From: Methanothrix sp.
GTDB taxonomy: Archaea > Halobacteriota > Methanosarcinia > Methanotrichales > Methanotrichaceae
NCBI GenBank assembly: GCA_963682135.1
Contig: OY821645.1
Location: 1,888,001 to 1,952,000 of the forward strand
Length of the DNA stretch: 64,000 nucleotides
Reading direction: 5' to 3'
A model generated the notes under the pieces. The model saw only the letters and a list, made by a program, of their open reading frames with translations. It did no database searches and had not been told where the DNA came from. Of the stretch, positions 1 to 64,000 are shown one piece after another (position 1 is the stretch's first letter; each line of letters begins with the position of its first letter). The position numbers and the translations under genes are program-made.

Positions 1-66
1 TGCCAGGCATTAATCGCCGGAAATCCTAATTAAAAGTGAATTTATAGATTTTGGCGCATCACGTTA

Positions 67-498
67 TTATTTCCTATTTTTCACCAGGGTGAGTACATTC
101 TTTCCGTCTCGAAACTCGAAAAACATCCCATCCACATAGCACCGGATGAGATGGATTCCCAGACCACCAACGGGACGGTCCTTTGCATCGTCCTGGGATA
201 GGGCCACGATATGAACTGTGGGATCGAATGGAGTTCCTTCGTCCTCGATGATCAGCTCCAGCCGATCGCCATACACTCTGGCAGCAATATGAATCGTGCC
301 TCCTTTGTCGGGATAGGCGTACTTGGCAACATTGGTGCAAGCCTCTTCTACGGCCAGTTGAAGCTCCATTATCTTTCGCGAATCAAAACCAGCAAGACCC
401 ATCAAACGTTCGATGAAGTCAACGAGGACGGTAATCTGTTCGATTGTTGCCGCTACTGTGATCTCCTGCTCATATTCTGTTGCTTCCATTGGCATCAC
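67..498 (-). CDS. Anti-sigma-factor-type Ser/Thr kinase (RsbW/SpoIIAB-like, HATPase_c_2)
   Basis: LAVEEACTNVAKYAY (N box), IEDEGTPFDP, RPVGGLGIHLIR (G2 box); last gene of a three-gene operon. Confidence 0.9.
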   Translation of the reverse strand: MMPMEATEYEQEITVAATIEQITVLVDFIERLMGLAGFDSRKIMELQLAVEEACTNVAKYAYPDKGGTIHIAARVYGDRLELIIEDEGTPFDPTVHIVALSQDDAKDRPVGGLGIHLIRCYVDGMFFEFRDGKNVLTLVKNRK

Positions 499-505
499 GA
501 TTCAA

Positions 506-856
506 TCACAATTCGTCTTGCAGTTTAGTGCCGTTCAGAGCCTCTCCCTGGTTAGGATAGATAGAGAATAGCCGGGTAAAGCCGGTCATCTCGAAGACCT
601 CTATTACGAACGGCTGCAGAGATACCAGCTTTAAACCTCCCTTCCTGGGCAGGACCTTCTTTTGCGTAGCGAGTAAAACCCGCAATCCAACACTGCTGAT
701 ATACACCACGCCCTCCAAATCGAGCACAATCTCTGATTTGTTCTGATCTATCAGTTCATTCAGGATGGTCTCGAGATCCTTATAGGTGCTGCCGTCGATT
801 CTACCGGAAACGGAGACAATGGGCACGTTATCGATGCTGGTCTGGTTTATATCCAT
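506..856 (-). CDS. STAS-domain anti-anti-sigma factor (RsbV/SpoIIAA-like)
   Basis: VSGRID, VLDLEGVVYISSVGLRVLL with the phosphorylatable Ser, VFEMTGF. Confidence 0.92.
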   Translation of the reverse strand: MDINQTSIDNVPIVSVSGRIDGSTYKDLETILNELIDQNKSEIVLDLEGVVYISSVGLRVLLATQKKVLPRKGGLKLVSLQPFVIEVFEMTGFTRLFSIYPNQGEALNGTKLQDEL

Positions 857-867
857 AAGATATCACA

Positions 868-3315
868 TCACACCGCTTTTACTACTACCATGGTAATATC
901 ATCAAACTGAGCCTGGCCTGCACAAAATTGAGATATATCATCCAGTATTTTGTCCAGTATCCCCTGGGCACTGAGGAGGCAAGATTCTCGAACAATGGAA
1001 CAGAACCGTTCAATGCCGTACTGCTCGGAGTTGCTGTTCTCTGCTTCATTTACGCCGTCTGTATAGAGCACAAGGACGTCTCCTGAGGATAGATCGACTC
1101 TGCGCTCCTCATATTTCGCTCCTCCGATCGCCCCCAGAGCAATGCCCGTCACTTCCAAATTCTCAAAGGCATTGCTGCCGTTGCGCATGAGCAATGGCGG
1201 AGGATGTCCGGCATTGGCGTAAATCAGGCTTCGCGAATTCTGATCCAAAACCCCGTAAAAGAGGGTAACGAACATGCCCAGCTTTGAGTCTGCCGAGATC
1301 ATGTTATTCGCATCCTCCAGCACATCGGTTCCTTTTTCATGATGTGTGGCGTTAACCCTAACAATAGTGCGCGAAAGGGCCATGAACAGAGCTGCAGGCA
1401 CGCTCTTTCCCGATACGTCGGCTATGACCATTCCCAGCTTTCCTTCTCCGGGTATAAAGTCGTAAAAATCACCACCCACCTCCATGGCGGGAATGAACGT
1501 AGCCGCCAGATCGAAACCTGGTAGGGGTGGGATTCGCTCCGGCAAAAAGCTCCGTTGTATATCGGAAGCAATGCGAAGCTCCGATTTGGATCTCTCCAGA
1601 GTCTGCTCAGTTCTTCGCATATTGGTGATATCTCGAATTGACTCGATGGATCCCGCAATATTGCCCTGTGAGTCGTAAAGCGGCGTGGCTTTGGCCCAGA
1701 TAAAGGAGCCTGTCGGACCGAAAGTGGGGATGAAGATCTCGCTGGTGAGTGTCTTGCCGTCCCTTTGCAGGCCGGGATAATTCATCTGGACCTCTTCGTC
1801 TGCTCGAAGCACCAGATCGGCCAGGATCGGCCTTTTCATGCCGTAAAAAGGCAAAGCGTATTCGTAGTCGCCCTTGCCGACCATATCCCGGGCCGGGGCT
1901 CCCGTCATCTTCTCCATGGCGCGATTCCAGGTAAGGACAACCCCCTGATTATCGATGGCAAACGTGGCATCCGGCAGGAAGTCGATAACCTCAGCTAAAC
2001 GCTGCTTCATTGCCGCGATCTCCTCCTCAGCCTTCTTTCTGTCGGTGATATCCCTTATCGATTCGATGGAACCGGCAATATTTCCCTCTGAGTCGAAAAG
2101 CGGGGTTGCTTTGGCCCAGATATGTGAACCATGAGGTCCGAAGGTGGGGATAAATATCTCAGTCAAGAGCGTGTTGCCATCTTTTTGTAAATCTGGATAA
2201 TTTTTTTGCACCTCTTCGTTTTCCCATAGCACCAGATCGGCCAGGATCGGCCTTCTCATGCCGTAAAAAGGCAGAGCGTATTCGTAGTCACCCTTGCCGA
2301 TCATATCCTGGGCCGAGGCTCCCGTCATCTTCTCCATGGCCTGGTTCCAGGTGAGGACGGTTCCATGCTTATCAATGGCCAGTGTTGCATCCGGCAAGAA
2401 GTCTATGACATCGGCCAGACGTTGCTTCATTGCCGCGATCTTCTCCTCCGCCAATTTGCGCTTGGAAATATTCATAGCAACATGGACCACTCCATGAATC
2501 CGACCGTCTCTTCCTTTTATGCCGTTGCTGCGAGTTATCCAGGTCTTGCCGTCCGGGGTGACCAGTTCACCCTCATGGGAATTGCCGGTTTGCAGCGTTA
2601 AGGCAGCTTTGCAACCAGGGCAGGGTGCATCAATCCCTTGAATTGATTCATAGCAGTATTTCCCACGTAGGTCTTGCAGAGAACGGCCCAAAGATCTTTG
2701 TACGGCGGAATTGACCCAGATGATGCGCATCCCTGGGTCAAGGTACTCAACCGCCACATTTCTCAGGCTGCTGAGGATGGCCTCTTTTTCCTGTTCAGAT
2801 TTGAGCAGAGCTTCTTCTCCTTTCTTTCTCCCTGTAATATCTCGGATGGATTCAATGGCACCCGCAATCTCTCCCTGGGTGTCATAAAGAGGCGCGGCCT
2901 TGGCCCACAGATACGAGCCATTGTCTCCAAACGTGGGTATGAAGATCTCAACCGTTAGGGTTTTTCCTTCTCTTTGCAGCATGTCGTATTTGCCTTCAAC
3001 TTCATCCAGAGGCATCAACACAAGGTCTACCAGAATCGGTCGCCTAATTCCGTAAAAAGGCAGAGCATATTCATAGTTGCCTTTGCCGATCATATCCTGG
3101 GCCGAGGCTCCCGTCATCTTCTCCATGGCCCGGTTCCAGGTGATCACTTTTCCTTCTCTGTCGATAGCTAAAATAGCATCGGGCAAAAAGTCAATGACGT
3201 CAGATAGGAGACCCTTGCCTCTTGATTCCTTTAGGTCTTCTGAGGTACATTTTTCGAATAAGGCATGCGCAGAGTGCGCCTCTTGTTCTTGTTTCATCAA
3301 TATTCGCTCTTGCAC
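868..3315 (-). CDS. Four-PAS-domain PP2C/SpoIIE protein phosphatase (RsbU-like)
   Basis: Three near-identical PAS/PAC repeats (DFLPDA...WN.AMEKMTG...ESIRDIT) plus one divergent PAS; C-terminal VGGDFYD, IADVSGK, NAGHPPP, LYTDGV, DDIT. Confidence 0.92.
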   Translation of the reverse strand: MQERILMKQEQEAHSAHALFEKCTSEDLKESRGKGLLSDVIDFLPDAILAIDREGKVITWNRAMEKMTGASAQDMIGKGNYEYALPFYGIRRPILVDLVLMPLDEVEGKYDMLQREGKTLTVEIFIPTFGDNGSYLWAKAAPLYDTQGEIAGAIESIRDITGRKKGEEALLKSEQEKEAILSSLRNVAVEYLDPGMRIIWVNSAVQRSLGRSLQDLRGKYCYESIQGIDAPCPGCKAALTLQTGNSHEGELVTPDGKTWITRSNGIKGRDGRIHGVVHVAMNISKRKLAEEKIAAMKQRLADVIDFLPDATLAIDKHGTVLTWNQAMEKMTGASAQDMIGKGDYEYALPFYGMRRPILADLVLWENEEVQKNYPDLQKDGNTLLTEIFIPTFGPHGSHIWAKATPLFDSEGNIAGSIESIRDITDRKKAEEEIAAMKQRLAEVIDFLPDATFAIDNQGVVLTWNRAMEKMTGAPARDMVGKGDYEYALPFYGMKRPILADLVLRADEEVQMNYPGLQRDGKTLTSEIFIPTFGPTGSFIWAKATPLYDSQGNIAGSIESIRDITNMRRTEQTLERSKSELRIASDIQRSFLPERIPPLPGFDLAATFIPAMEVGGDFYDFIPGEGKLGMVIADVSGKSVPAALFMALSRTIVRVNATHHEKGTDVLEDANNMISADSKLGMFVTLFYGVLDQNSRSLIYANAGHPPPLLMRNGSNAFENLEVTGIALGAIGGAKYEERRVDLSSGDVLVLYTDGVNEAENSNSEQYGIERFCSIVRESCLLSAQGILDKILDDISQFCAGQAQFDDITMVVVKAV
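1615..3205. repeat. Three highly similar PAS-coding DNA repeats inside the RsbU-like gene
   Basis: ggctcccgtcatcttctccatggc recurs near 1897, 2317 and 3106; two adjacent copies are 420 bp apart. Confidence 0.85.
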
Positions 3316-3530
3316 ATCACGGCTGAAATCCCTTCATGGCAATGGGCTTGGCAGGAATCTGGTCTGACAAGGGAATGCCCATGGCCGGTCTAGAGCATAA
3401 CACGTTAGCGTTTAACACTTTGATCTTATTTAAGCATTGACTTGATCGCATATCTTGAGGAAAAATATTAAATATTGATGGCAAAATTCATTGATATTCA
3501 GTATGGTTATACCAAAGGAGTGCTTTTGCC

Positions 3531-5249
3531 TTGGAGCCAATGATATCGCAGAGCGTGCCAGGGACCAGGAATGTCACTATCTATCCCTACCTACGCAAGA
3601 TCGACCTCATGTCATCTAATTCTTACCTTCTCTCCAGCCCGGGCCAAATCGCTCTTATCGATCCGGGCGGTATGGAAAGCCAGATCAACCGCCTGGAAGA
3701 AGAGATTCAAATTCTACAAGATGAGCTGTCCCGTCCGCTTGTGGTCTATCTTACACATGTGCATATCGATCACTGGCAACAGTTGTTGGAATGTAAAAAA
3801 TCATCTCTGCTTGCAAAAGCCTTTCTGGCCGTGCAGGAGAAGGGGGCCCAGGCTTTGGAGACGAATGATCCTCGGATGACCCTCTCCATGCTCCTCGATA
3901 GGTCCATGTCTGCCCTTCCAGTTGATATACGACTGCTCACCGACCTGGACAAAACCATATTATGTAGCAATTCTCTTGACTTGATGGGATGGCGTTTCGA
4001 TTACGTTACAAAGTCCCGGCGGATCGCCGAGGATATAGTGCTTTATAGCCAGAATGTACCTTTCGGAAGAGAAGACCACCTGGAGATCTATCACACTCCC
4101 GGACACAGTCCGGATAGCGTTTGCATTCGGATTGGGTCGCTGCTCTTGGTAGGAGACATATTCTTTGCTTCTAATCCGGGGATGGCCGGGGCCTATGGCT
4201 GGAACCGGGACGACCTAATGCAATCTATCCTCAAGATTTTGTGGATTCTGGAAAACGAAAATATCCTCCTATGCGGCGGTGGCCACGGCAAATTCATCGA
4301 TGCCCAAACGGCACGAAAGACCCTGAAGGTTATGTACTCAGATGCGGCTTCTTTAACAGACCTGCAGGAGATTACACCCATCTGGGCCAGGAGAATATCA
4401 GACTACGCCCAGGATCTTATAAGCGAGATGGAGAGGATCTTCACCATCATTGCCGGCAGGCTGACCTACATATCTCATGTCCTGGAAAAGCTGGAGGAAG
4501 AGGCGCAGGCCAAAGAGCTGAATTGCCTCATGGACATTCAGTATATGGACGAGCTATTAGTTGACTTCCATTGCTTTGCCAGAGAACTTCATGCCGGAAA
4601 GAAGATCGACTGGGAGATGGTGCATAAGACGGGACAGGTCGTAGGCAGGCTGGACAAGCTTTTTGCCAAGAGGAAGCTGGAATCGGTTCTCGACCAGTCA
4701 CTTCTGGATAGGGCTAGCAGACTGCTAAGCGACTACGCGGCGATTTATCGCGGCTTTCGTCCTCCTTACATAGTATCCCGCGTGGACGTCAACCGATTCG
4801 TTGAGTTGGTCTTGGAGAAGTTGCTTCACAATGTCCATAAAGAAGAGGCGATTATGCAGGCGGAAAGCGCTGAAGACTTTCTGCTGGCACTAAGGCATCG
4901 TATCGCTCAAGTAAACATATTTGATGGCGTAAACCTGGTCTTTTTGCCGGGCTCCGGGGAAGCTTTTGCGCGTATGGATCAAGAGCGTTTTGCCGAGATA
5001 TTGATAGATATGCTGGAGCGGTTTGCAGGGGCGAGGATGAGGGTGATTGAAATCACCACGGCCTTGAACGACGAATGGTTAATGGTGCGCATCACAGGAA
5101 GAAGCGAGTGCAGTTGTCACCCTCTAAGCCGATCCAAGAGATTCTTTGAAAGGAATCTGGCGCTCTCCGGGGGGCTTTTGCAGATCTCTCTTGAGGCAAA
5201 TCGTCCATCTGTGGAGATAGAGTTTGCCGCATTTAAGGAAGAAGGGTGA
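3531..5249 (+). CDS. Metallo-beta-lactamase-fold hydrolase fused to a helical region and a degenerate HATPase-like C-terminus
   Basis: LIDPG, THVHIDH (HxHxDH), HTPGHSPDS, VGD, GGHG; C-terminal MDQERFAEILIDMLERF and RNLALSGGLLQI resemble a kinase ATPase fold lacking N/G boxes. Confidence 0.75.
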   Translation: MEPMISQSVPGTRNVTIYPYLRKIDLMSSNSYLLSSPGQIALIDPGGMESQINRLEEEIQILQDELSRPLVVYLTHVHIDHWQQLLECKKSSLLAKAFLAVQEKGAQALETNDPRMTLSMLLDRSMSALPVDIRLLTDLDKTILCSNSLDLMGWRFDYVTKSRRIAEDIVLYSQNVPFGREDHLEIYHTPGHSPDSVCIRIGSLLLVGDIFFASNPGMAGAYGWNRDDLMQSILKILWILENENILLCGGGHGKFIDAQTARKTLKVMYSDAASLTDLQEITPIWARRISDYAQDLISEMERIFTIIAGRLTYISHVLEKLEEEAQAKELNCLMDIQYMDELLVDFHCFARELHAGKKIDWEMVHKTGQVVGRLDKLFAKRKLESVLDQSLLDRASRLLSDYAAIYRGFRPPYIVSRVDVNRFVELVLEKLLHNVHKEEAIMQAESAEDFLLALRHRIAQVNIFDGVNLVFLPGSGEAFARMDQERFAEILIDMLERFAGARMRVIEITTALNDEWLMVRITGRSECSCHPLSRSKRFFERNLALSGGLLQISLEANRPSVEIEFAAFKEEG

Positions 5250-5698
5250 CGGGGACGCGTGAATGGGTCAATTTTGCACAATGTCAAGGGCATTGGCCTT
5301 TGGCGGGGCAGCATCCAACTGTCTTTGCAGCCTTAACACCTTCCGGCAGGCTGCGGGTTCACTGGCTGCCGTTTGAATTGCATGGACCTATATAAATGGC
5401 AGGAATATAATATCTTCAGCCCCTATCCCGTTTTAGAGGCTGGATTAAGGCAGATAGCCGGATAGCATTAGTTTGCCATGAGATATTCTCAAAATAGCAC
5501 ATTATCCGAATTTTATCTCCATGCGGAACCATCCTGAACCGTTAAATGGGTTTTAGAACTCTATGGCACGATTTTTGCAGCGAAGTATCAGTTCCAAAAA
5601 ATCATCGTTCTGCTATATCTTTTTATATCGTTCAGAGGAGGTGGATGTTGGGCAATTCACCAATCAGTTGAGTTGATCCTTTATGGAGGTAGTGAAAA

Positions 5699-6307
5699 AT
5701 GAATATGATTAGACTTTTTGTGGCATTAGTGGCTGCATGCATTCTCATCATGCCAGCACTTTCGATGCCCAATGGAATGGGACAAGACCAAAAGCAGTGT
5801 GACTGCCCGAATTTTATGAAGGACTGTAAACAGATGGGTGCCGGCCAAGATGGCAAAGAGAAAGAATGCGGTTGCCAGAAGCCCATGATGGGAGAAGACG
5901 GCAAACAGATGGGACAGGGCCAGGATGGAAATGAGAATGCATTTGGCTGCCAGAAGTCCATGATGGGAGAAGACGGCAAACAGATGGGACAGGGCCAGGA
6001 TGGCAAAGAGAAAGCATTTGGCTGCCAGAAGTCCATGATGGGAGAAGACGGCAAACAGATGGGACAGGGCCAGGATGGCAAAGAGAAAGCATTTGGCTGC
6101 CAGAAGCCCATGATGGGAGAAGACGGCAAACAGATGGGACAGGGCCAGGATGGCAAAGAGAAAGCATTTGGCTGCCAGAAGTCAATGATGGGAGAAGACG
6201 GCAAACAGATGGGACCGGACCATAAATCCATCAAGTCCATGATGGGTGATAAGGGAAGAGAGGATAAGACAGAAGTTAAAATAGTCATAATCAACGTGAA
6301 TACGTGA
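5699..6307 (+). CDS. Secreted Met/Cys/Gln/Gly-rich tandem-repeat protein
   Basis: Signal peptide (LFVALVAACILIMPALS), GGAGG RBS, 25-aa repeat CQK[PS]MMGEDGKQMGQGQDGKEKAFG. Confidence 0.8.
   Translation: MNMIRLFVALVAACILIMPALSMPNGMGQDQKQCDCPNFMKDCKQMGAGQDGKEKECGCQKPMMGEDGKQMGQGQDGNENAFGCQKSMMGEDGKQMGQGQDGKEKAFGCQKSMMGEDGKQMGQGQDGKEKAFGCQKPMMGEDGKQMGQGQDGKEKAFGCQKSMMGEDGKQMGPDHKSIKSMMGDKGREDKTEVKIVIINVNT
5825..6215 (+). repeat. 75-bp coding tandem repeat, about 5 copies
   Basis: TGCCAGAAG at 5873, 5948, 6023, 6098 and 6173 (period 75). Confidence 0.95.
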
Positions 6308-6437
6308 TTTGCGATAACCTCTCAAAATATCCCCATTATTTTTTTCGGGGGAAAAATTGCGTACATAAATATTATTCTCGGAGTTATGAGGATAATTCTC
6401 AAGTAAACATGGGCTGAATACCGAAAAAATAAAAATT

Positions 6438-7628
6438 ATGAAAAGGGAGAATATTTGCATGAAAAGATGCTCTTGTTTAGCAGTATTGATGCTGCTAATA
6501 GGCAGTAGCTTGATACTACCCGCATCATCCCAGGAACAAGTCACCCAGACGGTTTACGTTTATGATGGAGATTTTAACGGCACGCTCCTCTCTGGTGTGC
6601 AGGTTGCCGGTCAGGATGCTGCAGGAAAAAGTTTTAGCGGGATCACAGACTCAAATGGTGTTGCAGTAGTCAGTGGGCAACCGGGGACCTGGCTGTTCGT
6701 ATTCATAAAGGACGGCTATGAGACACTCGACTTGAGTTATAATGTAACCGAGACAAACGAAGGTGCTGTTTATCTGGTAAAGTCAAATAAACTCACTGAA
6801 CAAATTGCGCCTTCTCTTGACAATTCGCAACCTGAGGCAATATCTAAGGCTAATACGGCATATCAAACGCAGTTAGAGACTAACGCAACTGCATTGATAC
6901 AAACCGCATCATCTCAGGATCAAGTCTCCCAGACGGTCTACGTCTATGATGGAGATTTCAACGGCACGCTCCTCTCAGGAGTACAAGTTGACGGCCAGGA
7001 TGCGGCAGCCACAAGTTTCAGCGGGATTACAGACTCGAATGGAGCCACTGTTGTCAGCGGACAACCGGGAACCTGGCGGTTCGAATTCATAAAAGATGGC
7101 TATGAGACGCTTAAATTGAGTTATAATGTAACCGAAACAGGAGAAGGCGCTGTTTATCTGGTAAAGTCAGAAGAGACCCGGGAGCCAATTGCGCCGTCTC
7201 TTAACAATCAGCAACCTGAGGCAATATCGGAGGATAATGCGACCGATGAAACGCATCGAGAAGGACAAAACTTAACGGCTCTGCAAAAGACTGAGATCAA
7301 TCAACCTGAAACTGCGTCTGCAGAATCCTGGCTTGAAAAAGGCAATTACCTCTATGAACAGGGTAGATACGATGAAGCAGCCCAATCTTATGATAGGTGC
7401 ATATTGCTCAATCCGCAACTCGAAGCTGCCTGGTTCAACAAAGGCAATGCTCTTTACATGCAGGGCAATTATGACAATGCCCTTTCAGCATTCGATAAAG
7501 CTATCGAGATTAGTCCACAAGATGCCAATGCATGGATCTGCCGGGGCTTAACTCTCAAGAAGCTGGATCGAACTATAGAAGCAAATGCTGCACTTATGCA
7601 GGCTAAAGGACTGGGGTATACAGGCTAA
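6438..7628 (+). CDS. Secreted protein with two carboxypeptidase-regulatory-like beta domains and C-terminal TPRs
   Basis: Signal peptide; duplicated QTVYVYDGDFNGTLLSGVQV...KDGYETL; TPRs (AWFNKGNAL, AFDKAIEISPQDANAW). Confidence 0.8.
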   Translation: MKRENICMKRCSCLAVLMLLIGSSLILPASSQEQVTQTVYVYDGDFNGTLLSGVQVAGQDAAGKSFSGITDSNGVAVVSGQPGTWLFVFIKDGYETLDLSYNVTETNEGAVYLVKSNKLTEQIAPSLDNSQPEAISKANTAYQTQLETNATALIQTASSQDQVSQTVYVYDGDFNGTLLSGVQVDGQDAAATSFSGITDSNGATVVSGQPGTWRFEFIKDGYETLKLSYNVTETGEGAVYLVKSEETREPIAPSLNNQQPEAISEDNATDETHREGQNLTALQKTEINQPETASAESWLEKGNYLYEQGRYDEAAQSYDRCILLNPQLEAAWFNKGNALYMQGNYDNALSAFDKAIEISPQDANAWICRGLTLKKLDRTIEANAALMQAKGLGYTG

Positions 7629-7709
7629 TTCTGTCAACGGCCAATAATTCTTCGCGGCTTCGCGCCTTCAAATGAGATTCAACATTGTTTTTTTTTCACA
7701 CGACGAATT

Positions 7710-8570
7710 CTATCCCAGCTCAAAGCTTGTCACGCCATAGATTCGGTCCATCGGTAGGTGGGGGTCTTCTTTGGTGTACATGCGCATTGTCTCGAACACG
7801 GGATGCATATGGTGGCGCCTGGCCATGTCCAGAGCAGCGGAGTTTGCAGCTGGTGTATCCAGGAAGACCGGTGCACCCTGTGAAGCATGGCCGCAGAGGG
7901 CGTGAAACAGAGATTTCGCAACATCTTCATCATCGGCAAAAAGCGGCCCGATTTTATAGCCAAGATGACATTGCCTGAGGAGACCGTAGCCCTCCAGTTC
8001 GCCATCATTCACAGATGCGAGTGCAATTCCGCCCGTCTGCTTAATCCATAAATTAGTAAATGCATGCCTGGGCACAGGAAAGTGCTGATCATCATATGCC
8101 AGAAGATCTTTTATGGGAACCTCTGAGAGATATTTTATGTCCTTTGCTTTGTGTTCCTGCCCAGTCCCCACTCCCTGGTGGCGCACACTCTTGTAGCACG
8201 GCAAAAACCCCAAACGTTCATACAGTTTCTGCTGCTCCAGGACACTATCAAGCCCGATGTTCCGGTTCCCCAGATACTTTATCCCAGCATTCCAGACCTC
8301 TGTGCCCAATCCCAGACCTCGGAATGATGGTTGGACAATGTAAAACCCCAGGAACCCGAATGAGTCATTATAGGCTACTGCGGATATGCTTGCTACCGGC
8401 CTGCCATCTAATATGCCCAGGAAGAATCCGTTTGGATCCGTTCCGTAAAAGGTTTCAGCGTCGTGAATTCCAGGATTCCATCCCTCCTGGTTGGCCCAGG
8501 ATATGACGAGATCAACTTCATGGCTTTGTGCCTTCCGGATTGTGTACCCTTCAATAGACATTATCGACAC
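7710..8570 (-). CDS. GNAT family N-acetyltransferase (two-domain, YitH-like)
   Basis: ANQEGWNPG, YIVQPSFRGLGLG acetyl-CoA motif, KIGPLFAD, FETMRMY, GVTSFELG. Confidence 0.85.
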   Translation of the reverse strand: MSIMSIEGYTIRKAQSHEVDLVISWANQEGWNPGIHDAETFYGTDPNGFFLGILDGRPVASISAVAYNDSFGFLGFYIVQPSFRGLGLGTEVWNAGIKYLGNRNIGLDSVLEQQKLYERLGFLPCYKSVRHQGVGTGQEHKAKDIKYLSEVPIKDLLAYDDQHFPVPRHAFTNLWIKQTGGIALASVNDGELEGYGLLRQCHLGYKIGPLFADDEDVAKSLFHALCGHASQGAPVFLDTPAANSAALDMARRHHMHPVFETMRMYTKEDPHLPMDRIYGVTSFELG

Positions 8571-8670
8571 CTACATCTCACTCTCTGTGTAAATCCCAGA
8601 GCCCAGATACCAGGTGCTATCGGCGTTCGCTGTGTAACTGAGCTTGAGCGCCTGGGTCATGTTCCTAGAT
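8571..8670 (-). pseudogene. C-terminal relic of a Cache-domain gene
   Basis: RNMTQALKLSYTANADSTWYLGSGIYT matches RNMNETLKLSYVVDVEGTWFLGSGIYA of ORF 47263-48195. Confidence 0.7.
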
Positions 8671-8931
8671 AATATGATTAATATGGAAAAAAGCAACGCC
8701 ATTGCACTTCGATTTGTGAACATAAAGATCCCTACTAGAATGTTAAAGGGTTCTTCATGATTAAAAAAGTTGCTGGAGGTATCTGTAATAAATCTGGCAA
8801 ACAAATTCTCAGTACTTGCCCTTTTGTCCATAACTGACTTCAGCGCATGCCTGTCGGATCATGAATCCATCACGTAGGCAAAGTACATTAACTTAGAATA
8901 TTATCTAATTAAGAACTCATGATTCAGAACA

Positions 8932-9184
8932 ATGGAGGCAAGAGAGCATTTATCCAGTTATAGAGCTGGTTGGATCGTCTCCCACCAGTTGGGAGGATGC
9001 GGCCAGAAATGCAGTCGATAAGGCATCTGCATCTCTTTGGAACCTGAGAATTGGCGAAGTCGCGCAGCTGGACGTCAGCCTGGATGATCAGGGAAAAATA
9101 GCATTATACCGGGCAAGAATAAAACTCTCTTTAAAATACGACAACTGGAAGGAAGAGCTTGGCTGGAAAGGCCCAGGAATGTAG
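8932..9184 (+). pseudogene. Dodecin-family flavin-binding protein with out-of-frame start
   Basis: Open frame 8942-9184 ESIYPVIELVGSSPTSWEDAARNAVDKASASLWNLRIGEVAQLDV...YRARIKLSLKY; ATG at 8932 is one base out of frame. Confidence 0.75.
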
Positions 9185-9619
9185 GTCGTCCCCGACTCCC
9201 TAGAGTGCATCGAGTAATCCCGCGGGACGCGACCTTATCCACATGACCTTTTGCCGACTCCATTGAGGTGTTCCCATCCAAAAGATTTGATCAGATTAAG
9301 ATATTTGATGATATTATATTTTTTCGCGACTATCATGCTCTAATGCCCCATGCCGAGGCTATGGGCAACGATAGGACGGGCGAAGATGCCAGCAGCCCTG
9401 CAATTGATCTTCAAATAATATCGATACACAACAGATCAGCAACTCTTGGGGATTCGATTTTGTCGATATTCACGGTCAATCGCAATGTATTTATTCGTTG
9501 AATGTCGTAAATTGCCTTCAGAAGTGCTGTGCTGGTAATGTGATCTGAAAATAAAACTCGAACAAAAATTATAGAAACATTGCCATTTAACAGGGACTTT
9601 AAGTGGGGGTTGGGGCAGA

Positions 9620-10423
9620 ATGGACAATAGGGCTGGATTAGCGTTAGCTATAATGGAAAAGGAAAATCGAAACGAATGTCTATCGAAAGCCAATGATCTT
9701 GCAGAAGATCTCTGTCATGTTAAGGCTATGTTTTTGGCCAATATGAGTCATGAGTTTAGGACACCTCTCAATGCCATCATCGGCATCACCAGTTTGCTTC
9801 AATTAGAGGAAAACCTCAATTCTGAACAGAAAGACCTGGTTGATATCGTAAGGAATAGCGGAGAGGAATTGCTGACCATCATAGAAAATATTTTAGACTT
9901 TTCCAAGATTGAGGCTGGAGAGATCAAGCTCGATGTTCAGCCCTTTAGTCTATGTAATTGCATTGAATCAACTCTTAAAAGTTTCTCCTCGGCTGCATCT
10001 GCAAAGGGTTTGAATCTCTCTTGCCGCATAAACGAAGACATACCTGCGATCGTTATCGGCGATCCGAAAAGGCTCGAGCAAATCCTCAAAAACCTGCTGG
10101 AAAATGCTATAAAGTTCACAGAGCAGGGCAGGGTTGTGATTTATGTTTCATCCGACGACAATGATTTGGTTCATTTCACAGTCAAAGATACTGGTATTGG
10201 GATTCCCACCGACAGAAGGGATTGCCTCTTTCAGTCCTTCAGTCAGGTGGATGATTCATTGACGCGCAAATATCATGGGATCGGTCTGGGGTTAGCCGCG
10301 AGCCGAAGGCTGGTTGAACTCATGGGCGGGCGGATATGGGCAGAAAGTCGCGAAGGTGTCGGATCCGCCTTTCATTTTACCATCAAAAGGAACGGGATTC
10401 CTGCCGGCACATGGGTTCGCTGA
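9620..10423 (+). CDS. Histidine kinase (HisKA + HATPase_c), no sensor or receiver domain
   Basis: FLANMSHEFRTPLNAIIG, NLLENAIKFT, DTGIGI, FQSFSQVD, GIGLGL. Confidence 0.9.
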   Translation: MDNRAGLALAIMEKENRNECLSKANDLAEDLCHVKAMFLANMSHEFRTPLNAIIGITSLLQLEENLNSEQKDLVDIVRNSGEELLTIIENILDFSKIEAGEIKLDVQPFSLCNCIESTLKSFSSAASAKGLNLSCRINEDIPAIVIGDPKRLEQILKNLLENAIKFTEQGRVVIYVSSDDNDLVHFTVKDTGIGIPTDRRDCLFQSFSQVDDSLTRKYHGIGLGLAASRRLVELMGGRIWAESREGVGSAFHFTIKRNGIPAGTWVR

Positions 10424-10544
10424 AGTTACTGAATTTCCAAGAGAAGAATGGTAGGGCGCGTCCGTTCTCGCGCGGGACCCTGGCCCGTCCTTGCCCGTAA
10501 GCTCACGCGAAAAAGGGGGGCGCGCAGCATGTGCCAGGATGGCG

Positions 10545-10850
10545 AAAATGGATGTGATTATCCACACCGGAGTACCAGCTATCGAAGAGAACAATGCGAG
10601 GCTGAAAACTCCGTTATTTTGCTTTGCGAAGTATATCTCGAAAAGGATCATTTTTCGTCTTGCCGTCAGCGTCTATGTCGTAGATTCGGAAATCAACCGG
10701 GATCATGGCGTTTCCATCTGTCCAGAGCAAAGTACAACTATTGATTCCATTCACCACACGATGATGTTTTCTACTCCATTGGCGATAGACTGGATCCATA
10801 TTTTTAGCATAAGGTTTATCCAACGTCGTATCTGGGGGCTGTCTTTGTAG
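10545..10850 (-). pseudogene. IS701-family DDE transposase fragment
   Basis: DTTLDKPYAKNMD.VYRQWS.KHHRVVNGIN..TLLWTDG...IPVDFRIYD...GKTKND, in-frame stop, then VLFDSWYS. Confidence 0.75.
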
Positions 10851-11021
10851 AAGGCGGGTAAATATATCATGCGACTGATTATTTTTGCCCGCAGGCTGAC
10901 ACCTTGCAGCTTCAGTACAGGTAAAAACATCTTATTAATATTGGCTATGAGGTTTCGGGACTACACAGCAAAGGAAAACGATCGAAAGGTTTTTTATGCA
11001 CTAATTCCTTCCTCTTGATGA

Positions 11022-11312
11022 ATGAGCGAGGGAACTAACGATACTGAGAAGAAGGGCTATGCGGAGAAGAAGCTCGATCTCAAGAATAAGCTGGATCTTA
11101 AGAGCAAGCTGAATCTGGATGACATGGATCTGGGCGTCACCATGCCTTCCACGAATGTGGATGAGTATTTGCGGGTTTTAAGGCTGGCCCGAAAGCCCAG
11201 CCGTGAGGAGTTCAATATGATCGCCAAGATCTCTATGGCCGGCATAGGCATTATCGGCACCATGGGCTTTGTCATATATGCGCTGCTCACCGAACTGCCC
11301 AAAGTCTTCTAA
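11022..11312 (+). CDS. secE: Protein translocase subunit SecE/Sec61-gamma
   Basis: EYLRVLRLARKPSREEF..IAKISMAGIGIIGTMGFVIY. Confidence 0.9.
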   Translation: MSEGTNDTEKKGYAEKKLDLKNKLDLKSKLNLDDMDLGVTMPSTNVDEYLRVLRLARKPSREEFNMIAKISMAGIGIIGTMGFVIYALLTELPKVF

Positions 11313-11363
11313 AAAAAATCTGAAATTCGTAGCTCCTGGGAGCATACAACGCCTAATCTTTTT

Positions 11364-12497
11364 TTAACACTTCTTAGCTTTGTCTTTATTTAGCGAGCGC
11401 AATGTGGCTCCGAACTCCGATTCCACCAGATTTTTCACACCCATCGTCTTGGGATGCAGGTCCAATTCTACTGTGACATGCTGGTGGCCTAAACTGCGCA
11501 GTGGCTTGACCTGGCGCGGTCCATTGGTGATCGAGAAGATCTCCATGCCTTGCAGAGCCGATACCGGCAGGGCATGAGGTACTCCCGAGATCACGGCAAA
11601 GTCATAATGCTTATTAGCGGTCAGCTCTTCCACTGCAGCACCCGTTACCGGGTACTCGTCCAGTCCGCCTATGAGCTGGAAATTCACCTTTCGCTCCCTC
11701 AAGTCGCGGGCAATATTGGCTGCGTCCCTTCTCACCTTGGGCAGGCCCACCTGATCATCCAAATTAGCAAATGTGTCCACCTGATCGCCGGCAACCTCGG
11801 CCACGGCTGCGGTAATGTCGGCAAACATGTAGGCGGTCTCCTTCTTGGCATTGAGGATATTCAAGCCCTTCTTGCCCTGTAAAATAAGCTCCAGAAGCCT
11901 GGAAGCGGCCTCATATTTGAGATCACCTCGCTCCGGAGCCAGGTACTCGCTGCTCGCTGCTCCGTACAGCTTTTCTACAAGGGTGGCTTTCTCGAGCAGA
12001 CCCTTCTGTCGGTCGAGCTCTTTTTCATCTATGATTTCCTTGTCTCTTGCAGCCTCCAATGTGAGGATCACGCCCTTGGTATTATCCCTGTAGCCTGCAT
12101 GAACCTCAACCTCCAAGACAGGTATGTCCAGGTCGGCATCCACTACTGCCTGGTGCAGATCATCGCCGATGATCATGCTGCTACAGGTCCCTGAGATGGC
12201 CATGAGTTTGGGATGGAACAATTCATTGGCCTTCCTCAGAAGAGCGGTGAGCGGTCGCAAACCTCCGAATACAAATCCGGCTTCGTCCAGCGCAGTGGTA
12301 AGCACCCGCACTCCGTCCTCTTCCAAGAGACGGGCATGCTTGAAGCAGCATCCACTCGGGCCATGCAATATTACCACCTCGGCACCAAGGTCACGCAGAG
12401 TGTAGAGAGCGGCCACTATTGAGCTTGGTCTGGGATGAAGTATCGTTATGTTTTGCAATTCGCTTGTCTTTTGCACTTCGCTTGCCATTCGTATCAC
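11364..12497 (-). CDS. cfbD: Ni-sirohydrochlorin a,c-diamide reductive cyclase catalytic subunit (NflD)
   Basis: [53 protein letters not shown]. Confidence 0.93.
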
Positions 12498-13750
12498 CTA
12501 AAGCATTTTACGCAGGAAAGCAGCCTTTTCGGTCTCTCCTCTTGAGCTATTTCCAGCCCGTGCTGCAGATTTCTGGCGGTAGCTGCTCCCAGCTCTTCTG
12601 CCAGGGGCACAAGCCTTTCACCTACTAATATCAGCTTTGCCATCTCGCTCTTCCTTTGCCGTAGCAAGTCGGAGAGATCCGGGATGTTCATGCCTTCACA
12701 TACAGTTTCACTCTCTTCTCCCACTACCACAACCAGATCGCTGCCAGAGGCCCGGTCCAGTGCTCTTTTCACATCCCGAACTTTGAGCCCGGAGTTGGAG
12801 CTGTCGAAGAAAGTCTGATTGGGCAGACGCTTGATCTTCATGCGCCCGGAAAAACCGTCAAAGCCCGAGAGGGCCATAGCGATCATGCCCTTGGGTATGC
12901 CTGCCAGCTCAGAGGCAGCCGCGGCTCCCGCAATTGCCGTCTCATAGCCCAGGAAGTCCAGATCCTGACCTAAATCAAGATTCACCTCATCTCTTCCGAA
13001 GATCAGACTATCCTGCCTGGCATAGACCCTCCCGCCTTGGGCAAATGAGACATCCGGAGATAGTCGAGCGTCGATATTGGCCAGAATCTTCGAGCCGCTC
13101 TTGGCCAGGGCGAGCATCTGCAGTTTGGCTGTGCTGGCCCACTTGGTAGCATCGGCGATGAGGTAGTCTCCGGAAAAGCCGGTTATAATTCCATAATCGG
13201 CCAGACCCGTGCCGCCCAGAGAGATCTCACAGATCAGAGCCATCGCCCCCTGGGCCTCTGCAACCTCCCTAGCACGGATCACATTTCCGGGTGTGATGGA
13301 AAGACCCTTTTCCACAAGGCAGGCTTTGCCATCCTGCCAGATCTCCAGGCCGCGAGTGGTGTGAGATAAGACCTTCTTTTGCCAGGAGATAATCATGGCC
13401 AGCAAAAGGGCTGTGGAGGTCTTGCTGTGCGTTCCCGTAACCTCGAAGACCTCCATGGCAGGATCTTCTCTTCCCCCGAGTAGTTCGCCAACCGCCTGAT
13501 GATGAGTGATAATTTTCTTCTTGGCTTTCCTGGCCAGAGATAGGGCCTGGTTGCCGGGTGCAAGGTGGACGGGGGCTACCACCAGGTCGAAGTCTGTTAG
13601 ATCCGGGATGTGGTGATAGACTTCGAGTGCCTCTGCCTGCAGGCCCGATTCGACCATCCGGCGAGCGATTATTGCCGCGCCATGAATGGTGTCCAATACG
13701 GCTACTCTAAAGCCTCTGCTGCCCGCTTGTATGCCAGTGCTGCAATGCAT
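12494..13750 (-). CDS. cfbE: Coenzyme F430 synthetase (Mur-ligase family)
   Basis: [45 protein letters not shown]-terminal SCVKCFR; start uncertain. Confidence 0.88.
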
Positions 13751-14094
13751 TCGTCCACGCCCAGTGGCTCGGCACAAATTACTTCCACCTCTTTGCCGCC
13801 GATCTTCAAAGTGCCTCTGCGCTTTTGCGGATCTATTCCCATCTCCTGGGGAATGTCCTGGCGGGTATGTACCCCGTGGGCTAAGAAGAGGGGCAGAGCT
13901 ACGATCTTTGATACATTGGTTCCAGCAAAGCTATTCAGGCCCTCCGGGATGTTGGGCCGGTCCATATTGAGATAAGCTGTCCTGACCGGTCCTGAGTGGG
14001 TTTTGCTGACCATCTGGGCGAGCGATTCCACCAGTTCTTTGTTGTAAGGCAGGCTGGAACCATGCCCGAGTATAAGTATGCCTACGTCCTTCAT
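13702..14094 (-). CDS. cfbA: Sirohydrochlorin nickelochelatase
   Basis: GHGSSLPYNK, PLFLAHGVHTRQDIP, AEPLG; adjacent to cfbE/cfbD. Confidence 0.9.
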   Translation of the reverse strand: MKDVGILILGHGSSLPYNKELVESLAQMVSKTHSGPVRTAYLNMDRPNIPEGLNSFAGTNVSKIVALPLFLAHGVHTRQDIPQEMGIDPQKRRGTLKIGGKEVEVICAEPLGVDECIAALAYKRAAEALE

Positions 14095-14202
14095 GGAAAC
14101 ACCAGTATTACTTTTTATACATCTCGTGTTAAGAGAACGATAGATTCATAAGTACTAAATCCTTTCGAGGCTGAAGCTACCTGCAAAGGCACCGCCACGG
14201 AG

Positions 14203-14532
14203 ATGATAGATATCAGCATGAATGGGACAATCGGTCTTTCCAGATTCTATTCTTGTATCCTATTTTTGATCTTGATCTATCCAGCTTTTTCCCAGGAAGT
14301 TGTTCTTTCCATGCATGAGAACTATACTATGGAAAATTGCACATTGCAGGTGGAAGATATTGATTCGCAGGCGGCAGAGGTCTGGGTGTTGATACTGGCG
14401 GAGCCGGAGCCATCTTCATCAATGGTCCTGGGAATAAATGATACTTTAACCTGCGGCAAGGCGACGCTGATGGTAAAGAATTTTTATGCAGGCGAGAGCT
14501 ATGATATTGTATGCCTAAAAATTGTTCAGTAG
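14203..14532 (+). CDS. Small exported hypothetical protein (possible S-layer-like beta domain)
   Basis: Hydrophobic N-terminus with PAFS cleavage-like site; plausible codon usage. Confidence 0.5.
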   Translation: MIDISMNGTIGLSRFYSCILFLILIYPAFSQEVVLSMHENYTMENCTLQVEDIDSQAAEVWVLILAEPEPSSSMVLGINDTLTCGKATLMVKNFYAGESYDIVCLKIVQ

Positions 14533-14539
14533 GAGCATT

Positions 14540-15121
14540 TCATGATGAGAAATGCTTCTTGAAGATGCCTGCTATCTCAGAGGGCCTCTCGATGACAAAG
14601 ACATCCTCCATCCGACGCAGGCTATCTACATGCTCAGCATCCTCTTTTCGAATGCGCAGCCGCATCTCGCTGCCGTCTGGAAGAATGGTAGTTACGATTC
14701 CGGGCTTGTAATCGCAGGGCATGATGTATGTGGGAACGAATGCCTTCTGAGACATGATGGCCGCATTGGAGAGGAGCGAGTCTGCCAGGCCCAATGAGAT
14801 CTTGGCCACCGTATTTGATGTTGCGGGTGCAAGCAATAAGAACTCATAACGCTTCACCTGCAATTGGCCCGCCAGGAAGGGAGAGTTGGCGTTGATCTCC
14901 ACCCAGACTTTGTCAAAGTGTTTCTCCAGGATATTGAAGAGCTTGTAGTATTTGATGACCTGCTCGCCTGCCTTGGATACGAAGACGCGCACATCCACAT
15001 CATCATCGTACTGCTGCTGCAATCTTATCATGGCATTGACCGTCTCCTCAATGCGATCGCCACTGCCCGTGATTCCCCAGGCAATCTTCCTCTTGCTGCG
15101 CTCCGTTGCCATATTACTCAC
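14540..15121 (-). CDS. afpA: Archaeoflavoprotein AfpA
   Basis: IAWGITGSG, VFVSKAG, NANSPFLAG, APATSNTVAKISLG. Confidence 0.85.
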   Translation of the reverse strand: MSNMATERSKRKIAWGITGSGDRIEETVNAMIRLQQQYDDDVDVRVFVSKAGEQVIKYYKLFNILEKHFDKVWVEINANSPFLAGQLQVKRYEFLLLAPATSNTVAKISLGLADSLLSNAAIMSQKAFVPTYIMPCDYKPGIVTTILPDGSEMRLRIRKEDAEHVDSLRRMEDVFVIERPSEIAGIFKKHFSS

Positions 15122-15140
15122 TTACTCATTTTAAGGATAT

Positions 15141-15752
15141 TTATTTTTCCGGTGCCCTCATATTCTCCAGAAGCATTACCATCTCCGCGAACCTCTTTGT
15201 CGTCTTTCGCAGAGATCGCAAGCCATCCTCATCCTTCAATGCACCTTCCAGTGTATCGCGAGACCAGAATGTCGCTCCCAGGTTGGCGCCAAAAAATCCC
15301 CCGCTCACAGGAATCATGCCGTTAAGGATGTAAAATGTATGGATCTGCTGCACCGCCAGTTCCTGGCCGCCCATGCGATCGCCCCCAACGGCTATGGCCA
15401 TGCCGGGCTTCATCCGCAGAGTTTTAGGGTCGGCAGCCAGTGTGGCCCGCGTTCTGTCTATTACTATCTTGGTCTGAGCACTCATGCTGCCGTTATAGAC
15501 GGGTGTTGCGATAACAAATCCCTGCGCCTCCCGGATGAGGGGGTAGAGCTGATACATATCATCTTTTACTACGCATTCCTTATTTTTGAGGCAATAGTCA
15601 CAGTGCCGGCAAGGGCTGATCTGCCGGCCTCGCACTGTAAATTGCAAAGTATCCAGGCCCTTGTCCTGCAGCATCTTTAGGGCCTCACCAAGGATATGTT
15701 CTGTGGCCATATTCCTGGGACTTCCGGATATGCCGAGTATCATGTTAGTCAA
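15141..15752 (-). CDS. Iron-sulfur flavoprotein (Isf/flavodoxin family)
   Basis: GISGSPR, PCRHCDYCLKNKECVVKDDM, ATPVY, GGDRMGGQE. Confidence 0.88.
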   Translation of the reverse strand: MTNMILGISGSPRNMATEHILGEALKMLQDKGLDTLQFTVRGRQISPCRHCDYCLKNKECVVKDDMYQLYPLIREAQGFVIATPVYNGSMSAQTKIVIDRTRATLAADPKTLRMKPGMAIAVGGDRMGGQELAVQQIHTFYILNGMIPVSGGFFGANLGATFWSRDTLEGALKDEDGLRSLRKTTKRFAEMVMLLENMRAPEK

Positions 15753-15758
15753 TAGCTT

Positions 15759-15983
15759 CTATTGATATTTCAGATTTTCCGGATGAGCATACTGCTCTGC
15801 CAGGCGCAGCCGGATCATCTCCTCCACCTCGGCAGAAGTTGTGCCGAAGACCTCTTCCAGGATCTCTTTGGCTGTTTGCAGCTCCAGAGCCTTCCTGTCC
15901 AACCTGCTGCTGGAAAGAACCTGTCGCTCAATTCTGGGCCTCTTTTGCAGGGGCCATCTTAGCTGTGCGAGAACTCCTGCCAT
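15759..15983 (-). CDS. Small hypothetical protein
   Basis: Co-oriented with isf-afpA; ELQTAKEILEEVFG..SAEVEEMI helical pattern. Confidence 0.55.
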   Translation of the reverse strand: MAGVLAQLRWPLQKRPRIERQVLSSSRLDRKALELQTAKEILEEVFGTTSAEVEEMIRLRLAEQYAHPENLKYQ

Positions 15984-16226
15984 AGTATACAACCTAGTGT
16001 GTGTAAGAATAAATACATTTCCAGATGAAATGATTATAGTAAATCATTTTATAGACCTATAAAAGTATGTATAAGATACAAATGATCTGCTAAAAATGCC
16101 CCCATAAAATGTACCCATAAATTGCCCCACACAAAGCAATACATTAATCTTGAGATTAAGAAGGATGGCCGCACGGGGCGAAAGTGATGCAAAGAGTATT
16201 ATGAGGGAAACGGCAATATAATAATC

Positions 16227-16706
16227 ATGATCAGGGGAAAAGCTTGGGTCTTTGGAGACGATGTAGATACCGATGTGATCATCCCCGGTAAGTACCTGCG
16301 CACAAAGGATGCGCGGCTCTGGGCGGAGCATGCCATGGAGGGCCTGGACCCGAACTTTGCCTCCCTGGTAGAGAAGGGCGATGTGATTGTGGCGGGCAGA
16401 AATTTTGGCAGCGGCTCGTCACGCGAGCAGGCTCCCCGGGCATTAAAGGGGGCGGGAGTGGCAGTAGTAGTAGCCCGGTCCTTTGCTCGTATCTTCTACC
16501 GAAATGCCATCAATGTAGGGCTGGCTCTGATTGAAGCCGATATCTCATGCCAGAGAGGCGACTATGTGGTGGTAGACCTGGCAGCAGGAACTGTGCAGGT
16601 GGGGGATAAGTTCTACCAGGGCACCAGGCTGCCTGATTTCCTCATGGAGATACTGGAAGACGGCGGCCTGGTGGCGCACCGAAGGCGGCAGAAAGGATTG
16701 GCATGA
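16227..16706 (+). CDS. Homoaconitase/isopropylmalate dehydratase small subunit, probably homoaconitase (AksE/HacB)
   Basis: [18 protein letters not shown] (YLRT loop typical of methanogen homoaconitase), [23 protein letters not shown]. Confidence 0.85.
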
Positions 16707-17530
16707 TCTTTCCGGATGAGTACAAGTTCGTAGGGATTAAGGACCAGGAGAGGCGAGGCGAATCAGTCTATTTCGCCACAGAGTATCTCATCAGCCGAGA
16801 CGGTCCGGCGCTCTACCATGTTAAGAGTCGCGGCTCCGGATTCATGAGGGAGGTGGTAGAGCTGGAGCCGATCGCCTCCGGTCAAGAGATCGTGTTTTAC
16901 CCGGATATTGTGGACACCCGCAGCCGTGCCCATCTCATAGAGCTGGCGGACGAAATATGCCAAAACAAGAGGGCGAATACGGTCGTCTTTGGGGGGCTGG
17001 ATGAGCACATCACCTTCGTCAAGGACCCGGATCCTACTTCGATTCTCTCCATCGAGGTTTTGGATGTCTCGCCTCCCAATCCACCCTGGCTGGTTCATGT
17101 TCTCGCCGGTCTGGAGGCTTGCGGCATCCTGGGAGACTTGACGGTTCGTTTTGTGCCCCGCATCCTGGATCTGCGCCAGTTTGATTGCAGCCACGTCTAT
17201 TTTCCTTGCCGGGCCTCGGGCCTGGGGCGATCTCTGGACACGGACCGGATAGTACATGAGCACCCCAGGATTGTGGGCTGCTCGATCTCCAAAGAGATCT
17301 TTCTGGCCAACAATCCCGGTAAGGATTTTGAGTTTATCAATATCTGTCCCCTGCAAAGTTCCCAGCCGATCCTGGAGCCGCAGCGGCCTTTTATCACCCG
17401 GTGCTGTCGTTCCGAGATGAAGGGCCTGACCGAGAAGAACGGACAGAGGGGCATAGCGGTACATTGGGGAGACGGTCCGGTAAGAATAGCAGAGGCAGTA
17501 CGATGTCTGGTAGAGGATCTAAGAAGGTAG
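16703..17530 (+). CDS. Conserved Cys-containing methanogen hypothetical protein
   Basis: ATGA overlap with upstream gene; FPCRASG, GCSIS, NICP, RCCR, VHWG. Confidence 0.75.
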
Positions 17531-18480
17531 CCGTCGTCGCGGGCGACGGCATTGGGCCGGAGGTAGTAGATAGCGCCCTGGCGGTGCTGCAGGCCGCAGG
17601 CGCGAAGTTTGAGCCGGTTCCCGTGGAGATCGGCCTGGTCCGCTGGAAGAAAACCGGCCTCGCCATGTCCGAGGAGGATTTGGCAACACTCAAAGAATGC
17701 GACTGCATTCTTTTTGGAGCGATCAGCACCCCGCCCGATCCCAATTATAAAAGTGTGCTCCTGCGCATAAGAAAGGAGCTGGACCTTTATGCCAATATCC
17801 GGCCTTTCCAGTCCCATAATCTTGATTTCATCATTGTGCGGGAGAACACGGAGGGGCTCTACTCGGGAATCGAGGAAGTCGGAACTGAGCAGGCGCATAC
17901 CATGCGGATCATAACGCGCCGCGGCTCAGAGAGAGTTGCAGAGAAGGCCTGTGACCTGGCAGCCTGCCGGCGCAAGCTGACCATCATCCACAAGTCCAAT
18001 GTGCTGAAGAGCGACCGCCTCTTTCTCAAGACCTGCCAGGCAACAGCCGCAGGCCGCGGCGTGCCCTATGAGGATATGCTGGTAGACGCTGCCGCCTACA
18101 ACCTGGTGGTGAATCCCCAGAGGTTTGATGTGCTGGTCGCCACCAATCTCTTCGGCGACATCCTGAGCGATGAGGCGGCAGGAGTGATAGGCAGCCTTGG
18201 TCTATGCGCCAGCGCCAACATCGGCACGGACCATGCTCTCTTCGAGCCCATTCACGGCAGCGCCCCGGATATCGCCGGTAAGGGCATCGCCAATCCGGTG
18301 GGAGCCATGCGCAGCGCAGCCATGATGATGCAGTGGCTGGGAGAGCCGGAGACTGCACGACGCATCGAGACGGCAGTGCAGGAGGCGCTCGCAGGCGGAG
18401 TGCGGACGCCGGATCTGGGCGGAAGCTGCAAGACGGCGGATGTGACGAAAGCGGTGGTTGCGGCTTTGGATGGGAATTGA
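17503..18480 (+). CDS. Isocitrate/isopropylmalate dehydrogenase family, probably homoisocitrate dehydrogenase (AksF)
   Basis: GDGIGPEVV, LDLYANIRP, VRENTEGLY, HKSNV, NLFGDILSD, FEPIHGSAPDIAG, TPDLGG. Confidence 0.88.
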   Translation: MSGRGSKKVAVVAGDGIGPEVVDSALAVLQAAGAKFEPVPVEIGLVRWKKTGLAMSEEDLATLKECDCILFGAISTPPDPNYKSVLLRIRKELDLYANIRPFQSHNLDFIIVRENTEGLYSGIEEVGTEQAHTMRIITRRGSERVAEKACDLAACRRKLTIIHKSNVLKSDRLFLKTCQATAAGRGVPYEDMLVDAAAYNLVVNPQRFDVLVATNLFGDILSDEAAGVIGSLGLCASANIGTDHALFEPIHGSAPDIAGKGIANPVGAMRSAAMMMQWLGEPETARRIETAVQEALAGGVRTPDLGGSCKTADVTKAVVAALDGN

Positions 18481-18747
18481 GAAAATTTGAATGCTGTGAG
18501 ATCTATGCATCTTTGTGCAGTCATAAGGTCAAGATTCTAAAATTATAGGATTTTATTTAAATCATCTTCCGACTTTTTAGGCAATTACCCAAAAGGATGA
18601 TATACTCATATTAATGAACCGCACCATCAAGTTGTTGGATTTTCGGGAGGGATTCAGGCGCGGAGTCAGTTCAAGCTTGCGAAGTGTGCATCGAAGAACT
18701 ATCGCAATACTCTTCGTCTGCACCTTCTATTTTTAGCCTTAGTTGTT

Positions 18748-20298
18748 ATGCTGCACCTCTCTTCCGCTTCCGCAGAGAAATGCGATTTGCTCAATCCCAA
18801 TGCCTGCGGGCTCTATGACTGCGGAGGCAACAGCTGGTCGCCTGACGAGACACAGGGCGATGGTGATAATTTATCCCTGCGATCCGGACAGGTGAATATG
18901 ATCGGCTCCAGCAGAGTTTGCATGAAGGTCAGCGGGCCGGGTTTGGTCAAATTCAGGTGGAAGGTGGACCCGATGGCTCAACATGTTGGGACTTTTGGCT
19001 TTTGGGTGGATAATGCCCAGGTAGCGGTCTGCAAATCACAAATATTTGTCCCAATCTCGTACTCCCTTCGGGAAAGAAAGGATTACGATCTGGCCTGGCA
19101 GTATTATAAATTCAAGTCCATTCCGGCGGGCATGGGTGCGGGGTGGATCGATGAGTTAGATATAATTGGAGGGATTGTCGGGGCATCTCCTGCAATATCT
19201 TCGAAAATATTGGGCGAATCTCCTTCGAATAACCAGTCTAGCGCAAATTATTCAGATAGGTTGGCAACTGATCGGTTGAATTGCCCTCCGCTCAATAGAT
19301 CCTGCTACAATTGCGGGTCAAGAATAAATGGAACACTCGCAAGTGAGAAAAGCACCGAATACTCCATGCTTCAAGGTCCAATAATTGTGCCACCACCTAA
19401 TATCACAATCAATATTGGGCTAAAGCCGACGACGAACGTCAGCATCGATATCTCAGGCATCTCTGGTTCCTTGTCAAATATCGAACTGAATCCGAATGCA
19501 TCTTCACGAATGATACAGAATATCACTCCGCCGATTAATAACACGAGGGATGTATTCGTTTCTCGGAATAAATGTGAACATCAGAAATGCTATGAGACTA
19601 TCAGCGAAGCTGTGAGAGCAGTAGACAATGGCGGAAATGTAACCATCTATGAAGGGATATATAACGAGTCGGTTGTCATTGATAAAGCCCTAAATTTGAT
19701 AGGCGGAAATAATACTACAACCAAAATAGTTGTGCATGATCAGGATGGAATAACTATTGCATGCGGTGCGGGAACCGTATCCTTGGGGAATCTATCTATT
19801 ATTAATGAGTATAAGTCATGCAGAAGAGCTATCGGCATAAATGATACGTCAAAATCACAAGATAGAAACATAGTGATAAAGGATTGCAGTATCTTAAATT
19901 TCGCCATCGGGGCAAAAATAGGTAAATCAAGTCTAACCTTTGTGAGAAACACGATAAGTTCCTCAATGGAATTTGACAATATCGTTGAGGAATGTCAATT
20001 ATGCACATATGATAATACCTCAGCAAGCGGGAAACATTATCTGGTTGGTCTTTGGTTCAATGCATTTTATGATAAATTTAAAATTCATAATAATACAATA
20101 AAATTGGAAAATAATACAAATAAAGATTTGTACACATATGGTATTGTTCATGAAGGCCCAACGTCTGATTGTGCTTATAATATTTCAAAAACGCAAGATT
20201 TCAGAACGATAAAAACGACCGCATGCAGGATAATGTATCTTCTGGGAGAAAATTCAGCTGATTGCGCTGATTCTAAAGACTGGGCGAGGCGATTTTGA
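18748..20298 (+). CDS. Surface protein: N-terminal beta-sandwich plus parallel beta-helix
   Basis: VSGPGLVKFRWKV...GWIDEL domain; YETISEAV...GIYNESVVIDKALNLIG beta-helix start; the hydrophobic signal-like stretch begins upstream of this ATG. Confidence 0.65.
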   Translation: MLHLSSASAEKCDLLNPNACGLYDCGGNSWSPDETQGDGDNLSLRSGQVNMIGSSRVCMKVSGPGLVKFRWKVDPMAQHVGTFGFWVDNAQVAVCKSQIFVPISYSLRERKDYDLAWQYYKFKSIPAGMGAGWIDELDIIGGIVGASPAISSKILGESPSNNQSSANYSDRLATDRLNCPPLNRSCYNCGSRINGTLASEKSTEYSMLQGPIIVPPPNITINIGLKPTTNVSIDISGISGSLSNIELNPNASSRMIQNITPPINNTRDVFVSRNKCEHQKCYETISEAVRAVDNGGNVTIYEGIYNESVVIDKALNLIGGNNTTTKIVVHDQDGITIACGAGTVSLGNLSIINEYKSCRRAIGINDTSKSQDRNIVIKDCSILNFAIGAKIGKSSLTFVRNTISSSMEFDNIVEECQLCTYDNTSASGKHYLVGLWFNAFYDKFKIHNNTIKLENNTNKDLYTYGIVHEGPTSDCAYNISKTQDFRTIKTTACRIMYLLGENSADCADSKDWARRF

Positions 20299-20299
20299 T

Positions 20300-22060
20300 A
20301 TGCTGAAGAATCGCCACATGATATCATTTAAACGATTCGTGATATTTGTAGTTATATTGCTAATTACATTGAATACAGTTAATTCTGAAAAAAGCCGACC
20401 CGCAATTTTTGAAATTAAAAATATCAATGCATCAACAGACAAAGATATATATTTTAGAAATGACATGATACCGGTTGAATATAACATTAACTGCAGTGGC
20501 AAAACGGGCGAAAAATACTTTGTTTTTAAGGCAAACAAGAGTTTTTATTTAAATGAAGCCCCCCAATATAAGCCGAATATAAGCTATCCGTCTGGGGTAG
20601 GTATTCATTCCGAAAAACCCAAGCCCTATTCAACACCAGAGGGATTTAGAAGATATTATATACCACTGTTTGATAATAATAGCGAAAGTAATAGCTACCT
20701 CACAAAAATAACCCTCAACATTTCACCTACATCAGAATGTAAGTTAAACAGAACATTTGATCTAACGGATCGGTCTTTTGTAGATATTTGTCCCATCGGC
20801 AAAAGGATACCATCGCCGATTAGAATTATTAATAAAAATCCAGAAATAATAAATTCAATTATTAATGAAACGAAGATGACTGCACAATTCACGTTCAAAG
20901 ATGAGGATAGTCATCTCGTTGATTGGTATTTGTTTAAAAATGGAAGAAATATTCCTGGATATAATGGAAGCATAAACATGAAGGAAGATCCGATAGACGA
21001 GAATATTATTAACATTTCTCCGTTTTATCCGGAATTGGATTCCATGAGGCTGCGTCTCTTGGATAGTGATGGTGGGGAGAAGTGGAGCAGTTCATTGAAT
21101 AATTGGGAAATTAAAATTAATCGGATTCCCCCTGCAGAAACGATCTACTTGAAATTCTCTATTTTTATCTTAGTCGTTATCGTATTATCTTTTCTTTCTT
21201 TCAACTATTTTCCGTTAGAATTGCGCTGGAAGCTCATTTTGTATGCTATTGTTATTCTTGTTCTGCACTATGAAATATTCAAGTATGATTTCGAATTGCT
21301 CATATCCATTTTGATTATATCAAGTTCACTTTCTAATTATTTCGTATACACATTATCTAAACGAAACATGACTAACAATAATAATGATAAATTCGTCTGG
21401 GATGAAATTCCAGGCAAAGGCAACCAACGACTCGTAGAATTTCTAACACGAATTACTGGAATTAAGTTTAGAAAAAATGCAAAAATTGAAAAATTTGATA
21501 ATGGCGCAACTATCAAAGTATCTACTGACAAGAATATCATTTCACTAAAAATGGATAATAAAAAAACTGAAGTTGTTATAGAAGTCGATAACAAACGAAC
21601 TGATAAATTCATAGCAAAGATGGAAAATGATTGGCTAAACATATACGATAATAAAGATTTTTTAAAAAAATGGTCCTTGATTTTTAGTTCGTGGATGGCT
21701 CTGATTATGCTTATAATAATAAATATATCTTCAAGTGATACCATTAAGATAAATTATATATTTTGTTCGGCAGCCTTAATGGGATTCCCCGCCTTCGTTA
21801 TCCCTACTGCCGCAAAATTAAAAGATTATGCGAAAGGATTTGAGTTGCCTGTGATATTTTATTGCTTAATATGGATCGTAATTCTCATATTTAATATAAC
21901 CGGTGTTACTATAAACTCCTTTGGAAATATTTATATAGAAAATCTTCTCATTGTGTCATATTTGACGTTTTTTTCATTAAATCTCCTACCCGCTCTTGTC
22001 TATTTATACCAATCTCCTGACCAGAGGCCTAATATTTGGGGGCCCAGAGATTTGAATTAG
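20300..22060 (+). CDS. AT-rich multi-pass membrane protein with extracellular N-terminal domain
   Basis: 586-aa ORF, N-terminal hydrophobic segment, about 7 C-terminal TM segments, inserted FVWDEIPG domain. Confidence 0.7.
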   Translation: MLKNRHMISFKRFVIFVVILLITLNTVNSEKSRPAIFEIKNINASTDKDIYFRNDMIPVEYNINCSGKTGEKYFVFKANKSFYLNEAPQYKPNISYPSGVGIHSEKPKPYSTPEGFRRYYIPLFDNNSESNSYLTKITLNISPTSECKLNRTFDLTDRSFVDICPIGKRIPSPIRIINKNPEIINSIINETKMTAQFTFKDEDSHLVDWYLFKNGRNIPGYNGSINMKEDPIDENIINISPFYPELDSMRLRLLDSDGGEKWSSSLNNWEIKINRIPPAETIYLKFSIFILVVIVLSFLSFNYFPLELRWKLILYAIVILVLHYEIFKYDFELLISILIISSSLSNYFVYTLSKRNMTNNNNDKFVWDEIPGKGNQRLVEFLTRITGIKFRKNAKIEKFDNGATIKVSTDKNIISLKMDNKKTEVVIEVDNKRTDKFIAKMENDWLNIYDNKDFLKKWSLIFSSWMALIMLIIINISSSDTIKINYIFCSAALMGFPAFVIPTAAKLKDYAKGFELPVIFYCLIWIVILIFNITGVTINSFGNIYIENLLIVSYLTFFSLNLLPALVYLYQSPDQRPNIWGPRDLN

Positions 22061-22222
22061 ATCGATAGCTATGATATCAATTCTATTATCTACTTTTCTC
22101 ATTCTGTTTTCGCCACATTCTAGATAACCATCGCGACAGGCTCCATGGAAGGCTGTTCTCCAGCCTCCTTCTCATCTCCTCCTGTTTCTTTCCCCCACTC
22201 TTTGCCGTCTTCTTCACAAAAA

Positions 22223-23870
22223 CCTAAGCTCCCCGAAATTTAGGCATATCTGATCAATTTTCGCCATCGATGACCAAAAACTATAAATAGTATGCTGTGC
22301 CTAAATACAACATGAAATCTTTTATTCGAACCAAAAAGATAAATGGCCTGGAATACATATATGAAATTACACCTTATTACGATAAGGAAAAGAAGCAAAT
22401 TCGGCAGAAAAGCAAATACTTGGGAAAGAATGTCAATGGAGTTCCCGTGAAGGTTCGCGCCAAAGACCAAATCCCCAAGAAAGTGCTATCGCATGGCGAA
22501 TTCGTTCCACTCAAGAAGATCACAGAGGACCTTAAGCTAGAAAAGATCCTCTCTGATGTTCTTCCTGGTAAAGAAGTCCGGCCGATTTTGACACTGGCAA
22601 TGAACTATGCCACACACCCCCGAGCACTAACCCATATCCAGAGCTGGTATGAAGGTACGGTCATGTCTGAAGACCATCCGAATCTTCCCTTATCATCACA
22701 GAGCCTTTCACGAATGCTAAGCAGTATCGGTGAAGGTACTGTGAATCTGGAATTCTCTCGCAAACTCATTGAGCAAGTATCCACAGCCAGCACGCTAGTC
22801 TACGATATAACCTCCTTTTCGTCTTACTCTCAGAGCATCAGCCTCCTTGAATACGGCTATAATCGAGATGGCCTCGACCTGCCTCAAATCAATCTGTCTC
22901 TAGTCGTGGACAAAGATCTGGGCATACCGTTGATGTATGATCTCTACCCAGGAAGCATCGCAGATGTATCTACGCTTAAGAATACTATCAAGAAAATGAA
23001 TGCACAGGGCGTCAGAAATTATACTCTGATCATGGATAGAGGCTTCTTTTCAACCGACAATATCGAGGAGATGATATCTGCAGATCTGTCGTTCATTATT
23101 CCGCCAACGAGTAATCTCAAGAACGTCAAAGAAGCGATATCTGCTATCCACAAAAGCATTGACGATCCAGAGCATCTAAAACTCTATGAAAAAGAGCCGC
23201 TGTTTGTGATGCCTGTAGAGATCGATGTTGGTGAAAACAAGCTGAACGGATATGCATATTACGATCAGAAAAGAGAGCAGCAGGAAAGAAATACGTTTTA
23301 TAAGCGACTCTACGATTTGATGGAAGTGCTCAAGTCCAAGAACCTGAAACCCTGGATGAATCCTGGAGAAGTTTTCAGGGCGACTGCGAAAAGAGATGCC
23401 AAGTTTATAGAATGGAAAGCAATAGACGGTAAGTTTCAGGTATCACTTAGAAAAAATGCGGTCTCCCAGGCTATTAATAAAATGGGAAAGTTTATCTTGC
23501 TTTATCGAGGCGAGTTCACGTGGGTGGAATGTCTTGCGCTTTATAGAAGCAAGGATATCGTTGAAAAGGGATTCGATGTTCTGAAGAACGACATCGATTT
23601 GATGCCCGCGAACCTGAGGACCAACAGTAGTCTAAGGGGCTACCTATTCATTTCATTCCTTGCTCTGATCTTGAGGATGAAGCTCATGCGAATGATGATC
23701 GATGCCGAGCTGAATAAAAGATACTCGGTTGAGGGATTGTTCACTGAACTCGAAAAAATCAAGATCATGGTCTTGCCGGATGGAGAAAGAATCACGACCG
23801 AGATCACTAAGAAACAGCGTCAAATTCTGGATGCCATTCATATGTGTGCCTAAAAAATGGGGAGGTCAGG
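22223..23870 (+). mobile_element. IS1634-family insertion sequence, apparently intact
   Basis: Imperfect TIRs cctaagctccccgaaatttagg / cctaaaaaatggggaggtcagg; 6-bp target duplication CAAAAA at 22217-22222 and 23871-23876. Confidence 0.9.
22297..23853 (+). CDS. IS1634-family DDE transposase
   Basis: YDITS, YGYNRDG, GSIADV, IMDRGF, YRSKDIVEKGFDVLK. Confidence 0.92.
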   Translation: MPKYNMKSFIRTKKINGLEYIYEITPYYDKEKKQIRQKSKYLGKNVNGVPVKVRAKDQIPKKVLSHGEFVPLKKITEDLKLEKILSDVLPGKEVRPILTLAMNYATHPRALTHIQSWYEGTVMSEDHPNLPLSSQSLSRMLSSIGEGTVNLEFSRKLIEQVSTASTLVYDITSFSSYSQSISLLEYGYNRDGLDLPQINLSLVVDKDLGIPLMYDLYPGSIADVSTLKNTIKKMNAQGVRNYTLIMDRGFFSTDNIEEMISADLSFIIPPTSNLKNVKEAISAIHKSIDDPEHLKLYEKEPLFVMPVEIDVGENKLNGYAYYDQKREQQERNTFYKRLYDLMEVLKSKNLKPWMNPGEVFRATAKRDAKFIEWKAIDGKFQVSLRKNAVSQAINKMGKFILLYRGEFTWVECLALYRSKDIVEKGFDVLKNDIDLMPANLRTNSSLRGYLFISFLALILRMKLMRMMIDAELNKRYSVEGLFTELEKIKIMVLPDGERITTEITKKQRQILDAIHMCA

Positions 23871-23984
23871 CAAAAAATCACCCATCATATTCGCAGTCCA
23901 GAAAGCCATATACCTGGCGGACCCACATAACCTCCAGCAAAACTTTATATCTTAATTCAGTCTAAATATATATGGTGTGTTAAG

Positions 23985-25757
23985 ATGATTCTCCAATTCC
24001 CAAAACATCTCTTCTGCATGACTATGCTGTTATTCCTATTATCATCCTCGTTGCCGGACTCCGGCGCCGGCGCTCCCTCCCCGGATGCTGCGGGCCTCTC
24101 CCTGAGCGGCACCGCTTTCCAGGATGCCAATGGCGACGGCTTCTTCTCGCCGGGCGAGAAGTCTGTCGCGAATGCTACTATCAGCCTAACCCTGGAAGGA
24201 AATGCTGCGTCCACAGCCACCACAAACGAATCGGGGCAGTATTCTTTCGTCAACCTCTCACCCGGCCGCTATGAACTGAAAATGGACCCCTTCTCAGGCT
24301 GGAGCCTGACTGCACCGGGATCCGGTCGCTACGAGGTGACCCTCTCTGACAGGAGCGGCTCTGGCCTGGACTGGGGCTTCTTTGCGCCGCTGGCCAGCGC
24401 CTCCTTCCCCGCCCGGGAATATCCGATTATGCATCTCACACAGGAAGAGGCAAGCCAGCGGGCCGGGCAGTACGATACTTTCGCCAAAGCCTATCTCAGC
24501 CCTGAGATCGCTAGCCGAATGGCCAGCGAGCCTGCCGCCTCCTTCAGTCTGCTCGACCGACTCAAGTACACCCCCTCGGAGCGAGATCAGGGCACTTGCG
24601 GCAGCTGCTGGGCCTGGGCGGGAACGGGTGTGATGGAACTAGATTATGCTCGCCAAAAGGGCGTTTCCGATCGTCTCTCCACGCAGTATATTGTCTCCAA
24701 CTACAACGGCGGATGCGGCAATTCCGGGGCCTGCTGCGGGGGGTGGCTGCCGGATCTGGTCGGCTTTTACCAGGATAAAGGCATAATGGTTCCCTGGTCC
24801 AACAGCAATGCTCATTATCGAGGTGGAGAACAGGGCTGCGGCGCATGCTCGATTGTATCCGCATCCACCATATCAACCGAGCCTCATTATGATCTGTCGG
24901 CCATCTCCGTTAATACCATTCCCACTCAAAAATTGACCAACGAAGAGGCTATCTCCAACATTAAGAATGTCTTGCTGCAGGGCAAAGGCATCTGGTTTGC
25001 CTACTATCTGCCGGATAAGAGTGCCTGGGACAATTTCTTTAGATTCTGGGGCAGCGAGCCGGAGAGCGCCGTTTGGCAGCCGGACAGTGCCTGCGGCAGA
25101 CCATTTGACTATAAGAACGGAGGCGGGCATGCCGTTCTCTGCGTGGGCTACGATGAATCCGATCCCAATAACCGCTACTGGATTATGCTCAATAGCTGGG
25201 GCGATACAACCGGACGACCGGCAGGCCTCTTTCGCATGAATATGGACATGAACTACGATTGCACCTACGGCGATATCGGATATGCCTTCTACTGGATGAC
25301 TCTGGACATGAGCTACCCGCAGGAAGATCTTGAGTGGTCGCAAGCTTTTCCAGACGCCATGGCAAGCCCCAATCAGCAGCCTGTAAAGCCTGACAAGCCT
25401 CAAGGCAGCAGAACCGGTACTCTGCAGAAACCTTACAGCTTTGCCGCCTCAGCGATCGATCCGGATGGCGACGATCTTCAGATTACCTTCGATTGGGGTG
25501 ACGGCAGCACCTCGCAGACCGAGATGGTAAAATCGGGAACACTGGTGCAAATGCCGCATAGCTGGAGCCGGGCAGGAACCTACCAGGTCCGGGTCATGGC
25601 AAAGGACGAAAATGATGCAGAATCACTCTGGTCCGCCGGCAAAGCGGTGAAGATCTATGCAGTGCCCGCTCGCACCAAGGAACGGCCCGCTCCCAGGATA
25701 AAAACAGAAAAAGCAGGACAGGGCAAGGAAACCTGTCCCTGTTCAAAGAAGTCGTGA
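23985..25757 (+). CDS. Secreted papain-family (C1) cysteine protease with SdrD-B-like and PKD domains
   Basis: RDQGTCGSCWAW, GGHAVLCVGY, WIMLNSWG; N-terminal FQDANGDG...GQYSFVNL; C-terminal FDWGDG...HSW. Confidence 0.88.
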   Translation: MILQFPKHLFCMTMLLFLLSSSLPDSGAGAPSPDAAGLSLSGTAFQDANGDGFFSPGEKSVANATISLTLEGNAASTATTNESGQYSFVNLSPGRYELKMDPFSGWSLTAPGSGRYEVTLSDRSGSGLDWGFFAPLASASFPAREYPIMHLTQEEASQRAGQYDTFAKAYLSPEIASRMASEPAASFSLLDRLKYTPSERDQGTCGSCWAWAGTGVMELDYARQKGVSDRLSTQYIVSNYNGGCGNSGACCGGWLPDLVGFYQDKGIMVPWSNSNAHYRGGEQGCGACSIVSASTISTEPHYDLSAISVNTIPTQKLTNEEAISNIKNVLLQGKGIWFAYYLPDKSAWDNFFRFWGSEPESAVWQPDSACGRPFDYKNGGGHAVLCVGYDESDPNNRYWIMLNSWGDTTGRPAGLFRMNMDMNYDCTYGDIGYAFYWMTLDMSYPQEDLEWSQAFPDAMASPNQQPVKPDKPQGSRTGTLQKPYSFAASAIDPDGDDLQITFDWGDGSTSQTEMVKSGTLVQMPHSWSRAGTYQVRVMAKDENDAESLWSAGKAVKIYAVPARTKERPAPRIKTEKAGQGKETCPCSKKS

Positions 25758-25770
25758 GACTGTAAGAAAT

Positions 25771-27015
25771 TTAGGAAGGAGGACAAGCGTTTTTTCCCAG
25801 ATTCGCTACCATCGCCTCAGCCCTTCTTCCCACCTCGGATGGGTCCAGAGGAACACGGGCCACGCCCGTTTCTATGGCGGCGCGAGCTACGGCTGCAGCC
25901 ACGGCGGGGACTACCCTTCGGTCCAATGGCGAGGGAATGATGCATACCTCGGACACGTTCTCAACCAGTCCGGCAATGGCCTGGGAAGCTGCGACCTTCA
26001 TAGCTTCATTGATGTCCGATGCCCGCACATCCAGAGTCCCGCGAAAGATCCCCGGGAAGCCCAGCACATTATTGACCTGATTGGGGAAATCGGATCGACC
26101 GGTGGCCACCACCCGCGCTCCCGCCTGCAAAGCCAGGTCGGGCATGATCTCAGGCACGGGATTGGCCATGGCAAAGACAATTGCGCCAGCTGCCATGCTC
26201 TTTACCATTTCAGGAGTCACAATGCCAGCCACAGACAGGCCCAGGAAGACGTCAGCACCCCTAATTGCATCGGCCAGGCTCCCTGTAACATTGCGGGGAT
26301 TGGTCATGCGGGCGATCTCCTGCTTGGCAGGGTTGAGGTCGGACCTGCCCTGGTGGATCACACCCCGGCTATCACAGAGTATGGCATCCTTTACCCCGAA
26401 GCTGTAGAGAAATTTGGTGACGGCGATGCCGGCAGCGCCAGCTCCGCTCACGGCGACCTTGACCTGTTCAAAGGTCTTGCCAACTACCTTGAGAGCATTG
26501 ATGAGAGCTGCCAGGGCAACCACGGCGGTGCCATGCTGATCATCGTGAAATACCGGTATCGACAGGATCTTCTTGAGACGCCCCTCAACCTCAAAGCAGC
26601 GTGGCGCACTTATGTCCTCCAGGTTGATTCCGCCAAAGACGCCCTCTATTTTGGCAACGGTCTCCACAATCACCGATGGGTCCTTGCTGCTTATCGCTAT
26701 GGGAAAAGCATCTATGCCCGCGAAGTTCTTGAACAGAATGGCTTTTCCTTCCATGACCGGTATGGATGCCAGCGGCCCAATATCACCCAGGCCCAGGACA
26801 GCAGTTCCATCTGTTACCACGGCTACAAGATTGCCCTTAGCGGTGTACTCGTAAACGTCATCTGGATTCTTTTCGATCTCGCGACAGGGTTCGGCCACGC
26901 CCGGAGTATAAGCTAATGAGAGGTCACGCACGGTTGCGCAAGGAACCTTGCTGTGGACGGCAATCTTGCCCTTGGCATCTTTATGAAATGCTAATGCATC
27001 ATCTCTTAGAGACAT
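25771..27015 (-). CDS. NAD(P)-dependent malic enzyme
   Basis: LAYTPGVA, VTDGTAVLGLG, VMEGKA, NLEDI, HDDQHGTA, GAGAAG, FAMANP, GRSDFPNQ; start set at MSLRDD because the longer ORF overlaps the tRNA. Confidence 0.93.
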   Translation of the reverse strand: MSLRDDALAFHKDAKGKIAVHSKVPCATVRDLSLAYTPGVAEPCREIEKNPDDVYEYTAKGNLVAVVTDGTAVLGLGDIGPLASIPVMEGKAILFKNFAGIDAFPIAISSKDPSVIVETVAKIEGVFGGINLEDISAPRCFEVEGRLKKILSIPVFHDDQHGTAVVALAALINALKVVGKTFEQVKVAVSGAGAAGIAVTKFLYSFGVKDAILCDSRGVIHQGRSDLNPAKQEIARMTNPRNVTGSLADAIRGADVFLGLSVAGIVTPEMVKSMAAGAIVFAMANPVPEIMPDLALQAGARVVATGRSDFPNQVNNVLGFPGIFRGTLDVRASDINEAMKVAASQAIAGLVENVSEVCIIPSPLDRRVVPAVAAAVARAAIETGVARVPLDPSEVGRRAEAMVANLGKNACPPS

Positions 27016-27063
27016 AACAACTCCTGTTTTTAGGATCCTGCGGCTAACTAGGGAGGAGCAACA

Positions 27064-27071
27064 GATATAAA
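27064..27071 (+). promoter_or_regulatory. Probable TATA box of the tRNA-Ser gene
   Basis: gatataaa about 30 nt upstream of the tRNA 5' end. Confidence 0.45.
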
Positions 27072-27098
27072 GCATGGGTCCGACGGAGAATTGTAAGG

Positions 27099-27250
27099 GC
27101 CGGGGTGGCAGAGCGGACAATTTCAGCCGGCTTTAGGCCGACTGGAGTTCATACGCGGCAGGCTCGAGACCTGTTGTCCCTTCCTGGGACGCTTGGGTTC
27201 AAAATGATTGAGAGCGCGATAGCTCTCTCAGGAAAATCCCAACCCCGGCG
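27099..27250 (+). tRNA. tRNA-Ser(CGA) with two non-canonical introns (27121-27152 and 27204-27236)
   Basis: Acceptor GCCGGGG/CCCCGGC plus G73; anticodon arm GCAGG-CT-CGA-GA-CCTGT; long variable arm GTCCC/GGGAC; T-arm TTGGG-TTCAAAT-CCCAA after splicing; 87 nt mature. Confidence 0.88.
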
Positions 27251-27301
27251 CTAATTGATTATGGAAAGTTTCATATCATAGCAGAAAAAGGCGATAAAGT
27301 T

Positions 27302-27451
27302 ATGGCTAGATTTCCAGAAGCTGAAAAGAGAATCTTGAATCTCAAGATATGCATGAGCTGCAACGCACGAAATCCTGTAAGAGCAACTCGCTGCCGCAAG
27401 TGCGGCTACAAAGGACTGAGGATGAAGTCCAAGGAAAATAAGACCGCTTAA
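27302..27451 (+). CDS. rpl40e: 50S ribosomal protein L40e (not in ORF track)
   Basis: [42 protein letters not shown]. Confidence 0.95.
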
Positions 27452-28209
27452 TGATGCTTGAGAGAGGCAGAGTCGAGCTCTTGCTGGCTGGCGCAGTTGC
27501 CGAGCGCGGCGCCGGACATCTCACGTTGATTGATCCGGATTCTCAGAGTCCGGCCCAGGCAGGAGCTATGGCTCTGGCCGCAGCCAAAGGCGGCACGGAT
27601 GCCATCATGGTAGGCGGCTCAGTAGGTGCGGCAGGAATTCTTCTTCATGAGACCGTGCGGGAGATCAAGAAGTTGACAGACCTGCCTGTAATTCTGTTTC
27701 CCAGTAGCGTAGCCGGCCTGTGTGAAAATGCGGATGCAGTCTTCTTTATGAGCCTGTTAAACTCCCGAACCCCGGCATATATCGTGGAAAACCAGGCGCT
27801 TGGTGCACCTTTGATCATGCGTTACGGCCTTGAGCCCATACCCATGGCATATATCATAGTTGAGCCTGGTGGAACGGTGGGCTTTGTGGGCGATGCCCGC
27901 CTCATACCGCGAAGAAAGCCGGAACTGGCTGCCGCTTACGCCCTGGCAGCCAAGTACATGGGCATGAGACTGGTATACCTCGAAGCCGGGTCGGGCGCAG
28001 ACTCTCCCGTGCCTGTCGGCATGGTGGCCCTGGTCAAGAAGCTCCTGGGTGACGTCCTGTTAATAGTAGGCGGCGGGATTCGCAGCGGTCGCGCAGCAGC
28101 CGAATTGGTAGCTGCCGGGGCAGACCTGATTGTTACGGGAACCGGCGTGGAGAAGAGCCAAGATGTCGCCTCTTTTGTCTCCGAGCTGACAAAATCCATT
28201 CGCAGGTAG
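27451..28209 (+). CDS. Geranylgeranylglyceryl phosphate synthase
   Basis: HLTLIDPD, IMVGGS, PVILFP, SLLNS, YLEAGSGA, VGGGIR. Confidence 0.92.
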   Translation: MMLERGRVELLLAGAVAERGAGHLTLIDPDSQSPAQAGAMALAAAKGGTDAIMVGGSVGAAGILLHETVREIKKLTDLPVILFPSSVAGLCENADAVFFMSLLNSRTPAYIVENQALGAPLIMRYGLEPIPMAYIIVEPGGTVGFVGDARLIPRRKPELAAAYALAAKYMGMRLVYLEAGSGADSPVPVGMVALVKKLLGDVLLIVGGGIRSGRAAAELVAAGADLIVTGTGVEKSQDVASFVSELTKSIRR

Positions 28210-28215
28210 TTATTC

Positions 28216-29361
28216 GTGCCTTCTCCAATCCAGATATTTCTAGATCGGCATAATCTGGACGGTTTTCTCTTTGTCGGCGACAGTATCTGTGATGCCGACA
28301 TGTATTATATCTCTCATTTTCTGGCAGGCGACAGATTCGCCGCTCTCGCCCAGGAGAAGACCACACTGCTCGTCTCTTCCATGGAGATGAAACGGGCGGA
28401 GAAGGAGTCCATAGCAGACAAATGTCTGAGCACATCACAATACCGAATTAGAGAAAAGCTGAAGAGAAGCGAAAACTGGGAAGAGGCTTATGCCTGGATG
28501 CTAGCGGATTTTTTGCGGGATCACAGCATAAAACGTCTGGGGGTGCCGTTTCGCTTTCCGGCTGGTCTATACCGACATCTGATCCAGGATTTCGAGGTCG
28601 CTGTCCAGGAGAGCCCCGCCTCAAGCTCTCGAGAGGTAAAGACGCAAGAAGAGCTAAGCGCCATTGCCGATACACAGAGGGCTTGCGAGAGAGCCATGCG
28701 CCAGGCGATTCTTTTGATCGGCAGCTGTGAACCACGTGGGGAATTGCTCTATCGCGACGATATGCCTCTTACCTCGGAAAAGGTGCGCAGTGCAATTGAT
28801 GTATCTCTGCTGGGGGATGGCTGCGAGACAATGGATACCATAGTTGCCGGCGGCCTGCAAGCGGCAGCCCCCCATGCGCGAGGAACGGGACCGTTAGCCG
28901 CCAATGCCCCCATTGTCATAGATATCTTTCCGCGCAGCAAGAGCAGCCGCTACTTTGCCGATATGACGCGCACGGTTCTCAGAGGCGAAGCCACACTGGA
29001 AGTAAAAGAGATCTATGAGGCAGTCTGTCTGGCGCAGGCCGAGGGCCTTCTAGCGGTCCGGGCGGGCGTATGCGGCAAAGAGGTTCATTCTCGGGTATCA
29101 GAGGTCTTCCGGGATCAGGGATATCCGGAGACTGAGGGCCAGGGCTTTACCCATTCCACCGGGCACGGCGTGGGCCTGGATGTGCATGAAAAACCCTCGC
29201 TCAGCGAAGTAGGTGAGACTCTAGAAGTCAACCATGTGGTAACCGTGGAACCAGGCCTTTACTATCCCGATATCGGAGGCGTGCGCATGGAGGACTTGGT
29301 AGTAGTAAAGAAAAACGGCTGCGAGAACCTCACTCATTTCGAGAAGAAGCTCGTTATTTAG
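28216..29361 (+). CDS. Xaa-Pro aminopeptidase (M24 family)
   Basis: DIFP, YFADMTRT, HSTGHGVGLDVHE, VTVEPGLY, GVRMED. Confidence 0.9.
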   Translation: MPSPIQIFLDRHNLDGFLFVGDSICDADMYYISHFLAGDRFAALAQEKTTLLVSSMEMKRAEKESIADKCLSTSQYRIREKLKRSENWEEAYAWMLADFLRDHSIKRLGVPFRFPAGLYRHLIQDFEVAVQESPASSSREVKTQEELSAIADTQRACERAMRQAILLIGSCEPRGELLYRDDMPLTSEKVRSAIDVSLLGDGCETMDTIVAGGLQAAAPHARGTGPLAANAPIVIDIFPRSKSSRYFADMTRTVLRGEATLEVKEIYEAVCLAQAEGLLAVRAGVCGKEVHSRVSEVFRDQGYPETEGQGFTHSTGHGVGLDVHEKPSLSEVGETLEVNHVVTVEPGLYYPDIGGVRMEDLVVVKKNGCENLTHFEKKLVI

Positions 29362-29370
29362 GTGTTATCA

Positions 29371-30252
29371 ATGCAGAAGGAAATTTTAGAGAATTACAGA
29401 AAGGCAGGGCGGATCCTGGCCGAGGTGCTGGCCGAGGCAAGGCCGCGAGTAGAATTGGGCGCGTCACTGCTGGATGTGGCAAATTTCGTGGAGGATGCGA
29501 TCAGATCAAAGGGCGCAAAGCCCGCTTTTCCCTGCAACATATCTCTGGATAGAAACGCAGCTCATTACACGCCTTCGCCCCTTGATACCGCCCGTTTTAG
29601 CGAGAATATGGTCAAGCTGGATGTGGGTGTGCATGTGGACGGCTATATCGCTGATGCCGCCATCACCATTGACCTTAGCGGCCATGATAAACTGGTCGAA
29701 GCCTCTCATGTTGCTCTGCAGGCGGCTTTAGAGATAATCGAGCCCGGCACAGACACCGCCCAGATCGGCAAAGTCATAGAAGAGGCCATAACCGGTTACG
29801 GCTACAAGCCGGTATATAATTTGACAGGTCACGGTCTGTCTAGATATCTGGCCCATGACGAGCCTGCGGTGCCCAATAAAGCTATGGAAAAGGGAACCGT
29901 CTTGAAGGAAGGTGATGTTATCGCCATTGAGCCCTTTGCCACCAACGGATCGGGGAGGATCAGCGAGGCCCAGATTAATGAGATCTACGGTTTTTCCGCC
30001 ATGCGACCGGTGCGCCTTCCTGCAGCCCGTACGCTCTTAAAAGAGATTTCCGAAGAATACAAGACACTTCCCTTTGCCAGGCGCTGGCTGCAAGCCGAGA
30101 GGGCGGAATATGCGCTCATGCAGCTACTGCGCAGTGGAAGCGTGCACAGATATCCTGTGCTCTGGGAAGTAGAAGGTGCCCTGGTCTCCCAGGCCGAGCA
30201 CACCGTTGTGGTTCTCGATAATGGATGCGAGGTAATAACCAGATCGATCTAG
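29371..30252 (+). CDS. map: Type II methionine aminopeptidase
   Basis: AFPCNIS, AAHYTP, KLDVGVHVDGYIAD, NLTGHGL, AIEPF, QAEHT. Confidence 0.94.
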   Translation: MQKEILENYRKAGRILAEVLAEARPRVELGASLLDVANFVEDAIRSKGAKPAFPCNISLDRNAAHYTPSPLDTARFSENMVKLDVGVHVDGYIADAAITIDLSGHDKLVEASHVALQAALEIIEPGTDTAQIGKVIEEAITGYGYKPVYNLTGHGLSRYLAHDEPAVPNKAMEKGTVLKEGDVIAIEPFATNGSGRISEAQINEIYGFSAMRPVRLPAARTLLKEISEEYKTLPFARRWLQAERAEYALMQLLRSGSVHRYPVLWEVEGALVSQAEHTVVVLDNGCEVITRSI

Positions 30253-30860
30253 TCGGACCCACCCGTATCCTCTGACCCATCATCATCTTTGTAGCTATCA
30301 TCGCCGAGCATTGCCGCGGAAATGGCATCAATTCCATCCATAAGCTCTGCCGTCATGCAGTAAGGTATCTCGCCAATCTCAGGAATGCTCTCTCCGCCTA
30401 TCACTCTCGCCCCTACCTGACTTAATAGATCAAAAGCGCCGTCCAGATTCTCCTCTTTCTCGGCAGCTACCGCCTTTGCCACCATCTCTTCCAGGGGTGT
30501 TTCGCGATCAAAGACTCCAATGATATAGCGCTGGCTGGAGACGAATACCGCGGCGAGGGAGGTCTTGAGGGATTCAAGCATTAAATCGGCATCTTCTCCC
30601 ATAGATTCGGTCTGTGAAAAGACAATCGATCTGATGGCTGTGATCTCGGCCAGAGCCTCTTCGGGTGTTATAACCGTGCGCTCGCACCGGGCTATCACCT
30701 TAAGACAGGCCAGCACTACATCATCCATAATATAGATGAAGACCGCACCCGAGTTCTTATCATCCTCTTCGGTAAGCTTGAAGTTGCTGTCCTTAACCTT
30801 ATTCATCCAATTGAGCCATCGCTTCTCGGTGTAGAATTCTTCTTTCATTTTACAACTCAT
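30249..30860 (-). CDS. Conserved archaeal protein (DUF2150-like)
   Basis: FYTEKRWLNW, DDVVLACLKVI, GARVIGGE, acidic tail. Confidence 0.75.
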   Translation of the reverse strand: MSCKMKEEFYTEKRWLNWMNKVKDSNFKLTEEDDKNSGAVFIYIMDDVVLACLKVIARCERTVITPEEALAEITAIRSIVFSQTESMGEDADLMLESLKTSLAAVFVSSQRYIIGVFDRETPLEEMVAKAVAAEKEENLDGAFDLLSQVGARVIGGESIPEIGEIPYCMTAELMDGIDAISAAMLGDDSYKDDDGSEDTGGSD

Positions 30861-30875
30861 CCTTAATTTTGCAGT

Positions 30876-31376
30876 TTACCGGTATGTGTCTACCAAGGCC
30901 ACCCGTTCGATGACCAGATCTTCGATCCTTTCCTCGCCCACGGCACATAGCTCCTCGGAAGATATATTAAAAGCCTCTATCACGGCTTTTGCACAAAACG
31001 AACAACCCTGTCCGTCCAGCTTTATGATCTGGGATAGCTCCAAGGCATCCGGCAGAGAGCCGAAGCCAACGAGGACAAGTGCAATTCTTTGTGTACGATC
31101 CGATACTCGCATGAAAAAGGCTCTCTCAATCTGTCTCTCTCCGGAGGCGTAACGCATGATCTCCATTCCCTCATCTTTAGCGATATTTCTCGCTTCGGAA
31201 AAAGCTGCCAGCGCCTTCTGGACGGCAAAGCGGATGTGTCTCTCACTTGCGATCATATCTGCGTCGAGGGCCTGCACTATGCAGCCATGACAGGCCTCTA
31301 GATCCTTAATAGCTGATATGAGTAGCCATTTATCTCTTATAGCCGGCTTTCCGAAGAGCAGGCGAATCTCATTCAT
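30876..31376 (-). CDS. cgi121: KEOPS complex subunit Cgi121
   Basis: QALDAD.IAS.RH..FA, NIAKD.GMEIMRYASGERQI, LVIERVAL. Confidence 0.85.
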   Translation of the reverse strand: MNEIRLLFGKPAIRDKWLLISAIKDLEACHGCIVQALDADMIASERHIRFAVQKALAAFSEARNIAKDEGMEIMRYASGERQIERAFFMRVSDRTQRIALVLVGFGSLPDALELSQIIKLDGQGCSFCAKAVIEAFNISSEELCAVGEERIEDLVIERVALVDTYR

Positions 31377-31532
31377 CAATTCCGATCTGATGAGGAGGCT
31401 TAAAAGCTTACGGTCTTGCATGCAGAATTGATAGTCGGCCCAAAGAAGCATCTAAAGAGGCTGCAAAATTAGAGATTCATAAAATCTAAGAGGGGCAGGA
31501 CCTCTGCCCATAAGTATTGAGTTTAGAGCAAA

Positions 31533-32393
31533 TCAAACCAGGCCGGCACGTTGCAGCCTTAGTAGGTCTACTGTGTTCAGCTTCTCGCCCTGCCTGAAGT
31601 GGGTAAGGATATCCTCTGCCTCGCGCTTGGCAACCTCTTTGGCGCGATCTTCCTTAATGTCCCGGTTCTTCTTCTTCAAGCCCACAATGACCTTTTCGAA
31701 GTCGCGAACCTCTCTCTGGGTACGGATGAACTCTTTATGTTGCTCATCTGCGGCCTCCTGAGCCTTCACGAACTCTTTGTGAGCAGCATCGGCTTCAGCA
31801 CGAGTCTGATCGGCTTCTTTGAAGGTGGCGATCATCTGATCGTGGTATTCCTGGGCCATTTCCGCAAACTTGGTAACCCGATCGTGGTGGTCGGAAGCCT
31901 GATCTCTCATGGCTTGCGCTTCATCGAGAAGCTTTCTCAGCTCTTCGTTCTTCTCAAGCTGCTCTTTTCTGCCTCTGAACTCTGCATGCAAGGCGGCGAT
32001 CTTATCGACCAGCTGCTTCTCCTTATCCGGACTTAAGACCTCTGTCTGCTGCCGGAATTCCAGGTGATCTATCTCGCGGCGCAGATCCCTTATGGAGCGC
32101 TCTCCCGTGAGGTTGTACTTCTTGCGGATATCGTCTATCCTTGCATAGAGTTGATTGGTCTTCTCATTGTACTCATCCCTATCCTTCTTGGAATCAGCCA
32201 CATTCTTGTTATTTTCGTCCCGCAGCTTTTTGAGCTCTTGGGCCTTGTCTATTAACTCCTTGGTGGCTTTGTTCAGCTCATTTCGCTTGGCGGCCCATTT
32301 GCTCGCTTCAGCATTCAGTTGGCTTCTTCGATCCTTGAAGGCAAGGGACTCCTGTCTGAGTTTGCCTCTCTTATCTTCCAGTTCTGCCAGCAT
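31533..32393 (-). CDS. Conserved archaeal coiled-coil protein (COG1340-like)
   Basis: Continuous heptads; LEFRQQTEVLSPDKEKQLV, AQEYHDQM, GEKLNTVDL. Confidence 0.8.
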   Translation of the reverse strand: MLAELEDKRGKLRQESLAFKDRRSQLNAEASKWAAKRNELNKATKELIDKAQELKKLRDENNKNVADSKKDRDEYNEKTNQLYARIDDIRKKYNLTGERSIRDLRREIDHLEFRQQTEVLSPDKEKQLVDKIAALHAEFRGRKEQLEKNEELRKLLDEAQAMRDQASDHHDRVTKFAEMAQEYHDQMIATFKEADQTRAEADAAHKEFVKAQEAADEQHKEFIRTQREVRDFEKVIVGLKKKNRDIKEDRAKEVAKREAEDILTHFRQGEKLNTVDLLRLQRAGLV

Positions 32394-32830
32394 CCCCCGT
32401 TTGTCCTCCTGTTCCAGCCTGCGGCTGGGGTTTGGCTTCCCACATTGGGGCCAATAAACCCGGAAATCCCATGCCTACGGTGGCATGGGTCTTCTCTTCT
32501 TGCACGATACCTGGTGGGGTTTTTTGCATGCTCGATTTTCTGATCTTATGACCGATATCAATCTAGATATATAATCGTTAATCCCATTTGATTCACTGCC
32601 CAAATAGCATGGCTCTCATGTAAATGATTGTGACCAAAAGATGACCTGACCATAAGATCGATAGGAGCGAACATACTACACCATATCGAGAAAGGCTTTA
32701 CGTATTAACCTTTTGGTTATGCAGGTAAACTGATTACCGCAAGAGGGAATGTTTTCCGCTCGATAAAAAGGCAATCAACAGATTAAAATAGGTGCGTTGA
32801 CTTACGGAAAGCAGGATAATTTAAAGAATA

Positions 32831-33862
32831 GTGTTAATCGCTTTAGATGGAGGGATTGATCTGAAGAAAGCAATACTGACAGTATTAGTAGCAATGGTTT
32901 TAGTAGCTCTTATTGGGTGTTCCACTGCTTGGCCTGTCCAAACTACAACTTGGCCGGCAAATCCTACGTACCCGAATGGATACCAAGAGAGCAACAGGAC
33001 ATTCGACTTTGAGCAAAGCGTACAGGGAAATGGTTACTTTATGACCTACCTGTATGCTAAGGCAGGGAACGTCGCGGTCAAGAACTACGCTCACGGCTCT
33101 GGCTCTTTGAACAGCGAGGCCACACTGACCTACCAGAACCTGGATCGTTCAACGCATAATACATACTCCGACTACAATGACTTCCAACAGGACTGCATCC
33201 AGTTTAAAGAGGATGTGGCCATGGTCTATGCACCTATGAAGATCGCGGTCGGCACCGGATACTATGCAGCAAACCCGCTGGATTACAGCTCTCTGCTCAA
33301 GGAAAAGACCTGGGTGAAGAACTATCTGGCTGGCACCAGCATGCACCATGAGGTAGAGTATGCTCATGCTCTGGATAAGGAGCTGGAGATCGTTGCCAAG
33401 GACAAGAGGAATATAACCTGGGACCCGGAGCTTGAATCCGTTGGCTACACTCAGATGAAGATCGTAGAGGATGTAACAGACGGCAAGGCCCATATCGGCG
33501 TACTGCAGGCAAGCCCGGATTACCTGAATACTTCCAACATCGCCCAGCCTGACTTAAGCAATCCGGATACATTGGGCAAATTAGGTATGAATATCAAGAG
33601 CGCCTGGAAGAATCCCTCCATCGAGATCGATGAGGATTACTGGGGAACCTATCACATCGAGAAGAACATGACCCTCGAAGTGCCATACCACCTCATTCAG
33701 AAGAAAGAGGACTGGCTGCCCTGCTGCTTCGGAGGCTACCTTACCCTACCAACAACCTATAGGGGAGACCTGGGGCTTAAGGGCGCCAAGGGCGTCTTTG
33801 ACTGCACCTGCTTCAAAGCACCTACCGTAGCAGAGTTCCCAAGAACCTATCCAGTAGTGTAG
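32831..33862 (+). CDS. Secreted hypothetical protein
   Basis: Signal peptide; YAHGSG; DWLPCCFGGY...FDCTC; strong codon bias; start uncertain. Confidence 0.7.
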   Translation: MLIALDGGIDLKKAILTVLVAMVLVALIGCSTAWPVQTTTWPANPTYPNGYQESNRTFDFEQSVQGNGYFMTYLYAKAGNVAVKNYAHGSGSLNSEATLTYQNLDRSTHNTYSDYNDFQQDCIQFKEDVAMVYAPMKIAVGTGYYAANPLDYSSLLKEKTWVKNYLAGTSMHHEVEYAHALDKELEIVAKDKRNITWDPELESVGYTQMKIVEDVTDGKAHIGVLQASPDYLNTSNIAQPDLSNPDTLGKLGMNIKSAWKNPSIEIDEDYWGTYHIEKNMTLEVPYHLIQKKEDWLPCCFGGYLTLPTTYRGDLGLKGAKGVFDCTCFKAPTVAEFPRTYPVV

Positions 33863-33936
33863 AGAGAGGATTTTCCTTTCTCTTTTCATTTTTCTCAAAC
33901 ATAAGATTTTAAAATATTGCCGTATCATTATTCCGC

Positions 33937-34566
33937 ATGCAATTCGGGACCTGGGAGCCAATTTACCAATCCATCTTGCAGGACTTCGGTTTTTCTAGAG
34001 GCAGAGACGAAGACGCAGCAGAGCACCTGGCCGGGATCCTGCGCGAGCATGTGTCAATGCTGCAAGCCGCAGAGTCAATTGTAATCGGGCAGAGAGTAGT
34101 AGTATGCGGCAATGCTCCGAACCTTGACAAGGAACTGAAAGAGCTGCAAGAAAGAGATGCCGTCTTTTTGGCCGCGGATGGCGCCACAGCCGTCCTTTTA
34201 GAGCACAACATCGTGCCGGATATTGTGGTCACCGACCTGGATGGACCTTTTCCCGCCATTTTGAAGGCCAATCAGATGGGCTCTATCATGGTGGTCCATG
34301 CCCACGGTGATAATCTGGATGCCTTGATCAGGTATGTTCCAATGCTGAGGAGAATCATAGGCACAGTGCAGTGCCGTCCGCTGCCCGGCCTTTATAACTT
34401 CGGAGGGTTTACAGACGGCGACCGATGTGTATTCCTGGCCAAAGAGCTGGGTGCAGCCAGCATAGAGTTTCTGGGCTTTGACTTTGAGGATGAGAGTGTC
34501 ACGCCACGCAAAAAGAGAAAACTGGAGTGGGCCAAAAAGCTAATTGAATTGGCTCTTGCCCAATAA
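33937..34566 (+). CDS. mptE: 6-hydroxymethyl-7,8-dihydropterin pyrophosphokinase
   Basis: AADGAT, VVTDLDG, VHAHGDN, NFGGFTDGDR, KKRKLEWA. Confidence 0.85.
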   Translation: MQFGTWEPIYQSILQDFGFSRGRDEDAAEHLAGILREHVSMLQAAESIVIGQRVVVCGNAPNLDKELKELQERDAVFLAADGATAVLLEHNIVPDIVVTDLDGPFPAILKANQMGSIMVVHAHGDNLDALIRYVPMLRRIIGTVQCRPLPGLYNFGGFTDGDRCVFLAKELGAASIEFLGFDFEDESVTPRKKRKLEWAKKLIELALAQ

Positions 34567-34586
34567 ACAAAATGCAGAGATCCAGT

Positions 34587-35231
34587 CTATTTGCTCATGA
34601 GCTTGAGGATCGCATCTATGGCAACTTCCGCCACATTTCTTGCATTTTGCTCGGCATCGATTAGCACAAATCGATCCGGCTCAAGGGCGGCCATGCGCTG
34701 GAAGTTCTCGTCCACCAATTGCAGAAATTCGAGCCTCTCGAACTTCTGGCGTCCCCGTCGTGACTGCATTCTCTGCAGGGCGATGTGTGGGTCTAAAACT
34801 AAGAGCAGCGTTAAGTCGGGGAGCAAATTCCAGGGGCGATAGATATCCTGAATCCATGACATCGGGTCGGGCACAATTCCTCTCAGCGTTACACCCTGGT
34901 AAGCAGCGGTTGAGTCGGCATATCTATCAGACAGGACAATTGCACCCGTTTGCAGAGCAGGAAGGATAGTCTCAGTGAGATGGTGGGCGTGATCCGCCAT
35001 AAAGAGAAAAAGCTCTTGCATGCGCCTTGCGACCGAGGATTCGCACTCTTCGTCGCAGGTTTTTGCCATTTCCTCCCTCAGTATCCGGCCTGCCTGCCCG
35101 GTCGTAGGCTCGGCGGTGAGCACCAGTCTCCTCTCAGGCATTGTCTCTGCCATCTTTGTCGCAATATATTTCGCGACGGTGCCCTTTCCCGAGCCATCTA
35201 TACCCTCCAGGGTGATGAGCTGTCCCTTCAC
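34587..35231 (-). CDS. tmk: Thymidylate kinase
   Basis: LEGIDGSGKGT, TAEPT, LFMADHA, SDRYADST.AYQG. Confidence 0.92.
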   Translation of the reverse strand: MKGQLITLEGIDGSGKGTVAKYIATKMAETMPERRLVLTAEPTTGQAGRILREEMAKTCDEECESSVARRMQELFLFMADHAHHLTETILPALQTGAIVLSDRYADSTAAYQGVTLRGIVPDPMSWIQDIYRPWNLLPDLTLLLVLDPHIALQRMQSRRGRQKFERLEFLQLVDENFQRMAALEPDRFVLIDAEQNARNVAEVAIDAILKLMSK

Positions 35232-35262
35232 GAGCCTGATTCGGGGCTGAAGAGTGATTAAA

Positions 35263-35400
35263 TTATCGCTGGAAATTCGCCAGAAGAATGATATTGTCGC
35301 CCGATACTAACTCTGGTACATCATCCGATGGGTATCCGCAGTCAGCCCAGTAACCCTCGTAGCGGGCGTCTGTACCGCATTTGGGTTGTCTCATGGTCAT
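35263..35400 (-). CDS. Possible small hypothetical protein
   Basis: 45-aa ORF from ATG 35400, co-oriented upstream of tmk; no recognisable motif. Confidence 0.3.
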   Translation of the reverse strand: MTMRQPKCGTDARYEGYWADCGYPSDDVPELVSGDNIILLANFQR

Positions 35401-35631
35401 TGGTAGACAGATAGTCAGTATCCTACCATAAGGACCTATCAACGCGGCCTGTAGTCCCTTTCTTGCACCAACATTCACAGCAGAACAAAATTCTCAGCTT
35501 GTGTCAGCCCTCTAAAGGGACATGAACCGAATGTAGCCAGAATTTATAAAGTTATCCCTGACTAAGTTGACAATTTTCCGGGATTATATTGGCTGCCTGA
35601 GTAAGCTTTAAGTTGAAGTTGTACACTATCA

Positions 35632-36585
35632 ATGCTTGAGGTGCAACATTTGACCGACAAGATCTACGTAGTTGGGCACAAGAGTCCAGATACCGATTCT
35701 GTAACATCTGCAATAGCTTATGCAAATCTGAAGAACGCTCTGGGGATGAAAGAGGCAGTCGCTGCCGCCGCAGGAGACATAAACGGCGAGACCAAGTTCC
35801 TGCTGGATTACTTCAAGGTTGCATATCCTGAGAAGCTCACCGATGCCACCGACAAGAAGGTCATCCTGGTAGATCACAATGAGATGGCTCAGGCTGTGGA
35901 CAAGCTCTCAATGGAAAATATCGTGGAGATTGTAGACCACCACAAGATCGGCGGCCTTGCTACCGGCAAGCCCATATTCTTCCTTAATGAGCCGGTAGGC
36001 GCGACTGGCGGCATCATCGCGAATCTCTATGAACAGAACAATATCGCCATCAGCAAGGAAATGGCCGGCCTGATGATGTCTGCTATTCTCTCCGATACTG
36101 TTCTCTTCAAGTCCCCGACCTGCACTCCTCGCGACAAGGCAGCAGTCGAGAAGCTGGCCAAGATCGCGGGCGTCGACCCAATGGCGTTCGGCATGGAGCT
36201 TCTCAAAGCCAAGAGCAACATGTCAGCCAAGTCCGCCAAGGAGATTCTCATGGGCGACTTCAAGAAGTTCGACTTCTCAGGCACCAAGTCCGGCGTGGGC
36301 CAGGTAGAGGTCATGGATCTGGCCGATCTCGCGCCCAAGAGAGCTGCCATTCTCGAAGAGATGAATAAGATGAAAGAGGCCGAGAAGCTGGATATGGTCG
36401 TGCTCATGCTCACCGATGTCATGAAAGAAGCCAGCGATCTGCTCTTCGTAGGAAATGCAGCCGCAGCCGCAGGATTTGAGAAGGCTTTTGCAGGCAAGCT
36501 CGCCAATAACTCCATCTACAAGGAGAAGTGCCTCTCTCGCAAGAAGCAGGTAGTACCACCCCTGGAAGGCGCCTTCAAGAAATAA
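35632..36585 (+). CDS. ppaC: Manganese-dependent (family II, DHH) inorganic pyrophosphatase
   Basis: GHKSPDTDS, LVDHN, VDHH, ILSDT, SRKKQVVP. Confidence 0.93.
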   Translation: MLEVQHLTDKIYVVGHKSPDTDSVTSAIAYANLKNALGMKEAVAAAAGDINGETKFLLDYFKVAYPEKLTDATDKKVILVDHNEMAQAVDKLSMENIVEIVDHHKIGGLATGKPIFFLNEPVGATGGIIANLYEQNNIAISKEMAGLMMSAILSDTVLFKSPTCTPRDKAAVEKLAKIAGVDPMAFGMELLKAKSNMSAKSAKEILMGDFKKFDFSGTKSGVGQVEVMDLADLAPKRAAILEEMNKMKEAEKLDMVVLMLTDVMKEASDLLFVGNAAAAAGFEKAFAGKLANNSIYKEKCLSRKKQVVPPLEGAFKK

Positions 36586-36672
36586 ATATAATAAGGTGGC
36601 CGATAGCCGCCTTCCTTGTCTTTTTTAAGTAGTAATAGTAAAAACCGCAGATAAAAAGATTGCTTTCCGACT

Positions 36673-37920
36673 TCATCTGCTGCAATGAGTCTTCCCTCTG
36701 CTCATGCGTATTAGCGGCTTGGAGAGATGCCTGCGAGCACAGGGGGGGGCCTCGTAGTAGCCGGTCTCCAGCTTTCGGGCAAGAAGCCGGCGCACGCGGT
36801 CCTCGGCATGGGTCTTGCAGCGGCGGCAGCGATAGCCCTGGCCCTTGCCTGCGGATTCCATCCTCTTTTGGCATTGGGGACAGAGGGGGGCAGACATCTG
36901 CACAATATCTGCCAGATGCAAAATGTTGATCTTCTCCAGGTTTAGCGTGCCGTCCTGCACTGAGCCGTAGACCTCCAGCTCATCGCCAACAATAAGTTGC
37001 TTGACGGTAGCACGAAAGTTCTTGGTGGGCTCGAAGGCGGCGCAGTTAATCCGACTGATGCCATCTTGCAGCAGGAAGAAGAGGTGGCCCCCGGCAATAG
37101 CTTGCGGCGGCTCCGCCACAAAGCCGTGCAGCCTGTAGCTCTCAGAGTCCCGCACATCGGCCACAAAGCCTTCCCGGATATGGGCATCTGTGCCCTGGTT
37201 GGTCCGGTAGAGAACACTTCGCTCGATGGGCTCCGACTTTATGGTCCGCAATGCCTCCGAGATCGCCTGGGGATCAGAGCCTCTTATGCCAAATAATACC
37301 GGATCTGCGGAGTGAGGAGCAAAGACGATCTTGTTATTATGATGATCCACCGTATCCCAGGTGCGCGGATAGGTTAAGCCATCCGCTTCCCAGACGGAAC
37401 TCTCGTCGATGAAGCGCGGCGTGCCCCAGCGTGCCCGCTCTCGGTACGCGATCAGCTCGTAGGTATAGTCCGGGAGCACAGCTCCTATAGCCGCCAGAGC
37501 TCCGATCAAGCCGCGCCCCTTTTTAAAGCCACGATACCAGATTCCCTGCTCATCCAGCAGTTTTTTTGCTTCTCCTATCTCCAGGATCTCTGTCACTGCT
37601 CGCAGGTAGAAGGCCGTCATCTGCGGCGTCTGCCGCGGCGCGATCACCAGGCCGGGGTTGGTATTCATCCCGGAAAAATCGGAGAGTTCCAGCACGGCCT
37701 CTAAGGCTGTAGCCCTGACCTCCTCTGTGCGCTCGCTCTCCAGCTCCAGGGCGATAGCCGCATTGCCGCGCGTTTTATATCTGGCACAGGGATTGAGGCG
37801 AATGAGTTTTGGCAGGCCCGCTATCTCACCCAAAGGCCGAAGCCTCTCCATCAGCACTGCGGCCAGGTAGGTCGTGCACAGCCCTCTTTCAGAATCGGTA
37901 TCATCTATTCCAATGAACAT
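36673..37920 (-). CDS. tiaS: tRNA(Ile2) agmatinylcytidine synthase
   Basis: IGIDDTDS..GLCTTY, YKTRGN, GRGLIGA, TNQGTD, AFEPTK, zinc ribbon CPQC...CRRC, RHLSKP. Confidence 0.93.
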   Translation of the reverse strand: MFIGIDDTDSERGLCTTYLAAVLMERLRPLGEIAGLPKLIRLNPCARYKTRGNAAIALELESERTEEVRATALEAVLELSDFSGMNTNPGLVIAPRQTPQMTAFYLRAVTEILEIGEAKKLLDEQGIWYRGFKKGRGLIGALAAIGAVLPDYTYELIAYRERARWGTPRFIDESSVWEADGLTYPRTWDTVDHHNNKIVFAPHSADPVLFGIRGSDPQAISEALRTIKSEPIERSVLYRTNQGTDAHIREGFVADVRDSESYRLHGFVAEPPQAIAGGHLFFLLQDGISRINCAAFEPTKNFRATVKQLIVGDELEVYGSVQDGTLNLEKINILHLADIVQMSAPLCPQCQKRMESAGKGQGYRCRRCKTHAEDRVRRLLARKLETGYYEAPPCARRHLSKPLIRMSRGKTHCSR

Positions 37921-37956
37921 AGTCAGCCTTAAATAGCCGTCAAACTGAGATATATA

Positions 37957-38886
37957 ATGATGGATAAGGAACTTCTCGCCGAACGCGTGGAGGAGGTCCT
38001 GAGGCAGGGCGGATTTTCAACATCGGATCGCTGCTATCTCCGTCCCAGGAGCTTCGATCTTGCCGCCCGAAAGGGTAATCTTTTCCTGCTCCTCAAGATT
38101 CTCTCAAACATCGACGGCCTGAATGAGCAGACAGCTACAGAGGTACGCCGTCTGGCCAAGCATCTTTTTGCCAGCCCCATACTGGTAGGCGAGAAGACCA
38201 GAGACCAATACCTGGAAAGGGGCGCGGTCTATTTTCGCTACGGTATTCCTACGCTCAGTCTTAACACCCTGGCGGACTGCCTCCTGGATGATGCCCTGCC
38301 GTTAGTCTACGCCGCGCACGGTGGGCTCTATGTGCGCATTGATGGTACCAGGATGAGGGAGCTGAGGCTCTCGCGCGGCATCTCTCTTGGAGCGCTGGCT
38401 TCGGAGCTGGGCGTCTCCCGCCGCACCATAAGCAAGTATGAGGTGGAGGACATGGACACAACGGTGGATGTGGCTATCAAGCTGGAAGAGATCTTCGAGC
38501 AGGAGCTGATCCAGCCGGTGAACCCCTTCCTACCTGGAAATGATGTGGTGGAGAAAGGGCCGGTAACGGACACTATCCTGCGCCTGCTCCTGGAGATCGG
38601 CTTTGAGGTAGTTCCCACGGCCCAGGCCCCCTTCAATGCCATTACCAGAACTGAGGAGCTGGTAGTGCTGACCAGCGTCAGCAAATTTTCTCAGAGCATG
38701 CTCAAGAAGGCCAGGCTCATGAGCAGCCTTTCTGCCGTAGCCAGGACCAAGTCGGTGGTAATCGTCGATGGCGAAACCAAGCTGGAGTGCATTGAAGATA
38801 CCGCTTTGATCGAGAAGCGCGAGCTGGAGGGCATTGACGCCACCCGTGAATTCGAAGATCTGGTGGCCGAGAAACAAAACAAATAA
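37957..38886 (+). CDS. Archaeal HTH transcriptional regulator (COG1395-like)
   Basis: SFDLAARK, KILSNID, GGLYV.IDG, Cro-like HTH SLGALASELGVSRRTISKYE. Confidence 0.85.
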   Translation: MMDKELLAERVEEVLRQGGFSTSDRCYLRPRSFDLAARKGNLFLLLKILSNIDGLNEQTATEVRRLAKHLFASPILVGEKTRDQYLERGAVYFRYGIPTLSLNTLADCLLDDALPLVYAAHGGLYVRIDGTRMRELRLSRGISLGALASELGVSRRTISKYEVEDMDTTVDVAIKLEEIFEQELIQPVNPFLPGNDVVEKGPVTDTILRLLLEIGFEVVPTAQAPFNAITRTEELVVLTSVSKFSQSMLKKARLMSSLSAVARTKSVVIVDGETKLECIEDTALIEKRELEGIDATREFEDLVAEKQNK

Positions 38887-38931
38887 GATTACTATCACAA
38901 AAATCATATAGATTAAACCCAAATTACTGGC

Positions 38932-39612
38932 ATGAGACAGATCTTATTGATGCTAGTAACCGGGCTTTTGCTGCTGGCCGCATCCTGTGGAGGGGCGGCT
39001 GCACAAACGAGTCCTGCAAACGATTCTATCAATGCCAGCACATCCATGGGGACACAGAACCTGGCACTTTTCAGTATGCCTGATACACGGCAGAGCACCG
39101 AATACTCCTGCGGCGCTGCCGCCATGCAGGCGGTCCTGGGCTACTGGGGAAGAGACATCGGTGAAGAGGACATCAGAGAGATGCTCAACACCAACGAAGA
39201 GTCGGGAACCTATCCGGATGATATAATCAGGGTGGCATTGGCTCTTGGTCTGCAGCCCGAATATAAAGAAAACATGACCATGGCAGATCTGGAAGACCAT
39301 GTGGCAGCGGGAATACCGGTCATAGTGGACTGCCAGGCCTGGAGGAGCGTCTCGCAGTACAACGAATCCTGGGCGGATACCTGGTACAACGGACACTGGA
39401 TGGTAGTAATCGGCATCGATGAGAACAATGTAACCCTGGAAGACCCTTACATCCTGGGAGACCGAGGCACCATGTCTCGTGAGGAGTATGAGGCGCGCTG
39501 GCACAATGTGCGCGGCCTGGACGAGACGGATACAGTGAAGCAGATTCATATGGGTATAGCCATTCGCGGAGATAAGCCCGCCTCATCATCCGGCTTTAGG
39601 CACGTAGACTGA
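38932..39612 (+). CDS. Secreted C39-like cysteine peptidase
   Basis: Signal peptide; QSTEYSCGAAA (catalytic Cys), GHWMVVIG (His), EDP. Confidence 0.8.
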   Translation: MRQILLMLVTGLLLLAASCGGAAAQTSPANDSINASTSMGTQNLALFSMPDTRQSTEYSCGAAAMQAVLGYWGRDIGEEDIREMLNTNEESGTYPDDIIRVALALGLQPEYKENMTMADLEDHVAAGIPVIVDCQAWRSVSQYNESWADTWYNGHWMVVIGIDENNVTLEDPYILGDRGTMSREEYEARWHNVRGLDETDTVKQIHMGIAIRGDKPASSSGFRHVD

Positions 39613-39613
39613 G

Positions 39614-40585
39614 ATGAAAATGAAATCGATAATGGATAGGATCAAGAAATCGGGCAGGGTATTTGTCTTCGGCATAGCCGGGGACAGCGGATCTGGGAAG
39701 ACCACCATCTCACGCGGCATAAAGAGGATATTGGGTGAGGAGATGGTCTGCTCCTTCTCCATGGACGACTATCACAGCCTGGACCGAAAGGCGAGAAAAG
39801 AGCGTAATATCACGCCTCTGCACCCTGAGGCCAACCATCTGGATATGCTGGCGGATCATCTGGAGCAGTTGCGTCGCGGGCAGGCCATAGCCAAGCCGGT
39901 CTATGATCACAGCATTGGTGAGATGAGTGGTACAGTGCCCTTCGGCCCGGCTCCTGTGATTATCGTAGAGGGCTTGCATCCTTTTTTCACGCCTAGGCTG
40001 CGCAGCCTCATCGATTTCAGGATCTTTGTGGACCCCTCCCGATCGGTGAAGAGGCTGTGGAAGGTGCGCCGCGATGTGGGGGAGCGGGGCTATCAACCTG
40101 CTCAGGTTATGGCCGAGATATTGCAGCGCGAGCCGGACTACAAGCTCTACGTAGACATCCAGAAGATCTACGCCGAGATAGTGGTCAAGATTCAGGATAG
40201 CCGGTTTCATCCTTCCCTTCTGGAGCCGGGAATCGCGCCTGACTGGTACTCGGTGCGGCTAATTCAGCAGATGCAAGAGCAGCCCGTCTCTCAGGTCGAT
40301 CTGACCATTGATTTGAGCAAGATTCTGAGAAGCTCGGAGCATAATTTTTCTATCGAGTTTCAAAGAGACGATTACTACGGAAAAAAGGTGGGCATCATGA
40401 CGGTAGATGGCGAGATTCATCAGTCCATGATCGCCGATCTGGAGAAGAAGCTTTGCGAATCGCTGGGAACTTATGCCGTCATCAGCGATCGGCGAGAGGA
40501 GTACGTCAATGCCATCGGTCTCTCTCAGTTGATCCTGACCTGGAGCTGCCTGGAGAAGCTGGAGCATCTCCTGGGCAAAAGCTAA
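39614..40585 (+). CDS. prk: Phosphoribulokinase (reductive hexulose-phosphate pathway type)
   Basis: GIAGDSGSGKTT, DDYHSLDR, ITPLHPEAN, KPVYDH, EGLHP, WKVRRD..ERG. Confidence 0.85.
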   Translation: MKMKSIMDRIKKSGRVFVFGIAGDSGSGKTTISRGIKRILGEEMVCSFSMDDYHSLDRKARKERNITPLHPEANHLDMLADHLEQLRRGQAIAKPVYDHSIGEMSGTVPFGPAPVIIVEGLHPFFTPRLRSLIDFRIFVDPSRSVKRLWKVRRDVGERGYQPAQVMAEILQREPDYKLYVDIQKIYAEIVVKIQDSRFHPSLLEPGIAPDWYSVRLIQQMQEQPVSQVDLTIDLSKILRSSEHNFSIEFQRDDYYGKKVGIMTVDGEIHQSMIADLEKKLCESLGTYAVISDRREEYVNAIGLSQLILTWSCLEKLEHLLGKS

Positions 40586-40659
40586 GCCAGAGATACTGGC
40601 ATCACGCGAAGGCGCGAAGTTGCTGAGAGTGAGAGCCTGGGTTAGGGGCAATAGTCTAG

Positions 40660-40723
40660 CCCCAGCAGCGTTGCCCCACTAGCGTTACCCAACCAGCGCT
40701 GCCGGCCTTACCCGCCAGCCTTA
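40660..40723. repeat. Degenerate 14-bp tandem repeat between convergent genes
   Basis: ccccagcagcgttg / ccccactagcgtta / cccaaccagcgctg / ccggcctta / cccgccagcctta. Confidence 0.6.
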
Positions 40724-41227
40724 CCAGTGCTCCCGAGCGACGATCTCATCCAGGTTTTTGCGGGGGCGGGGCTCGGGCTCCTCTGCCGGGTAGCCCAGGG
40801 GCAGCAGGGCCACGACCCTAATTTCCTGGGGCACCCCAAGGATCTCTTTGACCTGGTCCTCGTAGAAGGCGCCGATCCAGCAGGTGCCCAGATCTAGCGC
40901 TGCCGCAGCGAGCGTCATGTGATCCAGGGCGATGGCCACATCGATTGGATAGGTCGGCTGGCCGCAGGTCATGACCAGATCCGAGGTTCCGCAAGCGGCG
41001 ATGACCACGGGAGCCTGGCCCACGAATTGCTGATCTCTGGCGGCCCTGGCCAGCTTTTGGCGCGTGGCAGCATCCTTCACCACTATGAACTTCCAGTCCT
41101 GCATATTCCGGGCGGACGGCGCAAGCCCGCCTGCTTGCAGAACCGCCTGGAGCTTCTCCTCTTCTACCGGTCTATCCTGATAGTCTCTAATGCTGCGTCT
41201 GGCACGTATGGCCTGCATCAGGTCCAT
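40721..41227 (-). CDS. Nitroreductase family protein
   Basis: RRSIRDY, APSARNMQDW, LGTCWIG, LPLGYP. Confidence 0.92.
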   Translation of the reverse strand: MDLMQAIRARRSIRDYQDRPVEEEKLQAVLQAGGLAPSARNMQDWKFIVVKDAATRQKLARAARDQQFVGQAPVVIAACGTSDLVMTCGQPTYPIDVAIALDHMTLAAAALDLGTCWIGAFYEDQVKEILGVPQEIRVVALLPLGYPAEEPEPRPRKNLDEIVAREHW

Positions 41228-41234
41228 GGTCAGA

Positions 41235-41489
41235 TCAGCCCCTCTTCTTCATCTCTCTCTCGATCTCCTGGCCGGCCTCGGTCAGGCACCAGGTGCCGTC
41301 ATTCTCGAAGACCAGGCTTCTCTCTGCCATATCGGCCAGGATCTTTTTGACGGAAGGCGCGGGAATGCGCTCAAACTTGGCAACCTTTTCCGCAGATAGC
41401 TTGCCCTTGGAGCCCAGAACCTGGACAACCCTCTCGCGATGCTTGTTTCCCATGATGAATCCCATGTTGCTGGATAAGTCTTCTGGCAT
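41235..41489 (-). CDS. Small winged-helix protein
   Basis: HRERVVQVL...SVKKILADMAERSLV...WCLTEAG. Confidence 0.75.
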   Translation of the reverse strand: MPEDLSSNMGFIMGNKHRERVVQVLGSKGKLSAEKVAKFERIPAPSVKKILADMAERSLVFENDGTWCLTEAGQEIEREMKKRG

Positions 41490-41547
41490 ATTTTATTACC
41501 TCTTTTTCGGCGTTAGCTTTATTAGCTGTTCACCTCAATGTTAAAAG

Positions 41548-41862
41548 TGGCGGGCAGTCCGGGTGGTTCGGCGTCACCTGTAACCCGAAATCGTCGATAA
41601 GCGGGGGGCGAAGCTGACGGAAGACTCTGGGCGCTGTGTGCTCAGTCCAGTTGCCGACTATGATTCTCCGTCCTGCAGGGATGGCACCGGTCCATGGGTT
41701 TTCCTGACGGAAGGCCTGTGTACCATAATTGCGGGAACAGGTTCAGGCCCGGAAGGGAGCAGACCCACCGCGGGTAACTATCGCTTACAGGTATATGGGG
41801 AGGAGAAGGCTTCGGGATTAACTGGCATGCAGTCCCGGTGGCAACCGGCGGCGCGCCTGCCA
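41548..41862 (+). ncRNA. ffs: Archaeal signal recognition particle (7S) RNA
   Basis: Terminal helix tggcgggc/gcctgcca; Alu-like 5' domain (ggcgtcacctgtaacccgaaatcg); helix 8 CAGGCCCGGAAGGGAGCAG; about 315 nt. Confidence 0.92.
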
Positions 41863-41868
41863 TTTAAC
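41840..41868 (+). repeat. attL: SRP RNA 3' end, first copy of the 29-bp direct repeat
   Basis: ggcaaccggcggcgcgcctgccatttaac. Confidence 0.8.
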
Positions 41869-41895
41869 ACTAATAAGATCGCTTGTTAACCTTAA

Positions 41896-42206
41896 TGGAC
41901 CTGATAAGGGACAGAGATGAACCTTATCGCTGAGGTGGCCCCATAGAGAAGCTTCTTTTAACGATGGTAGCAGCTTACGTTGAGTTTGAGCGGTCTCTGA
42001 TTACATCCTCCCGCCTTTCCAGTGGAAGCAAGACTAAGGCACGCCATGGAGGTTATGCAGGTTAGCAAGGCACCCATAGGTTACAAGACAGAGAGCCACA
42101 AGGCTCTTACGTTGGATAAAGCGAAAGCAGGCACTGCGGAAGGCAACACCGTAAAGAATGCAAGCAGTTTCACCCTATGCAAGTTAAGAGGATCTTGGAT
42201 AGGTGA
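41896..42206 (+). pseudogene. Serine recombinase relic (resolvase helix E plus recombinase domain pieces)
   Basis: PIEKLLLTMVAAYVEFERSLITSSRLSSGSKTKARHGGYAG, then across frameshifts KAPIGYK and QFHPMQVKRILDR; catalytic N-terminus missing. Confidence 0.75.
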
Positions 42207-42282
42207 ACTGTCTAAAAGCGGCTGCAATTTATACTGTGATCGAAGCTACAGGAAATTACCCGTACATATTATAAGTTAACGA

Positions 42283-43038
42283 CTAAACTGCGCAAGTTTT
42301 AGCGGCAAAACGTGGCTCCATTATATACTGGACAAGAATCCTGACATATTCATTAGTAGCAAACCGAGTTGGGACAAAGTCTCCTGCCACAAGCTCTGAC
42401 GAAGTATCTGGATGCAGAAGCCCCTTACCTTGTAAACTAATACATATTTGTTGAGCATGCGCAAGATCGATATTCAAAGCCCTGGCGATTTCGGATATAT
42501 CTACAAATGGAGGACTATCTAGTGAATACTTGTCATAAACGATTTTAAGCACAGTTATCTCCTCAAGCCTCATAGATGCTATTAAGTCCATTATATATTC
42601 TTCTTCTTCAAGGTTATGGATTGGTCTTATCACACTATTAGTCCAAATATTGCAGAAAATTTCGATTTTCTTTTTCTGAAGTGTTCTCATTGAATGCTCA
42701 AGATACATGAATAATTGTATCTTTATGTATTCCTCAGAACATTGATCCAGAAAACATTTGATCATTGAATTATGGTCTCGTAATACAATTATAATCCTGG
42801 CCAGAGCATCCTCAATATTATCACGTTCACGTCTTGAATTGAAAGCATTTAAGCCAGTTAAAATAGACGCTGATAGGGGTTCTATTAATGATAATATCGG
42901 CAGAAATTCATCGGGTACAATTTGTCCAAGTTTGCAGAGACTATTCTCAATCATAGACCCTGAATTGTTCTCTCTTAATAATTTTTTTATATCATTGATA
43001 TCCTCCGGCGACGCAGTAAATAAGATATCATTACCCAT
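42283..43038 (-). CDS. AT-rich protein resembling Abi-alpha/DUF4393 (helical plus C-terminal winged helix)
   Basis: KKIEIFCNIWTNSV...EEYIMDLIASMRLEEITVL...CISLQGKGLL; family assignment is by pattern only. Confidence 0.55.
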   Translation of the reverse strand: MGNDILFTASPEDINDIKKLLRENNSGSMIENSLCKLGQIVPDEFLPILSLIEPLSASILTGLNAFNSRRERDNIEDALARIIIVLRDHNSMIKCFLDQCSEEYIKIQLFMYLEHSMRTLQKKKIEIFCNIWTNSVIRPIHNLEEEEYIMDLIASMRLEEITVLKIVYDKYSLDSPPFVDISEIARALNIDLAHAQQICISLQGKGLLHPDTSSELVAGDFVPTRFATNEYVRILVQYIMEPRFAAKTCAV

Positions 43039-43084
43039 GAAATGGAAATACTATGCTTAATATAAATAATTTTGCATTCACAGA

Positions 43085-43376
43085 ATGTCTGAAGGAAACA
43101 GGCATGAGAAAAGTGGCTAGGATAGATACCTGACCATCTTTTGAGAAGGGGTTTATAGAGATAGTGGACGGTTTCGCCCAGGAGTTCGGGCTGCAGAGGA
43201 GCGAGCTGCCGGGAAAGGCGGGGCTGGCGAAAGGCTGCTACGAGAAAGCAAAGAGCATCTCGCCTGCGAGGTGCGCTCGCCCAGGCACGCGGATCAGCAG
43301 CTTCAATTCCAAAGGGTGGCTGGAGCCGATACGGGCCATTTGCCGCGTGATGCGAACGAAGTCCCTGCGAGAATGA
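43085..43376 (+). pseudogene. 3' fragment of a DUF1638-like gene
   Basis: GMRKVARIDT...FAQEFGLQRSELPG...IRAICRVMRTKSL parallels the end of ORF 57148-58080. Confidence 0.8.
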
Positions 43377-43421
43377 AGCGAGGCAAGGATTAAATCCTTT
43401 TAAGGATCTATTAAATGCTAC

Positions 43422-43676
43422 ATGTTCTCCGAATACATCCAGGCAGCTTTAATGCAGGCAGAGTACGACACCCTGGAAGATGGTTCCTATGTGGCCACAG
43501 TTCCGGGACTTCAGGGTGTGATTGCCGTGGGAGAGACTCTTGAAGAATGTCGCATGGACCTTATTGAAGTCATTGAGGAATGGATCGTAGCTCGCCTGCA
43601 ATGGGGCTATTCCGTCCCGCCCATTGGTGGCCAAATAATAGCGTCCTCAAAGGAGCCTATTGCCGTTGTCGACTAA
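43422..43676 (+). CDS. hicB: HicB-family antitoxin
   Basis: YDTLEDGSYVATVPGLQGVIAVGETLEEC..L.EVIEEWI. Confidence 0.88.
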   Translation: MFSEYIQAALMQAEYDTLEDGSYVATVPGLQGVIAVGETLEECRMDLIEVIEEWIVARLQWGYSVPPIGGQIIASSKEPIAVVD

Positions 43677-43896
43677 GCTCATACCTATCACTCGGCGCGA
43701 ACTTATCAAGAAATTAACGATATTCGGATTTACAGGGCCGTATCCGGGAACGAAACATCAACATATGGTAAAGGATGGCGTCTTTGTGATGATCCCCAAT
43801 CCTCATCATAGTGAAAAGATTAGCGTTAAGCTGCAATTGATCATTCTGAAAGAAACGGGGATCAGCAGAGAGGAATGGCTTTCCGCTGTCCGATAG
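43660..43896 (+). CDS. hicA: HicA-family mRNA interferase toxin
   Basis: RRELIKKL..FGF.GP..GTKHQHMVK....IPNPH...ILKETGISREEW. Confidence 0.88.
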   Translation: MPLSTKLIPITRRELIKKLTIFGFTGPYPGTKHQHMVKDGVFVMIPNPHHSEKISVKLQLIILKETGISREEWLSAVR

Positions 43897-43993
43897 CCGT
43901 CTTGGTTTCTGTCCAAACACCATCAATATCCTGCACGTGCACGGTCCAGCATCCTTGCGCTACCGCTTTGCTTTGCAGGCTTTCCGATAACAT
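43862..43993 (-). pseudogene. Degenerate inverted HicB-like fragment
   Basis: MLSESLQ...GCWTVHVQDIDGVWTETKT resembles the HicB N-terminus. Confidence 0.4.
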
Positions 43994-44073
43994 TCACCCA
44001 GCGCCGCCACGCGGGCGGACCCACACGACCCTGGCCCGACCGGGTGCTCACGGACGGGCAGGCGCGCCCGTAC

Positions 44074-44335
44074 CGTGACCTGCGGGCGATGCTGAAAGCA
44101 AGCGGCATGAAAAGGGTTTGCCCGAATATACACCGGAGTGTTCTTTGAGCCGGATTTCGAGGGGAAGGTGGCCGACTTCGCCCGAGATTTCGCTCTGCAG
44201 AGGATCGAGCTGCCGGGAAAACAGATCTTGGGAAAAGCAGCTACGAGAGAGCAAAGAGCTGCGTGCTGGCGACAGCCCGGACCGGGAGCGCCCGCCAAGG
44301 GACGCGAATCAGCAGCTTTAAAGCTCGAGGTATCC
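44074..44335 (+). pseudogene. Second 3' fragment of a DUF1638-like gene
   Basis: RDLRAMLKASGMKRV...FEPDFEGKVADFARDFALQRIELPG matches 57765-57990. Confidence 0.8.
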
Positions 44336-44408
44336 GTGGCCTTCCACGCTCCGATGTAATAAGAATAAGGGATAGGCAGCCTTGGGAGACTGCCCGAACC
44401 CCAAGGTT

Positions 44409-47033
44409 TCAGTCGTTAGCGACCGTCATTACTACCTTTTCCAGGTCTCCGTTGTACTTGAACGGACTCTGGTAGTCATCGGTCACAGGTGTCTGTGGAT
44501 CTTTTCCAACCTCCAATCCTTCATCGAAGGAGTAGCGGCCTGGTACGGTGTAGGGCATAACCACGCGCCCTTCCTCTTTGTCGTTGATGAAGAGAGTGCC
44601 TTCACCCTTCCACCTTCCTGTCTTCTTGAAGGCAAAGCCCAATGTGGCCTTTCCTTCAGGAACCTCATCCTTCGAAGTAATGGTGTAATGCTTCAGATCG
44701 AAGAGGTTGTAGTCGAAGATCAGGTGCTTATCCTTGACGTAGAGCGACAACCCTGCGAACCTGCCTCCTATGGAGAAGAGAACGCCTTCGTTACCGTTCT
44801 TGGAGGTGTTCACATATGCGTTCAAGGTGTAGGAGCTGTTGCGCGTGTCTGGGATAGCCGGCTCCATGATCTTTTCCACTCCGGGCAAATAGGTGAAGGT
44901 CGATATTTCTCTCGCCTGGAGAGCTGCGTACCTGGAATAGGCACGGTCATCCAAGGGCAATACGTTGTACTTGCTGGCCTCGGCCCACCAGCGATCTTGC
45001 ATCTCTTTCAACTTGGCAGGATACTGGGCTGCCAGGTTGTGAGCCTCAGAGACATCATTGGTGAGGTTGTAAAGCTCCCATGTGTCGTTTTCGAAGTCTG
45101 GGCCAGAGTCCAGATGGTGGAACGCCACAGCCTTCCAGCCATTGTACCATATGGCGCGGGTCCCCATCATCTCGAAGTACTGGACCTTCTTTTGGGTAGG
45201 TTCTGTGGGATTTGCAAATGTATAGGCCAGGCTGGTTCCTTCGATAGGCTTCTGGGTGACTCCGCTGTAAACCTCAGGAGCATCGAAGTTCAAGACCTCC
45301 AGAACGGTTGGAACTATATCGATAACGTGACAGAACTGCGACCGGATACTGCCTGAGTCCTTTATGCCGTCCGGCCAGTAGATGATCATTGGGTCGTGTG
45401 TTCCGCCTTCATGGCTGGTCCATTTGTAGAGCTTGTTGGGGGTGTTGTCGGCCATAGCCCATCCCAAAGGATATGTGGGGTAGGACATGGGTCCGCCGAT
45501 CTCATCGATCCTGGCGAGCATTGTGCTCATGTTGTTTATAGCTGGAATGGGCAGGAATTTATCCTGGAATCCGGACGAATCCCCGCCTTCGGACACAAAG
45601 TTTGCCCACATGACCATGTTGGTGTAACCATTAGCGTCGCCCTCTGGAGATGCGCCATTATCCGATATCACCACGATCATGGTGTTATTGAGCTGGCCGC
45701 TGTCTTCCAGGTAATCCAGGAACCTTCCAATCTGCTCATCAGTGTAATCGATGTACGCAGCGTGAACCTCTGCAAACCTTGCATAAACCTTCTTCTCGTC
45801 TGCGGTTAGGTTGTCCCACGCTTTTACCCACTGGTCACGTGGCGGCAGATCAGTGTCCTCAGGTACGACTCCCAATTCCTTCTCTTTAGCCAGAGTCTGG
45901 TTCCTCATAGCGTCCCAGCCCATATCGAATTTGCCTTTGTATTTATCGATGTAGGCCTGGGGGACATGGTGGGGCCAATGTCCAGCGCCAAAAGCCAGGT
46001 ACAGGAAGAAGGGCTTATCCGGCTGCAGAGATTTGCCGTCGCTTATGTACTGTATAGACTGGTTCACCAGATCCTTGGATAGGTGGTAACCCTGCTCAGG
46101 AGTGGCTGGCGGGCTTATGCGGGTAGTGCCGGAAACCAGGTCAGGATACCACTGGCTGGTGTGGGACTCCAGGAATCCATAGAACCTCTCGAATCCTCTG
46201 CCCATGGGCCACTGGTCATAAGGCCCAGCAGCGTTGATAGTGCCGGAAGGTGCCAGGTGCCATTTGCCTACACAATAGGTATCGTACCCTTGCTTTACCA
46301 GCATCTCAGGCATGGTGGCTGCCTCTTTAGAGAGGTAAGTCGTATATCCTGGGTAGCCTGATGCGAATTCCATGAGGGAACCGACACCTACAGAATGAAG
46401 GTTCCTGCCAGTGAGCATACAGGCGCGGGTCGGAGAACAGATACCGGTAGTGTGGAAGTTGGTGTACTTAAGTCCTCCTTGAGCCAATCGATCTATATTT
46501 GGAGTACTGACCGGGCCGCCGAAACATTCCAGGCTGCCATATCCAATATCATCGAGCACCAAGAAAACCACGTTGGGCGATCCCTTTGGAGCCACTGCGG
46601 TTTCAAAAGGACATGGAGTTGAGTCTGCATAAGTCAGGCCAATCTGAGGTACGCATTTCTTGGTGGCCTCGGTTCCGCTCTGAGATGATGTAGGAGCGGA
46701 TTCGTTATTTGCAGAATGGATTACCAGAACGGTCTCTTTTTTGGGCGATACTATATCTTCGTTGGCCAGATCTGCCAGAGTCGAACTCTCAGATAAGGCC
46801 TTTCTTCTGTTCGTAACCATTTCCAGGCCAGAATTTTCTATCAATCCGGTGCCGGAACTGCCCTTGGCATCGGCGGCCAATGTCTGGCTGACTTGTTGGC
46901 TGTCTGAAGTCGCAAGAGCATCTGATGCTTTCGCAGAATTACTGTTCTCTGCGGAAAAGCTATCAGAGGCTATTATCGAAAATAAAAAAATCAGAGAAGC
47001 CATTATTATAGTGGCTTGTTTTAAAATTTGCAT
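44409..47033 (-). CDS. Secreted arylsulfatase (Cys-type formylglycine enzyme)
   Basis: Signal peptide; PNVVFLVLDD.GY, CSPTRACMLTGR (CxPxR), GKWHL, HWPH, SDNG, WELYNL..D.SE; AGGAGG RBS. Confidence 0.92.
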   Translation of the reverse strand: MQILKQATIIMASLIFLFSIIASDSFSAENSNSAKASDALATSDSQQVSQTLAADAKGSSGTGLIENSGLEMVTNRRKALSESSTLADLANEDIVSPKKETVLVIHSANNESAPTSSQSGTEATKKCVPQIGLTYADSTPCPFETAVAPKGSPNVVFLVLDDIGYGSLECFGGPVSTPNIDRLAQGGLKYTNFHTTGICSPTRACMLTGRNLHSVGVGSLMEFASGYPGYTTYLSKEAATMPEMLVKQGYDTYCVGKWHLAPSGTINAAGPYDQWPMGRGFERFYGFLESHTSQWYPDLVSGTTRISPPATPEQGYHLSKDLVNQSIQYISDGKSLQPDKPFFLYLAFGAGHWPHHVPQAYIDKYKGKFDMGWDAMRNQTLAKEKELGVVPEDTDLPPRDQWVKAWDNLTADEKKVYARFAEVHAAYIDYTDEQIGRFLDYLEDSGQLNNTMIVVISDNGASPEGDANGYTNMVMWANFVSEGGDSSGFQDKFLPIPAINNMSTMLARIDEIGGPMSYPTYPLGWAMADNTPNKLYKWTSHEGGTHDPMIIYWPDGIKDSGSIRSQFCHVIDIVPTVLEVLNFDAPEVYSGVTQKPIEGTSLAYTFANPTEPTQKKVQYFEMMGTRAIWYNGWKAVAFHHLDSGPDFENDTWELYNLTNDVSEAHNLAAQYPAKLKEMQDRWWAEASKYNVLPLDDRAYSRYAALQAREISTFTYLPGVEKIMEPAIPDTRNSSYTLNAYVNTSKNGNEGVLFSIGGRFAGLSLYVKDKHLIFDYNLFDLKHYTITSKDEVPEGKATLGFAFKKTGRWKGEGTLFINDKEEGRVVMPYTVPGRYSFDEGLEVGKDPQTPVTDDYQSPFKYNGDLEKVVMTVAND

Positions 47034-47262
47034 CCCTCCTTTTATAGTACATATCAAATATCATATATCAATTTAATCTACATTCCAAGCTTTATCTTGC
47101 AGCTTGGGCTTGAAAAAAGCTCTATTCTCGGAAACTAAAAAATAATAGAATCTCGAACGATTGTGAAAGGTGTATGGAAAGGCTGGCTTTGATCAATTGC
47201 TATATTCTGATCGCGCGAAGGCATGATGACCCGAAGGCTTTTGATCGAATAAACCAACAACA

Positions 47263-48195
47263 TTGGATATGAAGAATTGGGATATGCTATTGGCTGCAAT
47301 TTTGCTGTTGAGTGCAATTGTTTTCGGCACTCAATCGGTTTTGGCAGAAGAATCCGGTATGGCAAGTGCATCAATAAGTGACTCACTTAACGAGACAGAA
47401 CTCGTCTCCTTTGTCGAGTCCGCTGTGGGCTATGCGCATGGACATAGCAAAGACATGGCACTAAAGGAATTTAGCAATAAGACTGGCTCGTTTATCAATG
47501 GTGAGCTTTACATATTTGCATACGATTTCAATGGAACTTGCATTGAACATCCTTTTAAGACCGATTGGATAGGCGAGAACAAGCTGAACGAATCGGACTC
47601 CAACGGCGTTTTGTACGTAAGGGAGGGGATCAATGCCGCAAAAGAAGGAACTGGATTTCACTACCTGATCTTCCCCAATCCTGCTCACGATAATCGGAGT
47701 GAACTTAAAATCGCTTATGTGATGAAAGTAGATGATAGCTGGTTCTTAGGCTCCGGGATATACCTCTCCAACATATCTGCTTCTTTCGATAATGAGGCGA
47801 GAGATGAGCTTGTAGCCTATGTGAATGAAGCATTGCAGTTTGCGAAAAAGAATAGCAAGGAAAAGTCTCTGTCGGTTTTCAACGATTTAAACGGGACTTT
47901 TACAATAGATGGACGTTATATATTTGCCCGTGACCATAATGGACGGAGTTTAGCCCTTCCTTACCAGCCTGAGATTGTCGGTACAATCGGAATCGATAAT
48001 CAAGATCCAAATGGAGTCTATTTAATCCGCCGGCTCATCGATGTTGCCAAAAGAGGGAATGGTTTCACATATTACATCTATCCCGATCCAACCAGAAACA
48101 TGAATGAGACGCTAAAACTTAGTTATGTGGTGGACGTAGAAGGCACCTGGTTCCTGGGTTCTGGGATCTACGCTAATGATGAGCAAGCAAGCTGA
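47263..48195 (+). CDS. Secreted protein made of two Cache domains only
   Basis: Signal peptide; duplicated YIFAYD.NG...HP...D.NGV...K.SYV..VD..WFLGSGIY. Confidence 0.85.
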   Translation: MDMKNWDMLLAAILLLSAIVFGTQSVLAEESGMASASISDSLNETELVSFVESAVGYAHGHSKDMALKEFSNKTGSFINGELYIFAYDFNGTCIEHPFKTDWIGENKLNESDSNGVLYVREGINAAKEGTGFHYLIFPNPAHDNRSELKIAYVMKVDDSWFLGSGIYLSNISASFDNEARDELVAYVNEALQFAKKNSKEKSLSVFNDLNGTFTIDGRYIFARDHNGRSLALPYQPEIVGTIGIDNQDPNGVYLIRRLIDVAKRGNGFTYYIYPDPTRNMNETLKLSYVVDVEGTWFLGSGIYANDEQAS

Positions 48196-48532
48196 TTGAG
48201 TTTGGGGTGAATATTAGGATTATTCCGGCAAGTATGGAGTGATGATCCATGAATACTGAGAAAAATCCTGTAAATGTGGTATTCAGCATTGCGTCGGCTG
48301 CGGTGATTGCAGCAATTCTATTTCTCTGCTCAATTCCTGCTTTCGGCCAGGCGGTACCTAATGGCAGTCAGTCTGCTGCACAATCCGGGGCAGATATGCT
48401 CTTTAAGCTACTCCGGTTTCAGTCTGATGTGCAGGGTAACCTGAATAATCTGGATTTGGATGTATCAAATGCATCTCAAAACTCTTATGTTTAGCAAACA
48501 GTTGGACTGCACCCCTGATAGTAGACAGTTAG

Positions 48533-49408
48533 TTAAGCAACAGTATTTAAAGCAAACTCCATTTCGAACCGTTCTGGAGATTTATAGTTCAAAGCTGAAT
48601 GAAGCCTCTTTTGGTTGTACACCTTCTCAATAAAACGCCATATGTTTTTGTAGGCATCTCCAAATGTCTCGTATTCGTTTAGGTATACCTCCTCGACCTT
48701 TAGGGTTTTGATAAAGCTCTCAGCAAACGCATTGTCGTATGGATTTCCTTTTCTGGACATGCTAATCAGGATTTTGTGCTCTTTGAGACAATCTACATAA
48801 TCATGGGATGCGTACTGAACTCCCTGATCCGAATGATGAACAAGTCCTTGAGTATACTCCGACCAGCGATTTTTTATTGCCTTGTCCTGAGCATTCATGG
48901 CCAGTTTGCTGTCTATGTTTCTGCTCAACTCCCAGCCAATGCACTTCCTGCTGTAGAGATCCAAGACCACCGCGAGATAGATGTTCTCATGCAGCAACTG
49001 AATGTATGTGATATCTGAAGCCCAAACCTGATTCAGTCCAGTTATCTTGATGCTCTTCAAAAGATTTGGATATACAGGCAGTCCATGACTGGAATCGGTT
49101 GTCATCGGCTTGAATTTCTTCTTCAGGCATAGAAGGTTGTCCTGTCGCATCAGTCTCAACACGCGTTTATGGTTAACTGCATAACCACGATTCTGGAGTT
49201 CAGCCGTAATCCTCCTATAACCATAGCTCGGAAATTCCAGGGCAATTTCCTGAAACTGGTTCTTCAAATCCATATCCTCAGAGTCGGCTGCGGCTATTTC
49301 CGGCTGAGTCCGCCATTTGTAGTAACCACTGCGACTTACTTCTAGTGCCTGGCAGGATTGAGATATTGATAACAAAAAGCCGTCTGAGCGGTTTTCCTGG
49401 ATGGTCAT
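48533..49408 (-). CDS. IS3 OrfB (rve/DDE integrase domain)
   Basis: YGYRRI, VWASDITYI, HHSDQGVQY, GNPYDNAFAESF..LK.E. Confidence 0.93.
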   Translation of the reverse strand: MTIQENRSDGFLLSISQSCQALEVSRSGYYKWRTQPEIAAADSEDMDLKNQFQEIALEFPSYGYRRITAELQNRGYAVNHKRVLRLMRQDNLLCLKKKFKPMTTDSSHGLPVYPNLLKSIKITGLNQVWASDITYIQLLHENIYLAVVLDLYSRKCIGWELSRNIDSKLAMNAQDKAIKNRWSEYTQGLVHHSDQGVQYASHDYVDCLKEHKILISMSRKGNPYDNAFAESFIKTLKVEEVYLNEYETFGDAYKNIWRFIEKVYNQKRLHSALNYKSPERFEMEFALNTVA

Positions 49409-49734
49409 AAATCGTCCCTCCGCGTCGGTTTTATTCTTTCTTCCCGGACCTTTTTTTGAGTCATGGCGAAGGCTTTTTTTAAAAGATCGATTTCGGCATG
49501 GGCTTGGCCGAGCAGTCTCTCCAGTTCCGCGATCCTCGCCTCGTCTTTGTACCTATTTCCATTCCCGTTGAACGCTTTTTCAGGGTTCTCGGCCAGCTCA
49601 TCTCTCCACCTGGTGGGTAGGGCCGGATGAATGCTATACTCGCGGGCGATCTGTGCCAGAGGTTTACCGCCCTCAAGTTCGGCTACTACTGATATCTTGA
49701 ATTCTCGGTCGTAGCGCCGCCTCGTCTTTTTCAT
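49405..49734 (-). CDS. IS3 OrfA (HTH); -1 frameshift signal A7G at 49450-49457
   Basis: RRYDREFK...AQIAREY; slipping at AAAAAAAG gives a stop-free read into OrfB. Confidence 0.9.
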   Translation of the reverse strand: MKKTRRRYDREFKISVVAELEGGKPLAQIAREYSIHPALPTRWRDELAENPEKAFNGNGNRYKDEARIAELERLLGQAHAEIDLLKKAFAMTQKKVREERIKPTRRDDL

Positions 49735-50228
49735 GTGCTTCCCTCCATGAGTTGATGTTGCTTAACTCATTGTCTACTCTGAGGGGTTCACTCCAAGTTC
49801 CTACTGGTCCAAGGATCTTGATGGACTACTTCTCTATGGCGAGGATGAAAGCCAGATAGTAAAGGACCTATTCGAAGATCCTCTATACAAGCCGTTCACT
49901 GACCTTCAAAAACCGGTGGAGCACAGTATTGTGTCCAAGAGGTCTGGGCATGGGAATTATAGCTATTTCGAGGTCATAGGGGCAATAAAACAGTAGTGAC
50001 CAAGGAATGCTACTGGACAACGACAGGGCTTCATGGTAAGGAATGGAGGCTTGTTATCATCAAGGTGGTGCAATAAGCTCTTCTATTGATTTTTTATATT
50101 TCATGAGATGAGATTAGGGGAGCAACTGTTTATAAAAAGGGTGCTAACGCGGCGAGGATTTGGTGTTCTACTAAGAAAGATTTATACCTAAATAGCCATT
50201 ACTAACTTAAAAAATTGGAGAAATGCAA

Positions 50229-50381
50229 ATGAAAAGCTCCCCAATAGTAGGAATAATAATGGTTTTGGCGATATTATTGCCGTTTTCTTTAGACATCGTT
50301 CACGGAGGGAACGCGAGGAGCGTATTGCCAAATGCAGTTATGCAAGAGTCGAGTTCCGGTGCGTTTTTTGTTTTTGCCTAG
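50229..50381 (+). pseudogene. Truncated secreted-protein start (signal peptide only)
   Basis: GGAGA RBS; MKSSPIVGIIMVLAILLPFSLDIVHG; ends at the GC-rich repeat motif. Confidence 0.4.
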
Positions 50382-50587
50382 CAGGCTCGGGGAAACCAGC
50401 GGCGCTCACGGACGGGCAAGCGCGCCCGCGCAGGGGACGTTTACATGGGCCATCGTCTGAGAAAGCCGCCTCTGCAAAAAGCACCAATTATCCACAGGGC
50501 GACTGCCCCTTCTGAATGCCTTCCTGCCGGCCCGGGAACCAATTGCGTTGAGGAAAAGAGAGATATATTGAAGAAGCTTAATTGTAA

Positions 50588-51427
50588 TTGATGTCAAGAT
50601 TGACTGCCTTCATTTCGGGTATGGTCCAGAAGACCGGCTACAGAGCACGGGTGGTAATCCTGGCCAATGCCTTCGGACTGCAGGGATATGTGCAGAACCT
50701 TCCCGGCGGCAAAGTCAAGGTAGTCGCAGAAGGAGAGAAAACCGATCTGGAGCGTTTTCTCAATTGCTTAACCATAAAAGATGCACTAATCGATGTGCAG
50801 AGCATCGAGAATGAATTCACCGCGGCCTCAGGTGAGTTCATTGGATTCGAAAAGATGGTGTCGAGCGGCGAGACCGACCAGCGCCTGGACAAAGCGGCAG
50901 ATCTGCTCAAAGATCTCATTGTGGTCACCAAAGAGGTCGTAGTGGAACTGAGAGCCACCCACGAAGAGATCAAAGGTGTCAGGGACGAGGTAAAGGGTGC
51001 ACGAGAGGACATCAAAGGTGTCAGGGACGAGGTTAAAGGGGCACGAGAGGACATCAAAGGTGTCAGGGACGAGGTAAGAGGGGCACGAGAGGACATCAAA
51101 GGTGTCAGGGACGAGGTTAAAGGGGCACGAGAGGACATCAAAGGTGTCAGGGACGAGGTAAGAGGGGCACGAGAGGACATCAAAGGTGTCAGGGACGAGG
51201 TAAGAGGGGCACGAGAGGACATCAAAGGCGTGCATGAAGCTGTCCAAAATGTCTGCCAGGCAGTTAATAATATTGGTAATATTCTGTCTGAGAAGATAGA
51301 TGATGCAAGAGATGAAGTCATAGGTGAAGTCAAAGAGCTTCGCTCCGATTTGAGAGATGATCTCAAAGAGAGACTAATCCGGATGGACGCAGATATCTCA
51401 CAAATAAAGGCCAAGTGTGGTCTCTAA
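50588..51427 (+). CDS. Acylphosphatase-like domain fused to a repeat-built coiled coil
   Basis: ISGMVQKTGYRA...GLQGYVQNL.GGKVKVVAEGE; 14-aa repeats KGVRDEV[KR]GAREDI. Confidence 0.85.
   Translation: MMSRLTAFISGMVQKTGYRARVVILANAFGLQGYVQNLPGGKVKVVAEGEKTDLERFLNCLTIKDALIDVQSIENEFTAASGEFIGFEKMVSSGETDQRLDKAADLLKDLIVVTKEVVVELRATHEEIKGVRDEVKGAREDIKGVRDEVKGAREDIKGVRDEVRGAREDIKGVRDEVKGAREDIKGVRDEVRGAREDIKGVRDEVRGAREDIKGVHEAVQNVCQAVNNIGNILSEKIDDARDEVIGEVKELRSDLRDDLKERLIRMDADISQIKAKCGL
50969..51235 (+). repeat. 42-bp coding tandem repeat, about 6 copies
   Basis: atcaaaggtgtcagggacgagg...gcacgagaggac, period 42. Confidence 0.95.
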
Positions 51428-51473
51428 ACACTTTTTTTATCTTCAAGACGATCCGGACCCATAGATCTGTCCG

Positions 51474-51536
51474 GATTGCATATCTTGATATCCCCATACC
51501 CATAAACCAGGATTCATCATGCCTGTACTGTCCATA
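51474..51536 (+). pseudogene. Upstream region and first codons (MPVLSI) of a DUF1638-like gene
   Basis: gattgcatatcttgatatcccc...atcatgcctgtactgtccata matches 57104-57165. Confidence 0.7.
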
Positions 51537-51643
51537 AGAAGGTGGGCATGGAGACGCTTGAGGAGCTTTGAATAGGGGGCGAATGCAAAAAGAGATGTTA
51601 GGAGAAGCTTGAGAGCTATTTTTAGCTTCTCCGCACACCACAT

Positions 51644-53569
51644 TCATATGGGGTATATTTCACATTCGGGACTACATTTTACATCCTTATAACCACAGGG
51701 ATAATAGACATTGCCGATGAGTTGCCCCTTGCAGGTAAAATCGAAGTTAAGAGACACGCCCACACCAACTGGGTCGGGCATTGTTCCTTCCAGCTCCTTT
51801 GCCAGGGTCTTAACCTTGGTCTTAACCTTGAATTTCGAACCTGCCGGAACATCCTTGAATTCATACATTCCGCTCTCGTCGGTTATTTCTCGAATGGTTT
51901 CAGGTGTATCCTCAGAATAAGCGGGCGGTATATATGTAAAGGTCAATTCTACCGGAGTATCGGCCAGGCCTTTTGAACAATCACCGGTAAGCATACTGAT
52001 AGGATCATTGCTGCAATCCCTATCTATTTCCACATATCCTCTCACGCTGCCTTTGGTTTCAGATTGGATTGGCTTTTCCAGATCAGAAGAGCCCTTCGCG
52101 GGATATCCGTCTATCTTGCTAAATCCGCAGCCATTTGATTCTGAGTTCATAGACCAGGTCTCCGGTTCAGAATCGATGATGGTATAGGTTCCTGCGGGCA
52201 TTACCTCGTCTGGATGACAGATCCACCATACATTAGCTACACCTGATCCTGATTCAGCCTTCACTGTCCAGGGTCCGAATATTTGGCCGTCATCTCTTTT
52301 GAGACTGATGGTTCCGGCTGCCGATGTACCCTGTCCGAAGTTCCAGTGGTAGGTATCGATATAGCTGATATAATAGGGCTGGTTTATCTCAAAGCTGGGA
52401 TTACATGTGGGAGAATTCTCAACGATTCCTTTGTTCCAATTGTTGAAGATCTCAATGCTATCGGTTTTTGTTCCTGACAAATCAGACGAAGCTTCAGTTT
52501 CTCCCTTCTCAGGGATGACATTCTCTTGTTCTGAGGCTTCAATCTCAGACAAGCTTCCTGATCCTACCCGACTTAGGTCAGAGCCCAGCCATAAGAGGCT
52601 CTTGCCATCGTCACAGACGATTAGAAGGTCGCCATTCACAGGATTAAACTGCATATCTCCTGGCTTAATTAGGCCAGTTACTACCGGTGTAGTGGTACCG
52701 TCATTCTCCACTTTTAGCAGCTTCCCGCCTGCAGCATCACTCACGTATAGAGCGTGACCAAACAGGCCGCCGAAGCTCAGGCACATTCCACCATTCATAG
52801 TAGATGTCTCGTTCACCTTGGCAAAGAGAATGGCTTCTCCGTCGTTTGTAATCTTGTAGACGCCAAATACTCCGCCAAAAGGCCAACCTCCTGCCCAATT
52901 CATTGCATAAAGAGTGCCATCCAAATTATCATACGCCAGATTAGCCAGGCCGGGCGGCACATCTCCCTTGACAATCAGGGGCGTCTCTGCCACATCCTCT
53001 CCGGAGAGATGCCATATATTATCCGACTCAAAGTCCGGAAAATACCATCCACCGTCCGGGGCAGTGATGACACGGCCCATGCCGGGATAGGTAGCTGTAA
53101 GATTCCACTTTCTATAGCTACCATCAGGTTTGAGTTCAAACAGCCCTGCAAATGGACTTCCTCCATCTGGCCAGTAATCCACCGAAGTCAGGACATTTTC
53201 TCCCAACATAACTCCTGTCTTCAGGCTTAAGCCCGATAACAATTCGGATTCTGCGTAAATATGGGTTGAACCAATGCTGTCGATTGCCAGGAGCTTTTGC
53301 GTGCCTCTCTCGCTAGAGAAAACGTAGGCTGTGCCATCGGGTCCGAAGAAGAGGGCTCCAATAGCAATTGAAGAATTGAAGAGCTTTGCCTCTATGCCGG
53401 GCGGAAGAGTAATTCCTGCTGGCAGGGATACCTGCTGAATTAAGTTTGGTTCAGTGTAACCAGAATCGATTAATTCGCCATCGGCTGCAATTCCTCCCCA
53501 GCTAAGAAGAACGAAGATCGCAACGATTAGGCTAAATCTTGCTGAAAGATGCATTTTATCAAGCAACAT
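51644..53569 (-). CDS. Secreted multidomain protein (beta-propeller-like N-terminus plus beta-sandwich domains)
   Basis: Signal peptide; FGPDGTAYV, LYVSD, KPGDMQF propeller-like blades; YHWNFGQG...PAGTYTIIDS domain. Confidence 0.7.
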   Translation of the reverse strand: MLLDKMHLSARFSLIVAIFVLLSWGGIAADGELIDSGYTEPNLIQQVSLPAGITLPPGIEAKLFNSSIAIGALFFGPDGTAYVFSSERGTQKLLAIDSIGSTHIYAESELLSGLSLKTGVMLGENVLTSVDYWPDGGSPFAGLFELKPDGSYRKWNLTATYPGMGRVITAPDGGWYFPDFESDNIWHLSGEDVAETPLIVKGDVPPGLANLAYDNLDGTLYAMNWAGGWPFGGVFGVYKITNDGEAILFAKVNETSTMNGGMCLSFGGLFGHALYVSDAAGGKLLKVENDGTTTPVVTGLIKPGDMQFNPVNGDLLIVCDDGKSLLWLGSDLSRVGSGSLSEIEASEQENVIPEKGETEASSDLSGTKTDSIEIFNNWNKGIVENSPTCNPSFEINQPYYISYIDTYHWNFGQGTSAAGTISLKRDDGQIFGPWTVKAESGSGVANVWWICHPDEVMPAGTYTIIDSEPETWSMNSESNGCGFSKIDGYPAKGSSDLEKPIQSETKGSVRGYVEIDRDCSNDPISMLTGDCSKGLADTPVELTFTYIPPAYSEDTPETIREITDESGMYEFKDVPAGSKFKVKTKVKTLAKELEGTMPDPVGVGVSLNFDFTCKGQLIGNVYYPCGYKDVKCSPECEIYPI

Positions 53570-53808
53570 ATTTTCCCCGCCTACTTTTAAGGTCCCTGAA
53601 GCATTCCCTCGATACGTAAGATATTGTTCCCTTTGAGATCCCGAAATCGAGTGCTACGTTGTCCCTCAATATTAATTATGTGCATTGAGTTATAGCTTCC
53701 GGTATGTCTTGAGAGCATGCGGAGATATAATGGGCAAGGTCGCCATTGTGTTCGCACCTCCCCGGATGCCGGAGAGGAATTAACTGTAATGGAACTAACT
53801 GTAATGAC

Positions 53809-53837
53809 GGCAACCGGCGGCGAGCTTGCCATTTAAC
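53809..53837 (+). repeat. attR: duplicated SRP RNA 3' end
   Basis: ggcaaccggcggcgagcttgccatttaac, 27/29 identical to 41840-41868. Confidence 0.8.
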
Positions 53838-53841
53838 TTTA

Positions 53842-54300
53842 TCATACCGCCTTTCCCATTTCATATGCCTGAACCATTGTTCGGCTTCCCTTGATCTCCC
53901 CCATATTCCAGGCACCAGTTCCATAGATAATGCCCTTTTCTTCGGCTCCGTTCAGGCAGGAGGTAAATCCTCTGAATCCTTCCAGGGTTCTTTAGGTTCG
54001 GTCAATCGGTGTTTTCATCTGGGCGCTCATTGTGTAAAAATAAACCGGTGTGGCCATCACGATCACATCTGCGGCAATCATTTTTTCCAGAACTTCTGCC
54101 ATGTCATCCATCTGAACGCACTTATGGCTGGTGTAGCATGACCCGCATCCAGTGCAGTAGCCAATCTTTTTGTCTCTCAAAAAAATCTCTTCCGCCTGAT
54201 TGCCGGCTTCTTTTGCTCCAAGCATAAATTGATCGCACAACATGTCTGAATTTCCGCCTTTCCTCGGGCTAGAGGACAGAACCAACACTTTTTTGCTCAC
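53842..54300 (-). pseudogene. Iron-sulfur flavoprotein/flavodoxin pseudogene
   Basis: SSSPRKGGNS, CTGCGSC...CVQMDDM, ATPVYFY; premature stop after IDRT, then TLEGFRGFTSCL...GTGAW...AYEMGKAV in shifted frames. Confidence 0.8.
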
Positions 54301-54301
54301 G

Positions 54302-55825
54302 TTAAGAACTCTCAATATCCAGTTCTAATCGTTTGAGATTTACTGAAGGCAGATTTATAGCTTTATTAGCCTCCATGGTGAACGATCCCTTGAACGGATT
54401 ATATCCTTCTTTCTCGGCTGTGAAGCTATATGAAACGCCTCCGGATCTACCTGCATATCCTGAAAAGCGGAACATCCCCTGTTCATTGGTAGTCTTTCCC
54501 GCGGCAGTAATCTTTCTATCCATATTGAAGTATATCTTGATTTTAGCTCCTTGTAGCGGCCGCGAAGTTTCATCATCAATCACTTGACAATTAATTTCAC
54601 CGAGCTGAGGATAATATTTGCTGTAAAAAATATCAGAAAGCCCAATTTTCTGGCTTCTCTCTTCTGAGATATAGTTCTTAACCAGCCAATATCCTGAAAA
54701 TAAAAGTATTCCGGATGATAAACCTTTTTCATAAAGCTGTATGCCCTTATCTATCAAATAGGATATGGATTGATTGGACATATCTCCATAATCGCCATTA
54801 TGGATATACACGCCTGTGATCAGTTCTTTATTTGGATAATGGGCCTCTAGAGCACTTAAATATATGTCGAATTTATTATAGGAATCCTCCTGGTTATAAA
54901 GCCAGAAGTTAACACCATCGATCATATTTATTATATCTTTATCCGGGGAAATCCTCAACTCACCTCCATATGTGACAATGAACAATTGCAAATCAGGAGT
55001 AGTTGGGCTTGAGTCAAGATCCACAGAACCATCAGATTTCATTTTTTTTCCTGATAGAGCACCTTTTATATTTTTCATATCTTCCAGAGTAATGGCATTT
55101 CCGTAATAGTTAGCCCAGAAATCATCGATTATCACTCCTCTTATTTGGGGTAAAATTGAAGATAGCTTGGAGAACCTCGCCGCTGCTTGGATCATCCCTG
55201 GTGATGAATCTGGATCCCATAGCTTAGTATCATTGGGATTATTGACGACCCCCCTTTCGGAAGGTGGTCGAATTATTCCATAAACCAGGTTAGTATCAAA
55301 TTCATGACAATGCTTTTCGATATTTTCTCTAAAATCGTACGCACCATAACTCGGATCATTTATTATGCCGTTCACACCAAAATGATAAGCTTGATAAAGA
55401 TCTTCATCCTCAGATATGCCTGTTCCTGCATAAACTTTGCCTTTAAAAGGATGATATACTCCTATAAAACCCTGCTTTATTGTGGTCAATACCACTGGTT
55501 GGTTATTGGAATTTACTAGTGGAGGAGCTGAAGATTTATACGGATTTTCAGGCAAACCAACATCTATCCAACTCGACTCAATTTGCAGTGTCTTGGATGA
55601 TCCTCCTTCAAATTTCTTATCCAATTCAAGATATTTATTCATATACTTATACTCATTATTTTCGTCATAGTATTTTTCTATGATTATCTCTGTGGGATTA
55701 GCTTCCTTTGATCCGGATTTTTCTTGTTGTGCCATGGATGCAAATACGATAGGAGACAAAAGTGCTGATATAAGGGCCAGAAAAATTATCCCTGAACTTA
55801 CTTGAGATATTATCCTCATTATCAT
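54302..55825 (-). CDS. AT-rich secreted protein, possible glycoside-hydrolase-like barrel plus carboxypeptidase-regulatory domain
   Basis: Signal peptide; GVIIDDF, DGVNFW; C-terminal VIDDETSRPLQGAKI...TNEQGMFRF...KEGY. Confidence 0.6.
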   Translation of the reverse strand: MIMRIISQVSSGIIFLALISALLSPIVFASMAQQEKSGSKEANPTEIIIEKYYDENNEYKYMNKYLELDKKFEGGSSKTLQIESSWIDVGLPENPYKSSAPPLVNSNNQPVVLTTIKQGFIGVYHPFKGKVYAGTGISEDEDLYQAYHFGVNGIINDPSYGAYDFRENIEKHCHEFDTNLVYGIIRPPSERGVVNNPNDTKLWDPDSSPGMIQAAARFSKLSSILPQIRGVIIDDFWANYYGNAITLEDMKNIKGALSGKKMKSDGSVDLDSSPTTPDLQLFIVTYGGELRISPDKDIINMIDGVNFWLYNQEDSYNKFDIYLSALEAHYPNKELITGVYIHNGDYGDMSNQSISYLIDKGIQLYEKGLSSGILLFSGYWLVKNYISEERSQKIGLSDIFYSKYYPQLGEINCQVIDDETSRPLQGAKIKIYFNMDRKITAAGKTTNEQGMFRFSGYAGRSGGVSYSFTAEKEGYNPFKGSFTMEANKAINLPSVNLKRLELDIESS

Positions 55826-55962
55826 ATACTATATCTCTCCATTCCGAACAAACTGCATCTTCTTTCCTAGATTTAAGATCATCCCTAAATCCGGAATCTA
55901 ATTGAGGAATTACTAACTAAAATCCTTATCTCGTCCAATGCTTAAGAGAATGGCCGCGGATA

Positions 55963-56718
55963 TCAGTTAGTATAGGCGGTCTCGAAATTTTTCAATTTAT
56001 TCTCAAAAACGTCATTTTTAGTAATATCATTAACGCCTGCATCCATCAAAAATACTCCTCGTGAGTTATTATTTATAATGTTATATTTTACTAAATTTAA
56101 TTCCGAAGAACCTGTAATAAAAATACCTGCACCATTGTTGTTATTTATATAATTGTTTGTTATCTTATTACTCTGTGAATCTGACACTAATATGCCTTCA
56201 AAATTACTATCAACACTATTATTGGTAATGGAGTTGTTATGTCCTCCCAGGACTTTGATTCCACTGCGATAGTTATTTTCTAATATATTTCCTTTAATCG
56301 TATTGTTGTTTGACCTTACAAATACTCCCGCCCCGGATAGCGGATCTCCTGCGGTATTTGTGGAATTCCTAATTGTAAACCCTTCCATCATTACCCCATC
56401 TGCGAGAATAGTCACTCCTGGACCTTTGAAATAATCGCCCCCTGCATCAATAACCGGGTTTTTCAACCCAATAATATTTAAGCGCCTATCTACAACGATA
56501 TTTTCGTAGTATGTTCCGGGATAAACCAATATTTCATCCCCTATGCTAGCCGAATCTATCGCTTCTTGAATGCTTTCGTAATTCTTGGGGCTATTTCCTA
56601 CAATTAAAGTAGCCCCATATGCACATACGATGGAACTAATTAGCATTATTGAAATAATTAGAAACATTTTTTTTATAGGAGGTATGAACTCCACTTCTGA
56701 GTATCCTCCACTTCGCAT
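55963..56718 (-). CDS. NosD/CASH-type parallel beta-helix secreted protein
   Basis: YESIQEAID...PGTYYENIVV...GFTIRNS; repeated NN.I.NN...GI. Confidence 0.85.
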   Translation of the reverse strand: MRSGGYSEVEFIPPIKKMFLIISIMLISSIVCAYGATLIVGNSPKNYESIQEAIDSASIGDEILVYPGTYYENIVVDRRLNIIGLKNPVIDAGGDYFKGPGVTILADGVMMEGFTIRNSTNTAGDPLSGAGVFVRSNNNTIKGNILENNYRSGIKVLGGHNNSITNNSVDSNFEGILVSDSQSNKITNNYINNNNGAGIFITGSSELNLVKYNIINNNSRGVFLMDAGVNDITKNDVFENKLKNFETAYTN

Positions 56719-56821
56719 GCATAATGTTTCATCTATTAAGTATAAATACTTGCTGAAGCGGTTTCCTCTTCACTTGTATTGACGAGCAATTTTGGAAGAA
56801 TTGTGCATTCATTTTGAATTT

Positions 56822-56970
56822 CATCTCTTGAGTGTGCAAAGCTGATATACGTTAAGAGCAAACGCAGTAACTATCATTTTGACGCGAACCTCTTAACTGT
56901 AGTAACCAATACCCTTTCCAGCTCTAAAAACTCGCTTTATTACCGCTTGAGATCTCTCGCCAGGGGGCCA
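56822..56970 (-). pseudogene. IS5-family transposase C-terminal relic
   Basis: PGERSQAVIKRVFRAGK / VLVTTVKR / VKMIVTAFALNVYQLCTL across frameshifts. Confidence 0.6.
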
Positions 56971-57147
56971 TGGCCAAACATCCTGGATAATATTCTGAAT
57001 TATCAACTTCTTCTTTCATCCAATTAAGCTGTCGAGCAAGCCTTTTGAATCACAGCCAATTATTTTTATCACAGGGCCAGCCCATATCCATAAACCAGCC
57101 CGCGATTGCATATCTTGATATCCCCTTAGCCCCAAACCCTGATAATC

Positions 57148-58080
57148 ATGCCCATACTGTCCATAGTCGCCTGCCGGATGCTGGAGGATGAGCTAGTTCA
57201 CCTGCTCTCAGCCGATGGAGAGGTCCGGGAGCTTCTCATCGTGGACAGAATGCAGGCCCTTAGCCTCTCCGCAAAGCTGAAGGGGCAAAACCGTCCCCAC
57301 CTCCTCCTGAGCCCGGACAGAATTGCCCCGCACCTCCAGGAGCGGCAAAACAGGAGACGCGGCATCTTTTTTCGCTGCAGAGCAAGCCGCAAAGCAGAGG
57401 GGACTGTAATTGTGATTAGCCCGCTTCCTCTCGGGCTGCACTCCGACCTGGAGCAGCTGCGGGCCGCGGTATATGATAATATTCGCAGTCTATCCTCATT
57501 CTCGGATGGGATACTGATCTTCTACGGCAAATGCGGAGGCTTTCTGGCCAATCTGGAGGACGACCTACCCGATCTGCCCTGCCCAATCTACTTCCTGACT
57601 GATGAGAGTGGAGAGAGAATTGAGGACTGCATAGCTCTTGCTCTGGGCGGAAACGAAAACTATGATCATATCCTGGCCGAGCACCAGGACGCGGCGCTCT
57701 TCATGACCCCCATGTGGGCTTCCAACTGGAGCGCGATGGGCGATGAGGCCGCCTCTGGCAAGCGTCGGGACCTGCGGACAATGATCAAATCAAGCGGCAT
57801 GAAAAAAGTGGCTCAAATTAACACCGGCCTTTGCGTTGAGCCGGGTTTCACGGAATTGGTGGCTGACTTTGCCCGAGAGTTTGGGCTTCAAAGAATCGAG
57901 CTGCCGGGAGGGACGGCGGTGGCGAAATACGGCTACGAGAGAGCAAGGAGCTGCTTGGCGGCTGCCCGGCCCAGGAGCGCCCATCCTGGGGCAGAGATCA
58001 GCGGCAGCTTCAATTCCAGGCTTGCGGAAACGATAAGGGTCATTTGCCGCATGACACGAAAGAAATCCCTGGAAGAATGA
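57148..58080 (+). CDS. DUF1638-like protein (intact copy)
   Basis: IVACRMLEDEL, LGLHSD, DGILIFYGKCG, DCIALALGG, FMTPMW. Confidence 0.8.
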   Translation: MPILSIVACRMLEDELVHLLSADGEVRELLIVDRMQALSLSAKLKGQNRPHLLLSPDRIAPHLQERQNRRRGIFFRCRASRKAEGTVIVISPLPLGLHSDLEQLRAAVYDNIRSLSSFSDGILIFYGKCGGFLANLEDDLPDLPCPIYFLTDESGERIEDCIALALGGNENYDHILAEHQDAALFMTPMWASNWSAMGDEAASGKRRDLRTMIKSSGMKKVAQINTGLCVEPGFTELVADFAREFGLQRIELPGGTAVAKYGYERARSCLAAARPRSAHPGAEISGSFNSRLAETIRVICRMTRKKSLEE

Positions 58081-58234
58081 AGCTATTCTGTTCAATCACG
58101 TCAGGAAATGTACATCAAAGCCTTCATATGAGATACTCAAAGACCTCATATGATGTTTACCTTCATATATCTCTGATATTGTAACTACAGATATCAAGTT
58201 ATATGACAGATGGTAGGAGAAAGGGTGATAAGAA

Positions 58235-58816
58235 ATGACAGTTAATGCGATATCGGGATTTCTATCCGCCAGGATTTGCATTTCGGTCTTACTCATTGCG
58301 CTCTTGCTTGGCACGGGGGCCGGGCAGAGTTTCGATAGCCTTTATAAAAGCAGTGCTCCTCAAAGCGCGCGGGAGCGAGCAGAACTGTTCAATGCGATGC
58401 AAAATATGGATGATACGAGCAATCATCAAGCTGCCTTGGACGGGAGCGATCTATATAAAGCGCTTCAGAATCCCTATATATTCAATGATCCTCAAGCGGC
58501 GTTGGAGAATGCAAATACATACAAACAACTTCAAAAGTACAATGCCATTTACTCCAGCTCTCGTATTGATGATAACTGGCACTATTGGACCAACATGTGG
58601 CTGAACGGGCCTCAAGGTTCCAGTGCTGCTCAGGATGATGCAAATATCTATACAACATTATCTAATCCTTACGCGTTCAATGATCCTCAAGGGGCACTGG
58701 AGCAGGCCAACACATATAAGGCACTTCAAAAGTACAATGGCATTTACTCCAGCTCTCGTATTGATGATAACTGGGATTATTGGACCAACATGTGGCTGAA
58801 CGGGCCTTCAACCTGA
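58235..58816 (+). CDS. Secreted protein with two 65-aa internal repeats
   Basis: Signal peptide; NPY.FNDPQ.ALE.ANTYK.LQKYN.IYSSSRIDDNW.YWTNMWLNGP twice (195-bp period). Confidence 0.8.
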   Translation: MTVNAISGFLSARICISVLLIALLLGTGAGQSFDSLYKSSAPQSARERAELFNAMQNMDDTSNHQAALDGSDLYKALQNPYIFNDPQAALENANTYKQLQKYNAIYSSSRIDDNWHYWTNMWLNGPQGSSAAQDDANIYTTLSNPYAFNDPQGALEQANTYKALQKYNGIYSSSRIDDNWDYWTNMWLNGPST

Positions 58817-59101
58817 AAAAGTCTGGATCAACTACTCTTTTTTCCGATTTTCTTCAGTGCGCCGCATGCTTGGATATTTTGCATGACTCTTGCGGTTCTT
58901 CTTTCTACACCACCCACGTACAACCACCACGAGGACGCAAGTTTAGGCATGGGATCGCGCGCAAAACTTAGCATCGCTGCTCCAGCTCCAACGATGCTCG
59001 CCATGAAGCTATTCATGTGACTTCAAGCCGAGACCCACATAAAAATAATCCTAATAAATGCTCAAGGATTGTATGTAATTGGCTTAATAGGAGGATTTAA
59101 G

Positions 59102-59345
59102 ATGAGCAAACTCAAAGCTGTAATGGCCATCCTGGCCTTTGTCCTGCTCTGTTTCATGAGCACCGTATCGGCAATTCCATATCACGATGGGAATTCACAT
59201 CACGGAATTGGGGTTGTACACCATTCCGGCTGTGACCTACCACTGGTACACACCTTCCTACTATTATAATTCCTTCGATCCGTGGTGGAATGCCAACATC
59301 TACGGCCCGCTGAGAAGCACATATTACTGGTACGGTTGGAGATAG
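59102..59345 (+). pseudogene. Frameshifted small secreted His/Tyr/Trp-rich protein
   Basis: GGAGG RBS; MSKLKAVMAILAFVLLCFMSTVSA; +1 frame continues VTYHWYTPSYYYNSFDPWWNANIYGPLRSTYYWYGWR*. Confidence 0.6.
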
Positions 59346-59483
59346 TAAGACCACATTAAACTATTCCGATCAAGAATCGAGGATATCCTGCATCCTCAAA
59401 AAATATCACTTTTTTGTTGCCCATTCTGCAAAGCATTTTCCTTTATGCCATCCTCAATCGGCGGCAAGACCTGACAGCCAAAA

Positions 59484-60665
59484 TCAAAACTCAAGCAGAC
59501 TCCTCTGCACCGGCGCTGCCAGAAGCTTTGCCTCCTTGCGCCACTCTCCGGGCGGTGTTCTGATCCTTCTATCCATTTCCGCCAGCGCCTCCGCCTGGCT
59601 GGCAAATCGCACGGGAGTCGATTGCATGGCCGCTCTGGCAACCTCTCGAACCACCCATACTCCCAGAGGCGCCCAGTAGCTTTCGGAGATCTCCCGCACC
59701 GCCAGCACACCTGCCTGCCGGCCCCGGCGAGCGAGGTGTTCCAGGACTGCCAGGCGCGCTGCATAGTAGCCGCCCGCAAGAAGGCTGTACCCCTTGCGAG
59801 GCCGCGCATCTTCTCTGTCTGCACCTATGAAGCCCTCTTGCGCCCATACTGATCGAGCCCGCCAGATCTCCACCAGCTCAAAGCTGAAGGGCTGTGGCAT
59901 CAGAAGGATCTCGAAGTGATTTCCCAGGTCTTCGCCTGAGAATAGGTAGTAGTCATTGACCGGACTGCAGTCCAAGATAGTCTCCTTGAGCAACTTTCCA
60001 ATCATGTCGTCTGAAGCGGTGATCGACCAGCGAGTCGGAACGAGCTTTCTCTTCTTGCCCAAAAGGCCCAGGGAAAGCATGCGGGAAATGTGATCCGTAC
60101 CGATTCCGCCAGCATAAAGCTCTCCTATCGCAGCAGTGGCGCCCGCGTCCCTGTCCTCAACCATCTGGTCCACCTTCCTGGGAATGAGCGGATTGGTGGT
60201 GATCTGCATTCCCGACATTTCGGCCGAGGGCCCGGAAGGAGAGAGCACTCCATCAAACTGCAGACGGCCCTGGGGTGGCCGGTAAAAGGTGACCTCTGTG
60301 CCCACGGGTGCTGATGATAGGGCTATCTGCTGTATGGCTTCCAGCAGCCTTCCCGGGGCCTCCGCCTCTTTTACTACTATCTTGCTCTCGGAGCGGACCA
60401 TGGCCGAGCGTGCGGCTATGATCTCGCCGATGTCCATGGCGAGATTGGGCGGCTCCACGAGCCGATCGGTGCTGCCGCCTGCAGGCAACATGGGTCCGGC
60501 CCTCACCAGTGGATAGCCGTATCTGCCCACGAATACCTCGGGCGGTGACATGCCCTCCAGGCTGCGGCCAATGCGGGGCAGGGCCGCCGTCTCCTCCAGC
60601 CGGCGCAGTATGGGGCAGACAGGCCGCCCACACAGCCCACGGCCTTTGCAGCGAATGCATTTCAT
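59484..60665 (-). CDS. nreA: Nre-family PCNA-interacting DNA repair protein
   Basis: CIRCKGRGLCGRPVCP, SPPEVFVGRYGYP, LVPTRWSITASD, GGYYAARL, PLGVWVVRE, C-terminal PIP box QRSLLEF. Confidence 0.88.
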   Translation of the reverse strand: MKCIRCKGRGLCGRPVCPILRRLEETAALPRIGRSLEGMSPPEVFVGRYGYPLVRAGPMLPAGGSTDRLVEPPNLAMDIGEIIAARSAMVRSESKIVVKEAEAPGRLLEAIQQIALSSAPVGTEVTFYRPPQGRLQFDGVLSPSGPSAEMSGMQITTNPLIPRKVDQMVEDRDAGATAAIGELYAGGIGTDHISRMLSLGLLGKKRKLVPTRWSITASDDMIGKLLKETILDCSPVNDYYLFSGEDLGNHFEILLMPQPFSFELVEIWRARSVWAQEGFIGADREDARPRKGYSLLAGGYYAARLAVLEHLARRGRQAGVLAVREISESYWAPLGVWVVREVARAAMQSTPVRFASQAEALAEMDRRIRTPPGEWRKEAKLLAAPVQRSLLEF

Positions 60666-60711
60666 TAATGCAGCAAGGCCCTTATAGGTTATATCACTAT
60701 TATTCCCCTCG

Positions 60712-61050
60712 ATGACAGACAGGTTGATACCGGCTATCGCCCAGGACGCCAAGACGGGAGAGGTTCTCATGCTGGCCTACATGAATGACGAAGCGCTGGC
60801 CAAGACCCGCGAGACGGGCAAGGCCCACTACTGGTCCCGCTCGCGAAAGAAACTCTGGCTGAAGGGCGAATCCTCCGGGCATTTTCAGAGGGTGCTGGAG
60901 ATAAGAATAGACTGCGATGAGGATGCTATTCTCCTGTTAATCGAGCAGGAGGGCGGAGCATGCCATACGGGTTACAGGTCCTGCTTCTATCGCACTTTAG
61001 ACGGCAATATTGTAGGCAAGAAGGTCTTTGATCCTCAGGATGTCTACTAG
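60712..61050 (+). CDS. hisI: Phosphoribosyl-AMP cyclohydrolase
   Basis: [35 protein letters not shown]. Confidence 0.95.
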
Positions 61051-62220
61051 ATGAGCCAGGCCAGGGAGGGAGATGAAGGCAGAGAAGGAAAAGAGAGAAC
61101 AGGAAGCTGCCGCAAATCCTACCCGCTTTACGATAGCCTGCTGCTCAAAGCCGAGGCCAGGGCGTCGAAGGGCCAGGCGCAGGGAACAAGGGTGTCGGTC
61201 GATGCCCACGGCCCGCTGGCCCATCTTCCTCTCATCAAGTCCGCTCTGCAGATGTTTGACGGGCAAATCGCCGCATGTGCAGACCGGGAAAAGCTCTGCC
61301 TCTCTACCTGGATCCCGCCCATCCCAAGCCGGGCCTTTTCCCGGTTGGCCGACAGCCGGCTGCGCGCCCTGCTGGGCAGGCGCACCCCGGACCAGGTGAC
61401 CATTTCCATCACCGAGGAGTGCCCCAATCGTTGCGCCCACTGCGCTCTGCCCGATTCCGGAAATAAGCTAAGCCTTGCACCCCAGACGGTCAAAGATATC
61501 ATCGGTCAGATCTTGGACATGGGAACCACACTGGTAATCTTCGACGGTGGCGAGCCGGCCCTCTACCGGGAGCTGCCGGAGCTGGTGGCATCGGTGGACG
61601 ACCGGGCCATCTCCACACTCTTCACCTCGGGAGCAGGTTTTACGCTACCACTGGCTCGCAGGCTGAAGGAGTCGGGGCTTTATGCCGTCAACGTCAGCCT
61701 GGACAGTCCTCTCGAGGCTGAGCATGACGGCATGCGCGGCCGGAAGGGTGTCTTTGGCGAGGCCATGCAGGCCATCGAAAATGCCCTTGCAGCCAGCCTG
61801 CTGGTGGATCTCTATGTGGTCTTGCGCCGGGAGAACATGCAGCATCTGCAAAGGTTTCAGGAGCTGGCTCGCCGCATGGGCGTGCACGAGCTGACATTTT
61901 TTGAGGTGGTCTGTACCGGTCGCTGGTCGGAGCGGCAAAACATCGCCCTTCTTCCCGCCGATCACGCCCATCTGGCCGACTTTGTGCGAAAGGCCGACGC
62001 GACGCCGCCCCGCATATTTTCCGTTCCTGAGGCCTACAAGCGCTTTGGATGCTTTGCCGCAACCAGCTGGATGCACATAACGCCTGGCGGAGAGGTATAT
62101 CCGTGTTCCTGCTATCCAGAGTCCTGGGGCAGCATCTTCGAGGAACCTGTCAAAAAGATCTGGCGGCGCATGAGGGCTTTTCCCTACAAAAAGAGCAAAG
62201 TATGTCCTATGAGAAAATAA
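61051..62220 (+). CDS. Radical SAM protein with SPASM/twitch domain
   Basis: CPNRCAHC, DGGEP, VSLDS, GCFA...ITPGGEVYPC; start uncertain. Confidence 0.88.
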   Translation: MSQAREGDEGREGKERTGSCRKSYPLYDSLLLKAEARASKGQAQGTRVSVDAHGPLAHLPLIKSALQMFDGQIAACADREKLCLSTWIPPIPSRAFSRLADSRLRALLGRRTPDQVTISITEECPNRCAHCALPDSGNKLSLAPQTVKDIIGQILDMGTTLVIFDGGEPALYRELPELVASVDDRAISTLFTSGAGFTLPLARRLKESGLYAVNVSLDSPLEAEHDGMRGRKGVFGEAMQAIENALAASLLVDLYVVLRRENMQHLQRFQELARRMGVHELTFFEVVCTGRWSERQNIALLPADHAHLADFVRKADATPPRIFSVPEAYKRFGCFAATSWMHITPGGEVYPCSCYPESWGSIFEEPVKKIWRRMRAFPYKKSKVCPMRK

Positions 62221-62341
62221 GGCGTTTTAATATCCATTTTAAGCAAAATTGCTCTGCCATGAAGCGTTCAAAATCCGATTCAAGTTAAACCAAATTTCCG
62301 AGAAGGCGTTTCAATCAATAAATCTATATAGGACATTAATC

Positions 62342-63229
62342 ATGAACAATATTGATCGAATTATGGATTTGACACCTGTTCAAAGAGACATCTTAACCGC
62401 ATTGATCAACATTCACCGTGTTGAAGGAAGAGCTGTGAAGGGCGAGGAGATTGCCGAGCTGATAGATCGAAATCCCGGTACCATTCGAAATCAGATGCAG
62501 TCACTAAAAGCACTCAACCTGGTAGAGGGCGTGCCCGGCCCCAAGGGAGGATACAGAGCAACGGGCTCAGCCTTCGAGGCGCTAAATATTGAAGCGACGG
62601 GAGATGTCGTGACCGTTCCTGTAATCCGCAATGGCGTGATGATGGAAGGGACAACTGCCAGCGAGATCATCTTCAACAAGGTCATGCACTCGCAGCTATG
62701 CGACGGCGTGGTGCGCATCATCGGCAACATCAGAGAATTCAATGTGGGAGACGGAATTGAGGTCGGGCCGACTCCCGTAAACAAGCTCTACATCAGGGGA
62801 ACGGTGACGGGCAGAGACGACACCATGAGCCGCCTCATCTTCCATATCGAGGAGATGATATCAGTGCCCAAGGTAGCCGTTAAAGGAATTGCCCGGCGGG
62901 CCATACACATACCGCCCACATCCTCTTTGCAGGAGGCATCGCGCATACTGGTGCACAACGGCGTCTCCGAGGCTCTGGTGGACGACAGTTCACCGGGATT
63001 GATCAACCTGGCCGACATCACTCGCGCAGTGGCGGACGGCAGGACCAATCAGGAGGCCAGGGAGATCATGAACCGCAGCTTCTTGACTATCGACTCCGAG
63101 GAGCCCATCTACGAGGCCATCAAGATGCTGGGCCGGACTGGCGCAAGCCAGCTGGTTGTCACCGAGCAGGGAGCCATGTGGGGCATCGTCTCACCCGGCG
63201 ACCTGGTTAAGACGCTTACTCCGGTCTGA
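62342..63229 (+). CDS. HTH (HrcA-like) transcriptional regulator with CBS pair
   Basis: LTPVQRDIL.ALI, KGEEIAE...RNPGTIRNQMQSLK, GPKGGY; C-terminal CBS domains. Confidence 0.85.
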   Translation: MNNIDRIMDLTPVQRDILTALINIHRVEGRAVKGEEIAELIDRNPGTIRNQMQSLKALNLVEGVPGPKGGYRATGSAFEALNIEATGDVVTVPVIRNGVMMEGTTASEIIFNKVMHSQLCDGVVRIIGNIREFNVGDGIEVGPTPVNKLYIRGTVTGRDDTMSRLIFHIEEMISVPKVAVKGIARRAIHIPPTSSLQEASRILVHNGVSEALVDDSSPGLINLADITRAVADGRTNQEAREIMNRSFLTIDSEEPIYEAIKMLGRTGASQLVVTEQGAMWGIVSPGDLVKTLTPV

Positions 63230-63890
63230 TCTCAGTTCCCGTGTGCCCGCCCAGGGCACCTTTTCTCAGATTTTCAATTTTGCTGCCTAAAACGATCGAC
63301 GTAGGTATCGAGCTTCTCTCGATGATCTTGGCGGCAAGCGGGTCCACAGGCGAGCGCGAACCGGCCTTCATCTCTGTTCCGGCAGCCATCCGGGCCAGGG
63401 CGCGGTGGGTCATGTTTGCCAGCTTTTTGGCAGACGGGTCCTTCTCGGGGTCAGCGGTGTAGACGCCGTCCACCGAGGTGGCCACGATGATCTTGTCGGC
63501 GTGCACGTACTCCGCTAAAAGGGCAGAGACGGCGTCCGTGGTCTGGCCGACGGCCACGCCGCCCATGACCACCACCCTGCCCTTCTGGGCCAGCCGGGCC
63601 GCGTCCGCGTAGCCCTCCGGGATCTCCTGGGGAGCGGCGTCGCCCAACGCGGCCACGAGCAGAGCCGAGTTGAGCTTGGTGGCACCTATGCCGATCTGGT
63701 CGCAAAACATCTCCGATGCGCCCAGGGCGCGCGCCTTGGTGATGTACTCGCGAGCGATCTTGCCGCCTCCTACTACTACGAAGATCTGGTGCTCGGCTGC
63801 CAGCTCCCTGAGGGCCTGGGCGTACTCCTTGAGGCTTTCTGCGTCGCGGCCTGCCAGGACGGAGCCGCCTAAAGAATAAACGAATATCAT
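63216..63890 (-). CDS. pyrH: Archaeal UMP kinase
   Basis: SLGGS, VVGGGKIAREYI, DQIGI, GQTTDAV, TSVDGVYTADP, DPLAAKIIERS. Confidence 0.93.
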   Translation of the reverse strand: MIFVYSLGGSVLAGRDAESLKEYAQALRELAAEHQIFVVVGGGKIAREYITKARALGASEMFCDQIGIGATKLNSALLVAALGDAAPQEIPEGYADAARLAQKGRVVVMGGVAVGQTTDAVSALLAEYVHADKIIVATSVDGVYTADPEKDPSAKKLANMTHRALARMAAGTEMKAGSRSPVDPLAAKIIERSSIPTSIVLGSKIENLRKGALGGHTGTEIRPE

Positions 63891-63951
63891 GAGGGAAGGC
63901 TAGCGGGGCGGGGGATAAAAGGATTGCTTGTGACGGCCCTAGCTCATCCAC

Positions 63952-64000
63952 TCAGCCATAGAGCTGCGGACGGCTTTCGGCGTGCTTGCTCTCGATCTCT
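63952..64000 (-). CDS. 3' end of a gene running in from beyond the window (partial)
   Basis: Open frame ...EIESKHAESRPQLYG* ending at 63952. Confidence 0.35.
   Translation of the reverse strand, partial: EIESKHAESRPQLYG

Follow-up and report, generated by a model that had tools for sequence, protein, structure and literature searches.

A tRNA-Ser(CGA) gene of a Methanothrix-type methanogen lies on the forward strand at positions 27099–27250 of the window, by which we mean the whole 64,000-nt stretch of DNA analysed, and it is made up of three exons and two introns (Table 1). After the exons had been joined by script from the window coordinates, ARAGORN called an 87-nt tRNA-Ser(cga) with a 7-bp acceptor stem, an anticodon arm, a long variable arm and a 5-bp T-stem closed by a 7-nt loop. 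The features are those of a class II tRNA, the variable arm being 17 nt long with a stem of 5–6 bp and the discriminator at 27250 being G73. A long variable arm together with discriminator G73 forms a set of serine identity elements. CCA is not encoded after exon 3, where the next bases are CTA. The original prediction had placed a tRNA-Ser(CGA) here with introns at 21/22 and 59/60; its anticodon and boundaries hold, excision of both introns gives the 87-nt cloverleaf in ARAGORN, and every helix, bulge and intron it named is present in the sequence. Taken together, the evidence below shows a genuine and conserved gene that almost certainly functions.

Table 1. Positions of the tRNA-Ser(CGA) gene parts and of associated features, in window coordinates except for EndA
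Feature	Position	Strand	Content
Putative promoter block, conserved	27056–27078	+	TATA-like box ATATAAA at 27065–27071; ~30 nt upstream of the mature 5′ end
Exon 1	27099–27120	+	acceptor 5′ strand, D-stem 5′ strand, D-loop to position 21
Intron 1	27121–27152	+	D-loop 21/22, 32 nt
Exon 2	27153–27203	+	D-stem 3′ strand, anticodon arm, long variable arm, T-stem 5′ strand, T-loop to position 59
Anticodon CGA	27165–27167	+	within exon 2
Intron 2	27204–27236	+	T-loop 59/60, 33 nt
Exon 3	27237–27250	+	last T-loop base, T-stem 3′ strand, acceptor 3′ strand, discriminator G
rpl40e	27302–27451	+	ribosomal protein L40e, Pfam PF01020; 51 nt downstream of the tRNA
EndA gene	L001:1267–2319 = G000:C1:2597331–2598383

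In the D-stem of the spliced tRNA, G10-C25 and C11-G24 are paired, but A12·C23 is mismatched. This mismatch, at window positions 27110 and 27154, is invariant in the 78 two-intron relatives described below and is also found in an intron-less relative (L148); other families with a D-loop intron have U at position 23, or U12-A23. A mechanical open frame of 49 codons starting with GTG runs over the tRNA gene (27105–27254, +) and is not for annotation.

The 23-nt block upstream of the gene is identical in 20/20 same-genus loci while its flanks vary, and its position and sequence suggest that it functions as the promoter. The upstream neighbour is a divergent malic-enzyme gene, and downstream of rpl40e a PcrB-family gene and then an M24 peptidase gene follow on the same strand. 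There is no T-run between the tRNA and rpl40e, so the two may be co-transcribed. A DNA search of 40 relatives found the tRNA–rpl40e stretch whole in 19 of the 24 same-genus genomes, the region being ~78–94% identical to that of other same-genus genomes; of the remaining five, two have parts of it at contig ends and three, which are 58, 70 and 93% complete, were unmatched. The spacer between the two genes (27251–27301) is ~17 nt shorter in one species group of the genus (L008, L011–L013, L016, L018), and one of the RNA contigs considered below, from run X6, has this short form. Elsewhere in the window, 23985–25757 (+) encodes a 590-aa protein with papain-family protease, PKD and SdrD B-like domains, probably a secreted or surface protease.

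Detection of the gene and its single copy

The unspliced window yielded no genes in ARAGORN, and thus no tRNA at this stretch. Rfam at gathering score likewise found no tRNA in the window, only SRP RNA; for 26900–27450 there were no matches at E up to 10, and the tRNA model RF00005, run over the whole 3.04-Mb genome, gave 46 loci, none of them at this gene. The sole Rfam family in the window is a full-length archaeal SRP RNA at 41548–41862 (+), which scores 193.5 bits against a gathering score of 96.5. The expectation that standard scans may miss the gene was therefore borne out for ARAGORN and Rfam here and, by a published comparison, for tRNAscan-SE 1.3, but it fails for tRNAscan-SE 2.0, which finds like genes in three Methanosaeta genomes. 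The supplement of the latter program (PMC8450103) lists Ser-CGA genes in Methanosaeta concilii GP6 (151 nt, 69.0 bits), M. harundinacea 6Ac (150 nt, 81.3 bits) and M. thermophila PT (153 nt, 81.8 bits). These genes resemble ours in anticodon, family and near-identical length (150–153 versus 152 nt here), and they are marked there as 'novel', meaning that version 1.3 missed them. They differ in belonging to other species of the genus, and the supplementary listing consists of coordinates and scores, without intron positions, motif quality or distribution. The gene family is thus already known at the database level, as tRNAscan-SE 2.0 output, and the caveat on novelty attached to the original prediction applies. 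Our literature search, outside which the older key papers fell, found no dedicated account of the Methanosaeta/Methanothrix introns or of the conflict between them and the type of enzyme. What interest remains is mechanistic, namely how an α′2 splicing endonuclease handles a relaxed D-loop intron.

The same behaviour is seen in relatives. Spliced by the same rule, all 78 two-intron and all 23 one-intron sequences are called tRNA-Ser(cga) by ARAGORN, against 0/101 when left unspliced; with intron 1 alone removed, 0/78 of the two-intron relatives are called, and with intron 2 alone removed, 11/78. ARAGORN was rejected as a ruler for the splice sites, because its tRNA call survives a shift of as much as 4 nt in the 3′ end of intron 1, or of 2 nt in that of intron 2. 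The cut sites therefore rest on the bulge-helix-bulge (BHB) rule and on intron-less relatives: in L148, a genome of another family whose tRNA-Ser(CGA) is intron-less, the D-loop runs colinear with the expected exon 1–exon 2 join, and sister-family genes have a T-loop without an insert that is identical to the predicted exon 2–exon 3 join.

The gene appears to be the only one of its kind in the genome. ARAGORN, run with or without introns, reported no gene with a (cga) anticodon, and BLAST of the spliced sequence against the genome returned the three exon pieces and no second copy. Two short matches were considered as second copies and rejected, a 15-nt BLAST match at 1673064–1673078 and an exact 12-mer at 435769, both of which fall within protein-coding sequence. 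Another, intron-less tRNA-Ser(CGA), named in advance, together with the lack of a spliced product, as what would speak against the two-intron gene, was thus looked for by ARAGORN, Rfam and BLAST, and none was found.

CGA is the sole expected serine anticodon that has no other gene. ARAGORN places Ser GCT and GGA elsewhere, and a tRNA-Ser(TGA) gene with a canonical 37/38 intron of ~33 nt lies outside the window at G000:C1:682188–682305 (−). ARAGORN mislabels this last gene as tRNA-Ala(tgc), setting its intron one base off, and a regular expression for the UGA anticodon stem-loop gave nothing useful. Without the gene described here, which ARAGORN and Rfam both miss, the genome seems to lack a UCG-specific tRNA, and annotation pipelines should therefore use a BHB-aware finder. 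By wobble, tRNA-Ser(UGA) might also read UCG, so the Ser(CGA) gene need not be essential.

Splicing motifs of the two introns

Intron 2 is a near-strict bulge-helix-bulge. Its outer helix is the T-stem (27193–27197 with 27238–27242), and its central helix is formed by TTCA 27198–27201 and GGAA 27231–27234, with four pairs of which the last is an A·G mismatch. The bulges, AAA 27202–27204 and AAT 27235–27237, are 3 nt each, and the inner hairpin consists of TGA/TCA (27205–27207 with 27228–27230, 3 bp) followed by GAGAGC/GCTCTC (27210–27215 with 27222–27227, 6 bp). The layout is that of the strict hBHBh′ definition apart from the A·G pair, which is A·G in 64 and A-U in 14 of the 78 relatives. The intron falls at 59/60 when the cut follows the second bulge base; judged from sequence alone, the cut could slide along the A run without altering the product.

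In intron 1, the central helix is formed by GGAC 27115–27118 and GTTC 27147–27150 (4 bp, one of them G·U), the 5′ bulge AAT 27119–27121 is a clean 3 nt, and the inner stem pairs TTCAG 27122–27126 with CTGGA 27142–27146 and continues with 27128–27131 and 27137–27140. The 3′ stretch ATA 27151–27153 has no adjoining outer helix, and in a fold compatible with the cloverleaf it lies opposite unpaired D-loop bases. This missing outer helix, a point absent from the original prediction, is the reason why intron 1 is a relaxed, HBh′-like BHB motif: the central helix, the 5′ bulge and the inner helix are present, and the strict hBHBh′ definition does not apply.

Could the D-loop intron nevertheless be nearly canonical? 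The sole alternative outer helix is a GCG/CGC pairing of 2–3 bp, in which CGC 27154–27156 of the D-stem 3′ strand pairs with GCG 27113–27115 of the D-loop in place of the D-stem 5′ strand, or a shorter helix uses GC 27113–27114, and the 3′ bulge becomes 4 nt. The pairing has an ensemble probability of 0.98 and is chosen by RNAalifold; a fold combining the 2-bp outer helix with the central helix has about the same energy as the cloverleaf-compatible one (−60.3 versus −61.1 kcal/mol), and the cloverleaf D-stem, for its part, offers just two Watson-Crick pairs and the A·C. The price of this helix is a 4-nt bulge in place of a 3-nt one, or a central helix shortened from 4 to 3 bp. None of its three pairs changes in any of the 78 sequences, so they cannot be tested by covariation, and in an intron-bearing gene of another family (L144) the alternative pairing is weaker (G-C, U·G, G·A) whereas the normal D-stem is perfect. 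We consider it rather unlikely, though by no means negligible, that the D-loop intron is in truth nearly canonical in this way, and we treat it as relaxed in what follows.

The 152-nt precursor folds with a z-score of −4.47, and 0/200 shuffles fold as well. The minimum-energy fold given by ViennaRNA (−70.9 kcal/mol) contains neither central helix, the BHB fold having −61.1 kcal/mol and the GGAC/GTTC helix a pair probability of 0.004. This minimum-energy fold was rejected as a guide to the motif: the pairs it prefers break in 28 and 35 of the 78 relatives, whereas the intron 1 BHB central helix is kept in 78/78, so that comparison across relatives favours the splicing motif rather than the predicted fold of lowest energy.

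These relatives form alignment A1, the 78 distinct two-intron sequences left after removal of duplicates. Exon 1 has a single variable position among them, and the exon helices are invariant. Of the alignment cells, 96.0% pair, against 92.6% in shuffles and 37–52% when the partners are slid; changes on both sides are found in 14 pairs, against 7.3 expected, and 0/500 shuffles reach any of the five measures. The intron 1 central helix is paired in all 312 cells (4 pairs × 78 sequences), with changes from G·U to G-C, and compensatory changes occur in 4/5 pairs of the intron 1 inner helix and in 9/9 pairs of the intron 2 inner helix. The inner helices of both introns are thus kept by compensatory substitution while their sequence drifts and the exons stay near-constant.

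Distribution and age of the introns

A scan of public genomes with the D-loop-intron pattern gave 109 loci, which belong to Methanothrix, Methanosaeta, Methanocrinis and Methanotrichaceae and also to Methanococcoides, Methanohalophilus, Methanohalobium and Methanosalsum. When 139 loci were tested with one regular expression, 125 matched in full, and the other 14 were mostly partial or had been drawn in by the rpl40e part; a T-loop insert is present in 98 of the 125 full loci and lacking in 27.

The two introns differ in their spread over families. The T-loop-intron pattern occurs in 87 of 104 genomes of the window's family (its own genome excluded), the misses being mostly incomplete assemblies, and in 0/196 genomes of seven other families of the class (0/3, 0/134, 0/32, 0/12, 0/2, 0/1 and 0/12). 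The D-loop-intron pattern, counted in genomes at least 90% complete, occurs in 60/64 of the window's family and, in other families, in 1/1 (f2), 41/76 (f3), 2/3 (f5) and 0/6 (f4), where a miss of the pattern does not equal absence of the intron, as one missed genus carries the D-loop intron with a diverged exon (L149). In one f4 genome the gene is free of introns (L148), a lineage within f2 carries an intron at the canonical 37/38 site in its place (L142, L143), and in two Methanosarcinaceae genera (g6, g25) the pattern was unmatched, the intron being either absent or diverged in sequence. The D-loop intron is common to the window's family and at least three other families.

On the distribution of the two patterns, the D-loop intron is therefore probably the older one and would have arisen before several families diverged, and the ancestor of the window's family would have acquired the T-loop intron; this order is read from presence across families and not from a rooted tree. 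The phylogenetic pattern thus dates the gain of one intron, with the D-loop intron having been lost, or having become too diverged for the pattern, in some lineages.

The tRNA-Ser(CGA) genes of Methanosarcinaceae (Methanohalophilus, Methanococcoides, Methanohalobium and Methanosalsum) share with ours the exons and the position, central helix and bulges of the D-loop intron. They differ in having one intron, the T-loop-intron pattern occurring in 0/134 genomes of that family, and in not adjoining rpl40e. In the tRNAscan-SE 2.0 supplement (PMC8450103), four such one-intron genes are found by that version, having been mistyped as Val or Undet by version 1.3.

Splicing enzyme, RNA contigs and proposed pathway

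The genome encodes one splicing endonuclease, an EndA of 350 aa with two PF01974 and two PF02778 matches forming tandem repeats, and this domain arrangement marks it as an enzyme of predicted α′2 type. Its best relative of solved structure is A. fulgidus EndA (E 4e-40), with which it aligns end to end, and around the catalytic His of the C-terminal repeat one pairwise alignment with that protein shows no gap and no specificity-loop insert of the sort that accompanies broad specificity. The N-terminal repeat matches the catalytic-domain model with 94 bits, as high as the 92 bits of the C-terminal repeat; it is 11 residues longer than its A. fulgidus counterpart, and at the position expected for the catalytic His it has Ala. 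An RtcB ligase is also encoded in the genome. In reviews and an experimental paper, α4 and α′2 enzymes are reported to cut strict motifs, relaxed ones needing an (αβ)2 or ε2 enzyme with a specificity loop. The background given with the original prediction, that multi-intron tRNAs are typical of Thermoproteales and that homomeric endonucleases prefer strict motifs, agrees with the literature to the extent that we consulted it.

Four metatranscriptome runs (X1, X2, X4 and X6) were aligned to 26950–27450 as contigs and not as reads, and such contigs give neither levels nor ends. In X1, three contigs go from 27203 straight into exon 3 and the trailer CTA, and another, of 86 nt, still contains intron 2. 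In X6, a single contig of 280 nt covers 27107–27203, including intron 1, with a few differences from the window; it then has exon 3 and CTATTTA in place of 27204–27274 and continues to 27437 inside rpl40e. Its several mismatches to the window assign it to a relative, and we take it to be a read-through transcript that has lost intron 2 and still contains intron 1. X2 (two contigs) and X4 (one contig) show no joint at the tRNA, missing cover in contigs not being evidence, and the exon 1–exon 2 joint was seen in none of the four runs, which says little given that these are contigs. One further X1 contig has 28 unrelated letters before 27151, the first 8 of which equal 27151–27158, and does not match exon 1; it may be another organism's tRNA or an assembly artefact.

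The exon 2–exon 3 joint is thus present in contigs of 2/4 runs, all from relatives whose own DNA is not in hand. A genome without intron 2 would give the same contigs, and the joints could in principle be the DNA or RNA of uncultured relatives lacking the T-loop intron. DNA carry-over is possible in metatranscriptome contigs, the X6 contig is from another organism whose genome is not in hand, and some sister-family genes have an identical T-arm without an intron. However, a trailer specific to the family (CTA..., CTATTTA) comes after the joints, the X6 contig carries the family-type intron 1 and the linkage of tRNA and L40e, and 0/98 family-type loci lack intron 2, the pattern being found in 87/104 genomes of the family with misses that are mostly incomplete assemblies. 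An origin of the joints other than splicing is accordingly improbable to us. Read as splicing, the RNA contigs give a first hint that the strict T-loop intron is removed first.

A gene that is decaying or silent, whose inserts are never removed while UCG is read by tRNA-Ser(UGA), would be a different account of the whole locus. Such a tRNA-Ser(UGA) does exist, the exon 1–exon 2 joint was seen in none of the four runs, the D-stem has the A12·C23 mismatch, and α′2 enzymes are held not to handle relaxed motifs (PMC5829648). Set against this, the exons are near-invariant in 78 distinct species-level sequences, and the changes in the introns are compensatory and keep the splicing motif. The promoter is invariant in 20/20 loci, the A·C mismatch is also present in an intron-less relative, and the gene is covered by RNA contigs, some of them with intron 2 taken out. 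We regard a pseudogene as highly improbable.

We propose instead, with high confidence, that this is a functional, single-copy tRNA-Ser(CGA) whose two introns are cut out by the α′2 EndA and whose exons are joined by RtcB. Transcription from its own conserved TATA promoter would give a precursor of ~152 nt plus flanks, sometimes extending into rpl40e. The single EndA would cut both introns at the second bulge base and RtcB would join the exons, after which trimming of the ends and addition of CCA would yield the 87-nt class II tRNA reading UCG. The T-loop intron would be a near-canonical substrate, in which a 4-bp helix with a 3-nt bulge at either end lies between the T-stem and the inner hairpin. 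The D-loop intron would offer a canonical 5′ bulge and a 3′ cut site within an internal loop, and its removal, for which we suggest a place after that of the T-loop intron, is probably the slower step.

A more far-reaching interpretation, which we put forward only tentatively and would not yet bet on, is that an ordinary-looking, homodimeric α′2 enzyme lacking a specificity loop, contrary to the strict-only rule, routinely excises a relaxed D-loop intron that occurs in at least four families of the class, and that the T-loop intron was gained later and is spliced first, even on the rpl40e read-through (one contig). Whatever the outcome, an α′2 enzyme facing a D-loop intron without an outer helix is a natural test case for the rule that links endonuclease architecture to intron motif. 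The D-loop intron is kept, with compensatory changes, across several families, and the strict intron in the same molecule serves as an internal control.

Two further known systems come close. The pre-tRNA-Glu(UUC) of Methanopyrus kandleri, as described in Kaneta et al. 2018 (PMC5829648), is likewise euryarchaeal and combines a relaxed HBh′ D-loop intron with a second intron, and its strict intron is removed first in vitro. It differs in that the M. kandleri enzyme is (αβ)2 and the second intron is a canonical 37/38 one, whereas here the enzyme is α′2 and both introns are at non-canonical positions. The multi-intron tRNAs of Thermoproteales likewise have several BHB introns at positions other than 37/38 in one gene. 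In the accounts consulted, however, such introns affect many tRNAs of a genome, and the heterotetrameric enzyme carries a specificity loop. In the present genome, Ser(CGA) is the only tRNA gene that was missed by ARAGORN and Rfam and has non-canonically placed introns, and the EndA shows no loop insert.

Follow-up and report, generated by a model that had tools for sequence, protein, structure and literature searches.

Methanothrix and its family have a dedicated clade of tyrosine integrases, classical and non-split, whose attachment site (attB) is probably the single-copy SRP (7S) RNA gene, at its 3' end. We started from a 64,000-nt stretch of a Methanothrix sp. genome (the window, to which all coordinates refer), in which a sequence-only reading had noticed a short repeat of the SRP RNA 3' end and proposed a family of methanogen elements that insert there and leave a full-length SRP gene behind. 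Arrays of SRP 3' ends, an integrase clade, elements bounded by 95-96-nt repeats and varied occupancy of the site all argue for such a family. The support for the SRP gene as attB comes from comparative data on relatives, not from the window itself.

We compared the 129-nt SRP 3' sequence with all 59 genomes of the genus by BLAST. Extra partial copies of 29-133 nt were present in at least 13 of them, some as arrays of 2-4. The extra copies lay on the contig of the SRP gene in nine genomes (by our handles G000, G012 with two, G014, G017 with three, G041, G045, G058, G059 and G068), and in four further genomes (G052, G053, G060 and G062) partial copies lay within non-SRP sequence. The right end of every extra copy fell at query position 126-129, and left edges recurred near positions 32, 49 and 74; displaced copies in relatives measured 32-133 nt. 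Loci with partial copies alone gave no Rfam matches, because partial 3' strands do not score.

In four genomes from two genera and on 23 of 23 informative metagenome contigs, tyrosine integrases of one clade sit downstream of the SRP RNA gene, at a distance of 48-160 nt. In G014, G031 and G011 the integrase is intact (PF00589, 289-294 aa), is encoded on the strand of the SRP gene and lies about 70-160 nt beyond it; G357, which belongs to another genus of the family, likewise has an intact integrase downstream of its SRP gene. In G031, G011 and G357 no far-end repeat was found in the available sequence. Relics of the SRP-linked integrase occur just past the SRP gene or within SRP arrays in eight genomes (G017, G042, G044, G058, G060, G063, G064 and G065). 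Metagenome loci were informative when the integrase was at least 55% identical and had its N-terminus, with 150 nt or more of sequence upstream of it; SRP 3' sequence was directly upstream of int in every such case (23/23), three apparent exceptions having been resolved by closer SRP queries; below 50% identity, 12 of 13 loci had no SRP 3' sequence upstream. An SSV-type ('suicidal') integrase, whose gene is split by integration, was considered and ruled out: int is intact, without stops, beside the SRP gene in G014, G031, G011 and G357.

All 25 SRP-adjacent integrases fell on one side of a branch supported 100/100, and 5 of the other 12 rows of the tree were located beside tRNA genes. This topology indicates that the SRP-adjacent integrases are monophyletic, with a single origin, and that their nearest relatives sit beside tRNA genes. 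Within what was searched, the clade is restricted to Methanotrichaceae. A scan of GTDB species gave only four loci with an integrase, all in Methanothrix or Methanosaeta, and the integrase alignment found no relatives in IMG/VR. No tyrosine recombinase was detected within 1.5 kb on either side of the SRP gene in a small sample of 12 genomes from eight other genera of the class; as a positive control, the search was run on four loci of the genus and picked up the integrase at each of the two that have an intact one.

Two complete elements were recovered. In G014 the SRP gene is followed by int, then by cargo and lastly by a 96-nt repeat with 89/96 identical positions, 3.8 kb in all; metagenome locus L122 has the same order over 6.4 kb with a perfect 95/95 repeat. 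Their cargo had no informative match in PHROGs, PADLOC or Pfam. Occupancy of the site varies among relatives: the gap between the SRP gene and the conserved DUF1638 gene is about 200 nt in G006, a near-empty site, 1.1-7 kb in other relatives and 15.2 kb in the window. The SRP gene adjoining the insertions remains full length.

Taken together, these loci suggest a classical route of integration. The attP of the element would copy the last 29 to about 130 nt of the SRP gene, mostly about 95-97 nt, reaching to CCATTTAA, 5-6 nt beyond the RNA end. Recombination within the identity block would place the element directly behind a regenerated full-length SRP gene, with int pointing away from it, and would displace the native 3' end to the far side as a direct repeat. 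Serial integrations would then build tandem arrays, whose cargo would largely be defence-like genes, toxin-antitoxin genes and insertion sequences. We infer that Int catalyses the reaction and that crossover falls in the terminal ~29 nt, which all copies share.

The features of the window locus are listed below. The variable region ends at 57091, beyond which relatives share a conserved flank, and a landfill-metagenome contig joins 41868 to 57092 via 1421 different letters. In relatives the DUF1638 gene comes after the last att copy or after the SRP gene itself, and the hicBA pair belongs to the chromosomal flank beyond it. The segments on either side of the 6.3-kb insertion adjoin each other in relatives.

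Features of the SRP locus and the strain-variable region 41869-57091 in the window
Feature	Position	Strand	Evidence or remark
SRP (7S) RNA gene, full length; predicted integration target (attB/attL side)	41548-41862	+	Rfam RF01857 (Archaea_SRP), 193.5 bits, model 1-317
attL-side repeat copy	41840-41868	+	last 23 nt of SRP RNA plus 6-nt tail TTTAAC
Small serine recombinase relic, truncated, with stops and a frameshift	41947-42203 (about)	+	translations; DNA homology to intact genes
ORF, 251 aa, family unassigned, in low-GC block (39-41% GC)	42283-43038	-	GC profile
3' fragment of DUF1638-gene paralogue	43084-43379	+	70% identical to 57796-58083
hicB	43422-43676	+	Pfam UPF0150/HicB, 90.9 bits
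hicA	43660-43896	+	HicA_toxin, 21.5 bits (weak)
Secondary insertion, 6.3 kb	44043-50428		28-nt direct repeats 44043-44070 and 50401-50428
Second DUF1638 3' fragment, inside 6.3-kb insertion	44074-44293
Sulfatase, inside 6.3-kb insertion	44409-47057	-
Cache-domain protein, inside 6.3-kb insertion	47263-48195	+
IS3, inside 6.3-kb insertion	48533-49734	-	terminal inverted repeats 48502-48542 and 49756-49796
Acylphosphatase and coiled-coil gene, flank gene in relatives	50588-51427	+	internal 84-nt tandem repeats
ORF, 641 aa, family unassigned	51644-53569	-
Displaced copy of SRP 3' end, 29 nt; putative internal att remnant	53809-53837	+	27/29 identical
Strain-specific low-GC block (35-46% GC)	53838-57091
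Truncated FMN-reductase gene, in block 53838-57091	53992-54315	-
CarboxypepD_reg-like protein, 507 aa, in block 53838-57091	54302-55825	-
Beta-helix protein, 251 aa, in block 53838-57091	55963-56718	-
DUF1638 gene, conserved chromosomal flank	57148-58080	+	Pfam; synteny

The sequence-only reading had treated 41840-53837 as one integrative element holding a recombinase relic, an Abi-like gene, HicBA and an IS3. The toxin-antitoxin pair and the IS3 are indeed there, and a recombinase relic is too, though of a truncated small serine type and not the SRP-specific tyrosine integrase. The Abi-like label for the 251-aa ORF found no support, since neither that ORF nor the 641-aa ORF matched anything in Pfam, PADLOC or PHROGs. 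Nor did the single element survive: the variable region runs on past 53837, and hicBA and the acylphosphatase gene, which lie in the flank outside att arrays in relatives, are within the 12-kb interval, which is therefore not a simple element. Alignment with six relatives revealed no att copy at the true right border (about 57040, near 57091). We found no tyrosine integrase or relic within 41869-57091, either as a PF00589 match (all five in the genome lie outside the island) or by tblastn with the SRP-linked integrase; the window locus is therefore a relic and not a functional member of the tyrosine-integrase island class. Contigs of two isolate runs were identical to the window and held no excision joint, contigs being prone to drop rare forms. 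Besides the missing integrase and the missing right-border copy, the shortness of the displaced repeat (29 nt, with two mismatches) counts against the attachment-site reading at this locus.

The window appears to hold an old, decayed, integrase-less and rearranged pile-up of SRP-site insertions. In the order of events that we propose, the attL copy and one surviving displaced copy would remain from site-specific insertion and the integrase would have been lost; the IS3 and the 6.3-kb block with its 28-nt repeats would be later insertions; and rearrangement or duplication would have brought a DUF1638 fragment, hicBA and the acylphosphatase gene between the att copies.

Whether the 29-mer is meaningful at all can be answered with near certainty. 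An intact target gene stands at one end and a displaced, same-orientation 3' fragment of 29 nt at the other, with two mismatches between the copies. A chance match or a dispersed repeat has virtually nothing to recommend it: 100 dinucleotide shuffles gave no match to the 29-mer at three or fewer mismatches, the repeat is present in only two copies in the 3,043,341-bp genome, and extra SRP 3' ends turn up at this locus across many genomes. Leftward extension of the repeat was not significant (an upstream local alignment score of 17 was equalled in 134 of 500 shuffles), and homology ends sharply at both 41868 and 53837, the right edge (CCATTTAA) being the one common to all extra copies in the genus. 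Chimeric SRP RNAs with displaced 3' ends swapped in differed in folding energy by small amounts of mixed sign (-3.2 to +7.9 kcal/mol), which give no indication of which copy is native. What the copy at 53809 once bounded is a harder question, since rearrangement could have carried it to where it now lies. It may mark the left boundary of an earlier insertion at 53838-57091, instead of the far end of an element at 41869-53808, with the intervening SRP-flank DNA brought in by segmental duplication, translocation or recombination, possibly from another strain. Flank-type sequences (DUF1638 3' fragments, hicBA and the acylphosphatase gene) inside the interval favour this, as does the end of the variable region at 57091 and not 53837. 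Identity between the DUF1638 fragments and the full gene is only 70-75%, as would suit paralogues that are old or foreign. In G061 and G015, the two among the closest relatives by SRP sequence whose downstream sequence was compared, a truncated DUF1638 gene comes directly after the SRP gene, with hicB and the acylphosphatase gene next. Yet no mechanism or junction for such a rearrangement was identified, and the sharp edges of the 29-mer, with the right att edge used genus-wide, argue that the copy itself still came from site-specific recombination. We regard this history as unlikely, if well short of far-fetched; it would alter the history of the window and not the nature of the hotspot.

The serine recombinase relic raises a different question, namely whether an enzyme of its kind is the SRP-specific integrase. 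It lies 78 nt from attL, the SRP islands of both G017 and G059 contain homologous fragments as well (so that three of seven matching genomes have one there), and in the Dehalococcoides ssrA islands serine recombinases are reported to have produced arrays at a stable-RNA gene, with repeats of 20 bp (PMC3146451). The relic corresponds to about 100 codons at the C-terminal end of a protein of ~250 aa, the N-terminal catalytic part being missing, and its DNA is homologous to intact genes of 251-255 aa in other Methanothrix genomes; an intact homologue has a Resolvase and a partial Recombinase domain, and no PF00239 match is left in the genome of the window. A protein of ~250 aa is a small recombinase, not a large serine integrase, and, since the relic lacks its N-terminal half, the start of the gene would have overlapped the SRP gene. 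No SRP-like sequence was found within 9-20 kb of contig around intact homologues (G056 C75 and C23; G066 C101) or on the examined contig part around a split copy (G067 C28). A large serine recombinase consistently SRP-linked beside attL, the feature of Dehalococcoides ssrA islands and SCC, was not found here, and complete linkage to the SRP gene is shown by the tyrosine-integrase clade instead. We consider a serine integrase very improbable, and retain the tyrosine-integrase clade as the probable agent.

A broader proposal is offered tentatively, as possible rather than probable. The SRP RNA gene may be the dedicated attB of a single-origin Methanotrichaceae integrase clade that switched from tRNA genes, making it the first non-tRNA stable-RNA attB in Archaea, and the att arrays may act as a cassette platform on which the SRP-specific integrase moves mini-elements in trans, these being bounded by att copies and lacking an integrase of their own. 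A candidate mini-element is a ~1-kb DUF3800 cassette that is 96% identical between two species with flanks 84-89% identical.

Methanothrix is a globally important acetoclastic methanogen with few genetic tools, and Int with its ~95-nt att is a candidate site-specific integration tool for it. The SRP site would also be a predictable hotspot in this genus for strain-variable cargo such as defence-like genes, toxin-antitoxin genes and insertion sequences, and insertions there would explain assembly breaks at the SRP locus. The archaeal 7S SRP RNA gene would join a short list of stable-RNA attachment-site genes, and its integrases would provide a natural, clean example of a clade that moved from tRNA genes to an RNA gene of quite another kind. 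To all this the window itself contributes one decayed example.

The system shares with Islander-type tRNA and tmRNA islands a PF00589 integrase beside a regenerated RNA gene, an element that copies the gene's 3' end, a displaced 3' fragment as far-end direct repeat, and tandem arrays. The closest archaeal comparison is with the classical, non-suicidal integrases of the pNOB8 and SNJ2 type (PMC8371274). It differs from both in its target, an SRP (7S) RNA gene and not a tRNA or tmRNA gene, and in its long identity blocks, typically ~95 nt and up to ~130 nt. The 2021 review of archaeal integrases (PMC8371274) contains neither 'SRP' nor 'signal recognition', and the only non-tRNA targets it gives are intergenic sites and protein genes. 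The suggestion that such a site had not been described in Archaea agrees with our literature search, which found no report of one; supplementary files, TIGER/Islander and ProBord may list such targets. In bacteria, Enterococcus phage phiEf11 integrates into ffs, the 4.5S SRP RNA gene, with a 27-nt core (PMC12540744), and Vibrio cholerae ffs is a hotspot for defence islands (bioRxiv 10.1101/2024.07.25.605194). These systems also use an SRP RNA gene as attB, but the RNA is 4.5S and not the ~315-nt archaeal 7S RNA, and the hosts are unrelated. The Dehalococcoides ssrA report (PMC3146451) describes, as here, multiple islands in tandem behind an essential stable-RNA gene that is present once, with a short direct repeat of the gene 3' end bounding each of them, with the integration module beside attL and with islands driving strain-level diversity; there, the enzymes are CcrB-like large serine recombinases and the repeat is 20 bp long, whereas the SRP site has a tyrosine integrase and repeats of 29-133 nt. 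The mechanism is classical, and the target, which already has a known bacterial counterpart in ffs, appears to be unreported in Archaea.

The 29-mer formed by the final 23 nt of the SRP RNA and the following TTTAAC has a second copy downstream, in the same orientation and differing at two positions. This repeat of the SRP 3' end had been noticed in the sequence-only reading, and it is real: shuffled sequence yielded no match (0/100 shuffles), and a genome-wide check found only these two copies in the entire 3.04-Mb genome. No similarity extended beyond the 29-mer edges, either leftward or rightward, and no tRNA gene was found within the 64-kb window. GC content changes from ~55% to 39-41% directly past the SRP gene, and is 35-46% across 53.8-57 kb.

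Features of the SRP locus in the window
Feature	Position	Strand	Description
SRP RNA gene, archaeal	41548-41862	+	full length, single match; Rfam, 193.5 bits, model 1-317
29-mer, first copy	41840-41868	+	end of SRP RNA plus TTTAAC
Small serine recombinase relic	~41947-42203		stops and frameshift; N-terminal half missing
251-aa ORF	42283-43038	-	no family matches
DUF1638 paralogue, 3' fragment	43084-43379		followed by hicB, hicA
6.3-kb block	44043-50428		direct repeats at ends; sulfatase, Cache protein and IS3 inside
28-nt direct repeats	44043-44070, 50401-50428		26/28 identical
Second DUF1638 3' fragment	44074-44293		inside the 6.3-kb block
Acylphosphatase and coiled-coil gene	50588-51427
Tandem 84-nt repeats	50963-51231		92-96% identical; within the preceding feature
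DUF1638 5'-like piece	51459-51536
641-aa ORF	51644-53569	-	no family matches
29-mer, second copy	53809-53837	+	two mismatches
DUF1638 gene	57148-58080		conserved chromosomal flank
ORF just past DUF1638 gene	58235-58816
132-nt direct repeat	58481-58612, 58676-58807		89% identical; in the preceding ORF

The 59 genomes of the genus were compared with two kinds of query: the SRP 3' end native to each genome, and a 129-nt 3' part of the SRP gene from the window. Nine genomes carried additional partial (att) copies on the SRP-gene contig (G000, G012 with two extra, G014, G017 with three extra, G041, G045, G058, G059 and G068), and four more carried them within non-SRP sequence (G052, G053, G060 and G062); six cases at contig ends or otherwise ambiguous (G002, G032, G048, G051, G057 and G066) were left uncounted. 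Every copy was oriented like the SRP gene and shared the right edge CCATTTAA. By left edge the copies fell into classes of ~97, 80, 55 and 29-39 nt; another two were longer (133-134 nt). The cargo between copies varied by genome, its Pfam names including GmrSD, SIR2_2, DUF4145, SocA/Panacea, DUF3800, REase_MTES_1575, PIN, SatD/DUF3307 and several transposases.

One relative, G014, carries a 3.8-kb element closed by a 96-nt SRP 3'-end copy, in which a 293-aa tyrosine integrase (PF00589, 90.6 bits), encoded on the SRP strand, starts 143 nt past the SRP gene. G031 and G011 had intact homologues (83% and 61% identity, respectively) ~70-160 nt past the SRP gene, and eight genomes (G017, G042, G044, G058, G060, G063, G064 and G065) had N-terminal or mid-protein relics directly past the SRP gene or within the arrays of SRP 3'-end copies. 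The remaining homologues in the genus were at most 42% identical and located elsewhere. Matches in a class-wide profile search of 392 genomes were confined to the window's family (40/104 other genomes there; 0/287 in seven other families). The best four, at 553 bits or more, were G014, G031, G011 and G357, a genome of a different genus, in which a full SRP RNA gene lies ~140 nt upstream of the integrase gene. Later matches scored at most 326 bits; among eight lower-scoring matches inspected, five lay 90-270 nt downstream of a same-strand tRNA gene, and an SRP gene accompanied none of the eight.

Scanning metagenomes for the integrase gave 49 loci, of which 23 were informative (at least 55% identity, N-terminus present, at least 150 nt upstream). 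SRP sequence was upstream in all 23: on the same strand with gaps of 48-141 nt in 18, inverted in two, and resolved using closer SRP queries in the last three. Of 13 loci with integrases below 50% identity, 12 were without upstream SRP sequence. Many of the integrase contigs start within the SRP gene, as expected if repeats break assemblies. A second complete element (L122) comprises the SRP gene, the integrase gene, 5.4 kb of cargo and a perfect 95/95 repeat. In a maximum-likelihood tree of 37 integrases, rooted at midpoint only, a branch of length 0.7 with 100/100 support has all 25 SRP-adjacent integrases (22 same strand, 3 inverted) to one side; the five tRNA-adjacent integrases are among the remaining 12 rows.

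On the metagenome contig L116, tandem integrase genes (201-1097 and 1282-2139) follow the SRP 3' end, the first belonging to the SRP clade and the second to the tRNA-type clade, where it is sister to the integrase of locus L128. In an SRP-clade subgroup (L108, L109 and L110; 63-68% identity) the upstream SRP 3'-end copy is inverted, and the integrase would sit at the attR end.

The relatives give good support to the proposal, made from the window alone, that the SRP RNA gene serves methanogen elements as chromosomal target site (attB). Classical tyrosine-recombinase integration at the 3' end of a stable-RNA gene is the best reading. The element would bring a replacement SRP 3' end, and the displaced native end would mark the far border. 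Crossover is expected inside the final ~23 nt of the gene plus tail, since this segment is common to all copies. Units without an integrase between att copies, such as that carrying DUF3800, could be relics or could be mobilised in trans. The DUF3800 mini-element runs from the SRP gene to an 80-nt att copy in G012 (L034 17440-19672) and G059 (L049 18596-19664); the unit of ~1 kb is 96% identical between these two species, with flanks at 84-89%, and in G012 the mini-element is broken by an ISAzo13-family transposase gene. Elsewhere (L070, contig C28 of G067, 429-1736) a DUF3800 gene adjoins a copy of the small serine recombinase known from the window relic, here split into two ORFs, a pairing of gene families also found in SRP islands.

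The borders of the window element differ from those first proposed (41840-53837). In G041, G012, G059 and G045 the DUF1638 gene comes after the last att copy, and in G006 it lies ~200 nt past the SRP gene, a near-empty site. A landfill-metagenome contig of 1707 nt joins 41868 to 57092 via 1421 unrelated letters, which puts the strain-variable region at 41869-57091 (15.2 kb), with the 53809 copy inside it. Immediately left of 57092 there is no visible att remnant. In G012, G045, G052 and G061, homologues of the hicBA and acylphosphatase genes of the window are found past the DUF1638 gene, outside the arrays, and both DUF1638 fragments in the window are just 70-75% identical to the full gene. 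SRP-flank DNA has therefore been duplicated, translocated or imported in some way. The scattered DUF1638 pieces, including the 5'-like one, are 70-81% identical to 57088-58083.

HicBA and an IS3 lie between the two 29-mers, as originally described. A recombinase relic is also present; however, it is of the serine type, and the window contains no tyrosine integrase, all five PF00589 matches of the genome lying elsewhere. Fragments of this recombinase occur in three SRP islands, but its intact homologues in other genomes (251-255 aa; Resolvase and partial Recombinase domains) showed no linkage to SRP sequence within the 9-20 kb of contig compared around them; the simplest reading is that the relic is a passenger. 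In the genome of the window no match to the resolvase domain reached significance. The segments either side of the 6.3-kb block adjoin each other in relatives, and the block may be a second site-specific insertion unrelated to the SRP elements. A copy of its IS3, 86% identical to 48498-49796, lies ~170 nt past the SRP gene in G044 (L057 583-1875), with an integrase relic after it, and the SRP hotspot seems to gather insertion sequences. The window holds a decayed, rearranged example without an integrase.

That elements integrate into tRNA and tmRNA genes is textbook knowledge, and the mechanism proposed here is of this known kind. The SRP-linked integrase is intact when integrated and is therefore of the classical type, unlike the 'suicidal' integrases of SSV. 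In Bacteria, the SRP RNA gene ffs is reported as the target of phage phiEf11 (PMC12540744) and of V. cholerae defence islands (bioRxiv 10.1101/2024.07.25.605194), and Dehalococcoides carries ssrA arrays built by serine recombinases (PMC3146451). Searches of article full text turned up no archaeal SRP-RNA attachment site. Neither 'SRP' nor 'signal recognition' occurs in a 2021 review of archaeal tyrosine recombinases (PMC8371274), whose section on non-tRNA targets covers intergenic sites and protein genes only. As an integration target, the SRP RNA gene appears to be new for Archaea.
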